Positions 1-64,000 of a stretch of DNA of 64,000 nt are shown here, in pieces (position 1 is the stretch's first letter; each line of letters opens with the position of its first letter). Below the pieces are notes generated by a model. It worked only from the letters and a program-made list of their open reading frames with translations. It was not told where the DNA came from and searched no databases. The DNA is from Ignavibacteriota bacterium (GTDB lineage Bacteria > Bacteroidota > Ignavibacteria > UBA10030): positions 1,888,001 through 1,952,000 of the forward strand of contig OY969585.1 in the NCBI GenBank assembly GCA_963701295.1. Direction: 5' to 3'. Both the position numbers and the translations under genes were made by a program.

Positions 1-2
1 GT

Positions 3-974
3 GCACTGATGCTTATCTCTGGTTGCAAGGATGCTCCTCGTGACAATCCGCTGGATCCAAGTTCGCCTCAATACACAAACACGGCATCAGTGAAAGGCCA
101 AGTTCTTTTACTTGGTCAAAACAGCGGTATCGTTTCAGCAAGCATCACTTCATTGCAAGACAGTGTGAGTGTTTTAAGTGATGCAGGTGGAAATTATTCT
201 TTCAGCAGCCTGACTGTTGGTACACAAACGCTGGTATGCACCAAAGAGAACTTTGTTCCCGACACACAACAGATTATTCTTCAGAGCCGTACAACGAAGG
301 AAGTTCTATTTGAATTAAACGGTGCGCCTTATGTTCTGGCTCAAAATATACTCACCAGGAAAATTGATCAGTACTATCCGAGTGCGCAATATTTTGTCGA
401 TGTTACTGCTTCCGTCACTGATCCGAATGGTATAGCGGATGTGGACTCCGTTTGGTTCGCTGTTGATACCCTTCTCTTCCCGATGGATTATTCAGTATCG
501 ACCAAACAATTTCAAATCACCATTTATAAGTACGATTTACCAACAAACACCATCCAATGGCTTGTCAACAGACCATTGAGAATTCGTTCGAAAGATCGCA
601 GCGATGCCGTCAATCTCAGTACTCCGTTTTTCGTATCAAGAATCATCGAAAATACAGCGACACCCATCTATCCAACAATCAACACAACCACAATGCAAAT
701 GGATACCACTGGTTCTACACCGCTGTTCCAATGGTTACCGCCGGATGTGACATTCAATTATACGTACACCCTCACGCTCTCAAGTGTTGTGTCAGGTATA
801 CAAAACGTGGTATGGACATATACAAAACTGCTTTCATCTTCTTTGCAACTCCAGTTTCCAGCTGATAACAGCGGATCGACTTTATCAGCCGGTGAGTATG
901 AGTGGACTATTTCTGTCGTCGATGATTTTGGAAATTACTCACGTTCAAAAGCAGCACCGTTTATGGTACAATAA
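3..974 (+). CDS. Putative lipoprotein with carboxypeptidase-regulatory-like beta-sandwich (5'-truncated by the window)
   Basis: Frame is open from the window edge. Lipobox-like LISGC followed by RDNPLDP; VKGQV...SDAGGNYSFSSL pattern. Stop is 2 nt before the next ATG. Confidence 0.65.
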   Translation, partial: ALMLISGCKDAPRDNPLDPSSPQYTNTASVKGQVLLLGQNSGIVSASITSLQDSVSVLSDAGGNYSFSSLTVGTQTLVCTKENFVPDTQQIILQSRTTKEVLFELNGAPYVLAQNILTRKIDQYYPSAQYFVDVTASVTDPNGIADVDSVWFAVDTLLFPMDYSVSTKQFQITIYKYDLPTNTIQWLVNRPLRIRSKDRSDAVNLSTPFFVSRIIENTATPIYPTINTTTMQMDTTGSTPLFQWLPPDVTFNYTYTLTLSSVVSGIQNVVWTYTKLLSSSLQLQFPADNSGSTLSAGEYEWTISVVDDFGNYSRSKAAPFMVQ

Positions 975-976
975 GT

Positions 977-2455
977 ATGGAACAGATACATCACGATAAC
1001 TTCAATGCCCTCTATGAGATTGCACGATCTATCAACTCCATTCTGGAACCGGATGAACTGCTCGAGCGTGTGCTTGAAATCGCCATGACACATCTTTCTG
1101 CTGAGCGTGGGTTTGTTATTCTTACTGATCCCAATAAGGAGAACGGGTATGATGTTGTAACGATGAAAAATTTTTCTTCGCAACGAACAAGCAATGAATA
1201 TGCCGCTTCCTCTTCAGTAGTGACCAATGTTCTCAATACCGGTGAAGCAGTACTGACCTTTGATGCACCAAACGACGAGCGATTTGAATCATCTGTGAGT
1301 ATCATTGCCCAGAAAATATTGTCCATTATTTGTGTCCCGCTTCGAATAGGAGAGAGGACATTTGGTGCTGTGTATTTGGACAGCAGTGCCATGCTGAAAG
1401 AATTTAACGACGAGTCATTGAAATTTCTAACCATCTTTGGTAATCTTGCTGGTATTGCCATCGAGAATGCAAAACGTTATACCGAGCTTCGAAATCAGAA
1501 TGAACGGTTGAAAAACGAAGCTGATGTTACACATTTATTCGCAAACCTCATTGGTAAAAGTGATACATGGAAAAGTGCGTTGGAAATCGTTCAACGCGTG
1601 TTGGATATTGATGTGGCCATCCTTATTACGGGAGAAAGTGGAACAGGGAAGGAACTTGTTGCACGCGCTATCCACGAGAATGGTCTGCGCAAAGGACTTG
1701 CCTTTGTGGCTGTGAATTGCTCTGCTATTCCCGAATCGTTAATTGAAAGTGAATTGTTTGGTTATGTTCGCGGTGCATTTACTGGTGCGAATGCGGTCAA
1801 GAAAGGATTGGTCGAAGTCGCTGATGGAGGCACTCTCTTCCTGGATGAAATCGCTGATCTGCCATTTGCTCTTCAATCGAAACTTCTCCGATTGCTTCAG
1901 GAGAAAGAATACCGCCGTATTGGAGACACGGTAAATCGATCTGCAGATATTCGCATCATTGCTGCAACCAACAAGGATTTGAAAAACGAAGTGAAGAATG
2001 GGGCATTGCGCGAAGATCTCTATTTCCGTTTAAATGTCGTTGATATTCATCTCCCACCGCTGCGCGAACGGAGAGATGATATTCCTCTCCTGGCAAAACA
2101 TTTTCTCCAACGCTCAGCGCAAATGTATAAACGATCCATCGACAGTATCCATCCAGATGCTATGCATATGCTGCTTGTAAATCCATGGAAGGGGAATGTA
2201 CGGGAATTTCAAAATGTCATTGAGCGTGCGGTAGTTCTCTGTCAGGGGACACAATTGACACCTGCTGATCTTGTGCTCGATTTTACTGAGCGAAATTCCA
2301 TTCTTCCCAATTCAATGACGCTTGAAGAGATTGAACGTCAGATCATTGAAACGACATTGGATGAGATGGATGGAAATAGAAGAAGGACAGCGGAGAAGTT
2401 AGGTGTTTCCTTACGATGGCTTCAGTACCGTTTGAAAGAATGGAATAAAGTGTAA
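977..2455 (+). CDS. Sigma54-dependent enhancer-binding protein (GAF-AAA+-Fis HTH)
   Basis: N-terminal GAF, Walker A GESGTGKE, GAFTGA, Walker B LFLDEI, REDLYFRL, WKGNVRE, and HTH GNRRRTAEKLGVS. Confidence 0.95.
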   Translation: MEQIHHDNFNALYEIARSINSILEPDELLERVLEIAMTHLSAERGFVILTDPNKENGYDVVTMKNFSSQRTSNEYAASSSVVTNVLNTGEAVLTFDAPNDERFESSVSIIAQKILSIICVPLRIGERTFGAVYLDSSAMLKEFNDESLKFLTIFGNLAGIAIENAKRYTELRNQNERLKNEADVTHLFANLIGKSDTWKSALEIVQRVLDIDVAILITGESGTGKELVARAIHENGLRKGLAFVAVNCSAIPESLIESELFGYVRGAFTGANAVKKGLVEVADGGTLFLDEIADLPFALQSKLLRLLQEKEYRRIGDTVNRSADIRIIAATNKDLKNEVKNGALREDLYFRLNVVDIHLPPLRERRDDIPLLAKHFLQRSAQMYKRSIDSIHPDAMHMLLVNPWKGNVREFQNVIERAVVLCQGTQLTPADLVLDFTERNSILPNSMTLEEIERQIIETTLDEMDGNRRRTAEKLGVSLRWLQYRLKEWNKV

Positions 2456-3987
2456 TGCCGTTTACGATTGAAGAGAAAATCAGCGAGAGCAGTTTTACCA
2501 GTGTCTATCGTGCATTTGATGGAGTGCTGCAACGACGTATCTTGTTGAAGGTGCTCCACAAGCACCATGCCACTGATAATGATCTGTATCAGCGGTTTGT
2601 GCGGGAAGCTCAGACTTGCGCTGCACTTCGCTCCGAGCATATTGTCCAGGTCTACGAATTAATTGAATATGAAGGATCGCCGGCAATTGTGTTGGAATTT
2701 GTCGATGGTACTTCACTCAAGAATCTCATCGCTACAGGGACCACTCGTTCGTTGAAATATGCAAGAAAAGTTGCATTGCAAACCCTCCGCGGACTTGTCG
2801 TTGCACACGACAGGGGAATCATTCATCGTGATATCAAACCCGGAAATATTCTTGTGGTGACAGACGGAACATTGAAGGTTACAGATTTTGGATTGGCATA
2901 TCTTGCGTCTGTTCCAACTATAACGGCGCAAGGGATGGTGCTTGGAACACCTGCATATATGTCTCCGGAGCAAATTCGCCACGAAGAGATCGACCAAAGA
3001 ACAGATCTCTTTTCTCTGGGCGCAACTTTGGTTGAAGTGCTGACTGGCAACCGCCTCTTCGAAGGGGCATCATATGCGGAGTGCGCCAAGAAGATTCTTT
3101 CTTTTCAAGTGGATATACTTGATTATCTTGTGGAGAAATCATCTGCTGAGTTCGTGAAATATCTAAAACTTCTCTTGGCGCCGAAGAAACAAAACAGGTA
3201 CGCGACATCAAGGGAGGCACTCTATGCACTGGAACAAGACGAATCGAGCATATTCATTTCTATTCCATTCAAAGCACCAATGATAAAACGTCGAACAGTA
3301 TTTCTGGTCGGAGCAACACTTCTCCTTGGAGCTTTAGCGATTGTTTTGATTACAATCGATCATTTTTCGTATTTCCGAAATTCTGGTCCAACTCAGCCGA
3401 TAGTATTGTCGGATTCAACTGCAGCAAGAATAACGACAGATGAAGAGATGCAGAGAAAACTCAGTATTTCTTCTCCGGTTCAATCTGAGCCTATGCAGCA
3501 ACCAGAAGAACTCAAGCAACGGGAAATTTCAACGACAGCGACCACACCGCTATCCATGGATTCAGGCACCGTTCTTCTAACCAGTACACCGTGGGCAAAG
3601 GTATATGTTGATAGTGTTTTTATCGGGGAAACTCCCATCAGTAAACCTCTGACTCTTTCTGCCGGAAAACATTCTGTGACGTTCACGCACCCATCCTTTG
3701 ATCCGATTCTTCGGACCATTACGGTGCCGCCGAATAGGGAACTTTATGTTACGGCAAATTTTATTGAGAATGCTGGATTCCTTAGTTGTATTGCTACTCC
3801 ATGGGCAGAGGTGTACGTCGATGAACAATATAAAGACACAACGCCTTTGGAGAAACCAATCGTGCTGTCACCCGGGAAACACCATGTGCGTTTTAAAAAT
3901 GCATCGTTCGTTGATGTTCTCCGCGAGGTGATAATCAAATCCAAGGATACAACTTCACTGAGCATCTTTTTTAAGAAACAACGATGA
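2455..3987 (+). CDS. Hanks-type Ser/Thr kinase with TM helix and two PEGA-like domains
   Basis: HRDIKPGN, DFG, GTPAYMSPEQ; TM segment VFLVGATLLLGALAIVLITI; two TPWAxVYVD..xTP repeats; TAATG coupling to the upstream gene. Confidence 0.92.
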   Translation: MPFTIEEKISESSFTSVYRAFDGVLQRRILLKVLHKHHATDNDLYQRFVREAQTCAALRSEHIVQVYELIEYEGSPAIVLEFVDGTSLKNLIATGTTRSLKYARKVALQTLRGLVVAHDRGIIHRDIKPGNILVVTDGTLKVTDFGLAYLASVPTITAQGMVLGTPAYMSPEQIRHEEIDQRTDLFSLGATLVEVLTGNRLFEGASYAECAKKILSFQVDILDYLVEKSSAEFVKYLKLLLAPKKQNRYATSREALYALEQDESSIFISIPFKAPMIKRRTVFLVGATLLLGALAIVLITIDHFSYFRNSGPTQPIVLSDSTAARITTDEEMQRKLSISSPVQSEPMQQPEELKQREISTTATTPLSMDSGTVLLTSTPWAKVYVDSVFIGETPISKPLTLSAGKHSVTFTHPSFDPILRTITVPPNRELYVTANFIENAGFLSCIATPWAEVYVDEQYKDTTPLEKPIVLSPGKHHVRFKNASFVDVLREVIIKSKDTTSLSIFFKKQR

Positions 3988-4766
3988 TACAGAAAGTATT
4001 CTTTGCCTTCATTCTCATAGCAGTATTCGCGCACGGTGCATGTGCTCAGGAGGATACTACACATTCAACCTTGCAGGCAATTGAAGTTCTCTACAATACC
4101 GGCTCATACCTATCTGCAGAATTGGAAGCCCGGCGCCTTCTTGAATTTTCAGCGTTGAACGATTCTGTACGTGTGGCTGTTCATAAGTATATTGCATTTT
4201 CTTTAATCGCCCAAGGAAAATCGGAACAGGCAAAAGAACATTTCATGTCAGTGCTTAAGCTTGCACCCGACTATGATCTTGATCCTGTTTATACCTCTCC
4301 CAAGATTCTTGTCATCTTTAAGGAAACACAGCAACTCTTCCTTTCATCAAAGGAACCTCAAAAAGGAGCCGTCAGAAGTCCGGTGTCGATCGAGCGCTCT
4401 GCCATTACGTATCGGACAATTCTTTTTCCCGGGTGGGAACAATTACACGAAGAGAGAACGACAACAGGAACCCTATTTCTTGGAGCCGGCATCACAACAT
4501 TAGGAGCTGGAATTGCTTTTGAGTTTTTGCGGAGTTCTGCGCGGCAAAACTATTTATCTGAAACGCATTCATCAGAATTTAATGAGAAGTATGAGATTTA
4601 TGACCGATATTATAAAGCAGAAATTATTTCGTTTGTTGCATTTGCGGTCGTGTATGCAGCATCAGAAATAGAGGTGTTCCAAGCCCAACGGTATCCGCCC
4701 ATCTCATTTGAATCAAATCTATCCAAGTCACGAGGAACAACTCTTACAATTGCCATTCGTTTCTGA
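3984..4766 (+). CDS. Exported TPR protein with DUF5683-like hydrophobic C-terminal region
   Basis: Signal peptide; TPR-like AFSLIAQGKSEQAKEHFMSVLKLAP; LDPVYTSPK; ILFPGWEQL followed by hydrophobic segments; ATGA overlap. Confidence 0.7.
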   Translation: MIQKVFFAFILIAVFAHGACAQEDTTHSTLQAIEVLYNTGSYLSAELEARRLLEFSALNDSVRVAVHKYIAFSLIAQGKSEQAKEHFMSVLKLAPDYDLDPVYTSPKILVIFKETQQLFLSSKEPQKGAVRSPVSIERSAITYRTILFPGWEQLHEERTTTGTLFLGAGITTLGAGIAFEFLRSSARQNYLSETHSSEFNEKYEIYDRYYKAEIISFVAFAVVYAASEIEVFQAQRYPPISFESNLSKSRGTTLTIAIRF

Positions 4767-4767
4767 G

Positions 4768-4800
4768 GCGCAGGATATGCAGTATGGTGCACATCTTGCA
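4768..4800 (+). promoter_or_regulatory. Putative enhancer (UAS) for a sigma54 activator
   Basis: GCGCA/TGCA boxes at 4768, 4778, 4788 and 4797 (about 10-bp phasing), upstream of a -24/-12 site. Confidence 0.55.
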
Positions 4801-4852
4801 CAAGTGAAGAAAAGGGATCCCTCATATCGAATAGATTTCCTAATCTTTTGTG

Positions 4853-4868
4853 TGGCATATGGATTGCA
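4853..4868 (+). promoter_or_regulatory. Sigma54 (-24/-12) promoter
   Basis: TGGCATATGGATTGCA = GG-N10-GC, about 60 nt before the ATG at 4928. Confidence 0.8.
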
Positions 4869-4927
4869 TCATTTTTTGTGAAATAATCCATATTTGTCAA
4901 AAAATGCCTATAAATTAGGAGAGAGAA

Positions 4928-6946
4928 ATGAAAAATAAATACTGGTTTTTTGCAGCAGCCGTATTAACGATAGCACTTATTTTTACTCAGTCCCTTTTTT
5001 CACAAACCGCGTTACCACCACATTCTCGAAATCAAATTAGGTTTATCTCTCAACCGCCTCAATATGGTCAACGCGGCGTTCCTTATTCCTATACGGCTCA
5101 AGCCGTCACTGCAGACACCACTGCGGTTATCAACTATTGTGCTGGTATTCTCAATCCCATTGGGCTGACAATTGATTCGATATCGGGTGTTGTCAATTGG
5201 ATCCCTGCAGCGAAAGGATGGTATCCAATTACCCTGATAGCGAGGTCGAATAAAGGAGGCAATGCCGTCCAATCTTTTATGGTGACAGTAGTCGGCGGCA
5301 ATGGTATTGTGCAAGGACAAGTGACGGATACATCAGGTAATAGCATTTCTAATATTATTATCGAAGTGCTGCAAGTTTTAAGCACAGATCCTATTCCTCT
5401 CAATACTATTTCTATCAGTAATGAATGTTATTCATACTCCGCAAAAACAGATAAAAATGGAATGTATCGGATTTCTCATATTGATCCCGGTACGTATAAA
5501 GTACGTGCAGTATCACCTACGCCCCAGTATCTAAGCCAGTGGTATGATGGACAGTCTGACGCTAAGGATGCGAATACGATCACTATTTCCGATTCTTCTT
5601 CTAATACTCCCACCGTGGTCAATTTTTCTCTTCGCGGTATTGTCAGATTGCCAAAGATTGCTGTATCAGGTATTGTTACCGATACGAATCTTCTTCCAAT
5701 AAAAGTTGCGAATATCTTTTTTGTACGATCCGGATTTGCGTTGAATACTAAGGACACTGTTGACGACTTCCGAGAATATTTCAACATGAATGCTATGAAG
5801 GACGATTGCAGACTCGAAGGAAAATCGCAGAATGTATACAGCGCCAAAACCGACTCGTCCGGTACGTATTCGCTTCAGATTCCACAGGGATCATATATTG
5901 CCTTTGCCAAAGCTCGGGGATATGCAACGGAATTCTATTTGGGACAATCCGATCTGCTGTCGGCAAATCAGATAGTACTGACACATGACAGCGCAGGTAT
6001 CAACTTCGCGCTTGCGCAGCTTCCAAAGGTTGTTCTTGGTACAATCACAGGGAGCGTGCTCGATTCAGCACAAGGTATCGGTGTTCCTTCCCGAATTATT
6101 GCATCTCGAGATCGATGGACTGTGAAAGATAAATTTAACTGCTTCCGCTCTTACGTCGTTGATACAGATTCCCTTGGTACATTTTCAGTCGATTCATTAT
6201 TACCGGGATCGTACTTTGTGTTTGCAGTACCGCTAGGTAATTATTCTCCTGCTTTCTATTCAACAGATACTACAAGTATACGATGGAAGAGAGCAACCAG
6301 AGTGGATATTAGTGGGAACACTGTTAATGATATCGATATTTATGTGCACGAGATTCCTGATTCCATGAATGGGTACTCCAGTATTTCTGGCGCTGTTCGT
6401 TTTTCATCGGGTTCCATCTCAATGGCAGGAGCCCTTGTCTATGCAGCAAATCGGAATTCCGTAGTCTCAGGATATGCAATCACGGATGAGAAGGGGAATT
6501 ACAATATAGAAGGCCTGGTTCCCGGTGCATATACCGTGTCGGTCGATAAGGTAGGATATGAGACAGCATCACAATCTGCTACCGTTTCCTACAGTGCCGC
6601 AGGAAATCTAAACGCCACTGTCGACCTGTCAATCGATGAAGTAGCCACAGGTGTGGCCCAAACTTCTTCAACACAGCAGCCGACGCAATTCATGCTTGAA
6701 CAAAATTTTCCGAATCCATTCAATCCATCAACAACGATTAACTACACATTGAATCAATCTGGCATTGTTACGTTGAAGGTGTATAATCTTCTTGGCCAAG
6801 AAGTGCGCACATTGGTCAATGGATTCCAAAATGCAGGAAGTTATCATACGATGTTTAATGCGCAAGGACTTTCCAGCGGTATCTATTTCTATCGCTTAAA
6901 AAATCAAAACAGCATTCAGACTCGGAAAATGATTCTCTTACAATAA
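4928..6946 (+). CDS. T9SS type A CTD protein with Ig-like and repeated carboxypeptidase-regulatory-like domains
   Basis: Signal peptide; repeated (I/V)xGxV...TD..G.Y modules; C-terminus QNFPNPFNPSTTI...SGIYFYRL...RKMILLQ; RBS AGGAG. Confidence 0.88.
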   Translation: MKNKYWFFAAAVLTIALIFTQSLFSQTALPPHSRNQIRFISQPPQYGQRGVPYSYTAQAVTADTTAVINYCAGILNPIGLTIDSISGVVNWIPAAKGWYPITLIARSNKGGNAVQSFMVTVVGGNGIVQGQVTDTSGNSISNIIIEVLQVLSTDPIPLNTISISNECYSYSAKTDKNGMYRISHIDPGTYKVRAVSPTPQYLSQWYDGQSDAKDANTITISDSSSNTPTVVNFSLRGIVRLPKIAVSGIVTDTNLLPIKVANIFFVRSGFALNTKDTVDDFREYFNMNAMKDDCRLEGKSQNVYSAKTDSSGTYSLQIPQGSYIAFAKARGYATEFYLGQSDLLSANQIVLTHDSAGINFALAQLPKVVLGTITGSVLDSAQGIGVPSRIIASRDRWTVKDKFNCFRSYVVDTDSLGTFSVDSLLPGSYFVFAVPLGNYSPAFYSTDTTSIRWKRATRVDISGNTVNDIDIYVHEIPDSMNGYSSISGAVRFSSGSISMAGALVYAANRNSVVSGYAITDEKGNYNIEGLVPGAYTVSVDKVGYETASQSATVSYSAAGNLNATVDLSIDEVATGVAQTSSTQQPTQFMLEQNFPNPFNPSTTINYTLNQSGIVTLKVYNLLGQEVRTLVNGFQNAGSYHTMFNAQGLSSGIYFYRLKNQNSIQTRKMILLQ

Positions 6947-6980
6947 ATCACACACTTTTTTAGTCGTTTGGCATTTGAAG

Positions 6981-7015
6981 AGGGCTGTCTCGATCTGAGA
7001 CAGCCCTATTTTTTT
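6981..7015 (+). terminator. Intrinsic terminator
   Basis: AGGGCTGTCTC-gatct-GAGACAGCCCT followed by AT7. Confidence 0.85.
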
Positions 7016-7018
7016 CTA

Positions 7019-7038
7019 TAGCGGGGGAGGGATTGAAC
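7019..7038 (-). repeat. attR-like displaced 3' fragment of tRNA-Met
   Basis: TAGCGGGGGAGGGATT is identical (16 bp) to 21906-21921, then GAAC after a 1-nt deletion. Confidence 0.85.
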
Positions 7039-7099
7039 TCAGTCTTAAATTCGAGACTCTTTTCAGTGATTTTCAATAAAAAACAAGAAATCATTAAGT

Positions 7100-7128
7100 T
7101 TGACATTACCATGCGATCTTACTATTAG
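7100..7128 (+). promoter_or_regulatory. Sigma70-like promoter at the island end
   Basis: TTGACA-N17-TATTAG. Confidence 0.4.
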
Positions 7129-7460
7129 CACATTATGGATATTGGGCTACTGGATGATCTTGGACTAAAAACATATATCTCTAGGCTAATATTACTTTCT
7201 ATATTAATAGAGTACATGAATAATCAAGAGGAGTATAAGATTATTTAAAACAGAAATTAAAAAAAAGAAGCCTATGATATTCATTAATATCTAACCGCAT
7301 ATCTATTGAAAAAAGGATCGATCCTATTTCTAAATGTACTTCTTATTCTCATTTTTCGGATTACCCATTGACTATCTTGATTTTAATGGCACAAAATAGT
7401 ATTTATGAATCGTTCTTAAAATAATTCAGGGTACATATTGATAGAGAATAAATTTTCTGA

Positions 7461-7482
7461 TACAATACAACATTGTGTTGTA
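7461..7482. promoter_or_regulatory. Palindromic operator-like site upstream of the ABC operon
   Basis: TACAATACAA-ca-TTGTGTTGTA (9/10 inverted repeat). Confidence 0.5.
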
Positions 7483-7516
7483 ATCAAACAATAATTCTCG
7501 GCCTTTCATCAATCCC

Positions 7517-8332
7517 ATGGAACTACACCAAAAATATTCCATCATCGAGGTTGCTCACCTTGTGAAGAAGTTTAAAGATTTCGCTGCGGTTGATAATATA
7601 TCGTTTTCTGTTGAAGCTGGAGAGATATTCGCGTTCTTGGGTCCCAATGGCGCAGGGAAATCCACGACCATCAAAATGCTTATTACGCTTCTTACACCTA
7701 CAAGCGGTACGGCTATAATTGATAGACACGATATTGCACATCATGCTTCCGAGGTACGTAAAACGATTGGTTATGTACCGCAGATGATTTCCGTGGATGG
7801 TACGCTCACAGCATACGAGAATCTTATGCTGATGGCGCGGCTCTACGATATTCCAAGAGCAGAGCGCAAAGAGCGCATCAAAGAGGTACTATTGTTTTTA
7901 AAGCTCGAGGAACAGACGGATTCACTTGTTAGAACGTTTTCCGGCGGTATGGTCCGCAAGATGGAAGTCGGGCAAGCCATGCTTCATCGTCCCAAAGTAT
8001 TGCTGCTCGACGAACCAACAACAGGACTTGATCCTGTTGCACGGCAAAATGTTTGGGAGCATCTTCTTGAGTTAAGGGACACCTTCGGTACGACTATCTT
8101 CTTCTCCACACATAATATGGAAGAAGCGGATGGAGTGAGCGATCGCATCGCTGTGATGAACAGGGGAACAATTGCTGCGATGGGGAATGCAGAAGAACTG
8201 AAGGCAAAAACCGGAAAGCTGAATGCCACGCTCGAAGAAGCTTTTATTTTCATTACCGGCAATAAGCTTCAGGAGACAGGCAACTTCCGAGAAATCCGCA
8301 GAGCAAGAAAAGTTGAACGAAGATTAGGATAG
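7517..8332 (+). CDS. ABC exporter ATP-binding protein (DrrA-like)
   Basis: GPNGAGKST, FSGGM, LLLDEPT. Confidence 0.93.
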   Translation: MELHQKYSIIEVAHLVKKFKDFAAVDNISFSVEAGEIFAFLGPNGAGKSTTIKMLITLLTPTSGTAIIDRHDIAHHASEVRKTIGYVPQMISVDGTLTAYENLMLMARLYDIPRAERKERIKEVLLFLKLEEQTDSLVRTFSGGMVRKMEVGQAMLHRPKVLLLDEPTTGLDPVARQNVWEHLLELRDTFGTTIFFSTHNMEEADGVSDRIAVMNRGTIAAMGNAEELKAKTGKLNATLEEAFIFITGNKLQETGNFREIRRARKVERRLG

Positions 8333-8349
8333 ATGATCATCAAATAAAT

Positions 8350-9126
8350 ATGTTTTACTATTTATTACAGACAATTAAAAAATCTTACGTGCTCGCTGAG
8401 ACAGAAACGCGCAAACTTCTCCATGATCCGACGGAACTCATCTCGCGTGCGATACAACCGATTCTCTGGCTGGGCATTTTTGGCGAAGCGATGAGTAAGG
8501 TACGAGCGATTCAGACACAAGGGTTGACATATCTTCAGTTCATTGCACCGGGAATTCTTACACAATCCGTCGTATTCGTTGCCATCTTCTACGGTCTTTA
8601 TATTATCATGGACCGAGATACAGGTATATTACAAAAACTCCTGGTTACACCAACGCCGCGCCTCGCATTGGTTTGGGGTAAAATGATTTCTGCGGGCATA
8701 AGAGGCTTAAGCCAGGCGCTCATTGTTTTCCTTTTTGCTATTATCCTCGGCATTCAATTGAATATCACTTTCTGGTCTATCTTCGGAGTAATCATTATTG
8801 TCATGCTTGGTGCGGGTTTTTTCACTGGCCTTTCCATGATTATCGCCTCGATTGTGAAAACCAGAGAAAGGTTCATGGGAATCGGCCAAGTAATTACGCT
8901 GCCATTATTCTTTGCCTCGAATGCTATTTATCCAATTTCAATTATGCCTGCATGGCTTCAAGCAGTAGCGAACGTAAATCCATTAAGTTATATGGTAGAT
9001 GGATTGCGCGCGCTCATGCTCTCAGGAAATATTTCGGGAGTAGGTTTCGATATCGGCATACTTGCTACTGCCACACTGCTTATTTCAATACTCAGTGCAT
9101 GGTTTTATCCAAAGGTGGTGATATAA
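8350..9126 (+). CDS. ABC-2 type permease
   Basis: About 6 TM helices; YLQFIAPGI; NPLSYMVDGLR. Confidence 0.92.
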   Translation: MFYYLLQTIKKSYVLAETETRKLLHDPTELISRAIQPILWLGIFGEAMSKVRAIQTQGLTYLQFIAPGILTQSVVFVAIFYGLYIIMDRDTGILQKLLVTPTPRLALVWGKMISAGIRGLSQALIVFLFAIILGIQLNITFWSIFGVIIIVMLGAGFFTGLSMIIASIVKTRERFMGIGQVITLPLFFASNAIYPISIMPAWLQAVANVNPLSYMVDGLRALMLSGNISGVGFDIGILATATLLISILSAWFYPKVVI

Positions 9127-9129
9127 ACT

Positions 9130-9702
9130 ATGGAAAATTTGACCATTGATAAATCAAAGACAGCATTGGTTGCCATCGATCTCCAAAAAGGTGTTGCCGG
9201 ACGACAAACTGTTCCATATGCACCCGATATTGTAATAAAAAATGCTGCAATGCTTGCGGAGGCATTTAGAAAAAATAGCATGCCTGTATTTTTGGTACGA
9301 GTGACTCCTTCGCTGGACGGGAAAGACGCGTTACGTCCTATTGCTGATGCGCGAAGGCCGATACAAACTCCTCCATCAGATTGGGCAGAAATTGTTCCAG
9401 AGATGGGGCCGAAGCAAAGTGATTTCGTGATCACCAAACATCAGTGGGGAGCTTTCTACGGTACAGAGCTTGATTTGGAATTTAGAAGACGCGGCATAAC
9501 AACAATGGTTCTGTGCGGAATAGCGACCAATTTTGGTGTTGAGAGCACAGCTCGATTTGCTTATGAGTATGGATACCAGCAAATATTTGCAGAAGATGCC
9601 ATGGCCGCTATGTCGGTCGAAGAACATACATTTCCGATCACAAAAATATTTCCGCGCATTGGACTTGTAAGGAAAACCTTAGAAATATTGGCTAGCTTGT
9701 AA
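9130..9702 (+). CDS. Isochorismatase-family hydrolase (YecD-like)
   Basis: TALVAIDLQ, KHQWGAFYGT, GIATNFGVESTAR. Confidence 0.9.
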   Translation: MENLTIDKSKTALVAIDLQKGVAGRQTVPYAPDIVIKNAAMLAEAFRKNSMPVFLVRVTPSLDGKDALRPIADARRPIQTPPSDWAEIVPEMGPKQSDFVITKHQWGAFYGTELDLEFRRRGITTMVLCGIATNFGVESTARFAYEYGYQQIFAEDAMAAMSVEEHTFPITKIFPRIGLVRKTLEILASL

Positions 9703-9868
9703 TTTAGAAAAATCCTCGCAGGTACGCAAAGTAAAGAGGTACCTTAAAATTGTCCATACTAAGACCCTCGCCGCAGAGAAGAAGTTGTTGTAGAGGTTGA
9801 TCGGTTGAAGCATGAGATGGATAAACAGGTGACGAAGTATTAATATATTTAAAGAGGAGATGAAATAT

Positions 9869-10879
9869 ATGAACACACGATTTCTCGGAAATACCGGAGT
9901 AAGAGTCTCCGAACTTTGTTTCGGCGCTATGACTTTCGGCGGCAAGGGTTACTGGAAGAATATTGGACAGGTAGAACAGAAAGAAGCCGACGAACTGGTG
10001 AACACAGCAATAGAGGGTGGAATAAACTTCTTTGATACCGCGAACGTGTATTCTGAAGGACGGTCTGAAGAAATCCTCGGCAAAGCGCTCGGCAATAGGC
10101 GGAGAGACATTGTCCTCGCAACGAAGGTCAGAGGGAGAACTGGCACCGGCCCTAATGATGTTGGCCTTTCACGAAAGCACATTATCGATTCCTGCAATGC
10201 GAGTCTCAAGAGACTCGGCACAGATTACATAGATCTGTACCAGGTTCACAGTTTCGATCCATGGACTCCGCTTGATGAGACCCTCCGAACTCTTGATGAT
10301 TTAGTAAGGGAGGGGAAAGTAAGATACATCGGGGCGTCCAATTTTACGGGCTGGCAATTGATGAAAGCGCTAGCCATCTCCGAAAAACAAAACCTTGGGA
10401 AATTTGTAACGCTTCAGGCATTATATTCCCTGATCGCCCGCGACCTTGAGAACGAGCTTGTTCCGCTCTCGCTTGATCAAAAACTCGGGATTCTTCCCTG
10501 GAGTCCGTTGGGCGGTGGCTTTTTAACAGGAAAGTACCGACGCGGCATGCCGCGGCCGGAAGGTGCTAGAAGATCTGACCCGACCAATCAATTCCTCCAA
10601 TTCGATGAAGAAAAGGGATTCGACATTGTAGATGAGCTGGAGAAAATAACTCGTAACCATGGCACAACGATTACGCAGGCAGCGCTGAACTATCTGCTCA
10701 GGAAACCCGGTGTTACTTCAGTCATAATCGGCGCAAAAAATAAAGAGCAACTCACCGACAATCTCAAAACTGTTGATTGGGAGATGACCGCTGAAGAAGT
10801 CGTTCGACTCGATGAGTTGAGCAAGCCGCCTAAGGTGTATCCATACTGGATGCTCGAAAGGATGTCGATGGACAGATGA
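9869..10879 (+). CDS. Aldo/keto reductase
   Basis: DTANVY, ATK, DYIDLYQVH, PWSPLGGG; start chosen by GAGGAG spacing. Confidence 0.92.
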   Translation: MNTRFLGNTGVRVSELCFGAMTFGGKGYWKNIGQVEQKEADELVNTAIEGGINFFDTANVYSEGRSEEILGKALGNRRRDIVLATKVRGRTGTGPNDVGLSRKHIIDSCNASLKRLGTDYIDLYQVHSFDPWTPLDETLRTLDDLVREGKVRYIGASNFTGWQLMKALAISEKQNLGKFVTLQALYSLIARDLENELVPLSLDQKLGILPWSPLGGGFLTGKYRRGMPRPEGARRSDPTNQFLQFDEEKGFDIVDELEKITRNHGTTITQAALNYLLRKPGVTSVIIGAKNKEQLTDNLKTVDWEMTAEEVVRLDELSKPPKVYPYWMLERMSMDR

Positions 10880-10886
10880 GGTGTCA

Positions 10887-11657
10887 ATGAAACTCAAAGA
10901 TAAAATTGCAATTGTTACAGGTGGCGGGCGCGGAATCGGAAAAGCAATCGCCGAGGCCTTTGCCCGCGAAGGAGCGAACGTTGTCGTCACCGCAGCGCGG
11001 CAGAGAAACGAAATCGAACAGGTCGCGTCGAAAATTGGCGGCACCGCCGTCTTATCGAATGTTTCGAATAAAGACGATGTACGGAAACTTGTCGATTCTG
11101 TCGTCTCGGAATTCGGCAGAATCGACATACTGGTCAACAATGCCGCGCGAGGAATGAAATTTGTCAATGAGAGTTTTATGACGGAATCGAAGCCTTTCTG
11201 GGAAGCGGATCCTGACATGTGGCGGATGGTCATAGACACAAACATAAGCGGTGTTTTCCTGATAACTCGAGCAGTGATCCCTCACATGCTTGAGCAAAGA
11301 TTTGGAAGGATCATCAATATTTCGATTAATCATGAAACGATGAAGCGCAAAGGGTTCACTCCTTATGGTTCGTCTAAGGCAACGCTCGAATCGATGAGCG
11401 CTATCTGGGCACTGGAATTGGAAGGCACGGGAATAACTCTCAACGTCTTACTCCCCGGTGGGGCGACAAACACTGGAATGATTCCGGACACATTTCCAGA
11501 ACCTAAAAGAAAAGAGCTAATTGATCCCGCCATAATGGGACCGCCTGCAGTTTATCTGGCTTCAGATAATGCAAGTGGGATCAACGGACAACGGATAATT
11601 GCGATTGAATGGAAAGAACACAAAGTGACCAGCAATAAAAAAGCTTTTGAATTTTAA
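10887..11657 (+). CDS. Short-chain dehydrogenase/reductase
   Basis: TGGGRGIG, LVNNA, YGSSK; ATG after GAGGTG. Confidence 0.92.
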   Translation: MKLKDKIAIVTGGGRGIGKAIAEAFAREGANVVVTAARQRNEIEQVASKIGGTAVLSNVSNKDDVRKLVDSVVSEFGRIDILVNNAARGMKFVNESFMTESKPFWEADPDMWRMVIDTNISGVFLITRAVIPHMLEQRFGRIINISINHETMKRKGFTPYGSSKATLESMSAIWALELEGTGITLNVLLPGGATNTGMIPDTFPEPKRKELIDPAIMGPPAVYLASDNASGINGQRIIAIEWKEHKVTSNKKAFEF

Positions 11658-11690
11658 GAATTACGAGTAAATATTTTAACGGAAGAAATA

Positions 11691-12677
<987 letters not shown>

Positions 12678-12812
12678 AACAAAATTAAAATGGGCTGCCC
12701 CAAAATTATATATCGATATTGAGTTAGTATATTTTCATTTTGATTGTGCTGTAATGATGTATACACGTCGAGACATCATATGGCATTTGTAGATTAAGCC
12801 GTAACAGTGAAA

Positions 12813-12885
12813 TCGTGGGTTCGTAACTGGGTCATGAAAAAAAAGAGACCGAATCTTTTCAGAATCGGCCGAAAAAGTAGCGGGG
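12813..12885. repeat. Island junction 2: right arm, A-tract/hairpin and GTAGCGGGG core
   Basis: 12813-12847 matches 21841-21875 at 27/35; both arms start 64 bp before the core. Confidence 0.75.
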
Positions 12886-13552
12886 TCCGCCACGTACTGC
12901 CGGGAAAGACTCATATTTCTGCATCTCCTGCTGAAATCAGCACTTCAAAATGGGAAACATCCCCCTTTTCGTATCATAAGCATGCTTCTCGGTTAATTCG
13001 GTTAATAGAACCCTCTGCATCTGAGTTACAATCGCCTGAAACCAGAACACTCTTTTCTTGTATCTCTTTAATTACTGAAATCCTTTTAGAATAGGCATTC
13101 AATCGCTCGAATCGGAGCGGGATCAATACCTCAAGGACTTTGGTTCAAATAGATTCAGCTTTGTTCGTGAAATTGCAGAACGGGTTGTCGAACAAAATTC
13201 CAATATGACCAGAGTTAGCGAACGAAGTGAAGCTAACTATGTTGTCAAATTGAGGATCCCGCTAATGAGCATATCCCAAGAAAGCGGGACAATCAACTAA
13301 TTCAAAAACTCGAATCGCTGATAGGAGAGGGCGTGCCATTCTGACTTTATCTTACAAATACATTTCGCGTTTCCCCACCCTCATTATTTCAGATTTTTCC
13401 CTGTCGATAATGCAGCACTTGTGCCCATAAAAGGATTAATCCCTTTTTCATCCCTTAGACCTATTTCCGATTAAACAAATAGTCAGTATTCTTTTTAAAC
13501 TAAAAATATAAAGTGTTAACTCCTGAAGGTAGCTGGCAATATTCTTTTCGTT

Positions 13553-13686
13553 GCTTGACTAAAAATAAGTTGACGGATGAATCGGGGTAAAGAGAAGTAT
13601 TTATTGGATGAGATGTGTGGAATGTGAGATAGATGAAAAGGCGAAGAAGAATTGATATGCCGCAACTTATGCGCCATCCGTTAGGC
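13553..13686 (+). repeat. Degenerate solitary attC-like site
   Basis: GTTAGGC (GTTRRRY) at 13680. ATAAGTTGaCGG (13565) pairs with CCGCAACTTAT (13660) with one bulged base. The left box GCTTGAC is degenerate. Confidence 0.45.
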
Positions 13687-13733
13687 GGCTAATATTGTGT
13701 AAAATATTTCATAATCATTTAGGGAAACATGAA

Positions 13734-15419
13734 ATGAAAACACACTTATTATTTCTATCATTTTACTTAGTTTTTTTTGCAAGTATTAGATTATTTGCTT
13801 TTAGCGGAAGCGGTTCTGGTACTTCCGGCGATCCGTATTTGGTTACATCAGCTTCACAAATTGATGAAGTGCGAAACAATCTAACTACTTATTACAAACA
13901 AACTATTGATATCGATATAAGCGGTTATTCTAACTGGTCGAAGATCGGAACAACTACAACCGCCGGTACTAATTTTATAGGTACTTATGACGGCAATGGG
14001 TATAAAATTACAGGACTTATTATTACTTCCACTACTGATAGCTACAACGGTTTATTCGGTGTTATAGGTTCTGGAGGAACAGTAAAAAATCTTGGTGTGA
14101 CAGGAGCAAGTGTATCCAGTAGTACTGCAGGACTTGGAATACTTGCAGGTTATAATTATGGAGGTACCGTTGAAAATTGTTATTCAACCGGTACTGTTAC
14201 AAGCAGCGGCAATAATGCCGGCGGGCTTCTTGGAACGACATCAGGTGCGGTGATGGAATGCTATTCTTCTGCAAACGTTACCGCAAATGGAACGTCTTCA
14301 ACAAATATTGGGGGCTTGATAGGAAACAGTAATTCGGGAGCTTCAATAAGCCAGTGCTATTGTACAGGGAATGTAATGAATAATGGTACAAGTGTTATTT
14401 CTATAACAGGGGGATTTATAGGAATTGCAAGTTGTTCTATAGATAATTGTTATTCATCTGGCAATGTTCAGAACAGCACTGGAAGGGCAGGAGGGTTTAT
14501 GGGTGGCACTGGCGCTAATACTCCTGCAATTACAAATTGTTATTCAGTAGGACATGTGACCGCCGCAACCCAAGGTGGTTTTGTTGGTTATTATAATACG
14601 GGTACTTTTACCAGTTGTTATTTCGATTCCGATAAAGCGGGAATGACAAATACTTATGGGGGATATGTGACTTCCGCCCCCACTGGCATAACAGCCAAAA
14701 CTACAGCAGAAATGAAAACGCAATCTACATTTACAGATGCCGGCGGGAATTTTACAACTACATGGGAAATTGTTTCAGGGTTTTATCCGCGATTAAAAAG
14801 TATTCCGGACCCTGCACTTCCTGTTGAGCTTACTTTTTTTATTGCATCCGTCAGCGGCAATACTGTTGCTCTACGTTGGAACACAGCAACCGAAGTGAAC
14901 AACTACGGCTTCGAGATCGAACGCCGAGCAATCGTCAATCAGAACCTCTCCATCTCCTCCCCTAATAGGGGAGGGCTAGGGTGGGGTTGTATTGGTTTTG
15001 TGGCTGGTAACGGGACGAGCAATGCACCAAAAGAATATTCATTTATGGATATTACAGGCGCTGCGGGAAGTTATGTTTATCGGCTAAAACAAATTGATCA
15101 GGACGGTTCTTTCAAATACTCTCAATCAGTTGAAGTTACTACACAAGCGCCGAAACAATTTTCGCTTGCTCAAAATTATCCGAATCCATTCAATCCCACT
15201 ACGACAATAGAGTTTACACTAGCAGAAAACAGCAATGTAACTCTCAAAATATTTGATATTCTTGGTCGGGAAGTGACAACGCTGGTTGATGGGGGACGAA
15301 AAGTGGGAGTATCTTATAAAGAAAACTTTGATGCTTCAAAATTGGCATCGGGATTATATTTCTATCGTTTACAAACAGAAAAGAATTCGTTGGTAAAAAA
15401 ACTGATGCTGCTAAAATAG
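13734..15419 (+). CDS. GLUG-motif beta-helix protein with T9SS type A CTD
   Basis: Signal peptide; FSGSGSGTSGDPY, GTYDGNG, repeated GGxxG...CYSxGxV; LPVEL; QNYPNPFNP. Confidence 0.85.
   Translation: MKTHLLFLSFYLVFFASIRLFAFSGSGSGTSGDPYLVTSASQIDEVRNNLTTYYKQTIDIDISGYSNWSKIGTTTTAGTNFIGTYDGNGYKITGLIITSTTDSYNGLFGVIGSGGTVKNLGVTGASVSSSTAGLGILAGYNYGGTVENCYSTGTVTSSGNNAGGLLGTTSGAVMECYSSANVTANGTSSTNIGGLIGNSNSGASISQCYCTGNVMNNGTSVISITGGFIGIASCSIDNCYSSGNVQNSTGRAGGFMGGTGANTPAITNCYSVGHVTAATQGGFVGYYNTGTFTSCYFDSDKAGMTNTYGGYVTSAPTGITAKTTAEMKTQSTFTDAGGNFTTTWEIVSGFYPRLKSIPDPALPVELTFFIASVSGNTVALRWNTATEVNNYGFEIERRAIVNQNLSISSPNRGGLGWGCIGFVAGNGTSNAPKEYSFMDITGAAGSYVYRLKQIDQDGSFKYSQSVEVTTQAPKQFSLAQNYPNPFNPTTTIEFTLAENSNVTLKIFDILGREVTTLVDGGRKVGVSYKENFDASKLASGLYFYRLQTEKNSLVKKLMLLK
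14943..14988. repeat. In-frame palindromic REP-like insertion
   Basis: CCTCCCCTA-A-TAGGGGAGG core with imperfect AACC...GGTT outer arms. Confidence 0.65.
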
Positions 15420-15426
15420 ATGATGG

Positions 15427-15594
15427 ATAACGGTACATGAAAAAAAAGGCTGAGAAAATATCCCAGCTATTTTCATTCTTCATTCTAAAATCTACCATCT
15501 GAAATCCTTTGTAGCGGGGGGGCGAACTGTTGCGAACTCATACGCGAATTTGAAGCTCCTTTCAGCGATTTTATGTAAATTTCAACGAAAGTAA
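15427..15594. repeat. Island junction 3: right arm, heptamer tract, GTAGCGGGGG core and left arm
   Basis: TAACGGTACATGAAAAAAAAG resembles 12824-12845; core at 15511; 15535-15585 matches 7036-7086 at 35/51. Confidence 0.75.
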
Positions 15595-15602
15595 TCTTTA
15601 AT

Positions 15603-15631
15603 TTGACTTTTTTTGAAACTTTTATTATAAT
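15603..15631 (+). promoter_or_regulatory. Sigma70 promoter of tetR
   Basis: TTGACT-N17-TATAAT. Confidence 0.8.
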
Positions 15632-15657
15632 TAGACCGTAATACGAATATAGTCGAA
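15631..15657. promoter_or_regulatory. Putative TetR operator 1
   Basis: TTAGACC-N13-AGTCGAA overlapping the predicted transcription start. Confidence 0.65.
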
Positions 15658-15666
15658 AGGACTAAA

Positions 15667-16239
15667 ATGAACAAAGATGATATTATCAGAGCCGAAATTT
15701 TAAAAGCTGCCGAATATGTTTTTCAGAAATGGGGATTGAATAAGACCACAATGGAGGATATTGCTCGCGAAGCAGGTAAAGGAAAAAGTACTCTTTATTA
15801 TTATTATCTGAGTAAAGAAGAAATATTTGATGCCGTAGTTATTGGTGAGTTTGCGCAGATACTTAAAAAAGCGAAAGAACTAGCGGAAGAAACAAAAACA
15901 GCAAAAGAAAGATTGATCAAATATATCGTCGAGTCGATTAATGAAATGAAAAACAGGGTCAGCACCTATACTATTGTACATGAAGAAATTAGGCGCAATC
16001 AAAATTTCATTAAAAAATTGCGCGATAAGTTTCAGGCACAAGAAGAAAGATACATCGAGGAGATATTGAAGGTTGGTTTGAAAAACAAAGAATTTACATT
16101 TATCGATAAAAGTGAAGTAACAACAGCTGCAAAAACAATCACAGGAATGATGCATGCGCTAGAGCTTTATTTGTTATTGGAAAATGATGATACCGCTCAA
16201 ATTGACATCGCTGCCCGTTTTATCGCAAATGGACTTTAA
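15667..16239 (+). CDS. TetR/AcrR family regulator
   Basis: TTMEDIAREAGKGKSTLYYYY HTH. Confidence 0.93.
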   Translation: MNKDDIIRAEILKAAEYVFQKWGLNKTTMEDIAREAGKGKSTLYYYYLSKEEIFDAVVIGEFAQILKKAKELAEETKTAKERLIKYIVESINEMKNRVSTYTIVHEEIRRNQNFIKKLRDKFQAQEERYIEEILKVGLKNKEFTFIDKSEVTTAAKTITGMMHALELYLLLENDDTAQIDIAARFIANGL

Positions 16240-16257
16240 GTTTTTTTTTGTCAATAA

Positions 16258-16284
16258 TTCGACCATAATACCGTATTGGTCTAA
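16258..16284. promoter_or_regulatory. Putative TetR operator 2
   Basis: TTCGACC-N13-GGTCTAA, same layout as operator 1. Confidence 0.65.
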
Positions 16285-16303
16285 TAATCCAAAGGATACA
16301 ATT

Positions 16304-17341
16304 ATGAAAAATAAAAAGAATCAACTTGTCATTTTCTTTATTGGAATCGCACTTTCTGTGTGTGGCTGTTCCGGTAATTCTGGCGATCAAAATAATACTT
16401 CTGTTAAGGTTCAGGTTGAAAAAGTAAAACCCGCCGATGTAAGTCAGGAGCTTTCATACAGCGGCACCATCGAAGAATCCGAAACCATTCCGCTTAGTTT
16501 TTCTTCGGTAGGAACTGTGTCGAAAGTATTTGTTTCCGAAGGTGCAATTGTAAGGAAGGGACAAATCCTTGCGGAATTAGACAATGCAACGTATCAAAAT
16601 ACCTATGCTATGATGCATGCGTCCGAGGAGCAGGCAGAAGATGCTTTTAAACGCTTAACGCCGATGCATAATAATGGTAATCTGCCGGATGTAAAATATG
16701 TAGAAGTGGAAACCGGCTTGCAAAAAGCAAAAGCGGGAGCATCCATTGCAAGGAAAAATTTGGATGACTGCAAGTTATATGCAACCACCGATGGACATAT
16801 CGGTAAACGATCCATCGAGCCCGGCATGACCGCTATGCCGAACCTCACTTCGATTACGATTGTGAAAATAAACAAAGTGTTTGCCCGTGTATCGGTTTCG
16901 GAGAATGAAATTGCACAAATTCACAAAGGGCAAAAAGCAAATATAACAATTGGCGCATTGGGATCTGTGATCTATAATGGCGTGGTGGAAGAAATCGGTG
17001 TTGTTGCGGACCCAATAGCACATTCGTATAAAATAAAAATTGGAATAGAGAACAAAGATTTATCCATCAAGCCGGGGATGATCTGTTCTACAATCATTGA
17101 AAGCCCAAACGCATTCCACGGTGTCGTTGTTCCGAGCAGAGCGGTTATGATCGATGAGTCGGGAAAGAATTTTGTATATGTCGTTTCATCACAAAACAAA
17201 GCAATGCGCAAATATATTCTCACCGGTCAGTTGCTGAACAGCGGTATTGAAGTACTGGATGGATTACAAATGAACGATACGATCGTTGTGGAAGGCCAAC
17301 ATAAACTCATTGAAAACGCCTTTGTGCAAATTGTGAATTAA
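16304..17341 (+). CDS. RND efflux membrane fusion lipoprotein
   Basis: Signal/lipobox, GTVSKVFVSEG, IKPGM; start moved to the ATG after AAGGA. Confidence 0.9.
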   Translation: MKNKKNQLVIFFIGIALSVCGCSGNSGDQNNTSVKVQVEKVKPADVSQELSYSGTIEESETIPLSFSSVGTVSKVFVSEGAIVRKGQILAELDNATYQNTYAMMHASEEQAEDAFKRLTPMHNNGNLPDVKYVEVETGLQKAKAGASIARKNLDDCKLYATTDGHIGKRSIEPGMTAMPNLTSITIVKINKVFARVSVSENEIAQIHKGQKANITIGALGSVIYNGVVEEIGVVADPIAHSYKIKIGIENKDLSIKPGMICSTIIESPNAFHGVVVPSRAVMIDESGKNFVYVVSSQNKAMRKYILTGQLLNSGIEVLDGLQMNDTIVVEGQHKLIENAFVQIVN

Positions 17342-20300
17342 TGGCAAACGGAAAGTACATGAAAATGGAAAAGAAACTTACATTGCTCGAAAGGCTTCTG
17401 CGGTACAAACAGGTGCTGTATATTTTTTCTGTGATCGCCGTTCTTATAGGAGTTGTGGCCCTCTTCCAGATGCCGCGCGATGAATATCCAACATTTACTG
17501 TACCAACAGGTCTCATCGTTGGTGTGTTCCCTGGTGCCTCTTCTCATCAGGTAGAAGAACAATTGACAGCTAAAGTAGAGAATTATCTGTTCCAGTATAA
17601 GTCGGTTGATCGCTCCAAGACGTATTCCGTTTCAAAAGAGAACGTCATGCTCATTTACGTTCAGGTCTCAGATGCTGAAAAGGATAAAGATGGATTTTGG
17701 GCGAAATTGCGCCATGGCTTGAATGATTTGAAAGTAGAACTGCCTGCCGGAGTAACTTCTTTGACAGCGGATAATGATTTCGGTAGTACGTCTGCAATGC
17801 TGCTTGCCGTTCAGTCTGAGACAAAGACATATAAAGAACTTGAAAATTATATTAAATCTTTTGAAGACGATGTTCGTAAAGTACCGTCGGTCTCTAAAGT
17901 AAAACATTACGGCCTACAGAAAGAACAAATCAGTATTTACATGGATGATGCCAAGCTCGCTAATTATGGCATAAAACCTATTCAGGTCCTTATTGCTCTT
18001 AAGCCGCAAAGCACCGTAAATTATGTGGGGGAGATAGATGATGGTAAATATGTGCGTCCGATCCATATTACCTCAAACCTTAAAACCGAACAGGATGTAG
18101 CCAGCCAAATTATTTATTCCGATCCGCAAGGCAATGTTGTACGCGTCAAGGATATTGCAAAAGTAGTGCGTGAATATGAGGATATGGATTCCTATATCCG
18201 TGTCAACGGAAAAAAATGCCTGCTTGTTTCGCTTGAAATGAAATCAGGGGAGAATATTGTCCAATTTGGTGATGCAGTACAAAAAGCCATTGATAAGTTC
18301 TCTGTCATACTTCCACCTGATATAAAGATCATCACTATTTCCAATATCCCCAATGTCGTGTCGAAAGCTATTGCAAATTTTCTCAAAGAATTTGCCATTG
18401 CAATGTTAGCTGTAATATTGGTTACTGTCCTTCTGCTTCCATTAAGAGTTGCCCGTATTGCGGCAATGTCAATTCCAACTTCTATACTGACAGCTATCGG
18501 GATCATGTGGATAAATGGAATAGAGCTGCAAACCGTTTCACTAGCAGGTTTAATTATTGTCCTTGGTATCACTGTGGATGATGCTATCGTTATAGTCGAT
18601 AATTATATAGAGAAGTTGGATCAGGGTATGACCCCGTTCGATGCTGGAACAAAAAGTGTAACCCAGCTCTTTAGTTCCGTGCTTTCCGCTACGCTTATTA
18701 TCATAGCGTGTTTTTTGCCGATGCCGATATTTATGACCGGTCAGGGTGGAGATTTTATCCAATCACTTCCGACGACCATTATGTATGCATTGCTCATATC
18801 ATTGCTGCTTTCAGTCTCTATTATACCCTTGTTAAGTTACACATTCATTAAAACAGGTATAAAAGGTAATTCATTTAAAAAAGGGAAAGTGACATTTCTC
18901 GATAGACTTCAGAAATTTTATAACGGACTTCTTGAGAAAGCGTTTAAAAGGAAAAAACTGGTGGTCCTTGCAGGTGGTCTTTCGTTCATCACAGGACTTG
19001 CATTGATTGCGGTTACTCCGCAGCAGTCATTCCCAAAACTTGAAAGGAACCAGTTTGCAGTGGAAGTATTTCTGCCCATCGGAAGTTCTCTGCAAAAAAC
19101 AGATTCTGTTATCACAGATCTTGAGGGAATACTTCAAAAAGACTCGCGCGTTCAAGTCGTGACGTCATTTATTGGAACAAGCTCACCACGTTTTAATGCT
19201 CTCTATGCACCCAATTTTCCTGCAAAGAATTATGGTCAATTGGTTGTGGTCACGGAATCGAACAAGGCTACAGTTGAAATTCTCGACGAGTACAGCAAGA
19301 AATTGGAAGGCAAATATCCCCTTGCCAATATAAAATGGAAGCAATTGGCTTTCGAAATATTCAAGGCTCCAATTGAGATCCGTATTTCGGGAGACAGCAT
19401 CCAAACCAACAAACAGACAGCAAATCGTGTCTCTGATATTTTGCGGCAATTCAAGGATCTCGAATTCATACGCACTGATTATGAACAACCTTTGCAATCT
19501 GCCGATCTGGTCGTAAGGAGAGATGAAGCAGCGCGGATTGGTTATTCGAATTCGCTTCTGGCTTATTCGCTTATGGTGGGAACCAAAGGATTCCCGATCT
19601 CAACCGTATGGGAAGGAGATTATCCCGTTATTGTGAAGTTAAAAATCAATAAAAAGATCAAATCCAGTCCCAGTGATATCATGAATCAATATGTGACCTC
19701 TCCATTTATGTTCTCCTCTGTTCCGGTTCGTCAGTTGGCAACAATAAAGCCAGGTTGGACAGAAGGAGAAATTGTGCGGCGTAACGGAGTACGAACCATA
19801 ACTGTTTTTGCAGAAATAAAAAGAGGATTACTTCCTGCAACGATATTTAGTAAAATCAAACCTCTTGTCGATAAAATGGACTTGCCTCCCGGCGTTTCGA
19901 TCGAATACGGCGGCGATTATCAAATGAGCATTGAGAATATTACGCCGATGTACTATTCACTTATAGTAAGTATCACCCTGATATTTCTTATCCTTATGTT
20001 TCAATTCAAGAATATTAAAACAACGCTTTTGATCATGGTGACGCTCCCGCTAAGTGTCTTCGGCGTCGCGTTTGGTGTGTTTGTAACAGGATATCCATTC
20101 GGGACAACGGCGTTTATTGGATTGATCGGCTTAATGGGAATCGTTGTACGAAATGGAGTAATATTTGTTTCGTATGCAGAAGAACTTCGTTACGAGCATG
20201 GACATTCATTAGAAGAAGCGGCGATCTCGGCAGGTAAGAGAAGAATGCGTCCGATATTTCTTACTTCGGCCGCTGCCGCAGTAGGCGTTATTCCGATGAT

Positions 20301-20454
20301 TGTGAGCGGTTCTTCGCTGTGGGGACCGCTTGGTACTGTAATATGTTTCGGGCTGCTTTTTGCACTTGTGCTCTCATTGCTGGTGCTGCCCGTGCTGTAC
20401 TATTTGTTCCACAGAAAAGATTTTGAAAAAGTTGAAGAAAGTGAGACACTATGA
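17341..20454 (+). CDS. RND efflux permease (AcrB/AcrD/AcrF family)
   Basis: 1037 aa; VDDAIVIVDN; RMRPIFLTS. Confidence 0.95.
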   Translation: MANGKYMKMEKKLTLLERLLRYKQVLYIFSVIAVLIGVVALFQMPRDEYPTFTVPTGLIVGVFPGASSHQVEEQLTAKVENYLFQYKSVDRSKTYSVSKENVMLIYVQVSDAEKDKDGFWAKLRHGLNDLKVELPAGVTSLTADNDFGSTSAMLLAVQSETKTYKELENYIKSFEDDVRKVPSVSKVKHYGLQKEQISIYMDDAKLANYGIKPIQVLIALKPQSTVNYVGEIDDGKYVRPIHITSNLKTEQDVASQIIYSDPQGNVVRVKDIAKVVREYEDMDSYIRVNGKKCLLVSLEMKSGENIVQFGDAVQKAIDKFSVILPPDIKIITISNIPNVVSKAIANFLKEFAIAMLAVILVTVLLLPLRVARIAAMSIPTSILTAIGIMWINGIELQTVSLAGLIIVLGITVDDAIVIVDNYIEKLDQGMTPFDAGTKSVTQLFSSVLSATLIIIACFLPMPIFMTGQGGDFIQSLPTTIMYALLISLLLSVSIIPLLSYTFIKTGIKGNSFKKGKVTFLDRLQKFYNGLLEKAFKRKKLVVLAGGLSFITGLALIAVTPQQSFPKLERNQFAVEVFLPIGSSLQKTDSVITDLEGILQKDSRVQVVTSFIGTSSPRFNALYAPNFPAKNYGQLVVVTESNKATVEILDEYSKKLEGKYPLANIKWKQLAFEIFKAPIEIRISGDSIQTNKQTANRVSDILRQFKDLEFIRTDYEQPLQSADLVVRRDEAARIGYSNSLLAYSLMVGTKGFPISTVWEGDYPVIVKLKINKKIKSSPSDIMNQYVTSPFMFSSVPVRQLATIKPGWTEGEIVRRNGVRTITVFAEIKRGLLPATIFSKIKPLVDKMDLPPGVSIEYGGDYQMSIENITPMYYSLIVSITLIFLILMFQFKNIKTTLLIMVTLPLSVFGVAFGVFVTGYPFGTTAFIGLIGLMGIVVRNGVIFVSYAEELRYEHGHSLEEAAISAGKRRMRPIFLTSAAAAVGVIPMIVSGSSLWGPLGTVICFGLLFALVLSLLVLPVLYYLFHRKDFEKVEESETL

Positions 20455-21794
20455 AAAAGTATATTATAATTTGCTTGATCTGGATATGTGCGTTTCCTGT
20501 TTTTGCTCAGCGAGCGTTGACATTGGACGAAAGCAAACAGCTTGCACTGCAGAACAACGCTAAGATAAAAAATGGCGCGCTGGAAATAGAGTCAACGCAG
20601 CAAACAAAAAAGGCAGCGTTCACAAATTTCTTTCCATCAATCAGTGCCAGCGGAGCAATGTTTGAAGCGCAGAAGAACTTAATGGAAATATCTACGCAAG
20701 GCGGTAATCTTCCTATCTATGATGGAAAAGACCTTGCTGCTCTTTCTACGGCAACACAGTTTGCGTATATGCCGGCTTCAACTATGGGATTGCTGAAATC
20801 GGGAACGTTCGGTATGGTTACGGCCGTGCAGCCGATCTTTGCCGGTGGCAGAATCTGGAATGGCAATAAACTTGCGTCACTGGGCGAAGATATCAGCGAG
20901 TACAAGAACCGGCTTTCCCGAAACGAAGTGATTCTGAAGACAGAAGAACAGTATTGGTTGGTGGTATCATTGAATGAAAAATTCAAAACCATACAACGAT
21001 ATGAAGAACTGTTAAACGATTTATTAGCGCAAGTAGAAGATGCTTATAAATCCGGTGTGGCAATGAAAAACGATCTGCTCAAGGTAAAAGTGAAGCGTAG
21101 TGAAGTTCTTCTCAATAAATCAAAATTGGAAAATGGCCGAAAACTCGCAACAATGGCGTTTTGCCAGTATATCGGCATCCCGTTCGATTCGGCATTGGTG
21201 TTAAAGGACTCGTTAGTGGTAAATCAACTTCCTCAAACATATTTCATCGATCATTCTGCGGCACTTAACAATAGATCGGAATATCATTTGTTGCAAGCAT
21301 CTGTACGAGCAGAGGAATTACAGACCAATATAAAACTTGGAGAGTATTTACCACAAGCCGGTATCGGCGTGAGCGGCCTGTATATGAAGTTGGATGAAGG
21401 AAAAGATCGAACTATTGGAATGGTTTTTGGTACTGTTTCTATTCCGATTTCTGATTGGTGGAGTGCATCGCACACTCTGCAGGAGCAGAGCATTAAAGAA
21501 CAGATTGCGCAGAACATGATGAAGGACAACTCGGAATTACTGCTGCTGCAAATGCAAAAAGCTTGGCAAGATTTATCCGATGCATACAAACAATTATTAT
21601 TGAGTGAAGAAGCAAAAGCGCAGGCAGAAGAAAATCTAAAAGTGAACCAAGATAGTTTTAATAATGGTATGAGCAATCTTTCTGATTTACTGGAAGCGCA
21701 GGCGCTGCTGCAGCAGATGAATGATCAGTTGATAGATGCCAGGGCAGGATATCGAAGTAAGCAGATTATGTACTTGCAGGTAACAGGAAGATAG
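20451..21794 (+). CDS. TolC family outer membrane channel
   Basis: Signal peptide; QPIFAGG, SIPISDWW, DLLEAQ; ATGA overlap. Confidence 0.92.
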   Translation: MKKYIIICLIWICAFPVFAQRALTLDESKQLALQNNAKIKNGALEIESTQQTKKAAFTNFFPSISASGAMFEAQKNLMEISTQGGNLPIYDGKDLAALSTATQFAYMPASTMGLLKSGTFGMVTAVQPIFAGGRIWNGNKLASLGEDISEYKNRLSRNEVILKTEEQYWLVVSLNEKFKTIQRYEELLNDLLAQVEDAYKSGVAMKNDLLKVKVKRSEVLLNKSKLENGRKLATMAFCQYIGIPFDSALVLKDSLVVNQLPQTYFIDHSAALNNRSEYHLLQASVRAEELQTNIKLGEYLPQAGIGVSGLYMKLDEGKDRTIGMVFGTVSIPISDWWSASHTLQEQSIKEQIAQNMMKDNSELLLLQMQKAWQDLSDAYKQLLLSEEAKAQAEENLKVNQDSFNNGMSNLSDLLEAQALLQQMNDQLIDARAGYRSKQIMYLQVTGR

Positions 21795-21870
21795 CCGTCT
21801 ATTTTCATATTCTATATTTTATTTTTTGCACAAGTTTAAGTCGTAGGTTTGTATCGGGGTGAAGAAAATA

Positions 21871-21904
21871 AAAAGGCGAATTCAAAACGGATTCGCCTTT
21901 TTTT
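21871..21904. terminator. Bidirectional terminator (efflux operon / tRNA-Met)
   Basis: AAAAGGCGAAT-N9-ATTCGCCTTTT with A and T tracts. Confidence 0.8.
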
Positions 21905-21905
21905 G

Positions 21906-21979
21906 TAGCGGGGGAGGGATTCGAACCCACGACCTGCGGATTATGATTCCGACGCTCTAACCAGCTGAGCTACCCCGCC
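21906..21979 (-). tRNA. tRNA-Met (CAT), probably elongator
   Basis: GGCGGGGTAGCTCAGCTGGTTAGAGCGTCGGAATCATAATCCGCAGGTCGTGGGTTCGAATCCCTCCCCCGCTA; CCA not encoded. Confidence 0.93.
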
Positions 21980-22238
21980 ATTTGAAATTGACGATTTTGA
22001 AATTTCAGATTGAAGATTTATAAGAACCGATCCAACGACTTTCATCCATTGTCATATTGATAGATGAAAAAGAAGGTGGAAAAACCCGCCTCAAAGATAC
22101 TTTAACAATATAAAAAAAAATGCAGGCATCTGCAATGAGAATTTCTTCAATGTACTTATTGGATAGAATCGATTTATAAAATAAATCGAAGAGATGAATC
22201 ACGCTTTCTCATGTTCTATGATGACTTTCTCAGCTTCT

Positions 22239-23315
22239 TCACTTAAACATCCAGAGCAAATAGCCGTAGCCATCCTTTTCCAGCTCTTCCTTCGGGATGA
22301 AGCGAAGAGAAGCGGAGTTGATACAGTACCGTAAATGTGTTGGTATTGGTCCATCATTGAAGACATGACCCAAATGTGAATCGCCGTTCTTACTTCGCAC
22401 TTCAATTCGTTCCATCGGCAATGAGGCGTCTTTTTTCTTAATGAGGAATCTTGGGTCAATTGGCTTCGTAAAACTCGGCCAGCCTGTTCCCGAGTCAAAT
22501 TTGTCGTTGGAACTGAACAACGGTTCTCCAGAGACGATATCAACATAAATTCCTTCTTTATGATTATTCCAATAGGCATTGTGAAAAGGAGGTTCTGTGC
22601 CGCACTGTTCTGTTACTTGATATTGCAGATCGGTTAAATTCTTTTTCAATTCTTCTTTTTTAGGTTTCTTATATTTTTCTAATCCAATCTCTCCCCAGAC
22701 CGCTTTAATGTATCGGTCTCTCCCTGAGGCGCTTCTATAACTATAATATCGAGTTGGATTTTTTTTACAATATTGTTGATGATAACTTTCCGCAGGATAA
22801 AATTTCGAAGCTTTAATAATTTTTGATGCAATAGGTTTATCGAAAATGCCTGATTGTTCAAGTTCCTTTTTTGATGAATCTGCAATGGTTCTCTGCTTGT
22901 CATTATGATAGAATATTGCGGATTGGTATTGGGAGCCTCGGTCCACAAACGAACCGCCTTCATCTGTTGGATCGATTTGCCGCCAAAAAATATCAACAAG
23001 TTCTGAATAACTGATAATATCAGGATCGAAGGAAATCTGAACAGCTTCATAATGCCCGCTTGTGCCGGAACATACTTCTTCGTATGTCGGATTCAGTGTT
23101 TTCCCGCCAGTATATCCGGAAGTAACACTCTTGACGCCATCCAGTTCGCTGAATGCTGCATCTGTACACCAAAAGCAACCTCCAGCGAACGTTGCAGTAT
23201 CGAGTCCTTTATCGTTTTGAGGTACTATTTGTGTTTCCATAACTTTTAAGTCAGTTTTAGCGCAACATGAAAGAAAAGGGAGAATCATTGTAAACAGCAA
23301 CGTTAGTTTTTTCAT
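22239..23315 (-). CDS. msrAB: Exported peptide methionine sulfoxide reductase MsrA/MsrB fusion
   Basis: [16 protein letters not shown]; [23 protein letters not shown]; signal/lipobox LSC. Confidence 0.93.
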
Positions 23316-23472
23316 TTATTCCATTCCGGACTAGGTTCACAAAATAAATTTCTCATTTCCAAGATTTAAACAATCGAATCCAAAGATAAGTTTCGTTGCT
23401 TTCTTTGTCATAAATTGGTTTACGTTCTTGCGCAACCCTTAGGAAGGATGTTCGTATATTTTAAAGGGGAAA

Positions 23473-24658
23473 ATGGATCGTCAACCTCTTACATACCGAC
23501 TTGATCAAAATGGACCAGCGGCGAGTGACGTACTATCCTGCTATTGGGAAATTTACAGATCAAGTTCTGGTAAAATCTGAAGAGTCGATTGCTCCCATTG
23601 CTCAATCATATCGACGTTACATTATTGATTATGAATTGGAAATCCCTCGTTCGGAAGAAGAATATATATTCGAACTTTTAAATTTCGGCATCCTCTGGCG
23701 TGCGTATGGTCACAAAGCTCTTTCAGTCAAGATTGCTCCATTCCGTCTGCTTTCTGCTCTCGGTGATTGGCGCAGGAAGCATCAACATCTCAAGTGTGCC
23801 ATTGATCTCCTGCGCGGTATATTGATGTCATGTTTTCTCGTTCCTGATATGGTAAACCGAATGGAACATGCACCACAGAATCTACATGAGATTGGACGGT
23901 TTGTTGAGTGGCTGGAAGCGACAGGAGATTTCCGGGAAGATGCATTTCGTCTTATCAGGTGGATAGGATTTTGGGGAACACAAACACGCATCCAATTTTT
24001 AAAAATAATGGAAACAACGCTTGCATTGAGTGATTGGTTTGAAAAAGAGAGTCTTCGCAGTATGGGCAGCTTCACTCCAAATGTGGATGTGTTCATTGTG
24101 AAGAATAAAAATTTTTATAAATGGCGCGAAGATCGATTCTCTTGTCTTCGTTCACGCGTCGAATATCATCTAAATATGATTGGTGCTGAAATTATGAACC
24201 GTGCATTTCGGAGGGAATTTCTTGTTGCCGAGCGAAAGACCGTACTCGTTCCGGGATGTATGCGCATCCGCTCTGCGGAAAAATGCGAAGGAACAAAAAT
24301 ATATGATGGTGTGAGATGTTCCGGCTGCGAATCGAAATGTCATGTCAATCAACTCCGTTTACTCGGATTGAAACAAAACTTCGATGTGTGTGTTATGCCG
24401 CATTCGACCGATTTATCGCACTGGACTGCAAAACCCGGATCTCCTTCCATTGCTGTTGTTGGTGTTGCATGTCTCTCTGTCTTAATGCAGGGAGGATGGG
24501 AACTGAAGCGGTACAATGTACCTGCTCAATGTGTACTGCTCAATCAGTCCGGGTGCAAAAAACATTGGGATCGGGTAGGTTTCCCTACGGAATTAGATAT
24601 ACGGGAATTGAAGCGGGTCATAAACGTTCGATCTTCTGCATCAGTCGTTTTATCCTAA
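23473..24658 (+). CDS. DUF116-like Cys-rich protein, probable frameshift near 23530
   Basis: VPGCMR, CSGCESKC, VGVAC, QCVLLNQSGC. The RBS-preceded ATG at 23473 is out of frame with the main ORF (23501/23510-24658). Confidence 0.65.
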
Positions 24659-24761
24659 CAGTATTTCCAACCACATGCATTTATCGCAGAGGCTTAAGAC
24701 ATTGAACCTCTGGGTTTTTGGAATGTTCTTTTGATTAATAGAAAAGAGAAAGAAAAATACT

Positions 24762-25385
24762 TCAGAATCCGACGAGGCCTTTCCAAAAGGCAAATGCACC
24801 GAAAAGTATTAAGAGGGTACCGGCAATTTTATTTACAAGAGCGAGTCCGTTAGCGGTTATTTTTTCTCTGAAGAAATGAACAAGAGCAGTGAGCAATGTA
24901 AACCAACTTAATGAACCGAGGAAAACGCCAGTAACGAGAAATGTTCCAGACCAGTTGTCACCTATAATTTTATTAAGTCCGACACCTGCAAAAACAGCAG
25001 CGAAGGCGAACAAGGTCATAGGATTAGTCAATGTAAGGAGAAATGTAGAGATAAACGCACGCACATGCTTATTTGTCCCATTTATTGGCGTATCTGTTGA
25101 GGCGTGCGAGTGAAACGTGCGATACCCAAGTATCATGAGAAGAACTCCTCCTGCAAGGCGAAGCCAATGTTGCTGATTGGAGATAAAATCGGAGATGAGT
25201 GTTACACCGAACGCAGCCACGATACCGTAGAGCATATCTGCACATGCCGCACTTAATCCCACAATGAGGCCTCGTTTACTCCCGTTAGCAATTGTTCGTC
25301 GGATGCAAAGAACTCCAACTGGCCCGACAGGTGCCGCCAGAGAGAAGCCTATTACAAGGCCTTCAAGAAGAAATATAAAGTTCAT
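24762..25385 (-). CDS. LysE family translocator
   Basis: LAAPVGPVG, LTLTNPMT; about 6 TM helices. Confidence 0.9.
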   Translation of the reverse strand: MNFIFLLEGLVIGFSLAAPVGPVGVLCIRRTIANGSKRGLIVGLSAACADMLYGIVAAFGVTLISDFISNQQHWLRLAGGVLLMILGYRTFHSHASTDTPINGTNKHVRAFISTFLLTLTNPMTLFAFAAVFAGVGLNKIIGDNWSGTFLVTGVFLGSLSWFTLLTALVHFFREKITANGLALVNKIAGTLLILFGAFAFWKGLVGF

Positions 25386-25562
25386 GCGTTGTGCTTCATG
25401 AAAATTGCCTGAGATAGTGCTGTTCGCATAATATAATAAGATAAGTTTTCGAAAATCCATAGAGAAAAATTGAGAATGCTATGATGGTAATGAAGTATCC
25501 GGTACTGATCAGAATTGTATTTCAATCATTTTTTTGCTATTATTTTATGTGTGACACAATGG

Positions 25563-25637
<75 letters not shown>

Positions 25638-25713
25638 CGTTTATAAAGCGAAAGTGCAAGGAGGAAAAGCAACATAACGCTTTATCCTTCATATGTGAGA
25701 TATTTACTTTCAG

Positions 25714-25737
25714 TCGGACGTTAGTCCGATTTTTTTT
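25714..25737 (+). terminator. Hairpin plus T8 immediately upstream of thrS
   Basis: TCGGAC-GTTA-GTCCGA-T8. Confidence 0.55.
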
Positions 25738-25743
25738 ACTTTC

Positions 25744-27684
25744 ATGAGCAAAATAAAGATCACATTCCCAGATGGGAATCAGAAAGAATTTGATCGGGAT
25801 ATCACAGGTAAGCAAATTGCCGAAGGTATCAGCAAAGGTCTGGCGAAAGAAGCACTTGCCGTTGAAGTGAACGGAGAAGTGTGGGATCTCAGCAGACCGA
25901 TAAGCCAAGATGCATCTTTCAAGATTCTCAAATGGTCTGACGATGGTGGTAAAGTTGCCTATTGGCATAGCTCTGCTCATTTAATGGCGGAAGCTGTCGA
26001 GACTTTGTACCCGGGCGCAAAATTCGGTATTGGTCCTTCTATAGAAACTGGTTTTTATTATGACCTTGATTTAGGTGATCATAATCTTACCAAAGATGAT
26101 CTCCAGAAGATTGAAGAGAAGATGAACGAGCTTGCCAATCGTGATGTTCCGTATGTTCGTGAAGAAAAAAGATGGGAAGATGCAGTTGAGTATTTTAAAT
26201 CGAAAGGCGATCAGTACAAACTTGAATTGCTAGATGAGTTTAAGGGGCAAGCCATCAGCTTCTATCATCAAGGCACTTTCACCGATCTCTGCCGTGGACC
26301 GCATTTGCCTTCAACAGGGAAAATCAAAGCGATTAAGCTTCTCAGTGTCGCCGGCGCGTACTGGCGTGGGAATGAAAAAAACAAAATGATGCAGCGCATT
26401 TACGGCGTCACATTCCCAACTAAGAAAGAACTTGACGAGTATCTCTTCCGATTGGAAGAAGCGAAACGCCGCGACCATCGCAAGCTGGGTGCTGAGTTAG
26501 AGCTTTTTCTTTTAACGCCGAAAGTTGGCAGTGGTTTGCCGCTATGGCTTCCGAAAGGGACCATCATTCGCGAATCGCTTATCGAGTTTTTGCGGGATGA
26601 ACAGCGAAAACGCGGATATCAAAGCGTCGTGACTCCGCACATCGCGAATTTGGAATTGTACAAGACATCGGGTCATTATCCATATTATAAAGACTCGCAA
26701 TTTCCACCGATACTACTGGAAAATGGTGAAGCGTTTTTGTTAAAGCCGATGAACTGTCCGCATCACCATCAAATTTATTCGATGAAGCCGCGTTCGTATC
26801 GCGACTTGCCGGTTCGATTAGCAGAATTTGGGACTGTCTATCGCTATGAACAATCCGGTGAAATGAATGGACTGACACGCGTTCGCGGTTTTACTCAGGA
26901 TGATGCGCATATTTATTGTGCACATGATCAGTTAAAGGCGGAAATAAAGGCTACTATCGAGCTGACACAATTGGTATTTAAAACCTTTGGAATGGATGTA
27001 AAGATCCGCTTGTCATACCGTGATGACAAGAATACTGAAAAGTATGGCGGTGAAGCAGCATTCTGGGAGCAAGCTCAACGAGAAATTCGACAAGTGGCGG
27101 ATGAGATAAAACTTGATTACTTTATAGCACTAGGCGAAGCATCCTTCTATGGGCCGAAGATCGACTTTATGGTGAAGGATGCATTAAATCGTACTTGGCA
27201 GCTTGGCACGGTTCAGGTAGATTATGTCATGCCGGAACGGTTCCAGTTGGAGTACATCGGTCAGGATGGACAAAAGCACCGCCCGGTGATTATTCACCGC
27301 GCGCCGTTTGGATCCTTAGAACGATTCGTCGGCATTCTCATCGAGCATTTTGCAGGTGAGTTTCCAATGTGGCTTGCACCGACACAGGTTGCGGTTTTGC
27401 CTATCAGTGATGTCTTTTTAGAGTATGCACGGGAAGTGTATGAGATGTTGAAAGATTCCGGCGTGCGAGTTGAATTAGACGACCGTAATGAAAAGGTGGG
27501 ATACAAAATTCGAGATTGGGAAACGAAGAAAGTACCATTTATGCTTGTGGTTGGCGAGAAGGAAAAAGTCGGCGGTTTGGTTTCCGTACGTCTGCACAAG
27601 AAAGGTGATCAAGGGACAATGAAGCGGGAAGAATTTCAGACTCGTATTCTTGATATCATCAAAACAAGAGCACTCACAGTTTAG
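25744..27684 (+). CDS. thrS: Threonine-tRNA ligase
   Basis: TGS domain, HSSAH, DLCRGPH, KPMNCP, RVRGFTQDDAH. Confidence 0.98.
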   Translation: MSKIKITFPDGNQKEFDRDITGKQIAEGISKGLAKEALAVEVNGEVWDLSRPISQDASFKILKWSDDGGKVAYWHSSAHLMAEAVETLYPGAKFGIGPSIETGFYYDLDLGDHNLTKDDLQKIEEKMNELANRDVPYVREEKRWEDAVEYFKSKGDQYKLELLDEFKGQAISFYHQGTFTDLCRGPHLPSTGKIKAIKLLSVAGAYWRGNEKNKMMQRIYGVTFPTKKELDEYLFRLEEAKRRDHRKLGAELELFLLTPKVGSGLPLWLPKGTIIRESLIEFLRDEQRKRGYQSVVTPHIANLELYKTSGHYPYYKDSQFPPILLENGEAFLLKPMNCPHHHQIYSMKPRSYRDLPVRLAEFGTVYRYEQSGEMNGLTRVRGFTQDDAHIYCAHDQLKAEIKATIELTQLVFKTFGMDVKIRLSYRDDKNTEKYGGEAAFWEQAQREIRQVADEIKLDYFIALGEASFYGPKIDFMVKDALNRTWQLGTVQVDYVMPERFQLEYIGQDGQKHRPVIIHRAPFGSLERFVGILIEHFAGEFPMWLAPTQVAVLPISDVFLEYAREVYEMLKDSGVRVELDDRNEKVGYKIRDWETKKVPFMLVVGEKEKVGGLVSVRLHKKGDQGTMKREEFQTRILDIIKTRALTV

Positions 27685-27695
27685 GAGAAGAACCT

Positions 27696-28253
27696 ATTAA
27701 ACAAGATCGAGCACGCGTTAATTCTGAAATCAAAGCACCTCAGGTGCGTTTAATAACGGATGATGGAGAACAACTAGGTATTATGTCGATCAGTGATGCA
27801 CTCCGAGAGGCGCAAGGAAGGACGTCGGACTTGATTGAGATTGTGCCGAATGCAACTCCACCGGTTTGCAAGATCATGGATTTTGGAAAATACCGGTACG
27901 AGCAAGCGAAGCGAGAAAAGATTCAGAAAAAACATCAGCATGTAACACTTGTAAAGGAAGTTCGATTTCACCCAAATACGGATACTCATGACTTCGATTT
28001 TAAGACTCGGCATGCTCGTGAGTTTATTCTTGAAGGAAACAAAGTGAAAGCAACCGTGGTCTTTAAAGGGCGCGAGATTACCTATCAGGATCAAGGAAAA
28101 GAGTTGCTTGAGCGTTTCACCGAAGTAATGTCAGATATTGCCAAGATGGAACAAGAACCAAAGATGGAAGGACGGCAGATGGTGTCGTACTTTGTGCCGG
28201 AAAAAGGAAAGAAGAAAAGTTTAGAAGTAACCAAACAAACAACAGAGGAATAA
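27696..28253 (+). CDS. infC: Translation initiation factor IF-3 (ATT start)
   Basis: AGGAG, then in-frame ATT giving IKQDRARVNSEIKAPQVRL; PPVCKIMDFGK. Confidence 0.95.
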   Translation: MKQDRARVNSEIKAPQVRLITDDGEQLGIMSISDALREAQGRTSDLIEIVPNATPPVCKIMDFGKYRYEQAKREKIQKKHQHVTLVKEVRFHPNTDTHDFDFKTRHAREFILEGNKVKATVVFKGREITYQDQGKELLERFTEVMSDIAKMEQEPKMEGRQMVSYFVPEKGKKKSLEVTKQTTEE

Positions 28254-28259
28254 GAGCCT

Positions 28260-28454
28260 ATGCCGAAAATGAAAAGCAGGCGCAGCGCTGCCAAGACGTT
28301 TAAGGTCACTGCAACCGGAAAAATTAAGCGTCGGAAAGCGTTTCGCAGTCACATCCTGACCAGCAAGTCTACAAAGCGCAAGCGCCATTTACGCAAATCC
28401 GGTTTTGTTGCTGAAACCGAAGCGTATAAAGTGCGCAGATTTTTATTAGCATAA
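28260..28454 (+). CDS. rpmI: 50S ribosomal protein L35
   Basis: MPKMKS...HILTSKS; synteny. Confidence 0.97.
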
Positions 28455-28476
28455 GTTTGAAAGAAAGGTAAAAGCA

Positions 28477-28824
28477 ATGCCACGTTCACAAAATAAAGTC
28501 GCGTCGCATCGTCGGCGCAAGAAACTCTTAGCTTCAGCGAAAGGATATTGGGGCGGCCGAAGTAAAGTTCTCACCGTTGCCAAGCATCACGTTGATAAAG
28601 CCGGGACACATGCCTATCGACATCGCCGTACGAAGAAACGGGAATTTCGCGCTCTCTGGATCGCCCGCATTAATGCTGCCGCACGTATTCATGGCACGAC
28701 ATATTCGAGATTGATTTCATCCATGGAAAAGAAACAAGTAGGGATCAACCGAAAGGTGTTGGCAGATCTTGCTGCGAATCATCAAGCAGCATTTGCCGAA
28801 GTTGTAAAATTTGCGATGGCGTAA
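28477..28824 (+). CDS. rplT: 50S ribosomal protein L20
   Basis: [18 protein letters not shown]. Confidence 0.97.
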
Positions 28825-28988
28825 TTATAGTCTTCTTATCTCTTTTATCCCGCACGGATTGCTCAGAGCATTTTGTGAGGGATTAAAAATTTGGTAGGAA
28901 GATTTTTTATTTGTTATCTCATTGTCCACATTGAGCAAGTGGGACGATGCTACGGTGTCCTGCTCGTTTTTTGATAGAGATCACTTGT

Positions 28989-29999
28989 ATGCTCGAAAAA
29001 GTTGCACATACGAAACAAGCCTTTATGGAGGAACTTCAGAAAGCAACAACCCTTCAAGATCTTGAACAGACTCGTATTAAGTATCTTGCACGAAGCGGAG
29101 AGATTGCGGCATTGTTCGAGGGGATGAAATCTGCAACTCCTGCTGAGAAACCTGCGTTGGGAAAGACTCTCAATGAACTTCGACAGTATGCCCAAGCACA
29201 GTTCGACGAGAAGAAATTACTTCTCGAACAATCCGCCAAACCGAAAGAAATCCCGTTCGATCTCACACTGCCTGGGCGTTCAAAGCCCATGGGTACAAAA
29301 CATCCCGTTACACAAGTAATGGAAGAGATCAAGCGTATCTTTATGAGCATGGGATTCTCGGTAGAGATCGGACCGGAAATCGAAAGCGATTACTATAATT
29401 TTGAAGCGCTCAATTTTGCTCCTGACCATCCGGCGCGTGATATGCAGGATACGATTTTTATTGCAGATAAAATTTTACTGCGTACTCACACATCACCGGT
29501 CCAGATTCGTGTGATGGAAAAACAGAAACCGCCCGTGCGTGCTATTATGCCCGGCTGGGCATACCGCAACGAAGCTGTCAGTGCTCGGAGCCTCGTAGCC
29601 TTCCATCAGATTGAAGGATTATACGTGGACGAAGGTGTGACATTCAGCGAGTTGAAGGGAACGCTTGTTGCATTCGCGAAGCAATTTTATGGAAGTTCGA
29701 TTAAATATCGATTCCGTCCAAGCTTTTTTCCATTCACCGAGCCGAGCGCTGAAATGGATATTACCTGTTACCTATGCAATGGAAAAGGATGCCGTATTTG
29801 CAAATACTCCGGCTGGCTGGAAGTTCTCGGCTCGGGGATGGTGCATCCTCACGTTTTTCAGGCAGTCGGATATGACGCAGAGAAGTACACCGGTTATGCG
29901 TTTGGTATGGGGATTGAACGTACTGCGTTGCTGCGCTATGGCATTGATGACATTCGCATTCTCTATGAAAATGATGTGCGGTTCTTGAAACAGTTCTAA
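28989..29999 (+). CDS. pheS: Phenylalanine-tRNA ligase alpha subunit
   Basis: HPARDMQDT, LRTHTS, FPFTEPS. Confidence 0.97.
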   Translation: MLEKVAHTKQAFMEELQKATTLQDLEQTRIKYLARSGEIAALFEGMKSATPAEKPALGKTLNELRQYAQAQFDEKKLLLEQSAKPKEIPFDLTLPGRSKPMGTKHPVTQVMEEIKRIFMSMGFSVEIGPEIESDYYNFEALNFAPDHPARDMQDTIFIADKILLRTHTSPVQIRVMEKQKPPVRAIMPGWAYRNEAVSARSLVAFHQIEGLYVDEGVTFSELKGTLVAFAKQFYGSSIKYRFRPSFFPFTEPSAEMDITCYLCNGKGCRICKYSGWLEVLGSGMVHPHVFQAVGYDAEKYTGYAFGMGIERTALLRYGIDDIRILYENDVRFLKQF

Positions 30000-30028
30000 T
30001 GGATCGATTTTGAAAACAGGTTTATGGC

Positions 30029-32449
30029 ATGAAAGTCTCCCAAAATTGGTTGAAGCAATATATTAGTTTCAAGTTCACGCCTGAGCAATTCACCGAAAAG
30101 CTCTCCATGCTCGGCCTCGAAGTTGAAAGCTATGAAGACCTTTCCAAAAAGTACGACAAATTTGTGGTCGGTGAAGTGCTGGAACGGGCAAAACATCCTA
30201 ATGCGGATCGTCTTTCGGTGTGCAAAGTAAATGTCGGCGGCATAATGCAGGAAGTTGTTTGCGGTGCCCCAAATGTTGCAGCAAGGCAAAAAGTTGCAGT
30301 CGCACTTGTCGGTGCTGTCATTCCCCACAATCAGTATGATGACGAGGGAAAAGCATTTATTCTCGAGCGTGCAAAGATCCGCGGTGTTGAATCCAATGGC
30401 ATGATTTGTTCAGAAAAGGAACTTGATCTTGGAAAAGATGCAGACGGCATTCTTGTCCTCGATGCGGCAGCAAAGGCCGGGACGCCGCTTGCCAAGTATC
30501 TGGGACAAACCGATATTATCTATGAAATTGGAATTACACCAAATCGATCAGATTGTCTAAGTCACATTGGTGTGGCGCGTGAAATCGGTGTACTGGTCAA
30601 TAAAAAAATTAAGCATCCCAAAGTTATACTCAAAGAAAGTAAAACACCGGCATCAAAATTTGCAAAGATAGAAATCCTTGATAAAAATAAATGCCCGCGA
30701 TACTCAGCACGTGTTCTTCAGAATATCAAAATTGGTCCGTCACCGAAATGGCTGCAGAACATCCTGAGTTCGGTTGGTGTTCGTCCAATCAATAATGTAG
30801 TTGATGTAACGAATTATGTTTTGATGGAAACAGGCCATCCATTGCATGCATTCGATTACGATACACTTTCCGGGCACAAGATTGTTGTTAAAACAGCGCA
30901 AGAAGGTGAGAAGTTTGTAACACTCGATGGAAAAGAACGTACACTCACTTCTGATACGCTCATGATTTGCGATGCCGAACGGCCGATCGCAGTAGCCGGT
31001 GTGATGGGTGGTGCAAATACAGAAATCAGTGACATAACGACAAATATTCTCATCGAGAGTGCATATTTTAATCCCCAAAATATTCGGCGAACTTCAAAAT
31101 ACCTTGCCCTTTCCACTGAAGCATCATACAGATTCGAGCGCGGCGCTGATGTTTATATCACCGTCACAGCCGTCAATCGCGCCGCACAAATGATTCAGGA
31201 ACTTGCAGGTGGCGAATTGCTGAACGGCGTGCTTGATGCATATCCTAAAAAACGAAGACAGATCATCGTGAAAGCGCGTGTTTCAAGAATCAATTCTATT
31301 ATTGGAACTTCGTTTTCTAAAGGGCAGATCATTTCTCTTCTGAAGAAAATCGATCTTGCTGTAAAATCATCTTCCAGAGATGAGCTTCTTGTAATGGTTC
31401 CCAGTTTTCGTAATGATATACTTGAAGAGATTGATGTCATAGAAGAAGTAGCGCGTGTGTATGGTTACAATAATATTGAAACAAAAACTCATGCTGCTAT
31501 CGATTTTTCCTCGAATGTGCGAACGGATGCACTTCAGGATGAAGTTCGGGAGTTCCTTATCGGTTCTGGATTCAATGAAATTCTAGCAATCGGTTTGCAA
31601 GATGAAGCAACAATGTCGCTCGCCGGAAAACCCTTAGTCAAGGCGCTCAATCCTGTCAGCGCAGAAATGGCAGCTTTGCGGACAAGTCTGATAACAAGTG
31701 CGCTTGGCATCGTGAAACACAATCGAAATCACGGTATAAAAGATCTGCGTTTGTTCGAACTGGGCAATATTCATTTACTTATCGATGGAAAAGCACCAAA
31801 TTCGCTTGAAGCATATCAAGAAGAAGAACGGCTTTTGATAGTGATCAGCGGTAATCAAGTGCCTGTAAGCTATGGAAATGTATCCCGCGTTGTTGATGTG
31901 TTAGATATGAAAGGGGAAGTTTCGATATTGCTTTCAAAGTTCTGTCTTGACAACTACCGTTTTATTTATTATGATACGCACGAGGTATTAAGTGAACCGT
32001 GTGTAGGTATTGAGATTAATGGCACTTATGCCGGGTTCTTTGGAAAAATCCGGAAACAGATTGCAGAGAAGCTTGATATTGATGAAGCTGTGTTCGTTTG
32101 CGAAATAAATATTCGAGCACTCCGCGACGGCTGGGTGAGAGATCGTAAGTTTTCTCCGTTGCTGAAGTTCCCGAGTGTAACACGCGACTTGGCTTTCACG
32201 GTAGATGTAACGCTTCCGCAAAAAAACGTGGAAGACGTCATCCATCAAGTTGGACAGCCATTATGCACGAACGTTGTTCTTTTTGATACATACAGTGGAC
32301 AGCAGACGGGAAAAGATAAAAAAAGTGTAGCGTATGCTCTTGAATTCCAATCACAGGACCATACATTGACGGAAGAGGAAATTGATCATGCGCTTGCGAA
32401 AATTATCGAAGCCGTTGAGCGGCGATGTAACGGTGTGTTACGCAACTAG
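30029..32449 (+). CDS. pheT: Phenylalanine-tRNA ligase beta subunit
   Basis: HPNADRL, CGAPN, TPNRSD, RFERG. Confidence 0.97.
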   Translation: MKVSQNWLKQYISFKFTPEQFTEKLSMLGLEVESYEDLSKKYDKFVVGEVLERAKHPNADRLSVCKVNVGGIMQEVVCGAPNVAARQKVAVALVGAVIPHNQYDDEGKAFILERAKIRGVESNGMICSEKELDLGKDADGILVLDAAAKAGTPLAKYLGQTDIIYEIGITPNRSDCLSHIGVAREIGVLVNKKIKHPKVILKESKTPASKFAKIEILDKNKCPRYSARVLQNIKIGPSPKWLQNILSSVGVRPINNVVDVTNYVLMETGHPLHAFDYDTLSGHKIVVKTAQEGEKFVTLDGKERTLTSDTLMICDAERPIAVAGVMGGANTEISDITTNILIESAYFNPQNIRRTSKYLALSTEASYRFERGADVYITVTAVNRAAQMIQELAGGELLNGVLDAYPKKRRQIIVKARVSRINSIIGTSFSKGQIISLLKKIDLAVKSSSRDELLVMVPSFRNDILEEIDVIEEVARVYGYNNIETKTHAAIDFSSNVRTDALQDEVREFLIGSGFNEILAIGLQDEATMSLAGKPLVKALNPVSAEMAALRTSLITSALGIVKHNRNHGIKDLRLFELGNIHLLIDGKAPNSLEAYQEEERLLIVISGNQVPVSYGNVSRVVDVLDMKGEVSILLSKFCLDNYRFIYYDTHEVLSEPCVGIEINGTYAGFFGKIRKQIAEKLDIDEAVFVCEINIRALRDGWVRDRKFSPLLKFPSVTRDLAFTVDVTLPQKNVEDVIHQVGQPLCTNVVLFDTYSGQQTGKDKKSVAYALEFQSQDHTLTEEEIDHALAKIIEAVERRCNGVLRN

Positions 32450-32584
32450 CATCGCATATATAAGACCACGCGACACACTGTTTGTTTTCAACAACATTTT
32501 TTTTATTGAAGATAAGTTTATTGGAAAAAGGCATTGATACGGATGTGTAGCCCAAAATCAACCGAACTTATCAGGAGCTGAGGT

Positions 32585-32926
32585 TTGCCTGAGCAGCTTA
32601 TAGATACTGAGACGACAGACAAGAAGGGCTTGAAGCGCCTTGAGGAAGCTCTCCAGACACTTTGGGATAAAGCTCGACATGTGTCCGATGTGCTTCTCCG
32701 ATTAAAAGCAGAAAATAAGGAACTTCAGAGCCGAATTTTGAGTTTAGAATTAAAAGAGCGCCGTTTGATGGAAGAGATTCAACACCGGGAACGTGACTTG
32801 AACGAAATTCGAACACAGCTTGCACAGATACAATCTAATGGCAGTAGTTTATTTTCAAAGGAGGAGTCAGAGGTACTTAAATCACGGCTGAAGGAATTGA
32901 TTGTTAAAATCAATTCACGTGTATGA
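32585..32926 (+). CDS. Coiled-coil protein (ZapB-like position)
   Basis: Heptad-rich sequence between pheT and zapA; TTG start. Confidence 0.65.
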   Translation: MPEQLIDTETTDKKGLKRLEEALQTLWDKARHVSDVLLRLKAENKELQSRILSLELKERRLMEEIQHRERDLNEIRTQLAQIQSNGSSLFSKEESEVLKSRLKELIVKINSRV

Positions 32927-32990
32927 TACGCAAGAACAATGACGGAACGTTGTGGAGAATTCGACAAAAACAATTCAATTGGTCCAAGCG

Positions 32991-33299
32991 ATGAACGGTA
33001 AGAGTATAAAAGTAAAAATATTTGGAAATGAGTACCCGCTTCGGGGAGAGAATGAAGATCTCACAAAGCGCGTGGCATCCTACGTAGATGGAATGTTAAC
33101 GAAGATACACGATAAGATTCCGGAACAGCCGCCGTTGACAGTTGCTGTTCTTTCGGCATTGAATATTACCGAGGATCTTCTGCAGGAACGTGAGAAGCAT
33201 GTACAAGAAGTAACTCATCTGGAAGCGGAAGTAGAAAAACTTTCCAACTATCTCGATAATTGTCTCATTGCCGAACCGACGGACCAACGAAATCAGTAA
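32991..33299 (+). CDS. zapA: Cell division protein ZapA
   Basis: IKVKIFGNEYPL, VAVLSALNI. Confidence 0.88.
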   Translation: MNGKSIKVKIFGNEYPLRGENEDLTKRVASYVDGMLTKIHDKIPEQPPLTVAVLSALNITEDLLQEREKHVQEVTHLEAEVEKLSNYLDNCLIAEPTDQRNQ

Positions 33300-33376
33300 C
33301 AACGTCGCCTGTTCTTTTTACATACGGATGCGGAGGTTTTAAAAACCGCACCATCAGCCGTAATCAATACCATATT

Positions 33377-33564
33377 AAAGAACTTAACAAGTCTGTTAAT
33401 ATGGGAGCTTGACTCATAAGTGTGGAGCACATGCCACTTTTTTCGTCACGACTTGTCGGGACGGAAAGAGCCTGCGATGACTTTCTGCTGAAAGCAGGAA
33501 CGAGCGGACCGTGGAAGCGTGAAATGCTTAGGCGAGCACCCACTGTGTATGAAAAAAGTTCTTT
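33377..33564 (+). ncRNA. ssrS: 6S RNA
   Basis: Position between zapA and rny; terminal pairing AAAGAACTT/AAGTTCTTT; TGGGAGCT/AGCACCCA helix; about 190 nt. Confidence 0.8.
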
Positions 33565-33636
33565 CAATACACTTGATTGTGGCAGATGCGTGCGGTTTTT
33601 TATTTTTATTAAAAGTTGTTTGAACTGAGGAAAGAC

Positions 33637-35199
33637 ATGGAACCTTATATTCTTATTTTTATCGGAGCGTTGATCGGCGGATGTACATTTTTTATGGGTT
33701 GGATTCTGAATGCACGAAGCGGTCAGAACAAAATTATGGACGCTCAGGAACGTGCAAAAAAGATTATTGAAGGAGCAGAAAAAGAATCGATAACCACAAA
33801 GCGTGAAAAGCTTCTCGAAGTGAAGGATGAATGGTACAGGAAGAAAAAAGAGTTTGAAGCTGATGCCCAGGCCAAGCGGTTGAAACAGCAAGCGTACGAA
33901 AAGCAATTGAACAACCGCGAGGAAAATCTGGAGAAGAAGCTTGATCTATTAACAAAAAAAGAGTCAACGCTTCAAACAACCGGAAGAGAAATCGCTGATC
34001 GCCAAAAACGCCTCATCGAACGTGAGAAAGAAGCCGAACGGTTAGTTGAAGAAGAAAATATTCGGCTTGAAAAAATTGCCGGTATTACAAGTGAAGAGGC
34101 AAAAAAATATCTGTACCAAAACCTGATTGAGACAGTGAAATCTGAGGCGACACAGAAGCTGAAAGATATCCGCGATTCTGCGAAACTTGAGGGAAAGAAG
34201 GAAGCTCAGAAAGCTATTATTCAAGCGATCCAACGTTCAGCAGTGGATTTTACGCTGGAGACCACGGTTAGTGTGTTAAATGTCGGCAGTGATGAGATGA
34301 AGGGGCGCATCATCGGACGTGAGGGGCGAAATATCAGAGCGTTTGAAGCTGCCACTGGTATTGATGTTATTGTTGACGATACGCCCGAAGCTGTCATTCT
34401 CTCGGGCTTCGATCCGTTCCGGCGCGAAGTTGCTCGAACAGCATTGGAACGATTGATCGCGGATGGGCGCATCCATCCAGCGCGCATCGAAGAAGTCGTT
34501 GAGAAGGTAAAGAAGGAATTGGAAGAAGAGGTTATCCATACTGGTGAAAATACGCTGCTTGAGATCGGTTTGCATGGTGCACATCCGGAAATTGTGAAGC
34601 ATATTGGGCGGATGAAATATCGTTCCAGTTATGGTCAGAATCTTTTGGAGCATAGCATTGAAGTTGCTTATCTCGCTGGAATCATGGCAGCTGAGCTTCG
34701 GTTAGATCCGATATTAGCGAAACGGGCAGGTCTTTTGCATGATATCGGCAAAACAATTGATAAGAGCGTCGAAGGTCCGCATGCTCTTCTCGGATATGAA
34801 TTTTGCAAAAAATATAATGAACATGCAATTGTCTGTAACGCGGTTGGTTCGCACCACGAAGATATTCCGATGGAACATCCTATCTCAGCATTGGTGCAAG
34901 CGGCAGACTCCATCAGTGGTGCGCGGCCTGGTGCGCGGCGTGAATCGGTGGAAGAGTACATCAAACGGCTGGAAAAATTAGAGAACATAGCAAAATCATT
35001 CAGCGGTGTACTGAGCACATACGCCATTCAGGCGGGGCGTGAAGTGCGTGTAATCGTTAGTCATGAAAAACTGGACGATGCTGCCGCAGACCAGCTTGCA
35101 CACGATATCGCCAACAAGATCGAGCAGGAAATGGAATACCCCGGACAGATCAAAGTTGTTGTGGTACGGGAATTTCGATCGACGGTAGTGGCAAAATAG
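33637..35199 (+). CDS. rny: Ribonuclease Y
   Basis: N-terminal TM, coiled coil, KH GRIIGREGRNI, HD motif LHDIGK. Confidence 0.97.
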   Translation: MEPYILIFIGALIGGCTFFMGWILNARSGQNKIMDAQERAKKIIEGAEKESITTKREKLLEVKDEWYRKKKEFEADAQAKRLKQQAYEKQLNNREENLEKKLDLLTKKESTLQTTGREIADRQKRLIEREKEAERLVEEENIRLEKIAGITSEEAKKYLYQNLIETVKSEATQKLKDIRDSAKLEGKKEAQKAIIQAIQRSAVDFTLETTVSVLNVGSDEMKGRIIGREGRNIRAFEAATGIDVIVDDTPEAVILSGFDPFRREVARTALERLIADGRIHPARIEEVVEKVKKELEEEVIHTGENTLLEIGLHGAHPEIVKHIGRMKYRSSYGQNLLEHSIEVAYLAGIMAAELRLDPILAKRAGLLHDIGKTIDKSVEGPHALLGYEFCKKYNEHAIVCNAVGSHHEDIPMEHPISALVQAADSISGARPGARRESVEEYIKRLEKLENIAKSFSGVLSTYAIQAGREVRVIVSHEKLDDAAADQLAHDIANKIEQEMEYPGQIKVVVVREFRSTVVAK

Positions 35200-35239
35200 C
35201 ATGAAAAAAAATCAAACATCGAGATTTCATTTTAATACT

Positions 35240-35870
35240 ATGTCCTTGCAACATGAGAATATTCTTAAAATTGGTGTGACTGGTGGAATCGGTAGCGGCA
35301 AGACTGCTGTCTGTGATATTTTTGCGCGTCTCGGCGTACCAGTGCTCCATTCGGACGAGATTGCCAAAGAGTTGAGCCATTCGGATCAGGTTATTCGAAA
35401 AAAGCTAATAAGTCTTCTCGGCACGGAGGCATATTTATCTGATGGTACGCTGAATAGACACTTCATTGCATCTAAAATATTTTCCAATAAAGACCTTCAG
35501 CGCAAAGTCGAAGCTCTCATCCATCCTCAAGTTGAAAAAGAGAGAGAGCGCCGAAATCAAGGAATTAATACAACAGGGGCATCGGTTTGTCATTATCGAA
35601 GCTGCACTCATTTATGAAGCCGGGTTGGAGAAGAAACTTGATGGAGTTGTTGTAGTGGATGCTGAAGAGGCAACACGAGTCGCACGTGTGCGTAAGCGGG
35701 ATGGAGTACCTGAGGAGAATGTCTATGCACGTATCAAGGCACAATATGATGTGAAAAAGAAGCTCGAAAAAGCGGATTATGTGATTTACAACAATGGCAC
35801 GCTTGAAGAACTTGAGTTCAAAGTACGATTTCTGTATACTTTATTTAGCCAATTAGTACACGAGGAATGA
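35240..35870 (+). pseudogene. coaE: Dephospho-CoA kinase split by a frameshift at about 35539-35556
   Basis: GVTGGIGSGKT...IHP in one frame; EAALIYE...ADYVIYNNG in the +1 frame. Confidence 0.85.
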
Positions 35871-35871
35871 T

Positions 35872-37059
35872 ATGTCTGAAACCATGGTCGAAAAAGAAGC
35901 AAAGTTTTTTTTTCACACATTTCACCGGCTTCCGCTTGAAATCGACTGTGGCGAAGGAGTGTACCTCTATTCAAAAGACGGCAAGCGCTATGTCGATTTT
36001 TTCGGTGGCTTAGCCGTCAATGCGCTTGGATATAATCATCCGCGTATCAATGCAGCCATTGAGAAACAAATTCACCGCTACATTCATCTTTCCAATTACT
36101 TTGTGCAGGATACGCAGGTAGAGTTGGCGGAGAAAATTATTCAGACAACCGGATTCAAGCGCATCTTTTTTTCAAACAGCGGTACAGAAGCAGTTGAAGG
36201 AGCCATGAAACTTGCACGCAAGTGGGGACAGAAGTCTGAAAAAAAACAGCTGCTCAATCTGACCAATTCGTTTCATGGCAGGACGATGGGTGCGCTTTCG
36301 ATGACGGACAGACCAAAATACCGCGAGGGCTATGATCCGTTTCTCCCCAACACGAACTCGGTTCAATTTAACGATGTGAACGACCTCTGTTCAAAGGTCA
36401 ATAATCGAACGCTTGGTGTTATTCTTGAGTGTATTCAAGGCGAAGGAGGAATTAATGTCGTCACAAAGGAATTTGCGAATGAGTTGTCCATCCTTCAGCA
36501 GAAGTATGGTTTTCTTATCATTGCAGATGAAATTCAGGCGGGAGTCGGACGCACAGGGACGTTTTTTGGTTTCGAACATATGGATATCCATCCCGATATC
36601 GTTGTCATCGCAAAGGCGATTGGCGGTGGGTTGCCCCTTGGTGCGATTTTAGGAAATGAAAGAGTTGCCGAGGTGTTCAGTTATGGCGAGCACGGAACAA
36701 CCTTTGGGGGCAATCCGGTTGCTTGTGCTGCCGGATGTGCTGTGATGGAAGAAGTTATTCAAAAAGGTTTGATGAAACAAGCTGGTTTCATCGGTGCGTA
36801 TATCAAATCGAAGGCGCTGGAAATGCAAAATGAATTTCCATCTATCATCAAAGAAGTGAGAGGATTGGGCTGTATGCTCGGTATCGATATTGATCGAGAT
36901 GGACAACCGATTGTCGATGAACTGCTGAATCGTGGTCTGCTGATTAATTGTACAAACACAACAGTGCTGCGTTTGCTTCCGCCATATATCATCACACAAG
37001 AATTGTGCGACAAGTTGATGCACGAGCTGCGCTCAATATTGAAATCGATAAAAAGATAA
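35872..37059 (+). CDS. argD: Acetylornithine aminotransferase
   Basis: NSGTEA, FHGRT, DEIQAG, AKAIGGG, HGTTFGGN. Confidence 0.88.
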   Translation: MSETMVEKEAKFFFHTFHRLPLEIDCGEGVYLYSKDGKRYVDFFGGLAVNALGYNHPRINAAIEKQIHRYIHLSNYFVQDTQVELAEKIIQTTGFKRIFFSNSGTEAVEGAMKLARKWGQKSEKKQLLNLTNSFHGRTMGALSMTDRPKYREGYDPFLPNTNSVQFNDVNDLCSKVNNRTLGVILECIQGEGGINVVTKEFANELSILQQKYGFLIIADEIQAGVGRTGTFFGFEHMDIHPDIVVIAKAIGGGLPLGAILGNERVAEVFSYGEHGTTFGGNPVACAAGCAVMEEVIQKGLMKQAGFIGAYIKSKALEMQNEFPSIIKEVRGLGCMLGIDIDRDGQPIVDELLNRGLLINCTNTTVLRLLPPYIITQELCDKLMHELRSILKSIKR

Positions 37060-37115
37060 TGAGTATAGCGCAAACACATCACTAGCGAATGCATAACAAA
37101 CAAGGGAACGATGAT

Positions 37116-37571
37116 ATGGCACTCACTGAATCAATGAAGCTCATTCTCACAAGCGCTATTAAAGATTGGACGAAATTCTCGGTTGAACGGGAAAGACTCA
37201 CTTTGGCTGCTAACGACCTTACCGTCATTACACGCAAAGTTGTCCATGATTGTATCCTTTTTTTGAAAACAAATAATATTGATGTTCAATGTGAGTCACA
37301 GGATGAAATGAAAATTCTCGGAATGCTTGTTCACATCGATCCTGTGATTGACGCAACATTTCCTAATGTGAAAGCAAGTGTCGTACTGAAATGCTCGGGT
37401 TCAACAAGATCTATTCTGGTTAATTCGAATATGACAATCTCGGCAGGCGGAATGGTGGTCACATTTGATGAATTGAAAAAAGGTATTCCTGCCGCATTCG
37501 CGACCAATGCTGCAGATTTTGTCAGGGATAGTTTTTTGTATGTTGCCCGTACTGGCGGAAAAGAAGAATGA
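37116..37571 (+). CDS. Hypothetical protein
   Basis: 152-codon ORF within the operon; no recognised motif. Confidence 0.6.
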   Translation: MALTESMKLILTSAIKDWTKFSVERERLTLAANDLTVITRKVVHDCILFLKTNNIDVQCESQDEMKILGMLVHIDPVIDATFPNVKASVVLKCSGSTRSILVNSNMTISAGGMVVTFDELKKGIPAAFATNAADFVRDSFLYVARTGGKEE

Positions 37572-37618
37572 ATCTCGAAAATGTTTCTGTTACTTGTACG
37601 AAAATCGCATAAGAACAA

Positions 37619-38638
37619 ATGGAATTTCAAACGAAACATATTCACGCACCGCAACTCTACGGAAATTTCTGGTTAAATTCAGAACCGGTCTCGCTCCGGG
37701 ATCATATTGGCGAGGTTGTTATCATTGACTTCTGGGACTACACCTGCATCAACTGTATCCGAACTTTTCCATACATCCAAGAGTGGCAGCATAAGTACAA
37801 AGAATTCGGTCTAAGAATTGTCGGAGTACACACTCCCGAATTTGAATTTGCCCGGTCTTCCGAATGTGTGCAAAAAGCAATCGACCATTTTAATATTACA
37901 TACCCGGTGATGCTTGATAATGATGCTCTCATTTGGAATGCATTTGCGGTGCGCTCTTGGCCAACACGCTGTCTCATTGATCGCGATGGATATATTCGCT
38001 TTATGCAGCACGGCGAAGGCGGTTATATGGAGTTCGAACGTGCAATCCAACAATTGTTGATTGAAGCTGGCTGCCATAGCGAACTGCCTGATTTGATGCC
38101 TCCTCTATGCGATGAAGATCAGGTGGGCACTGTCTGTTATCGTCCGACCAGTGAACTCTTCTTTGGATATCTTCGCGGTGCGCTTGGCAATCTGGAGGGC
38201 TATAATCCAGAATCGACTATTGAGTACGCCGACCCAGGCATTTATCTTCCCGAACGTTTTTATGCAACAGGCAAGTGGAAAAATGAGCGTCAGTGTCTGC
38301 GTTTTGATGGGAACACAGGGGAAGACGGTGCCATTCTTTTGCCGTATCAAGCGCGCGAAGTAAATGCAGTCATGGGCTCAAAAGACGGATCATCGTGTGA
38401 AGTGGCTATTCAACAAAATAGCCAGCCACTGAGCAAAGATGCACAAGGTGAAGATATTATACACTTGCCAGGAAGAGCGACATCATTGTTTGTTAATATT
38501 CCGCGCATGTACCAGCTTGTCCATAATAAAGACTTCGGCAGTCACCTCCTGAAGCTGACGACATCGAATCCAAATCTTGAAATCTACACATTCTCTTTTA
38601 CTACTTGTGTTATCCCGGAATTGATTTCTGCAAATTGA
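37619..38638 (+). CDS. Redoxin with DipZ-like C-terminal domain
   Basis: DFWDYTCINC, GVHTPEF, GEGGY, YTFSF. Confidence 0.85.
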   Translation: MEFQTKHIHAPQLYGNFWLNSEPVSLRDHIGEVVIIDFWDYTCINCIRTFPYIQEWQHKYKEFGLRIVGVHTPEFEFARSSECVQKAIDHFNITYPVMLDNDALIWNAFAVRSWPTRCLIDRDGYIRFMQHGEGGYMEFERAIQQLLIEAGCHSELPDLMPPLCDEDQVGTVCYRPTSELFFGYLRGALGNLEGYNPESTIEYADPGIYLPERFYATGKWKNERQCLRFDGNTGEDGAILLPYQAREVNAVMGSKDGSSCEVAIQQNSQPLSKDAQGEDIIHLPGRATSLFVNIPRMYQLVHNKDFGSHLLKLTTSNPNLEIYTFSFTTCVIPELISAN

Positions 38639-39391
38639 TCAGAGTAACATCCAAAAAGTGATAAAAAAGAGAGACCTCTGAATAATCGGTTTTATCATAA
38701 TAGTAGTCAACCTTCAGGTGGAAAAATAAAATGAAGCATCGGGTTGTGCCAAAATCATTATTATTGGGGCTAAAGTCCAAACTATTCTTGCAATACTTAA
38801 ACCCCGAAATAAATGTCAGGGCTATGAAAACATCCATCGTGCGTAATATCAGTGAATAACACCTGCGGTAAGGCCCAAAAATTTCCGTGACGTCTATCAT
38901 TGCTTCTCATATAATGAAAGGCGAAGTTAGAACAAAAACAAACGATCAGATAAATGAAAATAATAAGCAGCTCCTGGTGTATTGATTTAAAATGCAGAGT
39001 TACATTTATTTTGACATACGTATATCCATATGTGAAAAACATAAAAAAAAACTCGGTTTTTATGGGACCGATGAATATATTGACAGCGAATACTAGTAGA
39101 GAAAAAGAGGTTTTTATTAGTGACTTACATAAACAAGGAAGTTGAAAACAATAAAGATTTTATATGATCGGAGTTCATGATCAGGATACCAGTTTAATTC
39201 GTCCAAAATCTATTTATTTATAATACTGGGAATTTCCTCGGACACCTGTTGCTTTTTAAGCAAGGAAAAGCGAAATTTAAACTCTATATATAACCGATAG
39301 TATACAATAGAGTGGAAAAACAGCTCATAAGATACACATACCTCAGTAAATAACCGAAAAGGAGGTTTTTGAAAAAAACTTAAAAAAACTA

Positions 39392-39420
39392 TTGACATTT
39401 CAACGGATAATTCATATTCT
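39392..39420 (+). promoter_or_regulatory. Sigma70 promoter with about 270-nt leader
   Basis: TTGACA-N17-TATTCT with an upstream A-rich tract. Confidence 0.65.
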
Positions 39421-39698
39421 CTGATAGTCATAGGTGAAAGGGGTTGTGGTAATTGGTGAATTATTCAAGAGTTAGTGAAAAATTCGCCGAACTCAAAATG
39501 TTACTTGATGAAAAAACAATAAAAAAAATGTCAAATATGAATGCTTATAAAAGGAAGGGAAAATTATATGTTAGGAAATATACCGCCTTAATTTTTGTTT
39601 CTCTCAATGGAAGCAAATTTGAATTTTTTCCAAGTTCAAATGCTTTTTCAAGTTTTAAATCATATCTACATTATCTCTTATCATAATCGGAGGTACAA

Positions 39699-42600
39699 AT
39701 GTTTACAAAAAAACTTCTTAAACTTGGTGCGCTTCTTGTTGTTTTCGGCGTGCTTTCGCTTGTATCGACAAGCGGTTTGCTCGCACAGACGGTTGACTCT
39801 ATGACTGTAGCGCGTGATACCATATCTATTCCATTACAGAATGTTGCATTAGCATCACAAACTGCAACAGCAATCAGTACGATAAAATTTAAAATCATAC
39901 CGGGTGCGCCAGTAGTAGTTGGTGACTCAGTAGTTATTAGTCTTGGTAGTAATTTCAAATTCTCGGCAGCAGATTCTGTTACTGTAACAACTTCGGGTCA
40001 TGGGGTCACATTCGGACTCTCTGTAACAGGTAAGGCTGGAGCAAAGGCTAATGGTTTTATCGATTTGACACTCACAGCTGTTGCTGGTAGTGGGGATACT
40101 GTAACTATAACAGGAGCCAAAGTACTTCCTATAGCTTCGGTTGCATCAAACGGTTCTACAACGCTAGATCCAATGATTGTGAATTTATATCATGGTACAG
40201 GAATCCAAAGTACAGCACCATATCTGAAACGTTTGATATTACTGCCAGGAGCGTTCTATAAGGTTCAAGCAGCTCCTGTTCCCGTTCCAACAACTATCAT
40301 TGCTGGTACTGGTCAGGTTGTAGTGACATCTGTATTGCAAGATTATTTTGCAAATACGATTATCGATACTACGAGTTACGCGACACCAACAGCAGTGTTG
40401 GCAAGCGATGGTACTTCCCCTGGGAATGGAACTTTGACAACTGTCGGCCAATATCATTCGGCTATGGGCACAGCCAAGCAAGGATTTACATACAGCAAAG
40501 CTGAAAATATTCAGATTAAGCTTTCGGGTTCAGGTGGAAGCGCTAATACGGCTACAATCACTGTAAACCAGGGCGGGGCGGCAAACATTTCTGTTGCATT
40601 ACAAAGTACTACTGAAGCGATCACTGTAGATCAAACAATAGTTTACACAGTGACGGTGACGGATGCGTTCTTCAACCCGATTCCCGGTCAGACAGTGGTA
40701 GGTACTGAGAAAACTGCGCACGGCGGAGCACTTGTTATGTCCGGCGTCACCGACGCAGCAGGGCACACAACCGCTACGTTCACACCGAGCAAGTTCTTTG
40801 TTGGCACCGACACGTTGGTCTTCACGGACGGCGCAACACAGTCTCGCATTATTTCGATCAGCCCAGGTGCGGTTGGTGGAATCATCGTTGACTATGCTGG
40901 AACGGCAAGTGGTTCCGCGGTTACTGAAGCTATCGCTGCCGGAACGATAGTATATGCACGTGGGTTCCTCCGTGATTCTTACGGCAACCCAATCGACGCT
41001 GCAAGTGCATCAACGGTGACATTCTCAATCACTGGCTTGAGCGGCAAAAATACGGTACTTGGTACAGCAGTATTGACCACTGCCGTTACAGAATCGCAAT
41101 ATCCCAACACGAGTAAAACGGCAATCGGTGTGGCAATCCCTTACACCGTTTCTTCAAATGTTAGAGGTATTGTCGATAGTGTCCGTGCAACATCAGGCAC
41201 TTATTCTCTTACGATTACTATTCAAAATCGCAGCAACGTCCCTTCCATTGTGAAGTTCAACCAAACTCCTGTTCCAGCGAAGCAGAGCATCGCCATTTTT
41301 GACAGTTCGCTCGTTGTCTCGAACTACAGCAATTTCATCAACTTTACGGACACCACGTGGGATCAGTACAATAATCTCGTCACTGCTCCCGCAGCGACTG
41401 GCTACACGGTTGCTCCGTTGAGAACTGCGTACAAGATATACTTCTCAACATTAGGTAATGCGAAGTTTGTGCGCTCGGCCGACACGACCGTTGCGGATAC
41501 GCTCTATCCATCCGCCGGTATCGTAAACAGGACTGTTAACTCCAGTAAAACAGCTGGTATTGATACCCTGAAGTCATGGTCTGCAGCGAGCAATTCAGTG
41601 TCCATTCCAGTCTGGGTTACGCCTGCGGCTTATGCGAAGCTTGTCATCACTCCGCATACTGATACATTGGCTATTGCAGGAAAGCCAGAGACATTAATAG
41701 TCGAGAAGCAGGATACCTACGGTAACCACATCGACTGGGGTCTTGCAGGTGCTAACGCCCGTGGAAACAGCCCAGCAAGCTACACGAAGCCGACAACTGG
41801 TACCATCTATGCTGACTCTTTAGCATTGGTTACTGACACGGTTACCACAGGTCACAATCGCGGTGGTACCGTTGTGAAAGCAACGACGACTGGTAGTGCC
41901 GGCATTGCGAGCATTGGCGGTTCACTTAAAATGACAGTCAAGTTTACTCCTTACACTGCAAGTGCAGACACGCAGAAGTTCTACGTGAGTCTCGCTGGCG
42001 GCAGTAACGACACTGCTCTTGTCAGATCAAGGCTGACTGGACCTTTGGCCAATTTCCTTGTCGAAATAGCTGCAGCTGATTCGGCCAAATTTGCCGGCGA
42101 TAGTGTCGGTGTAACAATTACTGCGAGAGACGCAGGAACTAATCGTATCTATACATATGTAACAGCTGGGCAGGTATTTAAGCTCAATAATTCTGCTGTT
42201 AATCCAATTGCTCCACAAGACACAACGTACAACTTCAGCTACGTGGACAAAAATGGTAAATATGTAAAGACTACAGGTGGTTCTACTATTCCTGATACTA
42301 TCTTTATCCAAGGACAAGCAATTATTAAATTGCGGAAATTCACAGCTGAAACCGCAATAAATACCGTCACTGTAATTGGAGGCTCGGCTAGAGGAACATC
42401 TGCTACCGGTTCCTATTTCAAACCGTTAGATCCTACTGTTGCAGGATTCTGGTCTGTAACCACCAGAGATACAGTAAATGTAGGTCAGGCGTTTAATTAC
42501 ACCATTACACCGCGTGATAAATGGTATAACGTAAATACCACTTATCAGAACTTCGCTACTGTATCTGCCAATCAAGGTGCTACTTTTAATGAAGGTGGCA

Positions 42601-43052
42601 ATCCTAAGATATTTACAGGACCAGTGACGTACACTGGGATGCAGAGTGCAGTGACGAACAACTTGATTATCTACGTGACCAACTACAATGGCGAAACTAT
42701 TTATGGTCAAAGTAAGCCTATCGTTGCAAGGGTTGGTGTATCAGTTGATAAGCAAAAGGATTTGCCGACAGTATATGCTTTGTCGCAGAACTATCCAAAT
42801 CCGTTTAACCCAACAACAAACATTAAGTTTGATATTCCGCAAAACAGTAATGTGAAGATCATGATCTATGATATGCTTGGACGTGAAGTTGCAACACTTG
42901 TGAATGCAAACTACGCGCCTGGCCATTATACAGTACCATTTAATGCAAGCCAGTTGGCAAGTGGTATGTATATTTATCGTATGACTTCGCAATCAGTGAG
43001 TGGCGACCAAAAACTGTTTACGAGTACCAAGAAGTTAATGTTGGTGAAGTAA
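39699..43052 (+). CDS. Large Thr/Ala/Ser/Val-rich Ig-repeat surface protein with T9SS CTD (S-layer/adhesin-like)
   Basis: Signal peptide; repeated D-x-(Y/F/W)-x-N Ig motifs; QNYPNPFNP; RBS GGAGG. Confidence 0.8.
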   Translation: MFTKKLLKLGALLVVFGVLSLVSTSGLLAQTVDSMTVARDTISIPLQNVALASQTATAISTIKFKIIPGAPVVVGDSVVISLGSNFKFSAADSVTVTTSGHGVTFGLSVTGKAGAKANGFIDLTLTAVAGSGDTVTITGAKVLPIASVASNGSTTLDPMIVNLYHGTGIQSTAPYLKRLILLPGAFYKVQAAPVPVPTTIIAGTGQVVVTSVLQDYFANTIIDTTSYATPTAVLASDGTSPGNGTLTTVGQYHSAMGTAKQGFTYSKAENIQIKLSGSGGSANTATITVNQGGAANISVALQSTTEAITVDQTIVYTVTVTDAFFNPIPGQTVVGTEKTAHGGALVMSGVTDAAGHTTATFTPSKFFVGTDTLVFTDGATQSRIISISPGAVGGIIVDYAGTASGSAVTEAIAAGTIVYARGFLRDSYGNPIDAASASTVTFSITGLSGKNTVLGTAVLTTAVTESQYPNTSKTAIGVAIPYTVSSNVRGIVDSVRATSGTYSLTITIQNRSNVPSIVKFNQTPVPAKQSIAIFDSSLVVSNYSNFINFTDTTWDQYNNLVTAPAATGYTVAPLRTAYKIYFSTLGNAKFVRSADTTVADTLYPSAGIVNRTVNSSKTAGIDTLKSWSAASNSVSIPVWVTPAAYAKLVITPHTDTLAIAGKPETLIVEKQDTYGNHIDWGLAGANARGNSPASYTKPTTGTIYADSLALVTDTVTTGHNRGGTVVKATTTGSAGIASIGGSLKMTVKFTPYTASADTQKFYVSLAGGSNDTALVRSRLTGPLANFLVEIAAADSAKFAGDSVGVTITARDAGTNRIYTYVTAGQVFKLNNSAVNPIAPQDTTYNFSYVDKNGKYVKTTGGSTIPDTIFIQGQAIIKLRKFTAETAINTVTVIGGSARGTSATGSYFKPLDPTVAGFWSVTTRDTVNVGQAFNYTITPRDKWYNVNTTYQNFATVSANQGATFNEGGNPKIFTGPVTYTGMQSAVTNNLIIYVTNYNGETIYGQSKPIVARVGVSVDKQKDLPTVYALSQNYPNPFNPTTNIKFDIPQNSNVKIMIYDMLGREVATLVNANYAPGHYTVPFNASQLASGMYIYRMTSQSVSGDQKLFTSTKKLMLVK

Positions 43053-43075
43053 TTGCAATGAAGATGTAAATCTCA

Positions 43076-43185
43076 TAAGGGCAGATTCGCCGTCTGCCCT
43101 TATTGTATTGTTCATTGTCGTTATTGTTTATTTCTTCTGGGATGTATTATTTCGAAAGGGCAGACTTCAAGTCTGCCCTTTTTTT
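43076..43185 (+). terminator. Two related hairpins in tandem
   Basis: TAAGGGCAGA..TCTGCCCTTA and AAAGGGCAGACT..AGTCTGCCCTTT plus T run. Confidence 0.8.
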
Positions 43186-43277
43186 ATTCATTGTATTGGT
43201 TGTTTATTTCTCTAGAATTGCTCTCCACCTCTTTCTTTCGTAAATTAATACAGTTTTGAGTTACCGATTGTTGAGTT

Positions 43278-46200
43278 ATGAATTCTTTTCTTAACATACT
43301 AAAACAAAAAATCATCGTCTTTGATGGTGCGACAGGAACACATTTGCAGGGGCAAAACCTTACTACAGATGACTTTGGTGGTGAGCACCTTGCCGGATGC
43401 AATGAGTATCTTGTTGTCTCCAAGCCGTCTGCTGTGGAGAATGTACATCGCGATTACTTAGAAGCGGGTTGCGATGTTATAGAGACGAATTCTTTCGGCG
43501 GCGCGAGTATTGTGTTGGCAGAGTATGGTTTACAGGATCGAGCGTATGAGTTGAACTTCAAAGCTGCACAAATTGCAAGGCGGATTGCTCAGGATTATTC
43601 TAATAATGGACATCGGCGGTTCGTTGCCGGTTCAATAGGACCGACGACGAAGCTGCCTTCGCTTGGACATATTAGCTTCAAAGAAATGGCAGGGTCGTTT
43701 CACGAGCAGGCAAAAGGTTTAGTCGAAGGCGGTGTGGATCTGTTGTGCGTCGAGACATGTCAGGATGTCCTCCAGGCAAAGTCGGCGCTGTATGGTATCT
43801 TCGAATATTTTGAGCAAGCACATCGTCACGTTCCTGTCATTGTTTCTGTGACAATCGAATCGACGGGAACAATGCTGCTTGGCACAGAAATTTCTGCCGC
43901 GCTAATGAGTCTTGAACCTTATGACATCGATGTCATCGGGATTAATTGTGCAACCGGTCCAAAAGAAATGTCTGAGCATGTACGGACATTGGTCGAGAGT
44001 AGTCCAAAGCCGGTCTTTGTGATGCCAAACGCGGGGATGCCAGAAAATATCGGCGGACATGCGCATTATCATTTGACGCCGGACGAAATGGCACAGTATC
44101 TTTCACACTTTGTCAAGGATCTTGGTGTCAGTGTCGTTGGCGGCTGCTGTGGTACAACGCAGGACCATATCCGAAAGTTAGTCAAAATAGTTGGTCATCT
44201 CGCTCCGAAGAAGCGCGCGTATGATTTTATTCCGGGCGCATCGAGTTTGTATCAGTCTGCACCGTTCCGAGTTGAGAATCCGCCTGCACTTATTGGAGAG
44301 CGTACGAATGCCAACGGGAGCAAACTTTTTCGCGACCTCTTAGCGAAGGAGGATTGGGAAAGCATCGTTGCAATGGGGCGTGATCAGGCAAAGGAAGGGG
44401 CGCATATGCTTGATGTCTGTGCGGCATATGTTGGACGAAACGAAGCAGCAGACATGCATGAGATTATTACACGTTTTAACAAGCAGATTGCCATTCCATT
44501 GGTCATCGATTCTACAGAAGCAAATGTTATCGAAGAAGCACTTCAGTGTATCGCGGGCAAAGCAGTCATCAACTCCATTAATATGGAAGACGGCGAAGAA
44601 CGCATCAACAAGATTGTGCCGCTCTGCAAAAAGTACGGCGCTGCTGTTATCGCGCTTACGATCGATGAACAGGGTATGGCAAAGACAGCAGAGTCTAAAC
44701 TTGCTATTGCCAAACGGATATATGATCTTGTCGTTAAAAAATACGGAATGAAGCCGCACGATCTCATCTTTGACACACTGACGTTTACACTTGGTTCGGG
44801 AGATGAAGAATTCCGCCGTTCGGCAATAGAGACCATCAAGTCAATCCGACTTATCAAAAAAGAATTTCCGGACGTTCATACATCGCTGGGTGTAAGTAAT
44901 GTTTCATTTGGTTTGTCTCCGGTATCACGTCAGGTGTTGAACAGCGTATTCTTGCACTATGCCATTGAAGCCGGACTTGATATGGCAATTGTCCATGCAT
45001 CTAAAATTTTCCCGCTCTATAAAATCGATGAGAAGGGACGCGAACTTGCGCGGCAGCTCGTGTTTGATGAACGACGTTTTGAAGGCGAAGGTGAAAAAAA
45101 GAGACTCGTCTTTGATCCGTTAACGGAATTTATGGCGCATTTTGCCGGTAAGAAAAAGGAAGACAAAGAGTCGAAAATTGTTAGCGGCACTATTGAGGAA
45201 CGGTTGAAGAACCGAATTATTGACGGAAACAAAGTCGGAATGAATTCCGATCTTGATGAAGCGCTCAAGCATTATTCTCCTTTGGAAATTATTAACACAT
45301 TTTTGCTAGATGGGATGAAGGTCGTTGGCGATCTCTTTGGTTCTGGACAGATGCAGCTGCCCTTTGTGCTTCAATCAGCGGAAGTGATGAAATCTGCAGT
45401 GGCATACCTTGAACCGCTTATGGAAAAGAACGAAGGGAGCCAAAAGGGCACGATGGTGATTGCCACGGTAAAAGGAGACGTGCATGACATTGGTAAAAAT
45501 CTTGTGGACATTATCTTAACGAATAATGGCTACAAGGTGGTTAATCTCGGAATTAAATGTCCGATAGAGACAATGATCCATGCGTCAGAGGAGCACCATG
45601 CTGACGCTATAGGAATGAGCGGATTACTGGTGAAGTCGACGCTCGTCATGAAAGAAAACCTGGAAGTCTTGAACGAGCAAAACGTCACTATTCCTGTAAT
45701 CCTTGGCGGTGCGGCGCTAACACGACGATATGTCGAACAGGATTTAAAATCGGTGTACAAAGGACAAGTTTTCTACGCGAATGATGCTTTTGACGGCTTG
45801 CATCTGATGGAGGAGATAAAGACTAACAAGTTTCAAGTTGCAAGTAAAAAAGATGATGTAATGGAAGAGATCGATGAGGAGGTACTGATTGGTACAGAAG
45901 CGAAGATTGCACTGATGCTTGCGGAAGGCGAAAAGATGCCAAAGCGATTAAAGATCCAGACCGACGTTGAAATTCCAACACCGCCGTTCTGGGGGTCGAA
46001 AGTGAGAGAAGATATTTCGTTAGATGAAATATTTGCGTTTGTCAACGAAACAGCGCTGATTCGTGGACAGTGGCGCATTACTCGCGGCAAGAGAAGTGAA
46101 AAAGAATACCAAAAGATTCTTAAAGAACGGATTTATCCCGAGTTGGAAGTGATGAAATCCAAAGCGAAAAACTATAAACTGCTTCAACCGAAGGTGGTGT

Positions 46201-46835
46201 ACGGATACTTCCCGTGTCAGTCGGATGGAAATGATTTAATTATTTATAACCCAAAAGAAGTTAGGAGTAAGGAGTTGCAAGTTGATAAAACTCAAAGACT
46301 CAAAACTCAAAACTCAAAACTTCTTCCTCTCACAGAATGGCTGCGTTTCTCTTTCCCGCGCCAGAAAGACGACAGATTTCTGTGCATCAGTGATTATTTT
46401 GCACCGGCGAGTTCCGGGAGAGTCGATGTTGTTGCTTTCCATATGGTAACAATGGGAAAAGCCGCTTCTGAATACTCAAAGAAGCTCTTTGATTCAAATG
46501 AATATAAGGAGTATCTGTATTTCCATGGATTGAGTGTTGAATCTGCGGAAGCGCTTGCAGAACTGTGTCACAAAAAGATTCGAGAAGAGCTGGGAATTGC
46601 CGGTAAAGATGCACCGGAGATCAAACGGTTGTTCAGTCAAGGATATCAAGGTTCGCGGTTCAGCTTCGGTTATCCGGCTTGTCCCAATTTGGAAGACCAC
46701 GTTAAACTCTTTGAGTTATTGAAGCCGGAACGCATTGGCGTCACTATGACGGATGGGTTCATGTTGAATCCTGAGCAATCGACAGATGCGATTATTGTTC
46801 ATCATCCCGAAGCCAGGTATTTTAATATAAAATAA
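43278..46835 (+). CDS. metH: B12-dependent methionine synthase
   Basis: GINCATG, GGCCGT, DVHDIG, RFSFGYPACP. Confidence 0.97.
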   Translation: MNSFLNILKQKIIVFDGATGTHLQGQNLTTDDFGGEHLAGCNEYLVVSKPSAVENVHRDYLEAGCDVIETNSFGGASIVLAEYGLQDRAYELNFKAAQIARRIAQDYSNNGHRRFVAGSIGPTTKLPSLGHISFKEMAGSFHEQAKGLVEGGVDLLCVETCQDVLQAKSALYGIFEYFEQAHRHVPVIVSVTIESTGTMLLGTEISAALMSLEPYDIDVIGINCATGPKEMSEHVRTLVESSPKPVFVMPNAGMPENIGGHAHYHLTPDEMAQYLSHFVKDLGVSVVGGCCGTTQDHIRKLVKIVGHLAPKKRAYDFIPGASSLYQSAPFRVENPPALIGERTNANGSKLFRDLLAKEDWESIVAMGRDQAKEGAHMLDVCAAYVGRNEAADMHEIITRFNKQIAIPLVIDSTEANVIEEALQCIAGKAVINSINMEDGEERINKIVPLCKKYGAAVIALTIDEQGMAKTAESKLAIAKRIYDLVVKKYGMKPHDLIFDTLTFTLGSGDEEFRRSAIETIKSIRLIKKEFPDVHTSLGVSNVSFGLSPVSRQVLNSVFLHYAIEAGLDMAIVHASKIFPLYKIDEKGRELARQLVFDERRFEGEGEKKRLVFDPLTEFMAHFAGKKKEDKESKIVSGTIEERLKNRIIDGNKVGMNSDLDEALKHYSPLEIINTFLLDGMKVVGDLFGSGQMQLPFVLQSAEVMKSAVAYLEPLMEKNEGSQKGTMVIATVKGDVHDIGKNLVDIILTNNGYKVVNLGIKCPIETMIHASEEHHADAIGMSGLLVKSTLVMKENLEVLNEQNVTIPVILGGAALTRRYVEQDLKSVYKGQVFYANDAFDGLHLMEEIKTNKFQVASKKDDVMEEIDEEVLIGTEAKIALMLAEGEKMPKRLKIQTDVEIPTPPFWGSKVREDISLDEIFAFVNETALIRGQWRITRGKRSEKEYQKILKERIYPELEVMKSKAKNYKLLQPKVVYGYFPCQSDGNDLIIYNPKEVRSKELQVDKTQRLKTQNSKLLPLTEWLRFSFPRQKDDRFLCISDYFAPASSGRVDVVAFHMVTMGKAASEYSKKLFDSNEYKEYLYFHGLSVESAEALAELCHKKIREELGIAGKDAPEIKRLFSQGYQGSRFSFGYPACPNLEDHVKLFELLKPERIGVTMTDGFMLNPEQSTDAIIVHHPEARYFNIK
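46257..46323. repeat. In-frame inverted heptamer repeat tract within metH
   Basis: gaagtta ggagtaa ggagttg caagttg ... aaactca aagactca aaactca aaactca aaacttc. Confidence 0.75.
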
Positions 46836-46957
46836 GTAATGAGTTCGAGTTGCCGGTATTTAAGTAAATTCATCTATCTTTTAAAACTGGATACTAGAAA
46901 ACTTGAAACAAATAACCATTAACAATCAACATCACATAGAACACAAGGGAAAAAAAC

Positions 46958-47593
46958 ATGCCAAATCTTATTCTCATTAGACATGGTGAATCACAATGGA
47001 ATCTTGAAAATCGTTTTACCGGTTGGGTAGATATTCCTCTTTCGCCAAAAGGCGAACAGGAAGCAAAGCAAGCTGGAGAAAAACTCAAAGGATATAAATT
47101 CGACAAAGGATATACTTCGGTCCTCAAGCGCGCGATCAAGACACTGGATATTATCCTCAACATTATCGGTCAATCCAAGCTTCCTTTGGAGCGCGACAAA
47201 GCGTTGAACGAACGCCACTATGGAGCACTGCAAGGCTTAAATAAAGCAGATATTGGAAAAAAATACGGTGAAGAGCAATTGAAAATCTGGCGCCGAAGCT
47301 ATGATGTTCCCCCTCCAAAAGATGTAACGGAACTGAATCCCGACGGTATCAGCGAGAGCTTGAAAGACACTGCAGCGAGAACACTTCCGTACTTTGAAGC
47401 GAAGATTCTACCAGATGTACTTGCTGGCAAAAATGTAATCGTCGCAGCGCATGGGAATAGCTTACGCTCGATCGTGATGAAGCTTGACAATCTTACCAAA
47501 GAACAAGTGGTGGAACTTAATATTCCCACTGGTGTTCCATTATTATATGTGTACGATAACAAAGGAAACATCACAGAGCACCGATATTTGTAA
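46958..47593 (+). CDS. gpmA: 2,3-BPG-dependent phosphoglycerate mutase
   Basis: [19 protein letters not shown]. Confidence 0.96.
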
Positions 47594-47745
47594 GAAATCG
47601 CCGTTTTTTTAACGGACTTTCTGCTTGCATTTCGGTTGTCTCTTTCGCATATTCGATGCGTCAAAATGTAGAGTAATAATTGTCGTAACACACTTTGTGA
47701 ACGAGGCAACTCATTACGTAGGTTTATTTATTAAGGAGATATGTC

Positions 47746-48084
47746 ATGTCAACGAAAATCACTGAAGAATGTATTAATTGCGGTGCTTGCGAACCAGAAT
47801 GCCCCAATACAGCAATTTATTCCGGCGGTACGCCCTATGAATTAGGCGGAAAAACCTTTGATGCACTTTCGAACGATTTTTACTATATCGTTCCAGAAAA
47901 ATGCACCGAGTGTGTTGGTCATTTTGATCAAGAGCAATGTGCAGCTGTTTGTCCGGTTGATTGTTGTGTTCCGAATCCGGATCATACCGAAACGGAGGAT
48001 CAGTTACTTGCAAAAGCAAAGAAGATTCATCCTGAGAAGACTTTTGCCGAGTTGAGCGCGGCAACATCGCGTTTCCGGAAGTAG
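47746..48084 (+). CDS. YfhL-type 2x[4Fe-4S] ferredoxin
   Basis: CINCGACEPECP; CTECVG...QCAAVCPVDC. Confidence 0.93.
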   Translation: MSTKITEECINCGACEPECPNTAIYSGGTPYELGGKTFDALSNDFYYIVPEKCTECVGHFDQEQCAAVCPVDCCVPNPDHTETEDQLLAKAKKIHPEKTFAELSAATSRFRK

Positions 48085-48104
48085 AACAGAATATTAGTCA
48101 AAGG

Positions 48105-48139
48105 AGTCGGTTCTTCTTAATAGAGGAACCGACTTTTTT
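48105..48139 (+). terminator. Intrinsic terminator
   Basis: AGTCGGTTCTTCT..AGAGGAACCGACT plus T run. Confidence 0.8.
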
Positions 48140-48181
48140 GTTTCTGGTGTTGCATGCGTTTGGAATTGTAGTTATGAAGAT

Positions 48182-48523
48182 ATGAAAATCGAAGAATTTG
48201 AACGAATTGCCAGAATAGGTGAAGTAACTCCGGCGCGGCCAAAACGTGTGACGGTAGAAGCACGTGAGAAAGTGCTCTTTCGAGTAGGTGATCAAATCTT
48301 CGCTGTTGAAAATCTCCACTCCCATCAGCATTTTTCTGTGTTTCATCAAGGTGTGCTGGATGGCTACACAATCACATGCCCGATGCACACTTGGAGTTTT
48401 GACATTCGGAGTGGAAAAGCCGTAAATGGAAGCGGGCGAATAAGAACATTTGAACTTTGTATTGATGGAAATGAAGTGCTGATAAAGAATTCGGAAGCCG
48501 AACAAAAGTTTTCAGACTTCTGA
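48182..48523 (+). CDS. Rieske-type ferredoxin (first Cys replaced by His)
   Basis: AVENLHSH...ITCPMHTWSFD. Confidence 0.75.
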   Translation: MKIEEFERIARIGEVTPARPKRVTVEAREKVLFRVGDQIFAVENLHSHQHFSVFHQGVLDGYTITCPMHTWSFDIRSGKAVNGSGRIRTFELCIDGNEVLIKNSEAEQKFSDF

Positions 48524-48526
48524 TAG

Positions 48527-49474
48527 ATGCCTATGGTGTCCTCATTTACCAATCTTCTTAAATCGCGAGCACTTGAACTTGGATTTTCCAAAGTCGGAAT
48601 TGCACGAGCTGAGTCATTGGCCGAAAAAGGAGTGCGACTGCGAGAATGGCTTGCAAAAGGTTATCATGGAACAATGCAATGGATGGAACGTGAGATGGAG
48701 AAACGCGTCGATCCTTGTCTTATTTTTCCTCAAGTAAAATCAATTGTCTGTGTCGCGATGAACTATTATTCCCCGGGACAGCATTCTGATAATCCGGAGA
48801 TAGGCAAGATTTCACGTTACGCGTGGGGAGATGATTATCACTTGATAATGATAGAGCGCTTGGAAGAATTGCTAGGGTTTGTTAAATCAATAATTCATGG
48901 GGTCGCTGGTAAGCTCTATGTCGATACTGGACCGATGATGGATAAAGTTTGGGCTGTTCGGTCAGGAATTGGATGGATGGGCAAGCATGCCAACGTTATT
49001 ACTCGTGAATATAGTTCTTGGGTTTTCCTCGGGGAAATTTTGCTCGATGTGGACCTGGACTATGACGAGCCGATAACAGATCTTTGCGGAACGTGCACAG
49101 CTTGTATAGATGCATGCCCAACAAAAGCTATCATTCGACCGTATGTAGTGGATTCGAACAAATGCATTTCGTACCTGACTATTGAGCACCATGAAGCATT
49201 ACCGAAGAATCTTCTTCCTATGTTTCATCGGTGGGTGTATGGCTGCGATATTTGTCAGGATGTGTGTCCATGGAATCGATTTCAAAAAGGAACTAAGGAA
49301 TCCGCGTTTCATCCACGGCAAGAGAATATTGCTCCAAAATTGATCGAGCTTGCAGAAATGAGTCAGGAAGAATTCGGCCGGCGGTTTCGCCGAAGTTCCA
49401 TCAAGCGTACAAAGCGAACAGGATTAGTCCGGAATGCCAAAGGTGTACTTGAATCTGGAGAGAGTTCAGAGTAG
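48527..49474 (+). CDS. queG: Epoxyqueuosine reductase
   Basis: SRYAWGDDYH, CGTCTACIDACP, CISYLTIE, GCDICQDVCPWN. Confidence 0.95.
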   Translation: MPMVSSFTNLLKSRALELGFSKVGIARAESLAEKGVRLREWLAKGYHGTMQWMEREMEKRVDPCLIFPQVKSIVCVAMNYYSPGQHSDNPEIGKISRYAWGDDYHLIMIERLEELLGFVKSIIHGVAGKLYVDTGPMMDKVWAVRSGIGWMGKHANVITREYSSWVFLGEILLDVDLDYDEPITDLCGTCTACIDACPTKAIIRPYVVDSNKCISYLTIEHHEALPKNLLPMFHRWVYGCDICQDVCPWNRFQKGTKESAFHPRQENIAPKLIELAEMSQEEFGRRFRRSSIKRTKRTGLVRNAKGVLESGESSE

Positions 49475-49617
49475 ATTGCATACGAGCATTTCAAATAAAT
49501 AAAGTTCCAAACATCGATTATCAAACAAGAATCCAATTCCAAATGTTCAATAACTGAAAAACATGATATTTTTTATGTTTTGTTTTTTTATCCTTGAATT
49601 TTGTTTGCTATTATAAA

Positions 49618-50446
49618 GGTAATTAGGTAAGAATGTAACCATAGAATAATTGTAAGTATATTATTTTATGGCAAGTTCCAGTAAAATCAGTTACCATGAC
49701 AACTTTTTGAGTGGAAAGAAGTGTGTGTATTGTGGATCGTTCAACGTCTGTCGAACGAAACGCGGCTACGTAAAATGCAACAAGTGTCAAAGACAAAAAG
49801 GAAGTCATCTTCTTCGGCGAGAGTTGAAAATCATTCTTGGTTTTTATCAACAGCAACCGGCGTATCGATTGGCAAATGATCTTGGAATAAATTATAAAAC
49901 TGTTACCAGAGTCTATCAGCGCATTCGAGAAGCGATTTATCATGTGAGCGAACTTGAAGCTGGCAAGCTCAAAGGAGAAATAGAATTGGACGAAGCGTAT
50001 TTTGGTGGTCGTCGCAAAGGCAAACGAGGACGCGGTGCAGGCGGAAAAAGTATCGTTTTTGGGCTTCTGGAGCGCAATGGACGGGTCTATACTAAGATTG
50101 TTGATTCTGTCTCGGCCAATGAATTGATGGATCATATTCGACAACATACCAAGAAAGGATCGGTCTACTTCACGGACACCTTTCGTAGTTATCGCTCCTT
50201 GAAACGCTTTGGAAAACATCATACCATTAGTCATGGAAAGAAATTTCCGAAAACAAAGAATCATATTAATGGTATTGAAGGATTTTGGTCTTTTGCTAAA
50301 CATGTCTTATATAATTATCGCGGTGTTTCAAAATATCATTTTCCTATGTATCTTAAAGAAGTTGAATATCGTTTTAACCATCGCGATGACAATTTGTTGA
50401 AACTCTTTACTCTAATCTATTTCGGTTACGTTTCTACCTAATTACC
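49618..50446 (+). mobile_element. IS1595-family insertion sequence (IS1016-like), 829 bp
   Basis: 23-bp TIRs, 20/23 matching (GGTAATTAGGTA...GTAACC); 8-bp TSD ATTATAAA at 49610 and 50447. Confidence 0.95.
49668..50441 (+). CDS. IS1595-family DDE transposase
   Basis: CxxC...CxxC, ELDEAYFGG, GKRGRG, YFTD, NGIEGFW, YRFN. Confidence 0.95.
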   Translation: MASSSKISYHDNFLSGKKCVYCGSFNVCRTKRGYVKCNKCQRQKGSHLLRRELKIILGFYQQQPAYRLANDLGINYKTVTRVYQRIREAIYHVSELEAGKLKGEIELDEAYFGGRRKGKRGRGAGGKSIVFGLLERNGRVYTKIVDSVSANELMDHIRQHTKKGSVYFTDTFRSYRSLKRFGKHHTISHGKKFPKTKNHINGIEGFWSFAKHVLYNYRGVSKYHFPMYLKEVEYRFNHRDDNLLKLFTLIYFGYVST

Positions 50447-50539
50447 ATTATAAATTATGATTGATTTTTAAAATATCCCGTATTGTAAAATATTGTGGAA
50501 ATTCACTAAATCATCAAATTACTAAATTGAAAATCGAAC

Positions 50540-51481
50540 ATGATTAATCATCATAAAGTTATCATTATCGGATCCGGACCTGCCGGACTCACTGCCGCTC
50601 TGTACGCAGGACGTGCTAATCTTGCTCCGCTCGTTTTTGAGGGACAACAACCCGGTGGACAATTGACAATTACCACAGATGTCGAAAACTATCCCGGATT
50701 TCCTGAAGGTGTGCAAGGTCCCGAACTGATGGATATTTTGCGCAAACAGGCACAACGGTTCCATGCTGAGACTGCATTCAAGTCTGTGGAGTCAGTTGAT
50801 TTTTCAAAACGCCCGTTCAAAGTGATTGCTGATGGTGGAGAATATTTTGCCGATGCACTCATCATCGCAACTGGAGCTTCTGCAAAGTGGATGAATATTC
50901 CATCGGAGGAAGAATATAAGGGATACGGAATATCTGCATGTGCAACGTGTGATGGGTTCTTTTTCCGGAATCAACATGTCGCTGTGGTAGGTGGGGGAGA
51001 TACAGCGCTCGAAGAAGCTTCCTACCTCACCAATCATGCTTCCAAGGTCACGATCATTCATCGCCGGAATGAGCTTCGCGCCTCCAAAGCGATGCAGGAA
51101 CGTGTGAAGAAAAATCCGAAGATAGATTTCATTTGGGATTCTGTCGTAGAAGCGGTAATTGGAATAAAAAATGCAGCTCCAAAGAAAATGACCGGACTGA
51201 AGCTCAGGAATGTGAAAACAGGCTCGATAACCGAATTCAAGTGCGACGGATTATTTCTTGGAATCGGGCACGAGCCAAATACAGCGCTCTTTAAAGGTGT
51301 TTTAGACATGGATAGTGTTGGATATCTGAAGACCAAACCATATGGAACAGCAACGAACATTCCTGGTGTGTTTGCTGCAGGAGATGTCGCCGACTCGAAA
51401 TATCGGCAAGCCATCAGCGCAGCCGGTACCGGTTGCATGGCAGCAATCGACGCAGAACGGTTTCTTGCTGAACATGAATAA
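50540..51481 (+). CDS. trxB: Thioredoxin reductase
   Basis: GSGPAG, CATCDG, GGGDTA, FAAGD. Confidence 0.97.
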   Translation: MINHHKVIIIGSGPAGLTAALYAGRANLAPLVFEGQQPGGQLTITTDVENYPGFPEGVQGPELMDILRKQAQRFHAETAFKSVESVDFSKRPFKVIADGGEYFADALIIATGASAKWMNIPSEEEYKGYGISACATCDGFFFRNQHVAVVGGGDTALEEASYLTNHASKVTIIHRRNELRASKAMQERVKKNPKIDFIWDSVVEAVIGIKNAAPKKMTGLKLRNVKTGSITEFKCDGLFLGIGHEPNTALFKGVLDMDSVGYLKTKPYGTATNIPGVFAAGDVADSKYRQAISAAGTGCMAAIDAERFLAEHE

Positions 51482-51501
51482 TAGAAATTAAAAAAATCAA
51501 A

Positions 51502-51906
51502 ATGGATATAAACCTAACGACCCCTGCGCTCCTTTTCCCGGCAATATCGCTTTTATTGTTAGCTTATACCAGCCGCTTTCTTGCGCTCGCAGCATTAATG
51601 CGCGAACTCCACGTTCGGTACAAAACCCAACCTGATCCACGCATCAAAGGACAAATAACAAGTTTGCGTTATCGTATTGGGATCATCCGCAACATGCAAA
51701 TATGGGGCGTAGCCAGCTTTGTCGGGTGCGTGCTGTGTATGATTGTACTGTTCGCCGGTTTGTTGACGTTGGCGAAGTGGATTTTTGTCGGCAGTCTGTT
51801 AATGCTACTCCTTTCGCTAGGAATTTCATTACGTGAAGTTCAAGTTTCAATTGATGCTTTAACACTTCAGATGCATGATTTGGACGGAGATGATGCGGGA
51901 AAGTAG
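51502..51906 (+). CDS. DUF2721-like membrane protein
   Basis: TTPALLFPAISLLLLAYTSRF; 3 TM helices. Confidence 0.8.
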   Translation: MDINLTTPALLFPAISLLLLAYTSRFLALAALMRELHVRYKTQPDPRIKGQITSLRYRIGIIRNMQIWGVASFVGCVLCMIVLFAGLLTLAKWIFVGSLLMLLLSLGISLREVQVSIDALTLQMHDLDGDDAGK

Positions 51907-52224
51907 GTATTTGTTTCATTAAATCATCAATCTGAGGCTGGTCTTCGTGTATGTTTTGAGAAATGCCCTTTTTACAATCTTCCTAACTTTGATTGACTTT
52001 CCGCCCTCTATTTCATAATATATTATACTATAACAAGTTACGCTGTGCCTAAGGTGCATCAGTCTCTGGCTGATGTAGAGAGAGAAGTACTATGAAGATA
52101 TACTTATAGTAAGAAAAGTTCATGAGTAATTTTTGGAAGTTTGTACTCTTCAAGAAAGGATAAGGAGAAAACAGAGATTGGCGAAGTGAAATAACTTCGA
52201 TCTTTATCAATTTCCTACAAAATT

Positions 52225-53127
52225 ATGTCTAAAACTGCAAAATGGATCATTGGCATTATTGCCGTTCTTGTATTGATAGTCGGCCTGTTTGTTCTAACGT
52301 TGGTTTCATGGATGTTCTCCGATGAAAGCGATGAGACGGCCACAACCGGCGGGGAGAAGATTGCGGTCGTCGAACTCAAAGAACCGATTGTTTCTTCGGA
52401 AGAAATAGTACGCCAGTTCAAGAAATACCGTGAAAATAAATCGGTGCGAGCAATTGTGTTCCGCGTTGAATCACCAGGTGGCGGCGTGGCAGCAAGCCAA
52501 GAAATTTATGAGGAAGTAAAGAAGACGCGTGATGCCGGTAGACCTGTGGTTGTCTCGATGGGCTCGGTAGCAGCAAGCGGCGGTTATTATGTCTCATGCG
52601 GCGCGACAAAGATTGTAGCAAATCCCGGAACACTGACGGGAAGCATCGGCGTCATTTTTCAATTCATGCACTTCAATCAGTTGATGGATAAAATTGGCAT
52701 TGATGCAACCACGATAAAAACAGGGAAGTTCAAGGATTCGGGTTCGCCTTTCCGTAAAACGACTGAAGAAGAGAAGCAATATTTTAACTTGCTCATCGGC
52801 GATGTCTATGACCAATTTGTCGATGTCGTAGCGGATGAGCGAGGGCTTGATCGAAAGGAAGTACTGAAGTACGCCGATGGCCGTGTGTTCACCGGACGAC
52901 AAGCGTTGGAATATGGATTTGTCGATACACTAGGGACCATGGAAGATGCTGTGAGCATTGCGGCAGAATTAGGTGGCATTCATGGCAAACCGAAAATAGT
53001 AAAAGAGAGTAAAAGAAAAACATTATTTGAAAAACTCATCGGTGATGCAGCTACTGAAGTGACAAAAATACGGCAAGAATTTTTACAGCAGCCGCTGTTG
53101 CAGTACCGATTCACATCTCCCAACTAA
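52225..53127 (+). CDS. sppA: Signal peptide peptidase SppA (36K type)
   Basis: SPGG, AASGGYY, TGSIGV, DGRVFTG. Confidence 0.93.
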   Translation: MSKTAKWIIGIIAVLVLIVGLFVLTLVSWMFSDESDETATTGGEKIAVVELKEPIVSSEEIVRQFKKYRENKSVRAIVFRVESPGGGVAASQEIYEEVKKTRDAGRPVVVSMGSVAASGGYYVSCGATKIVANPGTLTGSIGVIFQFMHFNQLMDKIGIDATTIKTGKFKDSGSPFRKTTEEEKQYFNLLIGDVYDQFVDVVADERGLDRKEVLKYADGRVFTGRQALEYGFVDTLGTMEDAVSIAAELGGIHGKPKIVKESKRKTLFEKLIGDAATEVTKIRQEFLQQPLLQYRFTSPN

Positions 53128-53144
53128 TTTTGTGAGGAGGCTTC

Positions 53145-53441
53145 GTGACCAAAGCAGATATTGTAGATGTCATTGCATCGGCAACAGGGTTGACGAAAGT
53201 AGAAACCGAAGCTGTGGTAGATGGATTTATTACAACGGTTATCGGTGCAATGAGGGATGGAAGGAATATTGAAATTCGTGGTTTCGGCAGCTTCAAAGTG
53301 AAGAAACGTAAGGGCAGAGTTGCCCGCAATCCGCGTACAGGTGCTCAGGTAATGGTGGATGAACATTTCGTTCCGACATTCAAGGTTTCAAAAGAAATGA
53401 AGCAAATTGTGAATGAGAATCTCAAGAAGGGGGTTTCATAG
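53145..53441 (+). CDS. HU/IHF family DNA-binding protein
   Basis: TKADIV, IRGFGSF, ARNPRTG. Confidence 0.93.
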   Translation: MTKADIVDVIASATGLTKVETEAVVDGFITTVIGAMRDGRNIEIRGFGSFKVKKRKGRVARNPRTGAQVMVDEHFVPTFKVSKEMKQIVNENLKKGVS

Positions 53442-54214
53442 TGGCGGGATTGAAGCCCAGAATTCTCTGTGCGCATTGTAGTGCGCCGCTTCAACCGGGA
53501 AATCAGTTCTGTTCTTCATGTGGTGTGGCAGTAGATTGGACAGAGGAAATCGCTTCCGGTTCCCCAATGAATTTACGAATGCAATCGACAAAGCTTGAAT
53601 TGCACGGAAAAAAATTACGATCGATAGAAGTATCGCCTTCTTGGTCGTTAAAATTGATCTTGGGTGTTGTTATCGTAGCTGCTTTAGTTGTTATTGGATA
53701 TGAGTTTTTTATTGAAAAGGGTTCAAATTCAGGATCAACCCAGCAAGTGGTTGCTCAACCGATGCCACTGACAGGTGAGATGGCTCAGAAGCAAGCAGAG
53801 ATTCAGGCATTAGAAAAAGACGTTGCTTCTCATCCGAACGATATGGCATTAACCCTGCAACTTGCCAATTTCATGCATGACGGATTATTATATGAAAGGG
53901 CAATTCCTTATTATAAAATGTTTCTTGCAAAAAATCCAAATAACGCTAATGCTCGCGTAGATTTGGGAATATGTTACAAGGAACTCGGCAATTTTTCAGA
54001 AGCAAAAAAGGAGATGAAGGAGGCGTTGAAGTATGTTCCCCAACATCTCCACGCGAATTTCAATATTGGAATTGTCTGCTTGAGCGAAGGCAATCTCCAT
54101 GAAGCAAACGAGTGGTTTAAAAAAACAGTTGCATTGGATCCTACAAGTGAAATCGGGAAACGAGCGCAGCAGCTTTTAACTCAACACAACTCACAAACAC
54201 CAATGACGAACTAA
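53441..54214 (+). CDS. Zinc-ribbon, TM and TPR protein
   Basis: CAHC...FCSSCG, TM helix, three TPR-like repeats. Confidence 0.8.
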   Translation: MAGLKPRILCAHCSAPLQPGNQFCSSCGVAVDWTEEIASGSPMNLRMQSTKLELHGKKLRSIEVSPSWSLKLILGVVIVAALVVIGYEFFIEKGSNSGSTQQVVAQPMPLTGEMAQKQAEIQALEKDVASHPNDMALTLQLANFMHDGLLYERAIPYYKMFLAKNPNNANARVDLGICYKELGNFSEAKKEMKEALKYVPQHLHANFNIGIVCLSEGNLHEANEWFKKTVALDPTSEIGKRAQQLLTQHNSQTPMTN

Positions 54215-54230
54215 CAGAAAGGAAATGCAT

Positions 54231-54326
54231 ATGCCATGTGGTCGTAAGCGAAAGCGACATAAAATGGCGACTCACAAGCGCAAGAAGCGTTTGCGGAAGC
54301 AGCGTCATAAGAAGAAGGTCCGTTAA
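54231..54326 (+). CDS. Small basic ribosomal protein bS22 / AURKAIP1-COX24-like (31 aa; absent from the ORF track)
   Basis: MPCGRKRKRHKMATHKRKKRLRKQRHKKKVR after AAAGGA. Confidence 0.88.
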   Translation: MPCGRKRKRHKMATHKRKKRLRKQRHKKKVR

Positions 54327-54472
54327 GTATCAATCCCTTTGCCTGTCGCTCGTATGTTTTGCGACAGGCAGGGTACGGATTGGCGCATGGTGAGTTACAG
54401 TGAGTTGAGAATTGAGTGAAGCAGAGTATAGTTGTTTTTTCTAAATAAATAACAAATAAACTGGAGGTTGTT

Positions 54473-54805
54473 ATGGCACAGGAAAATGACGGTATGGCGA
54501 AAGGGCTCATCGCAGGGTTTATTGCAGGCAGTGTTGTAGGTGCAGCAATTGCACTCTTGTATGCTCCCAAGGCTGGAAAGGAGCTACGCGCCGACATCAA
54601 AGAGAAGGCAGGCGACTTAATGGAAGATGCACAGGAATATATGGATCGTGCGAAATCGAGCGCAGTGGATATTGTGAACGAAGGAAAACGGAAAGCGAAC
54701 ACGCTTGTGGATGATGCTCGCCGTAAGGCAAACACCATACTTGGTGATGCCGACCGAGTAATCAACAATGCACGCAGCAAGACCGAAGGCACAAAGAATA
54801 CCTAA
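54473..54805 (+). CDS. YtxH domain protein
   Basis: GAAIALLYAPKAGKELR; RBS GGAGG. Confidence 0.88.
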   Translation: MAQENDGMAKGLIAGFIAGSVVGAAIALLYAPKAGKELRADIKEKAGDLMEDAQEYMDRAKSSAVDIVNEGKRKANTLVDDARRKANTILGDADRVINNARSKTEGTKNT

Positions 54806-54862
54806 GCCTCTATTAAAAATCTAAACAACTTAATTCATCGAACCCAGAAAAGGGAAACTCGA

Positions 54863-55258
54863 GTGGAAACATTATCTGAAATACTAAAATTAGTGTTGTT
54901 GTGCAGCGCTTCCGCGTTGTGCATCTATCTTATCATAGTGCTGGTTCGCTTCAAAGTATTCCTGCAAGTCTTGCAGATTGAATTGATCGATCTCAACAAG
55001 AATCTGAAGCCCATTCTCGAAAATCTCAACGCGGTAACAGACAAACTGCGTTTGATTACCACAAAAGTGGAAGATCAGGTCGATATAATCCATGGAGTGT
55101 TTCTTGCGTTCAGGCACATTACCGAAAACATTACGCGGCTTGAAGAACATTTTCAACAGCGTTTGGAAGAACCGCTGATGCGTGTGGGTGCAATGTTTGG
55201 CAATATCATCAACCGTGTTGCATCATTGTTTATGAGGCGTTCGCAGGATATTCTTTGA
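54863..55258 (+). CDS. DUF948/YoxC-like membrane coiled-coil protein
   Basis: N-terminal TM plus amphipathic helices; adjacent to ytxH. Confidence 0.6.
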   Translation: METLSEILKLVLLCSASALCIYLIIVLVRFKVFLQVLQIELIDLNKNLKPILENLNAVTDKLRLITTKVEDQVDIIHGVFLAFRHITENITRLEEHFQQRLEEPLMRVGAMFGNIINRVASLFMRRSQDIL

Positions 55259-55335
55259 TGCACCGCTGAAGAAGAAATCTATGCTGGCGGTGGATGCCCA
55301 CCGTCGGTGTCATTTTACCTCAAGGAGATACTATT

Positions 55336-57444
55336 GTGTCAAAAGCGATAAGTAAAGAATATACCATTGATAAAATCCGTAATATTGCAGTTGTCGGTCA
55401 TGGCGGTTCCGGGAAAACGACGTTGACCGAGTCGTTGATGTTTGTGGCGGGAGCCGCTACGCGAATAGGACGCGTCGAAGATGGTTCAACGATTTCTGAT
55501 TATCATGTAGATGAAATCGAACGTAAGATTTCTATTAATGCGGCAGTACTGCACGCCGATTGGCAGGGAACAAAAATAAATATTCTCGATACACCGGGAT
55601 ATTCAGATTTCACTGGCGAAGTACTCAGTTCTCTCCATGTAACCGATCTTGCTGTCGTGATGTTGAAGGCGGTGGAAGGTGTCGAAGTTGGTACGGAAAT
55701 TGTTTGGAACTATACCAAATCCTTACATATACCAGCCCTCCTTGTTGTGAATAAGCTTGATAATGAAAATGCTGAGTTCGATCATGCGGTCGCAACAGCG
55801 AAAGATCGATTTGGCCATGATGCTGTGATCGTTCAATTCCCTGTGAATCAAGGACTTCCGTTCGATACTGTAGTGGATGTCTTAAAAATGAAGGTGCTGA
55901 AGTTTAATCGTGAAGGCAGCGGCAAATTCACAGAAAGCGATATTCCTGCCGACTTGAAGGAGAAAGCTGGGCAGCTCCACGAAGAGTTGATTGAGAAAAT
56001 CGCAGAAACCGATGAAGCATTGATGAACAAATTTTTTGAAGATGGCACGTTGAAAGATGCCGATCTCGAAAATGGCTTCCGCTTTGCGCTGTTGAATAGA
56101 AAAATATTCCCTATCTATTGCATTGCCGCTTCACTTGGCGTCGGCACGAGTCCGTTGATGAGTTTCATAACAACATATGGGCCATCGCCAAAGGATCGGG
56201 GCAAGGTTAAGGCAATAAATCCGAATGATAAAAAAGAAATTGAAGTAGAACCCGATGGAGCAAAGGAACCATCGTTCTTTGTCTTCAAAACAGTTTCGGA
56301 AGAGCACGTTGGCGAGTTGTCGTTCTTCCGCGTGTACTCCGGTACCATCACTGCAGGATTGGATCTTGTCAATCAATCTAACGGCAAAAGTGAACGCCTC
56401 GGACAGCTTTTCGTGATGAATGGAAAAGAGAGAACCGAAATTACAAAACTTATCGCCGGTGATATCGGCGCTGCGGTGAAGTTGAAGGACACACACACGA
56501 ACAATACACTCAGCGGCCGGGCGTTCCCGGTTTTGTACGCACCGATTAATTTTCCGGATCCTGTCATTCGTATGGCGATTCATTCCAGATCGAAAGGAGA
56601 TGAAGATCGCATGGCGAACGGATTGCATTCCTTGCACGAAGAGGATCCGACATTTGTCATCACGGTAGATGGCCAGCTTAGTCAGACGGTGATAGCTGGA
56701 CAGGGCGAACTCCATCTGCTCATCGTCACCAAACGTCTCAAGCTGAAATATGGTGTGGAAGTTGATCTCACGGAACCAAAGATTCCCTACAAGGAAGCGA
56801 TTCGTGCAACAGCGCCAGATGTGGAATACAAACACAAGAAACAAACTGGCGGGCGGGGACAGTACGGACATGTACACATTAAAATTGAACCGAGGCCGCG
56901 GGGTGCAGGATTTAAATTTGAAGATGCCATTGTTGGAGGTGTAGTGCCTGGCCGTTTTGTTCCGGCAGTTGAAAAAGGTGTTATCGAAACGATGCTGCGC
57001 GGTGTGCTTGCCGGCTATGAAGTGGTAGACGTGAAAGTAACGATCTTCGATGGTTCCTACCATGCAGTGGATTCTGACGAGCATTCATTCAAGATTGCCG
57101 GTGCGATGGCGTTCAGAAAAGGAATCATGGAAGCGAAGCCTGTTCTTCTGGAGCCAATTAATATTATTGAAGTAATAGTGCCTGATGAATACATGGGTGA
57201 TGTGATGGGTGATCTCTCCGGGCGCCGCGGGAAGATTCAAGGTATGGAAGCTGAAGGGCATTTCCAGAAAATCAAAGCAAGTGTACCGATGTCGGAGATT
57301 CATAAGTACTCTACGATTCTTCGTTCGATGACACAAGGCCGTGGAGTCTATAAGACGAGATTCTCACATTATGACGAGATGCCGCGCGAGGCAGCAGAGA
57401 AGGTAATCGCTGCAAGCGAGAAGGCGAAAGTAGAAGAAGAATAA
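55336..57444 (+). CDS. Elongation factor G paralog (EF-G2/FusA2-like)
   Basis: GHGGSGKT, RKISI, DTPGY, KKQTGGRGQYG; GTG after AAGGAG; not in a str operon. Confidence 0.9.
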   Translation: MSKAISKEYTIDKIRNIAVVGHGGSGKTTLTESLMFVAGAATRIGRVEDGSTISDYHVDEIERKISINAAVLHADWQGTKINILDTPGYSDFTGEVLSSLHVTDLAVVMLKAVEGVEVGTEIVWNYTKSLHIPALLVVNKLDNENAEFDHAVATAKDRFGHDAVIVQFPVNQGLPFDTVVDVLKMKVLKFNREGSGKFTESDIPADLKEKAGQLHEELIEKIAETDEALMNKFFEDGTLKDADLENGFRFALLNRKIFPIYCIAASLGVGTSPLMSFITTYGPSPKDRGKVKAINPNDKKEIEVEPDGAKEPSFFVFKTVSEEHVGELSFFRVYSGTITAGLDLVNQSNGKSERLGQLFVMNGKERTEITKLIAGDIGAAVKLKDTHTNNTLSGRAFPVLYAPINFPDPVIRMAIHSRSKGDEDRMANGLHSLHEEDPTFVITVDGQLSQTVIAGQGELHLLIVTKRLKLKYGVEVDLTEPKIPYKEAIRATAPDVEYKHKKQTGGRGQYGHVHIKIEPRPRGAGFKFEDAIVGGVVPGRFVPAVEKGVIETMLRGVLAGYEVVDVKVTIFDGSYHAVDSDEHSFKIAGAMAFRKGIMEAKPVLLEPINIIEVIVPDEYMGDVMGDLSGRRGKIQGMEAEGHFQKIKASVPMSEIHKYSTILRSMTQGRGVYKTRFSHYDEMPREAAEKVIAASEKAKVEEE

Positions 57445-57538
57445 TTTCTTTTGTAATCTTCCGAAGGTTCCCTCTTCAGCGCCCTGCCCGACAGTGGGGC
57501 GTTTTGTTTATTCTCCTTGTTATGAGCTTAAGAGTAAT

Positions 57539-57916
57539 TTATGAGGCAGGTTTAATTTTGAGAATTGAGTTGACTTTTTGGAGCAGTTCTTCGAGAGTGA
57601 ATCCTTTTGTAAGATATTCTATCGCCGCGCCGGTTTTCCATTCCTTGTCTGATTGAGCGTAATGAGTCATAATGATAACAGGGATATTGGAAGTCTCCGG
57701 AAATTCCTTCAATGTCTCTAACATAAGGAAACCGTTTACATTATCCATAACGACGTCGCTTATAATTAAATCAGGAACTTCTTGTTTCGCAAGTTCCAAT
57801 CCTCTGAGTCCATCTTCGGCTTCCAGTGTTTCAAATCCGCCTTTCAATTTGAGAGCAATAGAAATGGATTTGCGTACTGCTTCATCATCATCAACCACGA
57901 GTATCTTTTTTCCCAT
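57539..57916 (-). CDS. Single-domain response regulator
   Basis: ILVVDDD, DLIISDVVM, LTKG. Confidence 0.88.
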   Translation of the reverse strand: MGKKILVVDDDEAVRKSISIALKLKGGFETLEAEDGLRGLELAKQEVPDLIISDVVMDNVNGFLMLETLKEFPETSNIPVIIMTHYAQSDKEWKTGAAIEYLTKGFTLEELLQKVNSILKIKPAS

Positions 57917-58140
57917 CTGACAAATTCCTTTTTATAATAGTTACTTTAACCTACAAAGTTCCTATTATAAATACAATAGGATATTGTCTGATTTAAAGTC
58001 TGCCGTTTTGGAATGTACTCTATTTAGAGAGATTTTGAGCTTTTCCTACAATCTTTGAAATGAATCTAATTTATTGTGATTGAAGTCACGAAGAACATTG
58101 TTTTCCCGTCTCCTCATTTTTCTGTATCTTACTTTCACGT

Positions 58141-61002
58141 ATGACAAAAAAAATAAATAGACAGAAAAACCTGCGGAAGGTTACTGAGAAAAACATGAAC
58201 AACCTTCCAAAGGGTTCAGGCAGTCGTAAACCTTCCGATATCATCATCCGTGGTGCGCGGGTTCATAACCTCAAAAACATTAACCTCACACTGCCGCGGA
58301 ACAAACTTATTGTATTCACTGGTGTCAGCGGCTCTGGTAAATCAAGTCTCGCATTTGATACCATTTATGCAGAAGGGCAGCGCCGATATGTCGAAAGTCT
58401 TTCCTCTTACGCTCGCCAATTTCTCGAGAGAATGGAAAAACCGGATGTCGATCTGATTCAAGGAATCAGTCCGGCAATCGCCATCGAGCAAAAGACAACT
58501 TCACGCAATCCCCGCTCGACTGTTGCCACCACCTCTGAAATCTACGATTACCTTCGCTTGCTTTTTGGGCGCATTGGGCAAACGTATTGCCGCGTGTGCG
58601 GAAAATTGGTAAAGCGCGATACGGTGAGCACTGTTGTTGATCGACTCCAACAAGAACCGGAAGGAACAAAAGTGTACGTAATGTTCCCGATGCATGATCA
58701 TCCGGGAAGAACAGTAAAAGAGGAAATCGATGTCCTCAAGAAGCGTGGTTTTTTCCGGCTTGTGGTGAATGATGAGCTTATTGATTTAAATGAAAACGCT
58801 TTTAAAGCGAAATCGAAAAAGGGAATCAATATTCTTGTTGATCGTCTTGTCATCCGAAAGAATGAGACAGAAAGCATGACTCGACTTGCTGATTCCGTAC
58901 AAACGGCGTTTGAAGAAGGAAGCGGATATGCTTTGGCTATCATCTTGGAATCGAAGCAGCTACTCAGGTTCTCACAGCATTTTGAATGTGTGGAAGACAA
59001 TATCCGCTATGAAGATCCAGAGCCGCGGTTCTTCTCGTTTAATAATCCGGTTGGAGCTTGCCCAACGTGCCAGGGATTCGGAAGAATTATCGGCATTGAC
59101 ATGAATCTTGTTGTGCCGGATCCAAGCAAGACGATTCGAGATGGAGCTATTTTACCATGGACATTTCCACGGTGGCGCGAAAATCTTATCGACCTGCTTC
59201 ACATTGCAAAGGAGGTTGATTTGCCGGTGGATATCCCATTCAGCGAGTTGACAAAAGAACAACTCGCGATCATAATGGACGGTTGTAAAGGGTTTGACGG
59301 TATCCACAAGTATTTCAAATTCATCGAACGTAGATCGTACAAACTGCACTATCGTGTTTTTCTCAGCCGCTTTCGCGGTTATACGACATGCGATGATTGC
59401 GGCGGATCGCGTCTGCGGAAGGAAGTACTCAATGTCCGCGTGAGCGAAAAAAATATCCAGGATTTTGTTCGAATGACCATTGAAGAAGCGAATCGGTTCT
59501 TTCAAGATATCCGTCTTTCAAAGTATGAAGAGGAAGTTGCCAAGCGTATCTTAGAAGAAATTCGTAAGCGGCTTCGCTTCCTTGATGGAATCGGGCTTGG
59601 GTATATCACGCTTGACCGATTGACAATGACACTCTCCGGCGGAGAATCACAGCGCATTAATCTTGCAACATCGCTCGGTTCTTCATTGATGGGATCACTC
59701 TATGTTCTTGATGAACCTACCATTGGATTACACCCGCGCGATAATCTCCGACTTGTCCACTTGCTCAAGTCATTGCGTGATATTGGCAACACAGTGTTGG
59801 TTGTTGAACACGACGAAGAGATGATGCGCGAAGCCGATATCATAGTGGATATCGGTCCGCGGGCAGGTGAACACGGCGGCGAAGTTGTGTTCCATGGAAC
59901 AATGGAACAACTTCTGCAGCATCCAACGTCGCTGACGGCGAAGTATCTCAATGGTACACTCACCATTCCAACACCGAAATCGAGGAGGGTAGACAAAGAA
60001 CAATCGCTCTTTATTCACGGTGCATCGGAGAATAATCTGAAAAATATTGATATTCGAATTCCATTGAATATGTTTGTCTGTATGACGGGTGTAAGCGGTT
60101 CGGGGAAGAGCACGCTGGTACACAAAGTGCTGTATGCAGGAATGATGAAGCAGAAAGGTGGGTACGATGGAACTGCGGGTAAATGTAAAGCCATCGAAGG
60201 AATTGATTCAATCAACAATATTGAGCTGGTAGATCAATCGCCACTTGGAAGAAGCCCGCGTTCCAATCCTATCACGTACATCAAAATATTCGATCTTATC
60301 CGCGATGTACTTGCTCACACGCCGGCTGCAAAGACGCACGGTTATGCACCGGGACATTTTTCGTTCAATGTGCCCGGAGGCCGCTGCGAAGTATGCGAAG
60401 GAGACGGTTTGCAGAGGATCGAAATGCAATTTCTTGCAGATATTTTTCTCCCGTGCGAATCATGTAAAGGAAAGCGCTTTAAGCAGGAAGTGCTCGATGT
60501 TCGATACCGCGGCAGGAACGTGGATGATATCTTGAATATGACGGTAACGGAAGCGATAGAATTCTTTTCCGCTTCTGCAGACGGCAGGCGGATAGCAAAA
60601 CGGCTGAAGGTTCTGGATGATGTTGGGCTTGGATACCTTCGGCTTGGGCAGCCGGCAACTACGCTTTCAGGCGGTGAGGCACAGCGCATCAAACTTGCGC
60701 ATCACCTTTCAACTTCCGAGCAGGAAGGGAATACGCTCTTTATTCTCGACGAACCAACCACTGGACTGCATTTTGACGACATTGCCAAACTTCTGAAATG
60801 TTTCGATGCTCTTGTAGAAGCAGGACACTCGATTCTTGTCATCGAACACAATATGGATGTTATAAAATGTGCCGACTTTGTCATTGACTTGGGGCCTGAG
60901 GCAGGAGAACGGGGCGGAGAAATTATTGCAACTGGAACACCAGAAGAGATCGCGAAAAATTCTCGTTCTTACACCGGCGGCTTTCTCAAACGTTACTTTT
61001 GA
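58141..61002 (+). CDS. uvrA: Excinuclease ABC subunit A (start may be 58195)
   Basis: Two GVSGSGKS, two LSGGE, Zn fingers. Confidence 0.96.
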   Translation: MTKKINRQKNLRKVTEKNMNNLPKGSGSRKPSDIIIRGARVHNLKNINLTLPRNKLIVFTGVSGSGKSSLAFDTIYAEGQRRYVESLSSYARQFLERMEKPDVDLIQGISPAIAIEQKTTSRNPRSTVATTSEIYDYLRLLFGRIGQTYCRVCGKLVKRDTVSTVVDRLQQEPEGTKVYVMFPMHDHPGRTVKEEIDVLKKRGFFRLVVNDELIDLNENAFKAKSKKGINILVDRLVIRKNETESMTRLADSVQTAFEEGSGYALAIILESKQLLRFSQHFECVEDNIRYEDPEPRFFSFNNPVGACPTCQGFGRIIGIDMNLVVPDPSKTIRDGAILPWTFPRWRENLIDLLHIAKEVDLPVDIPFSELTKEQLAIIMDGCKGFDGIHKYFKFIERRSYKLHYRVFLSRFRGYTTCDDCGGSRLRKEVLNVRVSEKNIQDFVRMTIEEANRFFQDIRLSKYEEEVAKRILEEIRKRLRFLDGIGLGYITLDRLTMTLSGGESQRINLATSLGSSLMGSLYVLDEPTIGLHPRDNLRLVHLLKSLRDIGNTVLVVEHDEEMMREADIIVDIGPRAGEHGGEVVFHGTMEQLLQHPTSLTAKYLNGTLTIPTPKSRRVDKEQSLFIHGASENNLKNIDIRIPLNMFVCMTGVSGSGKSTLVHKVLYAGMMKQKGGYDGTAGKCKAIEGIDSINNIELVDQSPLGRSPRSNPITYIKIFDLIRDVLAHTPAAKTHGYAPGHFSFNVPGGRCEVCEGDGLQRIEMQFLADIFLPCESCKGKRFKQEVLDVRYRGRNVDDILNMTVTEAIEFFSASADGRRIAKRLKVLDDVGLGYLRLGQPATTLSGGEAQRIKLAHHLSTSEQEGNTLFILDEPTTGLHFDDIAKLLKCFDALVEAGHSILVIEHNMDVIKCADFVIDLGPEAGERGGEIIATGTPEEIAKNSRSYTGGFLKRYF

Positions 61003-61007
61003 TACAT

Positions 61008-61763
61008 CTAAAATAATCCGCCAAACGTCAGCGTAATAAATAATCCGCCGAAATTCGTCATATAGCCGCCTTCCATGACTTCGATGCCGCTTGGATACGG
61101 TGCAAGGAAGTATTTGACACTCAAACCTGTGATTGTCCCCTTATCCATACCGAAATATACACCGGCTCCGATAAAACCGCCAAGAGTATATCGCAGCTGT
61201 CCATATTTGAGACTTGAAAAGAATTCAACCTTTCCTGGGTCGGTATAATAAATTGAACCATCAGGATTATAGTACGTTGTTGGATGAGCATAAGGAGCAA
61301 CGAATATCATTGTTGGGCCGAGTCCGGCAGTAATGAACGGACGAAGATTGTCAACGATGTCATCTTTAAACAAACGATATTGCACGCTGACAGTTAAAGG
61401 GAGAAGAAGTAATCGATTGATCTTGCCTGGGACAATACTGTTTCCATAATAATCGTACTGTTCAAACTCAGCATCATCTTTTACGTCAGAGATTGCAAAG
61501 TTGAACACCAATGAAAGTTCATCGCTCATTTCGTACCGATAGAATGCACCCATACCGAAACCATTATTGGATAAGAGCATGTCGAGGCCCCACGCGTGCA
61601 ATGTCGGACTATAGCTTTGTTCATGTATAAGATTTGGATTGGATGGTGTAAAGATAATGGTAGTATCAGGTGTCTTCGGTGTTTGTGCCAATGCGTGTGT
61701 GAACAAGAGGAATGCAAAGAAAAGGAATCGAACAGTGCAATATTTATTGATTTTGTATCTCAT
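61008..61763 (-). CDS. Probable small outer-membrane beta-barrel protein
   Basis: Signal peptide, alternating aromatic strands, C-terminal Phe. Confidence 0.65.
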   Translation of the reverse strand: MRYKINKYCTVRFLFFAFLLFTHALAQTPKTPDTTIIFTPSNPNLIHEQSYSPTLHAWGLDMLLSNNGFGMGAFYRYEMSDELSLVFNFAISDVKDDAEFEQYDYYGNSIVPGKINRLLLLPLTVSVQYRLFKDDIVDNLRPFITAGLGPTMIFVAPYAHPTTYYNPDGSIYYTDPGKVEFFSSLKYGQLRYTLGGFIGAGVYFGMDKGTITGLSVKYFLAPYPSGIEVMEGGYMTNFGGLFITLTFGGLF

Positions 61764-61830
61764 CGCGTTCAATATATCAAACGTATGAATTTAATAAAAG
61801 ATTCCAAAGATAAAAATCTGCTCAACGAAT

Positions 61831-62997
61831 TTAGCGAATAGCAAAAATACCGAATTTCAGGTATTTTGTCTCCGGCATTGCCGGGATAATCGGATGATCT
61901 GGGGCTGGGCCGGCGAATTCAAGGAGCTGTATCTTCCGTTTTGCTTTCACTGCTGCTTGTTCGATGGTGGAAAGAAATCCATCTTCCGTAATATGATGCG
62001 AACACGATGAGGAGACAAGATATCCACCCGGCGAAAGAATCCGCAGGGCTGCCGCATTGATTTCCTTGTAACCTCGAAGTGCTGCTGGAATATTCTTTTT
62101 GCTTTTTGTGAAGGACGGCGGATCGAGTATTATCACATCGAACCTCTTTCTGTCCTCGCCGAGTTGTTTGAGTGTATCGAGCACGTCTTCGATTACAAAA
62201 TCAGCAGCGGCGGTATTTAAACGGGCATTTACTTTCGCTTTCGCAATGGCAGATTCGGAAATATCCATTCCACGCACCGATATAGCTTGGGCTGCTGCGG
62301 CATGCAGCGCAAACCCTCCTTCGTTGCAGAAACAATCCAATACCGCAGCACCGATTGCATAACGATGAACTGCTTTCCGGTTTTCACGTTGATCAAGGAA
62401 GAATCCGGTCTTTTGCCCTTGGAGGATATCTACCTCAAATTTTACTCCATCGTCATCAATGATTGTAATGCTTGGATTTCCCCGTAAAACCTTCTTTTCT
62501 ATCGGCAATTCTTCCAGTGCACGGATTGCCACATCATTGCGGGCAACAATGGCTTTTGGATGGAATATGGATTCTATGACATCACAGATTGGTGCTATCC
62601 GTTTTTCCATTCCCGCAGAAAGAATTTGCAACGAGATGAACTCGTTATATTTATCAATGATGAGTCCGGGCAGGAAATCACCTTCACCATGTACAAGACG
62701 AAATGTCTCCGCGCCGGGATAGAGTTTCTGACGTAACACAAACGCTTGCTGAATTCGGCGTTCAAAAAAATTGACTGAGATATCTTCCTGTTCAGCCGTG
62801 AGAAAGCGAAAGGTAATAAGCGAATGGGGATGAAAAAAACCGAGTCCGAGAAACTTTTCGTCATGGCGAAGCAGTTCAACAATGTCGCCTCTTTCAGGGT
62901 CACCACGAAGAGAAGCAATCTCGTTGCTGAACACCCATTGATGTCCGGCGACAATTCGATGTTCTTCGTTTTTTTTGAGTATGATTTGTTTTTTCAC
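61831..62997 (-). CDS. rlmI: RlmI-like 23S rRNA m5C methyltransferase
   Basis: GHQWVFSNE, QKTGFFLDQR, ILDPPSF, SSCS, YLK; GTG start. Confidence 0.85.
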   Translation of the reverse strand: MKKQIILKKNEEHRIVAGHQWVFSNEIASLRGDPERGDIVELLRHDEKFLGLGFFHPHSLITFRFLTAEQEDISVNFFERRIQQAFVLRQKLYPGAETFRLVHGEGDFLPGLIIDKYNEFISLQILSAGMEKRIAPICDVIESIFHPKAIVARNDVAIRALEELPIEKKVLRGNPSITIIDDDGVKFEVDILQGQKTGFFLDQRENRKAVHRYAIGAAVLDCFCNEGGFALHAAAAQAISVRGMDISESAIAKAKVNARLNTAAADFVIEDVLDTLKQLGEDRKRFDVIILDPPSFTKSKKNIPAALRGYKEINAAALRILSPGGYLVSSSCSHHITEDGFLSTIEQAAVKAKRKIQLLEFAGPAPDHPIIPAMPETKYLKFGIFAIR

Positions 62998-63123
62998 AGA
63001 GATATAGTAGAGAGTTTTTGAGGGAGAATCAAGTTGAGGAGTTTGAAATGTTATGAGAGACTTTACATTAATCAAAAAGATGGTAAATTTGTACATCATT
63101 TAATACTAGTGGATGGGGCAACA

Positions 63124-63945
63124 ATGGTATCACAATGTCACTTCAATCAATGGACAATCTGGATATGTGTTTTTCTTTTGAGCAATATACTTTCTTGCTC
63201 AAAATCATCGGAGAGCCCATCGGATTCTGAAGGTGAGCTCTTCATTAAGCTCCTCGATGCTCCTGCGGATTATCAACGATTGAATATTGTTATCGATTAT
63301 GTATCGATCCATCGAATTGGGGTCGGTGAACCTTTCGGCTGGTCGATTGTTAGTACTAATGCTGTCGGGCCCATCGATCTGTTAAGTCTTCGGAACGGAG
63401 AAAGTGCGCAATTGCTTCTGAACAAAGTACCTGTTGGGGAATATGACCAGATTAAACTTCGTTTTGGACCTTGTACTGTGATGGAGAACGGATCGGAGTC
63501 CCTTTTAAATTTTTATACAGCGCCTCTGAACGAACATGTATTAAACTATGACTTTGAAGTCCTAGTAGGCCAGCAAGCTCAATTGACCTTTGATTTTGAT
63601 GTGTCTCGTTCTGTGAGTAAAATTGGAGCCAATTATTTTTTATTTACACCGGTAATTCGCGTACAGAATACGTTACTTTCTGGTTCCATATCAGGTTCGG
63701 TTGTCGATTCCAATCATAATGTTGTTCCGGCAACTATTTCCACTTGGACGGGAATTGATTCGGTCTCGACTTTGAATGATATTTCAAATGGGTCCTTCCA
63801 ACTTTCTGATCTACCGGAGAATTCGTATTCCGTCAGAATCGTTCCATTCGACACTATCTCGTTTTATGAGAAAAGAATCGATAGTCTGGTTGTTATAAGG
63901 CAGACTAAGAATAATCTTGGTGCAATTGTTCTCCAGCGACGATAG
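63124..63945 (+). CDS. DUF4382-like lipoprotein
   Basis: Lipobox ILSC, LLDAP, IDLLSL, YDQIKL, FDFDVSRS. Confidence 0.8.
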   Translation: MVSQCHFNQWTIWICVFLLSNILSCSKSSESPSDSEGELFIKLLDAPADYQRLNIVIDYVSIHRIGVGEPFGWSIVSTNAVGPIDLLSLRNGESAQLLLNKVPVGEYDQIKLRFGPCTVMENGSESLLNFYTAPLNEHVLNYDFEVLVGQQAQLTFDFDVSRSVSKIGANYFLFTPVIRVQNTLLSGSISGSVVDSNHNVVPATISTWTGIDSVSTLNDISNGSFQLSDLPENSYSVRIVPFDTISFYEKRIDSLVVIRQTKNNLGAIVLQRR

Positions 63946-64000
63946 ACTCCGTTGGGATCCTAATTGGTATAGCTGCATTTACCTATATTACCATCGAAAT

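Follow-up and report, generated by a model that had tools for sequence, protein, structure and literature searches.

Tandem recombinase-free cassettes at the 3' end of a tRNA-Met gene in an Ignavibacteriota genome, probably inserted by a CcrB-like serine recombinase of now-missing helper islands

Organization of the locus

The window (the whole stretch of DNA analysed, 64 kb) belongs to a one-contig assembly, here called G000, and was compared with 15 other genomes of the same genus. An elongator-like tRNA-Met(CAT) gene lies on its minus strand, and nt 66-73 of this tRNA, its last 8 nt, form the core repeat TAGCGGGG. The core is found exactly four times in the window, always on the plus strand, at 7019, 12878, 15512 and 21906, with an extra G ahead of it at 12877, 15511 and 21905; the four recurrences of this acceptor-end sequence noted in the preliminary description are thus exact. 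The whole genome holds 26 copies on both strands, the expectation being about 0.05 per strand per 15 kb, and the 16-bp match at 7019 has two occurrences in the entire genome. An Rfam scan matched tRNAs alone. The cores delimit three units of 5859, 2634 and 6394 bp, and the features are as follows.

1..7018, plus strand: right part of a further unit, U0, with a sigma-54 regulator, a protein kinase and a T9SS-sorted protein (Pfam)
6981-7007: terminal hairpin of U0 (fold analysis)
7019..7110, plus strand: core TAGCGGGG (7019-7026) and left arm LA1, with a core-to-motif spacing 6 nt below the usual
7517..12677, plus strand: unit 1 cargo, namely ABC ATPase, ABC-2 permease, isochorismatase-family protein, aldo/keto reductase, SDR and aldo/keto reductase
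12813..12877, plus strand: right end of unit 1, type RA (sequence; fold z=-1.5)
12878..13005, plus strand: core and left arm LA3, 77.5% over 129 nt to the LA3 arm of G008
13695..15419, plus strand: unit 2 cargo, a 574-aa GLUG-motif protein with a T9SS C-terminal sorting domain
15440..15511, plus strand: heptamer-type right end of unit 2, a hairpin and then a 7-bp-periodic tract
15512..15631, plus strand: core and left arm LA1 of unit 3, with the motif in attP-type register
15667..21794, plus strand: unit 3 cargo, namely TetR regulator, membrane-fusion protein, AcrB-family transporter and outer-membrane efflux protein (Pfam)
21841..21905, plus strand: right end of unit 3, type RA', with a degenerate inverted T-arm copy and a degenerate core (21852-21859)
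21905-21979, minus strand: tRNA-Met(CAT), elongator-like, with the core as its last 8 nt (21906-21913) and a T arm that is the predicted attB half-site

The cargo of unit 1 is a mosaic of two blocks, which are found apart from each other in relatives. Its RA end, of a class with 15 junctions counted, opens with an 11-nt inverted copy (12813-12823) of the tRNA T-arm segment 21922-21932, followed by a degenerate core (12824-12831) and then by an A-tract and hairpin that are terminator-like on the tRNA strand. The unit 2 protein has matches in the other 15 genomes that are limited to the sorting domain, and its right end, of a heptamer class also present in other genomes, contains a hairpin with a T run on the minus strand (15449-15467). 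Neither unit 1 nor unit 2 was found whole in any of these 15 genomes. Unit 3, the TetR-RND unit, is the tRNA-proximal one, as had been described. A sigma-70-like site, TTGACT-17-TATAAT, lies at 15603-15631 after its left arm, and the tRNA has its terminator hairpin in the RA' end of this unit (z=-3.7 for the fold on the tRNA strand). The ten cargo ORFs all lie on the plus strand and contain no Pfam recombinase, again as described earlier. Co-orientation is weak as a special signal: 255 of 287 ORFs are oriented toward the tRNA, and the G000 baseline on that replichore is 237/286 and 189/302.

The array extends leftward past 7019. The right part of U0 aligns up to the core with G010:C16 (88%) and G009:C16 (86%), and its left arm lies at G000:1872176, 16 kb ahead of the window. 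The outer boundary of the array had been placed at 7019, which does not hold, since positions 1-7018 are part of U0 and common to G010 and G009. A terminator at 6981-7015 had likewise been taken as the flank of an empty site; because positions 1-7018 belong to U0, the hairpin at 6981-7007 is instead the end of that unit. The search for an empty site in relatives, proposed earlier, revealed none among the genus loci examined. In seven genomes from other genera, backbone genes lie within about 1-5 kb of the tRNA.

Similarity of the unit ends

The right arms at 12813 and 21841 are identical at 27 of 35 positions, each 64 bp ahead of the core G, and none of 20,000 random intergenic pairs reached 27, so that the proposed likeness of these two ends stands. 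The same is true of the related left arms in two units (7035 and 15534), which agree at 35/51, a value reached by 3 of 4000 null pairs, the null maximum being 51/51 as repeats exist in the background. A third related right arm had been suggested at 15427 and lacks significance: the unit 2 right end matches the other two at best at 15/25, and 707 and 654 of the 1500 null pairs did as well. The right ends vary in type, most of them having a terminator-like hairpin or a heptamer tract, and are paired with differing left arms. At 7019 and 12878 the left arms deviate from the register by 6 and 1 nt, respectively, and with this spacing they may be dead as sites. The same arm types are also present at displaced sites of the G000 genome and at its initiator tRNA; the gene at G000:1811584 is this initiator, by its C1 mismatch and GGG/CCC stem.

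Distribution of units across the genus

In 14 genomes, 43 units were delimited, of which 37 carry no recombinase trace and 6 contain fragments of large serine recombinase (LSR) gene ends. The description of the locus as discrete, core-bounded, recombinase-free units accreted at the tRNA-Met 3' end is thereby borne out, as is the variable content predicted for relatives, where breakpoints coincide with the cores.

Unit 3 aligns core to core in G001, G005, G009 and G012, and the G004 copy ends at a contig edge. Its length (6390-6402 bp) and both ends are kept in five species. Its identity to G000 is 94.7% in G012, 86.0% in G001, 82.8% in G004, 81.8% in G005 and 73.4% in G009, the core-gene identities being 80, 93, 94, 82 and 93%, respectively; G012 has a listed contamination of 7%, with unit 3 and core genes on separate contigs. 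The unit 3 tree rejects the core-gene tree (AU p=1e-6), and five different left flanks are found in six genomes, with 6-10 of 30 bases alike left of the core between G000 and each other genome. The history of unit 3 differs from that of the chromosome, and the unit appears, from these comparisons, to have moved between species without a recombinase.

Some neighbouring units are also shared. G001 and G005, which are distant by core genes, have unit 3 plus the next unit in common, and the unit after unit 3 in G012 is of an LA1-Fic type, with 94.6% identity to a G002 unit that ends in an LSR remnant. These shared pairs are apparent signs of movement in cis. The tetR gene is 82.9% identical between G000 and G012 and both arms are 95-97% identical, which argues for homologous exchange inside cassettes too.

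Serine recombinase genes at the same tRNA in relatives

In relatives, a CcrB-like LSR gene lies antisense to tRNA-Met and reads through the core into the tRNA. At this tRNA end it is intact in G005, G007 and G011, and the G012 copy is split into two frames; recombinase-encoding elements with matching ends, which the preliminary description had proposed to search for, are accordingly present. The proteins have Resolvase and Recombinase domains, an invariant YxRxS serine motif and CxxC. Among 46 near-full-length homologues, 31 lie directly against the 3' end of an antisense tRNA (17 Met, 6 Leu, 6 Glu and 2 Pro), and direct junctions of LSR 3' end, core and left arm are found in G002, G006, G011, G012 and G019. 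The helper elements also encode Lin1244_N, PolX-thumb, YdjM, KaiC-like and AAA_16 proteins; a scan of helper ORFs at E<=1e-8 yielded neither relaxase nor conjugation genes, and a second, DsiA-like serine recombinase is absent from the flanks of 38 loci. No intact helper from left arm to LSR was seen on a single contig, and no intact recombinase in any of the 43 units.

The left arms were compared with 23 Met-type LSR ends. Three left-arm families (LA1, LA2 and LA3) each mirror one LSR gene end in register, with the mirror centre inside the G run. The best pairs are LA1 with L180 and L175, LA2 with L184 (13.9/18) and LA3 with L214, all at offset 0; for LA2, four further LSR ends also give z>3, and the pairing is thus not exclusive. 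In the register test, 6 of 98 half-site pairings had p<0.02; five of the six lay at offset 0 and reached p=0.003, the lowest value possible with 300 shuffles. The LA3 arm at 12878 is a degenerate mirror of the G005-type LSR gene end by these tests. The three right ends of the window have no in-register match to any sampled LSR gene end or left arm, and RA, RA', RD and heptamer ends were rejected as LSR gene remnants, with no blastn match to the 23 LSR ends.

The motif stands at position 14 in LA1 and the G011-type LSR end and at position 9 in the tRNA half, an outward shift of 5 bp that is seen in LA1 alone, the commonest left-arm family. In serine integrases the binding motif of inverted-repeat half-sites is described as 5 bp nearer the centre in attB than in attP (PMC3783163), and the spacing of LA1 and the tRNA half-site conforms to this geometry. 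Core position 8 is A in two of four LA3 junctions, and the exact crossover dinucleotide is not fixed.

No LSR or remnant was found in G000 by protein search, two Pfam families, tblastn with 10 LSRs and a six-frame profile (best profile E=0.14); other matches were antisense tRNA tails.

Origin of the array

We propose that the locus is a tandem array of recombinase-free cassettes, which were probably inserted serially by the CcrB-like LSR of now-missing helper islands and carried in cis. We infer that the left arm would be the P' half of attP, the tRNA T arm the B' half and the cassette right end a B-like half. A helper island would land between a cassette and the tRNA; helper and cassette would then excise together, the helper P arm forming a normal attP with the cassette P' arm, and would integrate at the tRNA-Met of the next host. 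Later excision of the helper alone would leave the cassette against the tRNA, as in G000. Crossover would fall near tRNA nt 65/66, and with such a crossover each unit would bring the 3' strand of the acceptor stem and a terminator.

Alternatively, the LSR of a helper anywhere in the cell could act in trans, circularising a single unit between successive cores and reinserting it at the tRNA-Met end with integron-like reshuffling. The 37 of 43 units without a recombinase trace, the constant length and ends of unit 3 in five species and the arm types shared with the initiator tRNA and displaced sites of G000 would suit such a process, and Ccr-type enzymes are described as recombining non-canonical site pairs (PMC3783163). 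Unit 3 and an egtB-like/ABC block also have opposite orders relative to arm polarity in G009 and G012, but the swapped block is part of larger mosaic units and not a unit of its own. The junction of a single-unit circle would moreover lack an in-register inverted repeat, and the adjacent unit pairs held in common point to block movement. No junction proving excision was seen in the contigs of seven sequencing runs (20 runs with small shares); a join of 21903 to 12882 in two runs has other letters between and 85% likeness only. We consider this reading unlikely.

The preliminary description had left a choice between minimal cassettes mobilised in trans and decayed islands, and each part finds some support: decay for the 6 of 43 units with LSR-end fragments, recombinase-free movement for the TetR-RND unit. 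If every unit were a decayed and now immobile island that came with its own LSR, the arms would have supplied the homology for recombination between arrays, and the later sharing between species would stem from that. The six fragments, the two out-of-register left arms of the window, the mosaic cargo and swapped tetR allele, and the failure to find a serine recombinase in the G000 genome are consistent with this. Against it, unit 3 is built alike and without a recombinase in five species, and its flanks are unrelated on either side (6-10/30 bases left of the core alike between G000 and each of the others). Nor are the conserved RA and RA' ends leftovers of any LSR gene sampled; decay as the general origin is unlikely. 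A tyrosine integrase as array builder is hardly credible. Phage_integrase is matched 14 times in the G000 genome, and in G014 a tyrosine recombinase gene neighbours the same tRNA-Met; none of the G000 tyrosine recombinase genes is at a TAGCGGGG core, so its own tyrosine integrases were rejected as the driver, a second G014 contig has a tRNA copy reaching the anticodon loop, which is a different footprint, and the arms mirror LSR gene ends with serine-integrase geometry.

Comparison with known systems

The general arrangement has been published before, its closest known counterparts being the Dehalococcoides ssrA islands and composite SCC arrays of staphylococci, and the locus is not an integron. 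An integron has an IntI tyrosine recombinase beside attI, attC sites and promoterless cassettes, with the newest nearest the insertion site. The likeness lies in a cassette array growing at one site with the newest closest to it; in contrast, IntI, attI and attC are not apparent at the locus, no recombinase lies in or beside the array, the units are multi-gene and the enzyme is a non-resident serine recombinase. The integron-like behaviour suggested earlier is therefore not upheld: the enzyme proposed belongs to the serine recombinases, and a promoter-like site lies within the TetR-RND cassette itself. A serine-recombinase counterpart of integrons is doubtful. Its cassettes would never have had a recombinase. 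Each would consist of a left attP half and a right half that is attB-like and includes a tRNA terminator, in some cases with a mirrored T-arm copy rebuilding a perfect attB. Several LSR types, all using the 8-nt 3' end of the initiator and elongator tRNA-Met, would excise such cassettes one at a time and reshuffle them in trans, and the cassettes would be traded genus-wide.

The Dehalococcoides ssrA islands, as described by McMurdie et al. 2011 (PMC3146451), are tandem islands located behind a structural RNA gene, no more than 100 kb from its 3' end. Their CcrB-like DsiB is encoded on the opposite strand by a gene that overlaps the att site, with its stop codon in the RNA gene or the next island, and many islands without an integration module were suggested to be cis-mobilisable. 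The tandem stack, the antisense LSR overlapping the att site and the module-free units are common to both systems, the overlap here being found in the helpers of relatives, as the gene is absent from the genome of the window. The likeness to DsiB is one of arrangement as described, the 54 loci examined including no Dehalococcoides record. The target here is tRNA-Met (in the clade also Leu, Glu and Pro) and there the ssrA tmRNA; here the repeat measures 8 bp and crossover is predicted near nt 65/66, compared with a 20-bp direct repeat from the T loop; the six-gene module with DsiA, RecF-like, ParBc and Mom is not that of the helpers here; and recombinase-free members amount to 37/43 units versus 15/31 islands in that account (PMC3146451). 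Unlike Dehalococcoides, a single target serves three LSR end types here, each with mirrored arms of its own.

Composite SCC and psi-SCC arrays at rlmH, and ECC, are described as LSR-driven tandem cassettes split by internal att sites (PMC13739063, PMC6222049). The LSR, the 8-bp conserved core, the degenerate inverted-repeat half-sites and the att-bearing elements without recombinase in these accounts have counterparts in the present array. SCC targets the rlmH 3' end with a TATCATAA core (PMC13739063), and the target here is tRNA-Met. Unlike SCC, a single LSR is involved, with its gene at and overlapping the att site, and its best score is 137.7 bits against a CcrB/CcrC cut-off of 900, so it is neither ccrAB nor ccrC.

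Streptococcal ICE/IME tandems include CIMEs, described as having lost the integrase and kept both att sites; newcomers insert target-proximally and a neighbour moves them (PMC5704250). The units here, flanked by att-like sites and without integrase or transfer genes, resemble CIMEs in build, and the incongruent unit 3 tree and the shared unit pairs are indirect signs that a neighbour may likewise move them in cis. Serine-recombinase IMEs disrupt their target gene in that account (PMC5704250), whereas here the tRNA is restored, and unlike streptococcal ICE/IME the helper ORFs scanned gave no relaxase or conjugation gene. Prochlorococcus tycheposons, as described in bioRxiv 10.1101/2020.12.28.424599, are cargo at tRNA genes with adjacent copies split by tRNA fragments and newcomers pushing older ones inward. 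The stack of cargo and the tRNA-fragment borders are alike; tycheposons differ in their tyrosine recombinases (910/937), own integrase and partial-tRNA repeats of about 40 nt (same source).

Implications

A literature search, with subscription journals mostly outside its coverage, found no paper on such arrays in Ignavibacteria, and the word 'tRNA' is absent from the main text of Durrant 2022 (PMC10083194). The cassettes account for the build-up of a hypervariable region of tens of kb in an uncultured Ignavibacteria-type genus. They also show an efflux operon, free of any recombinase, to have passed between species whose core genes are about 80% identical. Tools of the TIGER/Islander type require an integrase to find islands (PMC12424338), so that recombinase-free units would be missed by them. 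With the predicted attP/attB pairs that the LSR clade supplies in conserved tRNA genes, the cis-mobilisation suggested for the Dehalococcoides islands can be put directly to the test; the enzymes are also candidate tools for integration that leaves the target restored.

Organization of the cassette array

The cassette array behind tRNA-Met is well supported. Its core, TAGCGGGG, is the reverse complement of nucleotides 66–73 of the tRNA and occurs four times in the window, always on the plus strand, while about 0.05 copies per strand would be expected in 15 kb. The three units between the cores contain no recombinase gene, and their right ends are terminator-like hairpins when read on the tRNA strand.

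7019, plus strand: core; unit 1, with an ABC-2 transporter, an isochorismatase-family gene and three reductases; left arm of family LA1, short by 6 nt
12878, plus strand: core; unit 2, with one GLUG/T9SS protein; left arm of family LA3, short by 1 nt
15512, plus strand: core; unit 3, with TetR and a tripartite RND pump; left arm of family LA1, in register
21906, plus strand: core
21905–21979, minus strand: tRNA-Met

The likeness between two right arms (27/35) reported in the preliminary description was reached by 0 of 20,000 null pairs and that between two left arms (35/51) by 3 of 4000, and both are retained. A likeness of the middle unit's right end to the other two, also described there, is not significant, as null pairs were as good in 707 and 654 of 1500 cases. 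Nor does the array stop at 7019, as had been proposed: the DNA on the left of this position belongs to another unit, U0, common to the related genomes G010 and G009. Inside U0, four large genes with a common 1.2-kb repeat are inserted relative to G010 (positions 1872797–1887598 of contig C1 of the window's genome, G000), and judged by their N-termini they look like sensor kinases. Unit 2 includes a non-coding stretch of 100 bp that contains an inverted repeat (13096–13198), copies of which (83–91%) are present in eight other genomes of the genus, several per genome.

Distribution in related genomes

The window's genome is one contig of 3.64 Mb with a completeness of 99.3%. When one junction was used as the query of a DNA search, 16 of the 86 genomes of the family matched: this genome, 13 of the 15 other species in the genus and two of three in one further genus. 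Units were delimited in selected stretches around tRNA-Met and arm matches rather than in whole genomes; in 14 genomes, these yielded 43 units that begin at a left arm. Of the 43, 37 lack any trace of a serine or tyrosine recombinase, six have only end fragments of a large serine recombinase (LSR), and none has an intact recombinase gene. Arrays extend up to about 80–90 kb in G002 and G019. The right ends fall in nine classes, joined to the left-arm families in many pairings, as expected if exchange takes place at the core.

The same and related arms are found in G000 at 1.70–1.81, 2.40–2.46, 2.76–2.82 and 3.13 Mb, marking a second array, located behind the initiator tRNA-Met, as well as several junctions that have no tRNA-Met close by. 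In every case the core is on the leading strand, the skew being lowest near 0.97 Mb and highest near 2.65 Mb. About 27 kb at 2.79–2.82 Mb match a unit of the G002 tRNA-Met array. Mini-units of 120–160 bp, composed of core, GC-rich palindrome and terminator, immediately adjoin the tRNA or a junction in five loci (L035, L038, L048, L111 and L116) and at G000:1811428–1811585. In G006 (C5, about 202100–202300), a junction of LSR end, core and LA1 is inverted within the array.

This work adds evidence for a recombinase-free unit crossing species. The alignment of unit 3 starts at its core and comes within 25 bp of the following one in G001, G005, G009 and G012; in G004 it is cut off by a contig end. 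Its identity to the G000 copy is highest in G012, at 94.7% (core genes 80%), with the caveat of 7% contamination in that genome, and lowest in G009, at 73.4% (core genes 93%). The tree of the part common to all six genomes rejects the core topology (AU, p=1e-6). A caveat is the exchange of tetR within the unit. Its left flanks are of five kinds, one common to G001 and G009, and the next unit to the right is common to G001 and G005. In 15 other genomes, neither unit 1 nor unit 2 was found in its entirety, and the contigs from seven runs did not prove excision.

Candidate recombinase

A candidate enzyme clade is also added here. G005 and G007 have a CcrB-like protein (NCBIfam) at the tRNA-Met end; its reading frame crosses the core, continues into the antisense T arm and terminates at the anticodon loop. 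LSR matches at E<=1e-20 were obtained in 17 of 61 genomes; the window's genome gave none in this protein search, and no serine recombinase with PF07508, PF00239 and a six-frame profile. Homologues are mostly from records titled Ignavibacteria or Bacteroidota. The proteins possess Resolvase and Recombinase domains and an invariant catalytic motif; among solved structures, SPbeta and other serine integrases come nearest, with weak E-values. Among 46 near-full-length loci examined, out of 54 from the genome collection, the LSR adjoins an antisense tRNA 3' end in 31, and several of the remaining 15 end at a contig end or at a core followed by non-tRNA DNA. Helper elements, that is, islands encoding an LSR, share a 6–7 kb module ahead of different LSR types in G005, G008, G011, G012, G019 and G052.

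A small ORF of 36–100 aa, a candidate directionality factor, directly precedes the LSR gene at L034:11910–12120 and in about 14 of 38 loci, with a common helix-like pattern as judged by eye. G056 (C3; L097, L098) carries two LSR copies of 2.1 kb, 99.95% identical and separated by 32.7 kb; one copy is at the tRNA and the other at an internal junction, which gives two different protein C-termini. The LSRs of L084 (G012:C8) and L082 (G011:C11) are about 90% identical, but their last 37 bp differ, mirroring LA2 and LA1, respectively, which suggests that the att arm is swappable on one enzyme.

Pairing of arms with enzymes

The third addition is an arm-to-enzyme pairing with attP/attB geometry. Half-sites were read outwards from the centre between core positions 8 and 9, and 14 left halves were compared with seven right-half families. 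Six of the 98 pairings reached p<0.02, five of them at offset 0 and at the test floor:

G011-type LSR end with LA1 (37 arms)
G005-type LSR end with LA3
G056 LSR end with its own arm
mirrored-T-arm ends with the tRNA half (two pairings)

In a wider set of 23 LSR ends, LA2 pairs with the G012 end (13.9/18) and scores more weakly with four others. LA1 and the G011 LSR end have the shared CGAAC motif from position 14 onwards, and the tRNA half has it from position 9. This matches the displacement by 5 bp that sets attP apart from attB in serine integrases, as described in PMC3783163. LSR ends are directly joined to core and left arm in five genomes. Counting against the pairing, the window's three right ends have no in-register match with LSR ends and left arms.

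An inverted copy of a tRNA T-arm segment followed by the core is present at 12813–12831 and 21841–21859 of the window and in G001, G002, G004, G009 and G012. Inside right ends of type RA it precedes the outer core by about 54 bp. At five junctions it is immediately next to the core, and there copy and tRNA would form a symmetric attB-like site.

Possible mechanism and known systems

The simplest reading, which we consider fairly probable, is a helper-borne LSR with composite excision, using only normal serine-integrase reactions; we infer all of its catalytic steps. A helper would land at the tRNA, next to a cassette already in place. The helper's P arm and the cassette's P' arm would then yield a composite circle carrying a proper attP; this circle would integrate at tRNA-Met of another host, and the helper would later excise alone. 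Such a route requires no more than conservation of the left arm and a right end that is tolerant and carries a terminator, which fits what is seen. Mobilization of single units in trans is unlikely in our view, and fossil units shuffled by homologous recombination are somewhat more doubtful; movement by a tyrosine integrase seems very improbable.

The Dehalococcoides ssrA islands (PMC3146451) follow the same plan, with a recombinase gene overlapping the att site, and likewise include islands without an integration module. Composite SCC arrays, CIMEs (cis-mobilizable elements without integrase) and tycheposons are further parallels. The array works like all of these systems, but by its target, module and enzyme it belongs to none of the ssrA-island, SCC and integron families. 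It fits the structural definition of a CIME array. Literature searches returned no description of such a system in this lineage.

A second, unrelated element type is present at this tRNA-Met in G014, where a tyrosine recombinase and RadC lie beside it (L046:13578–14588); another contig of that genome (L047:1825) has a copy of the tRNA half reaching the anticodon loop.
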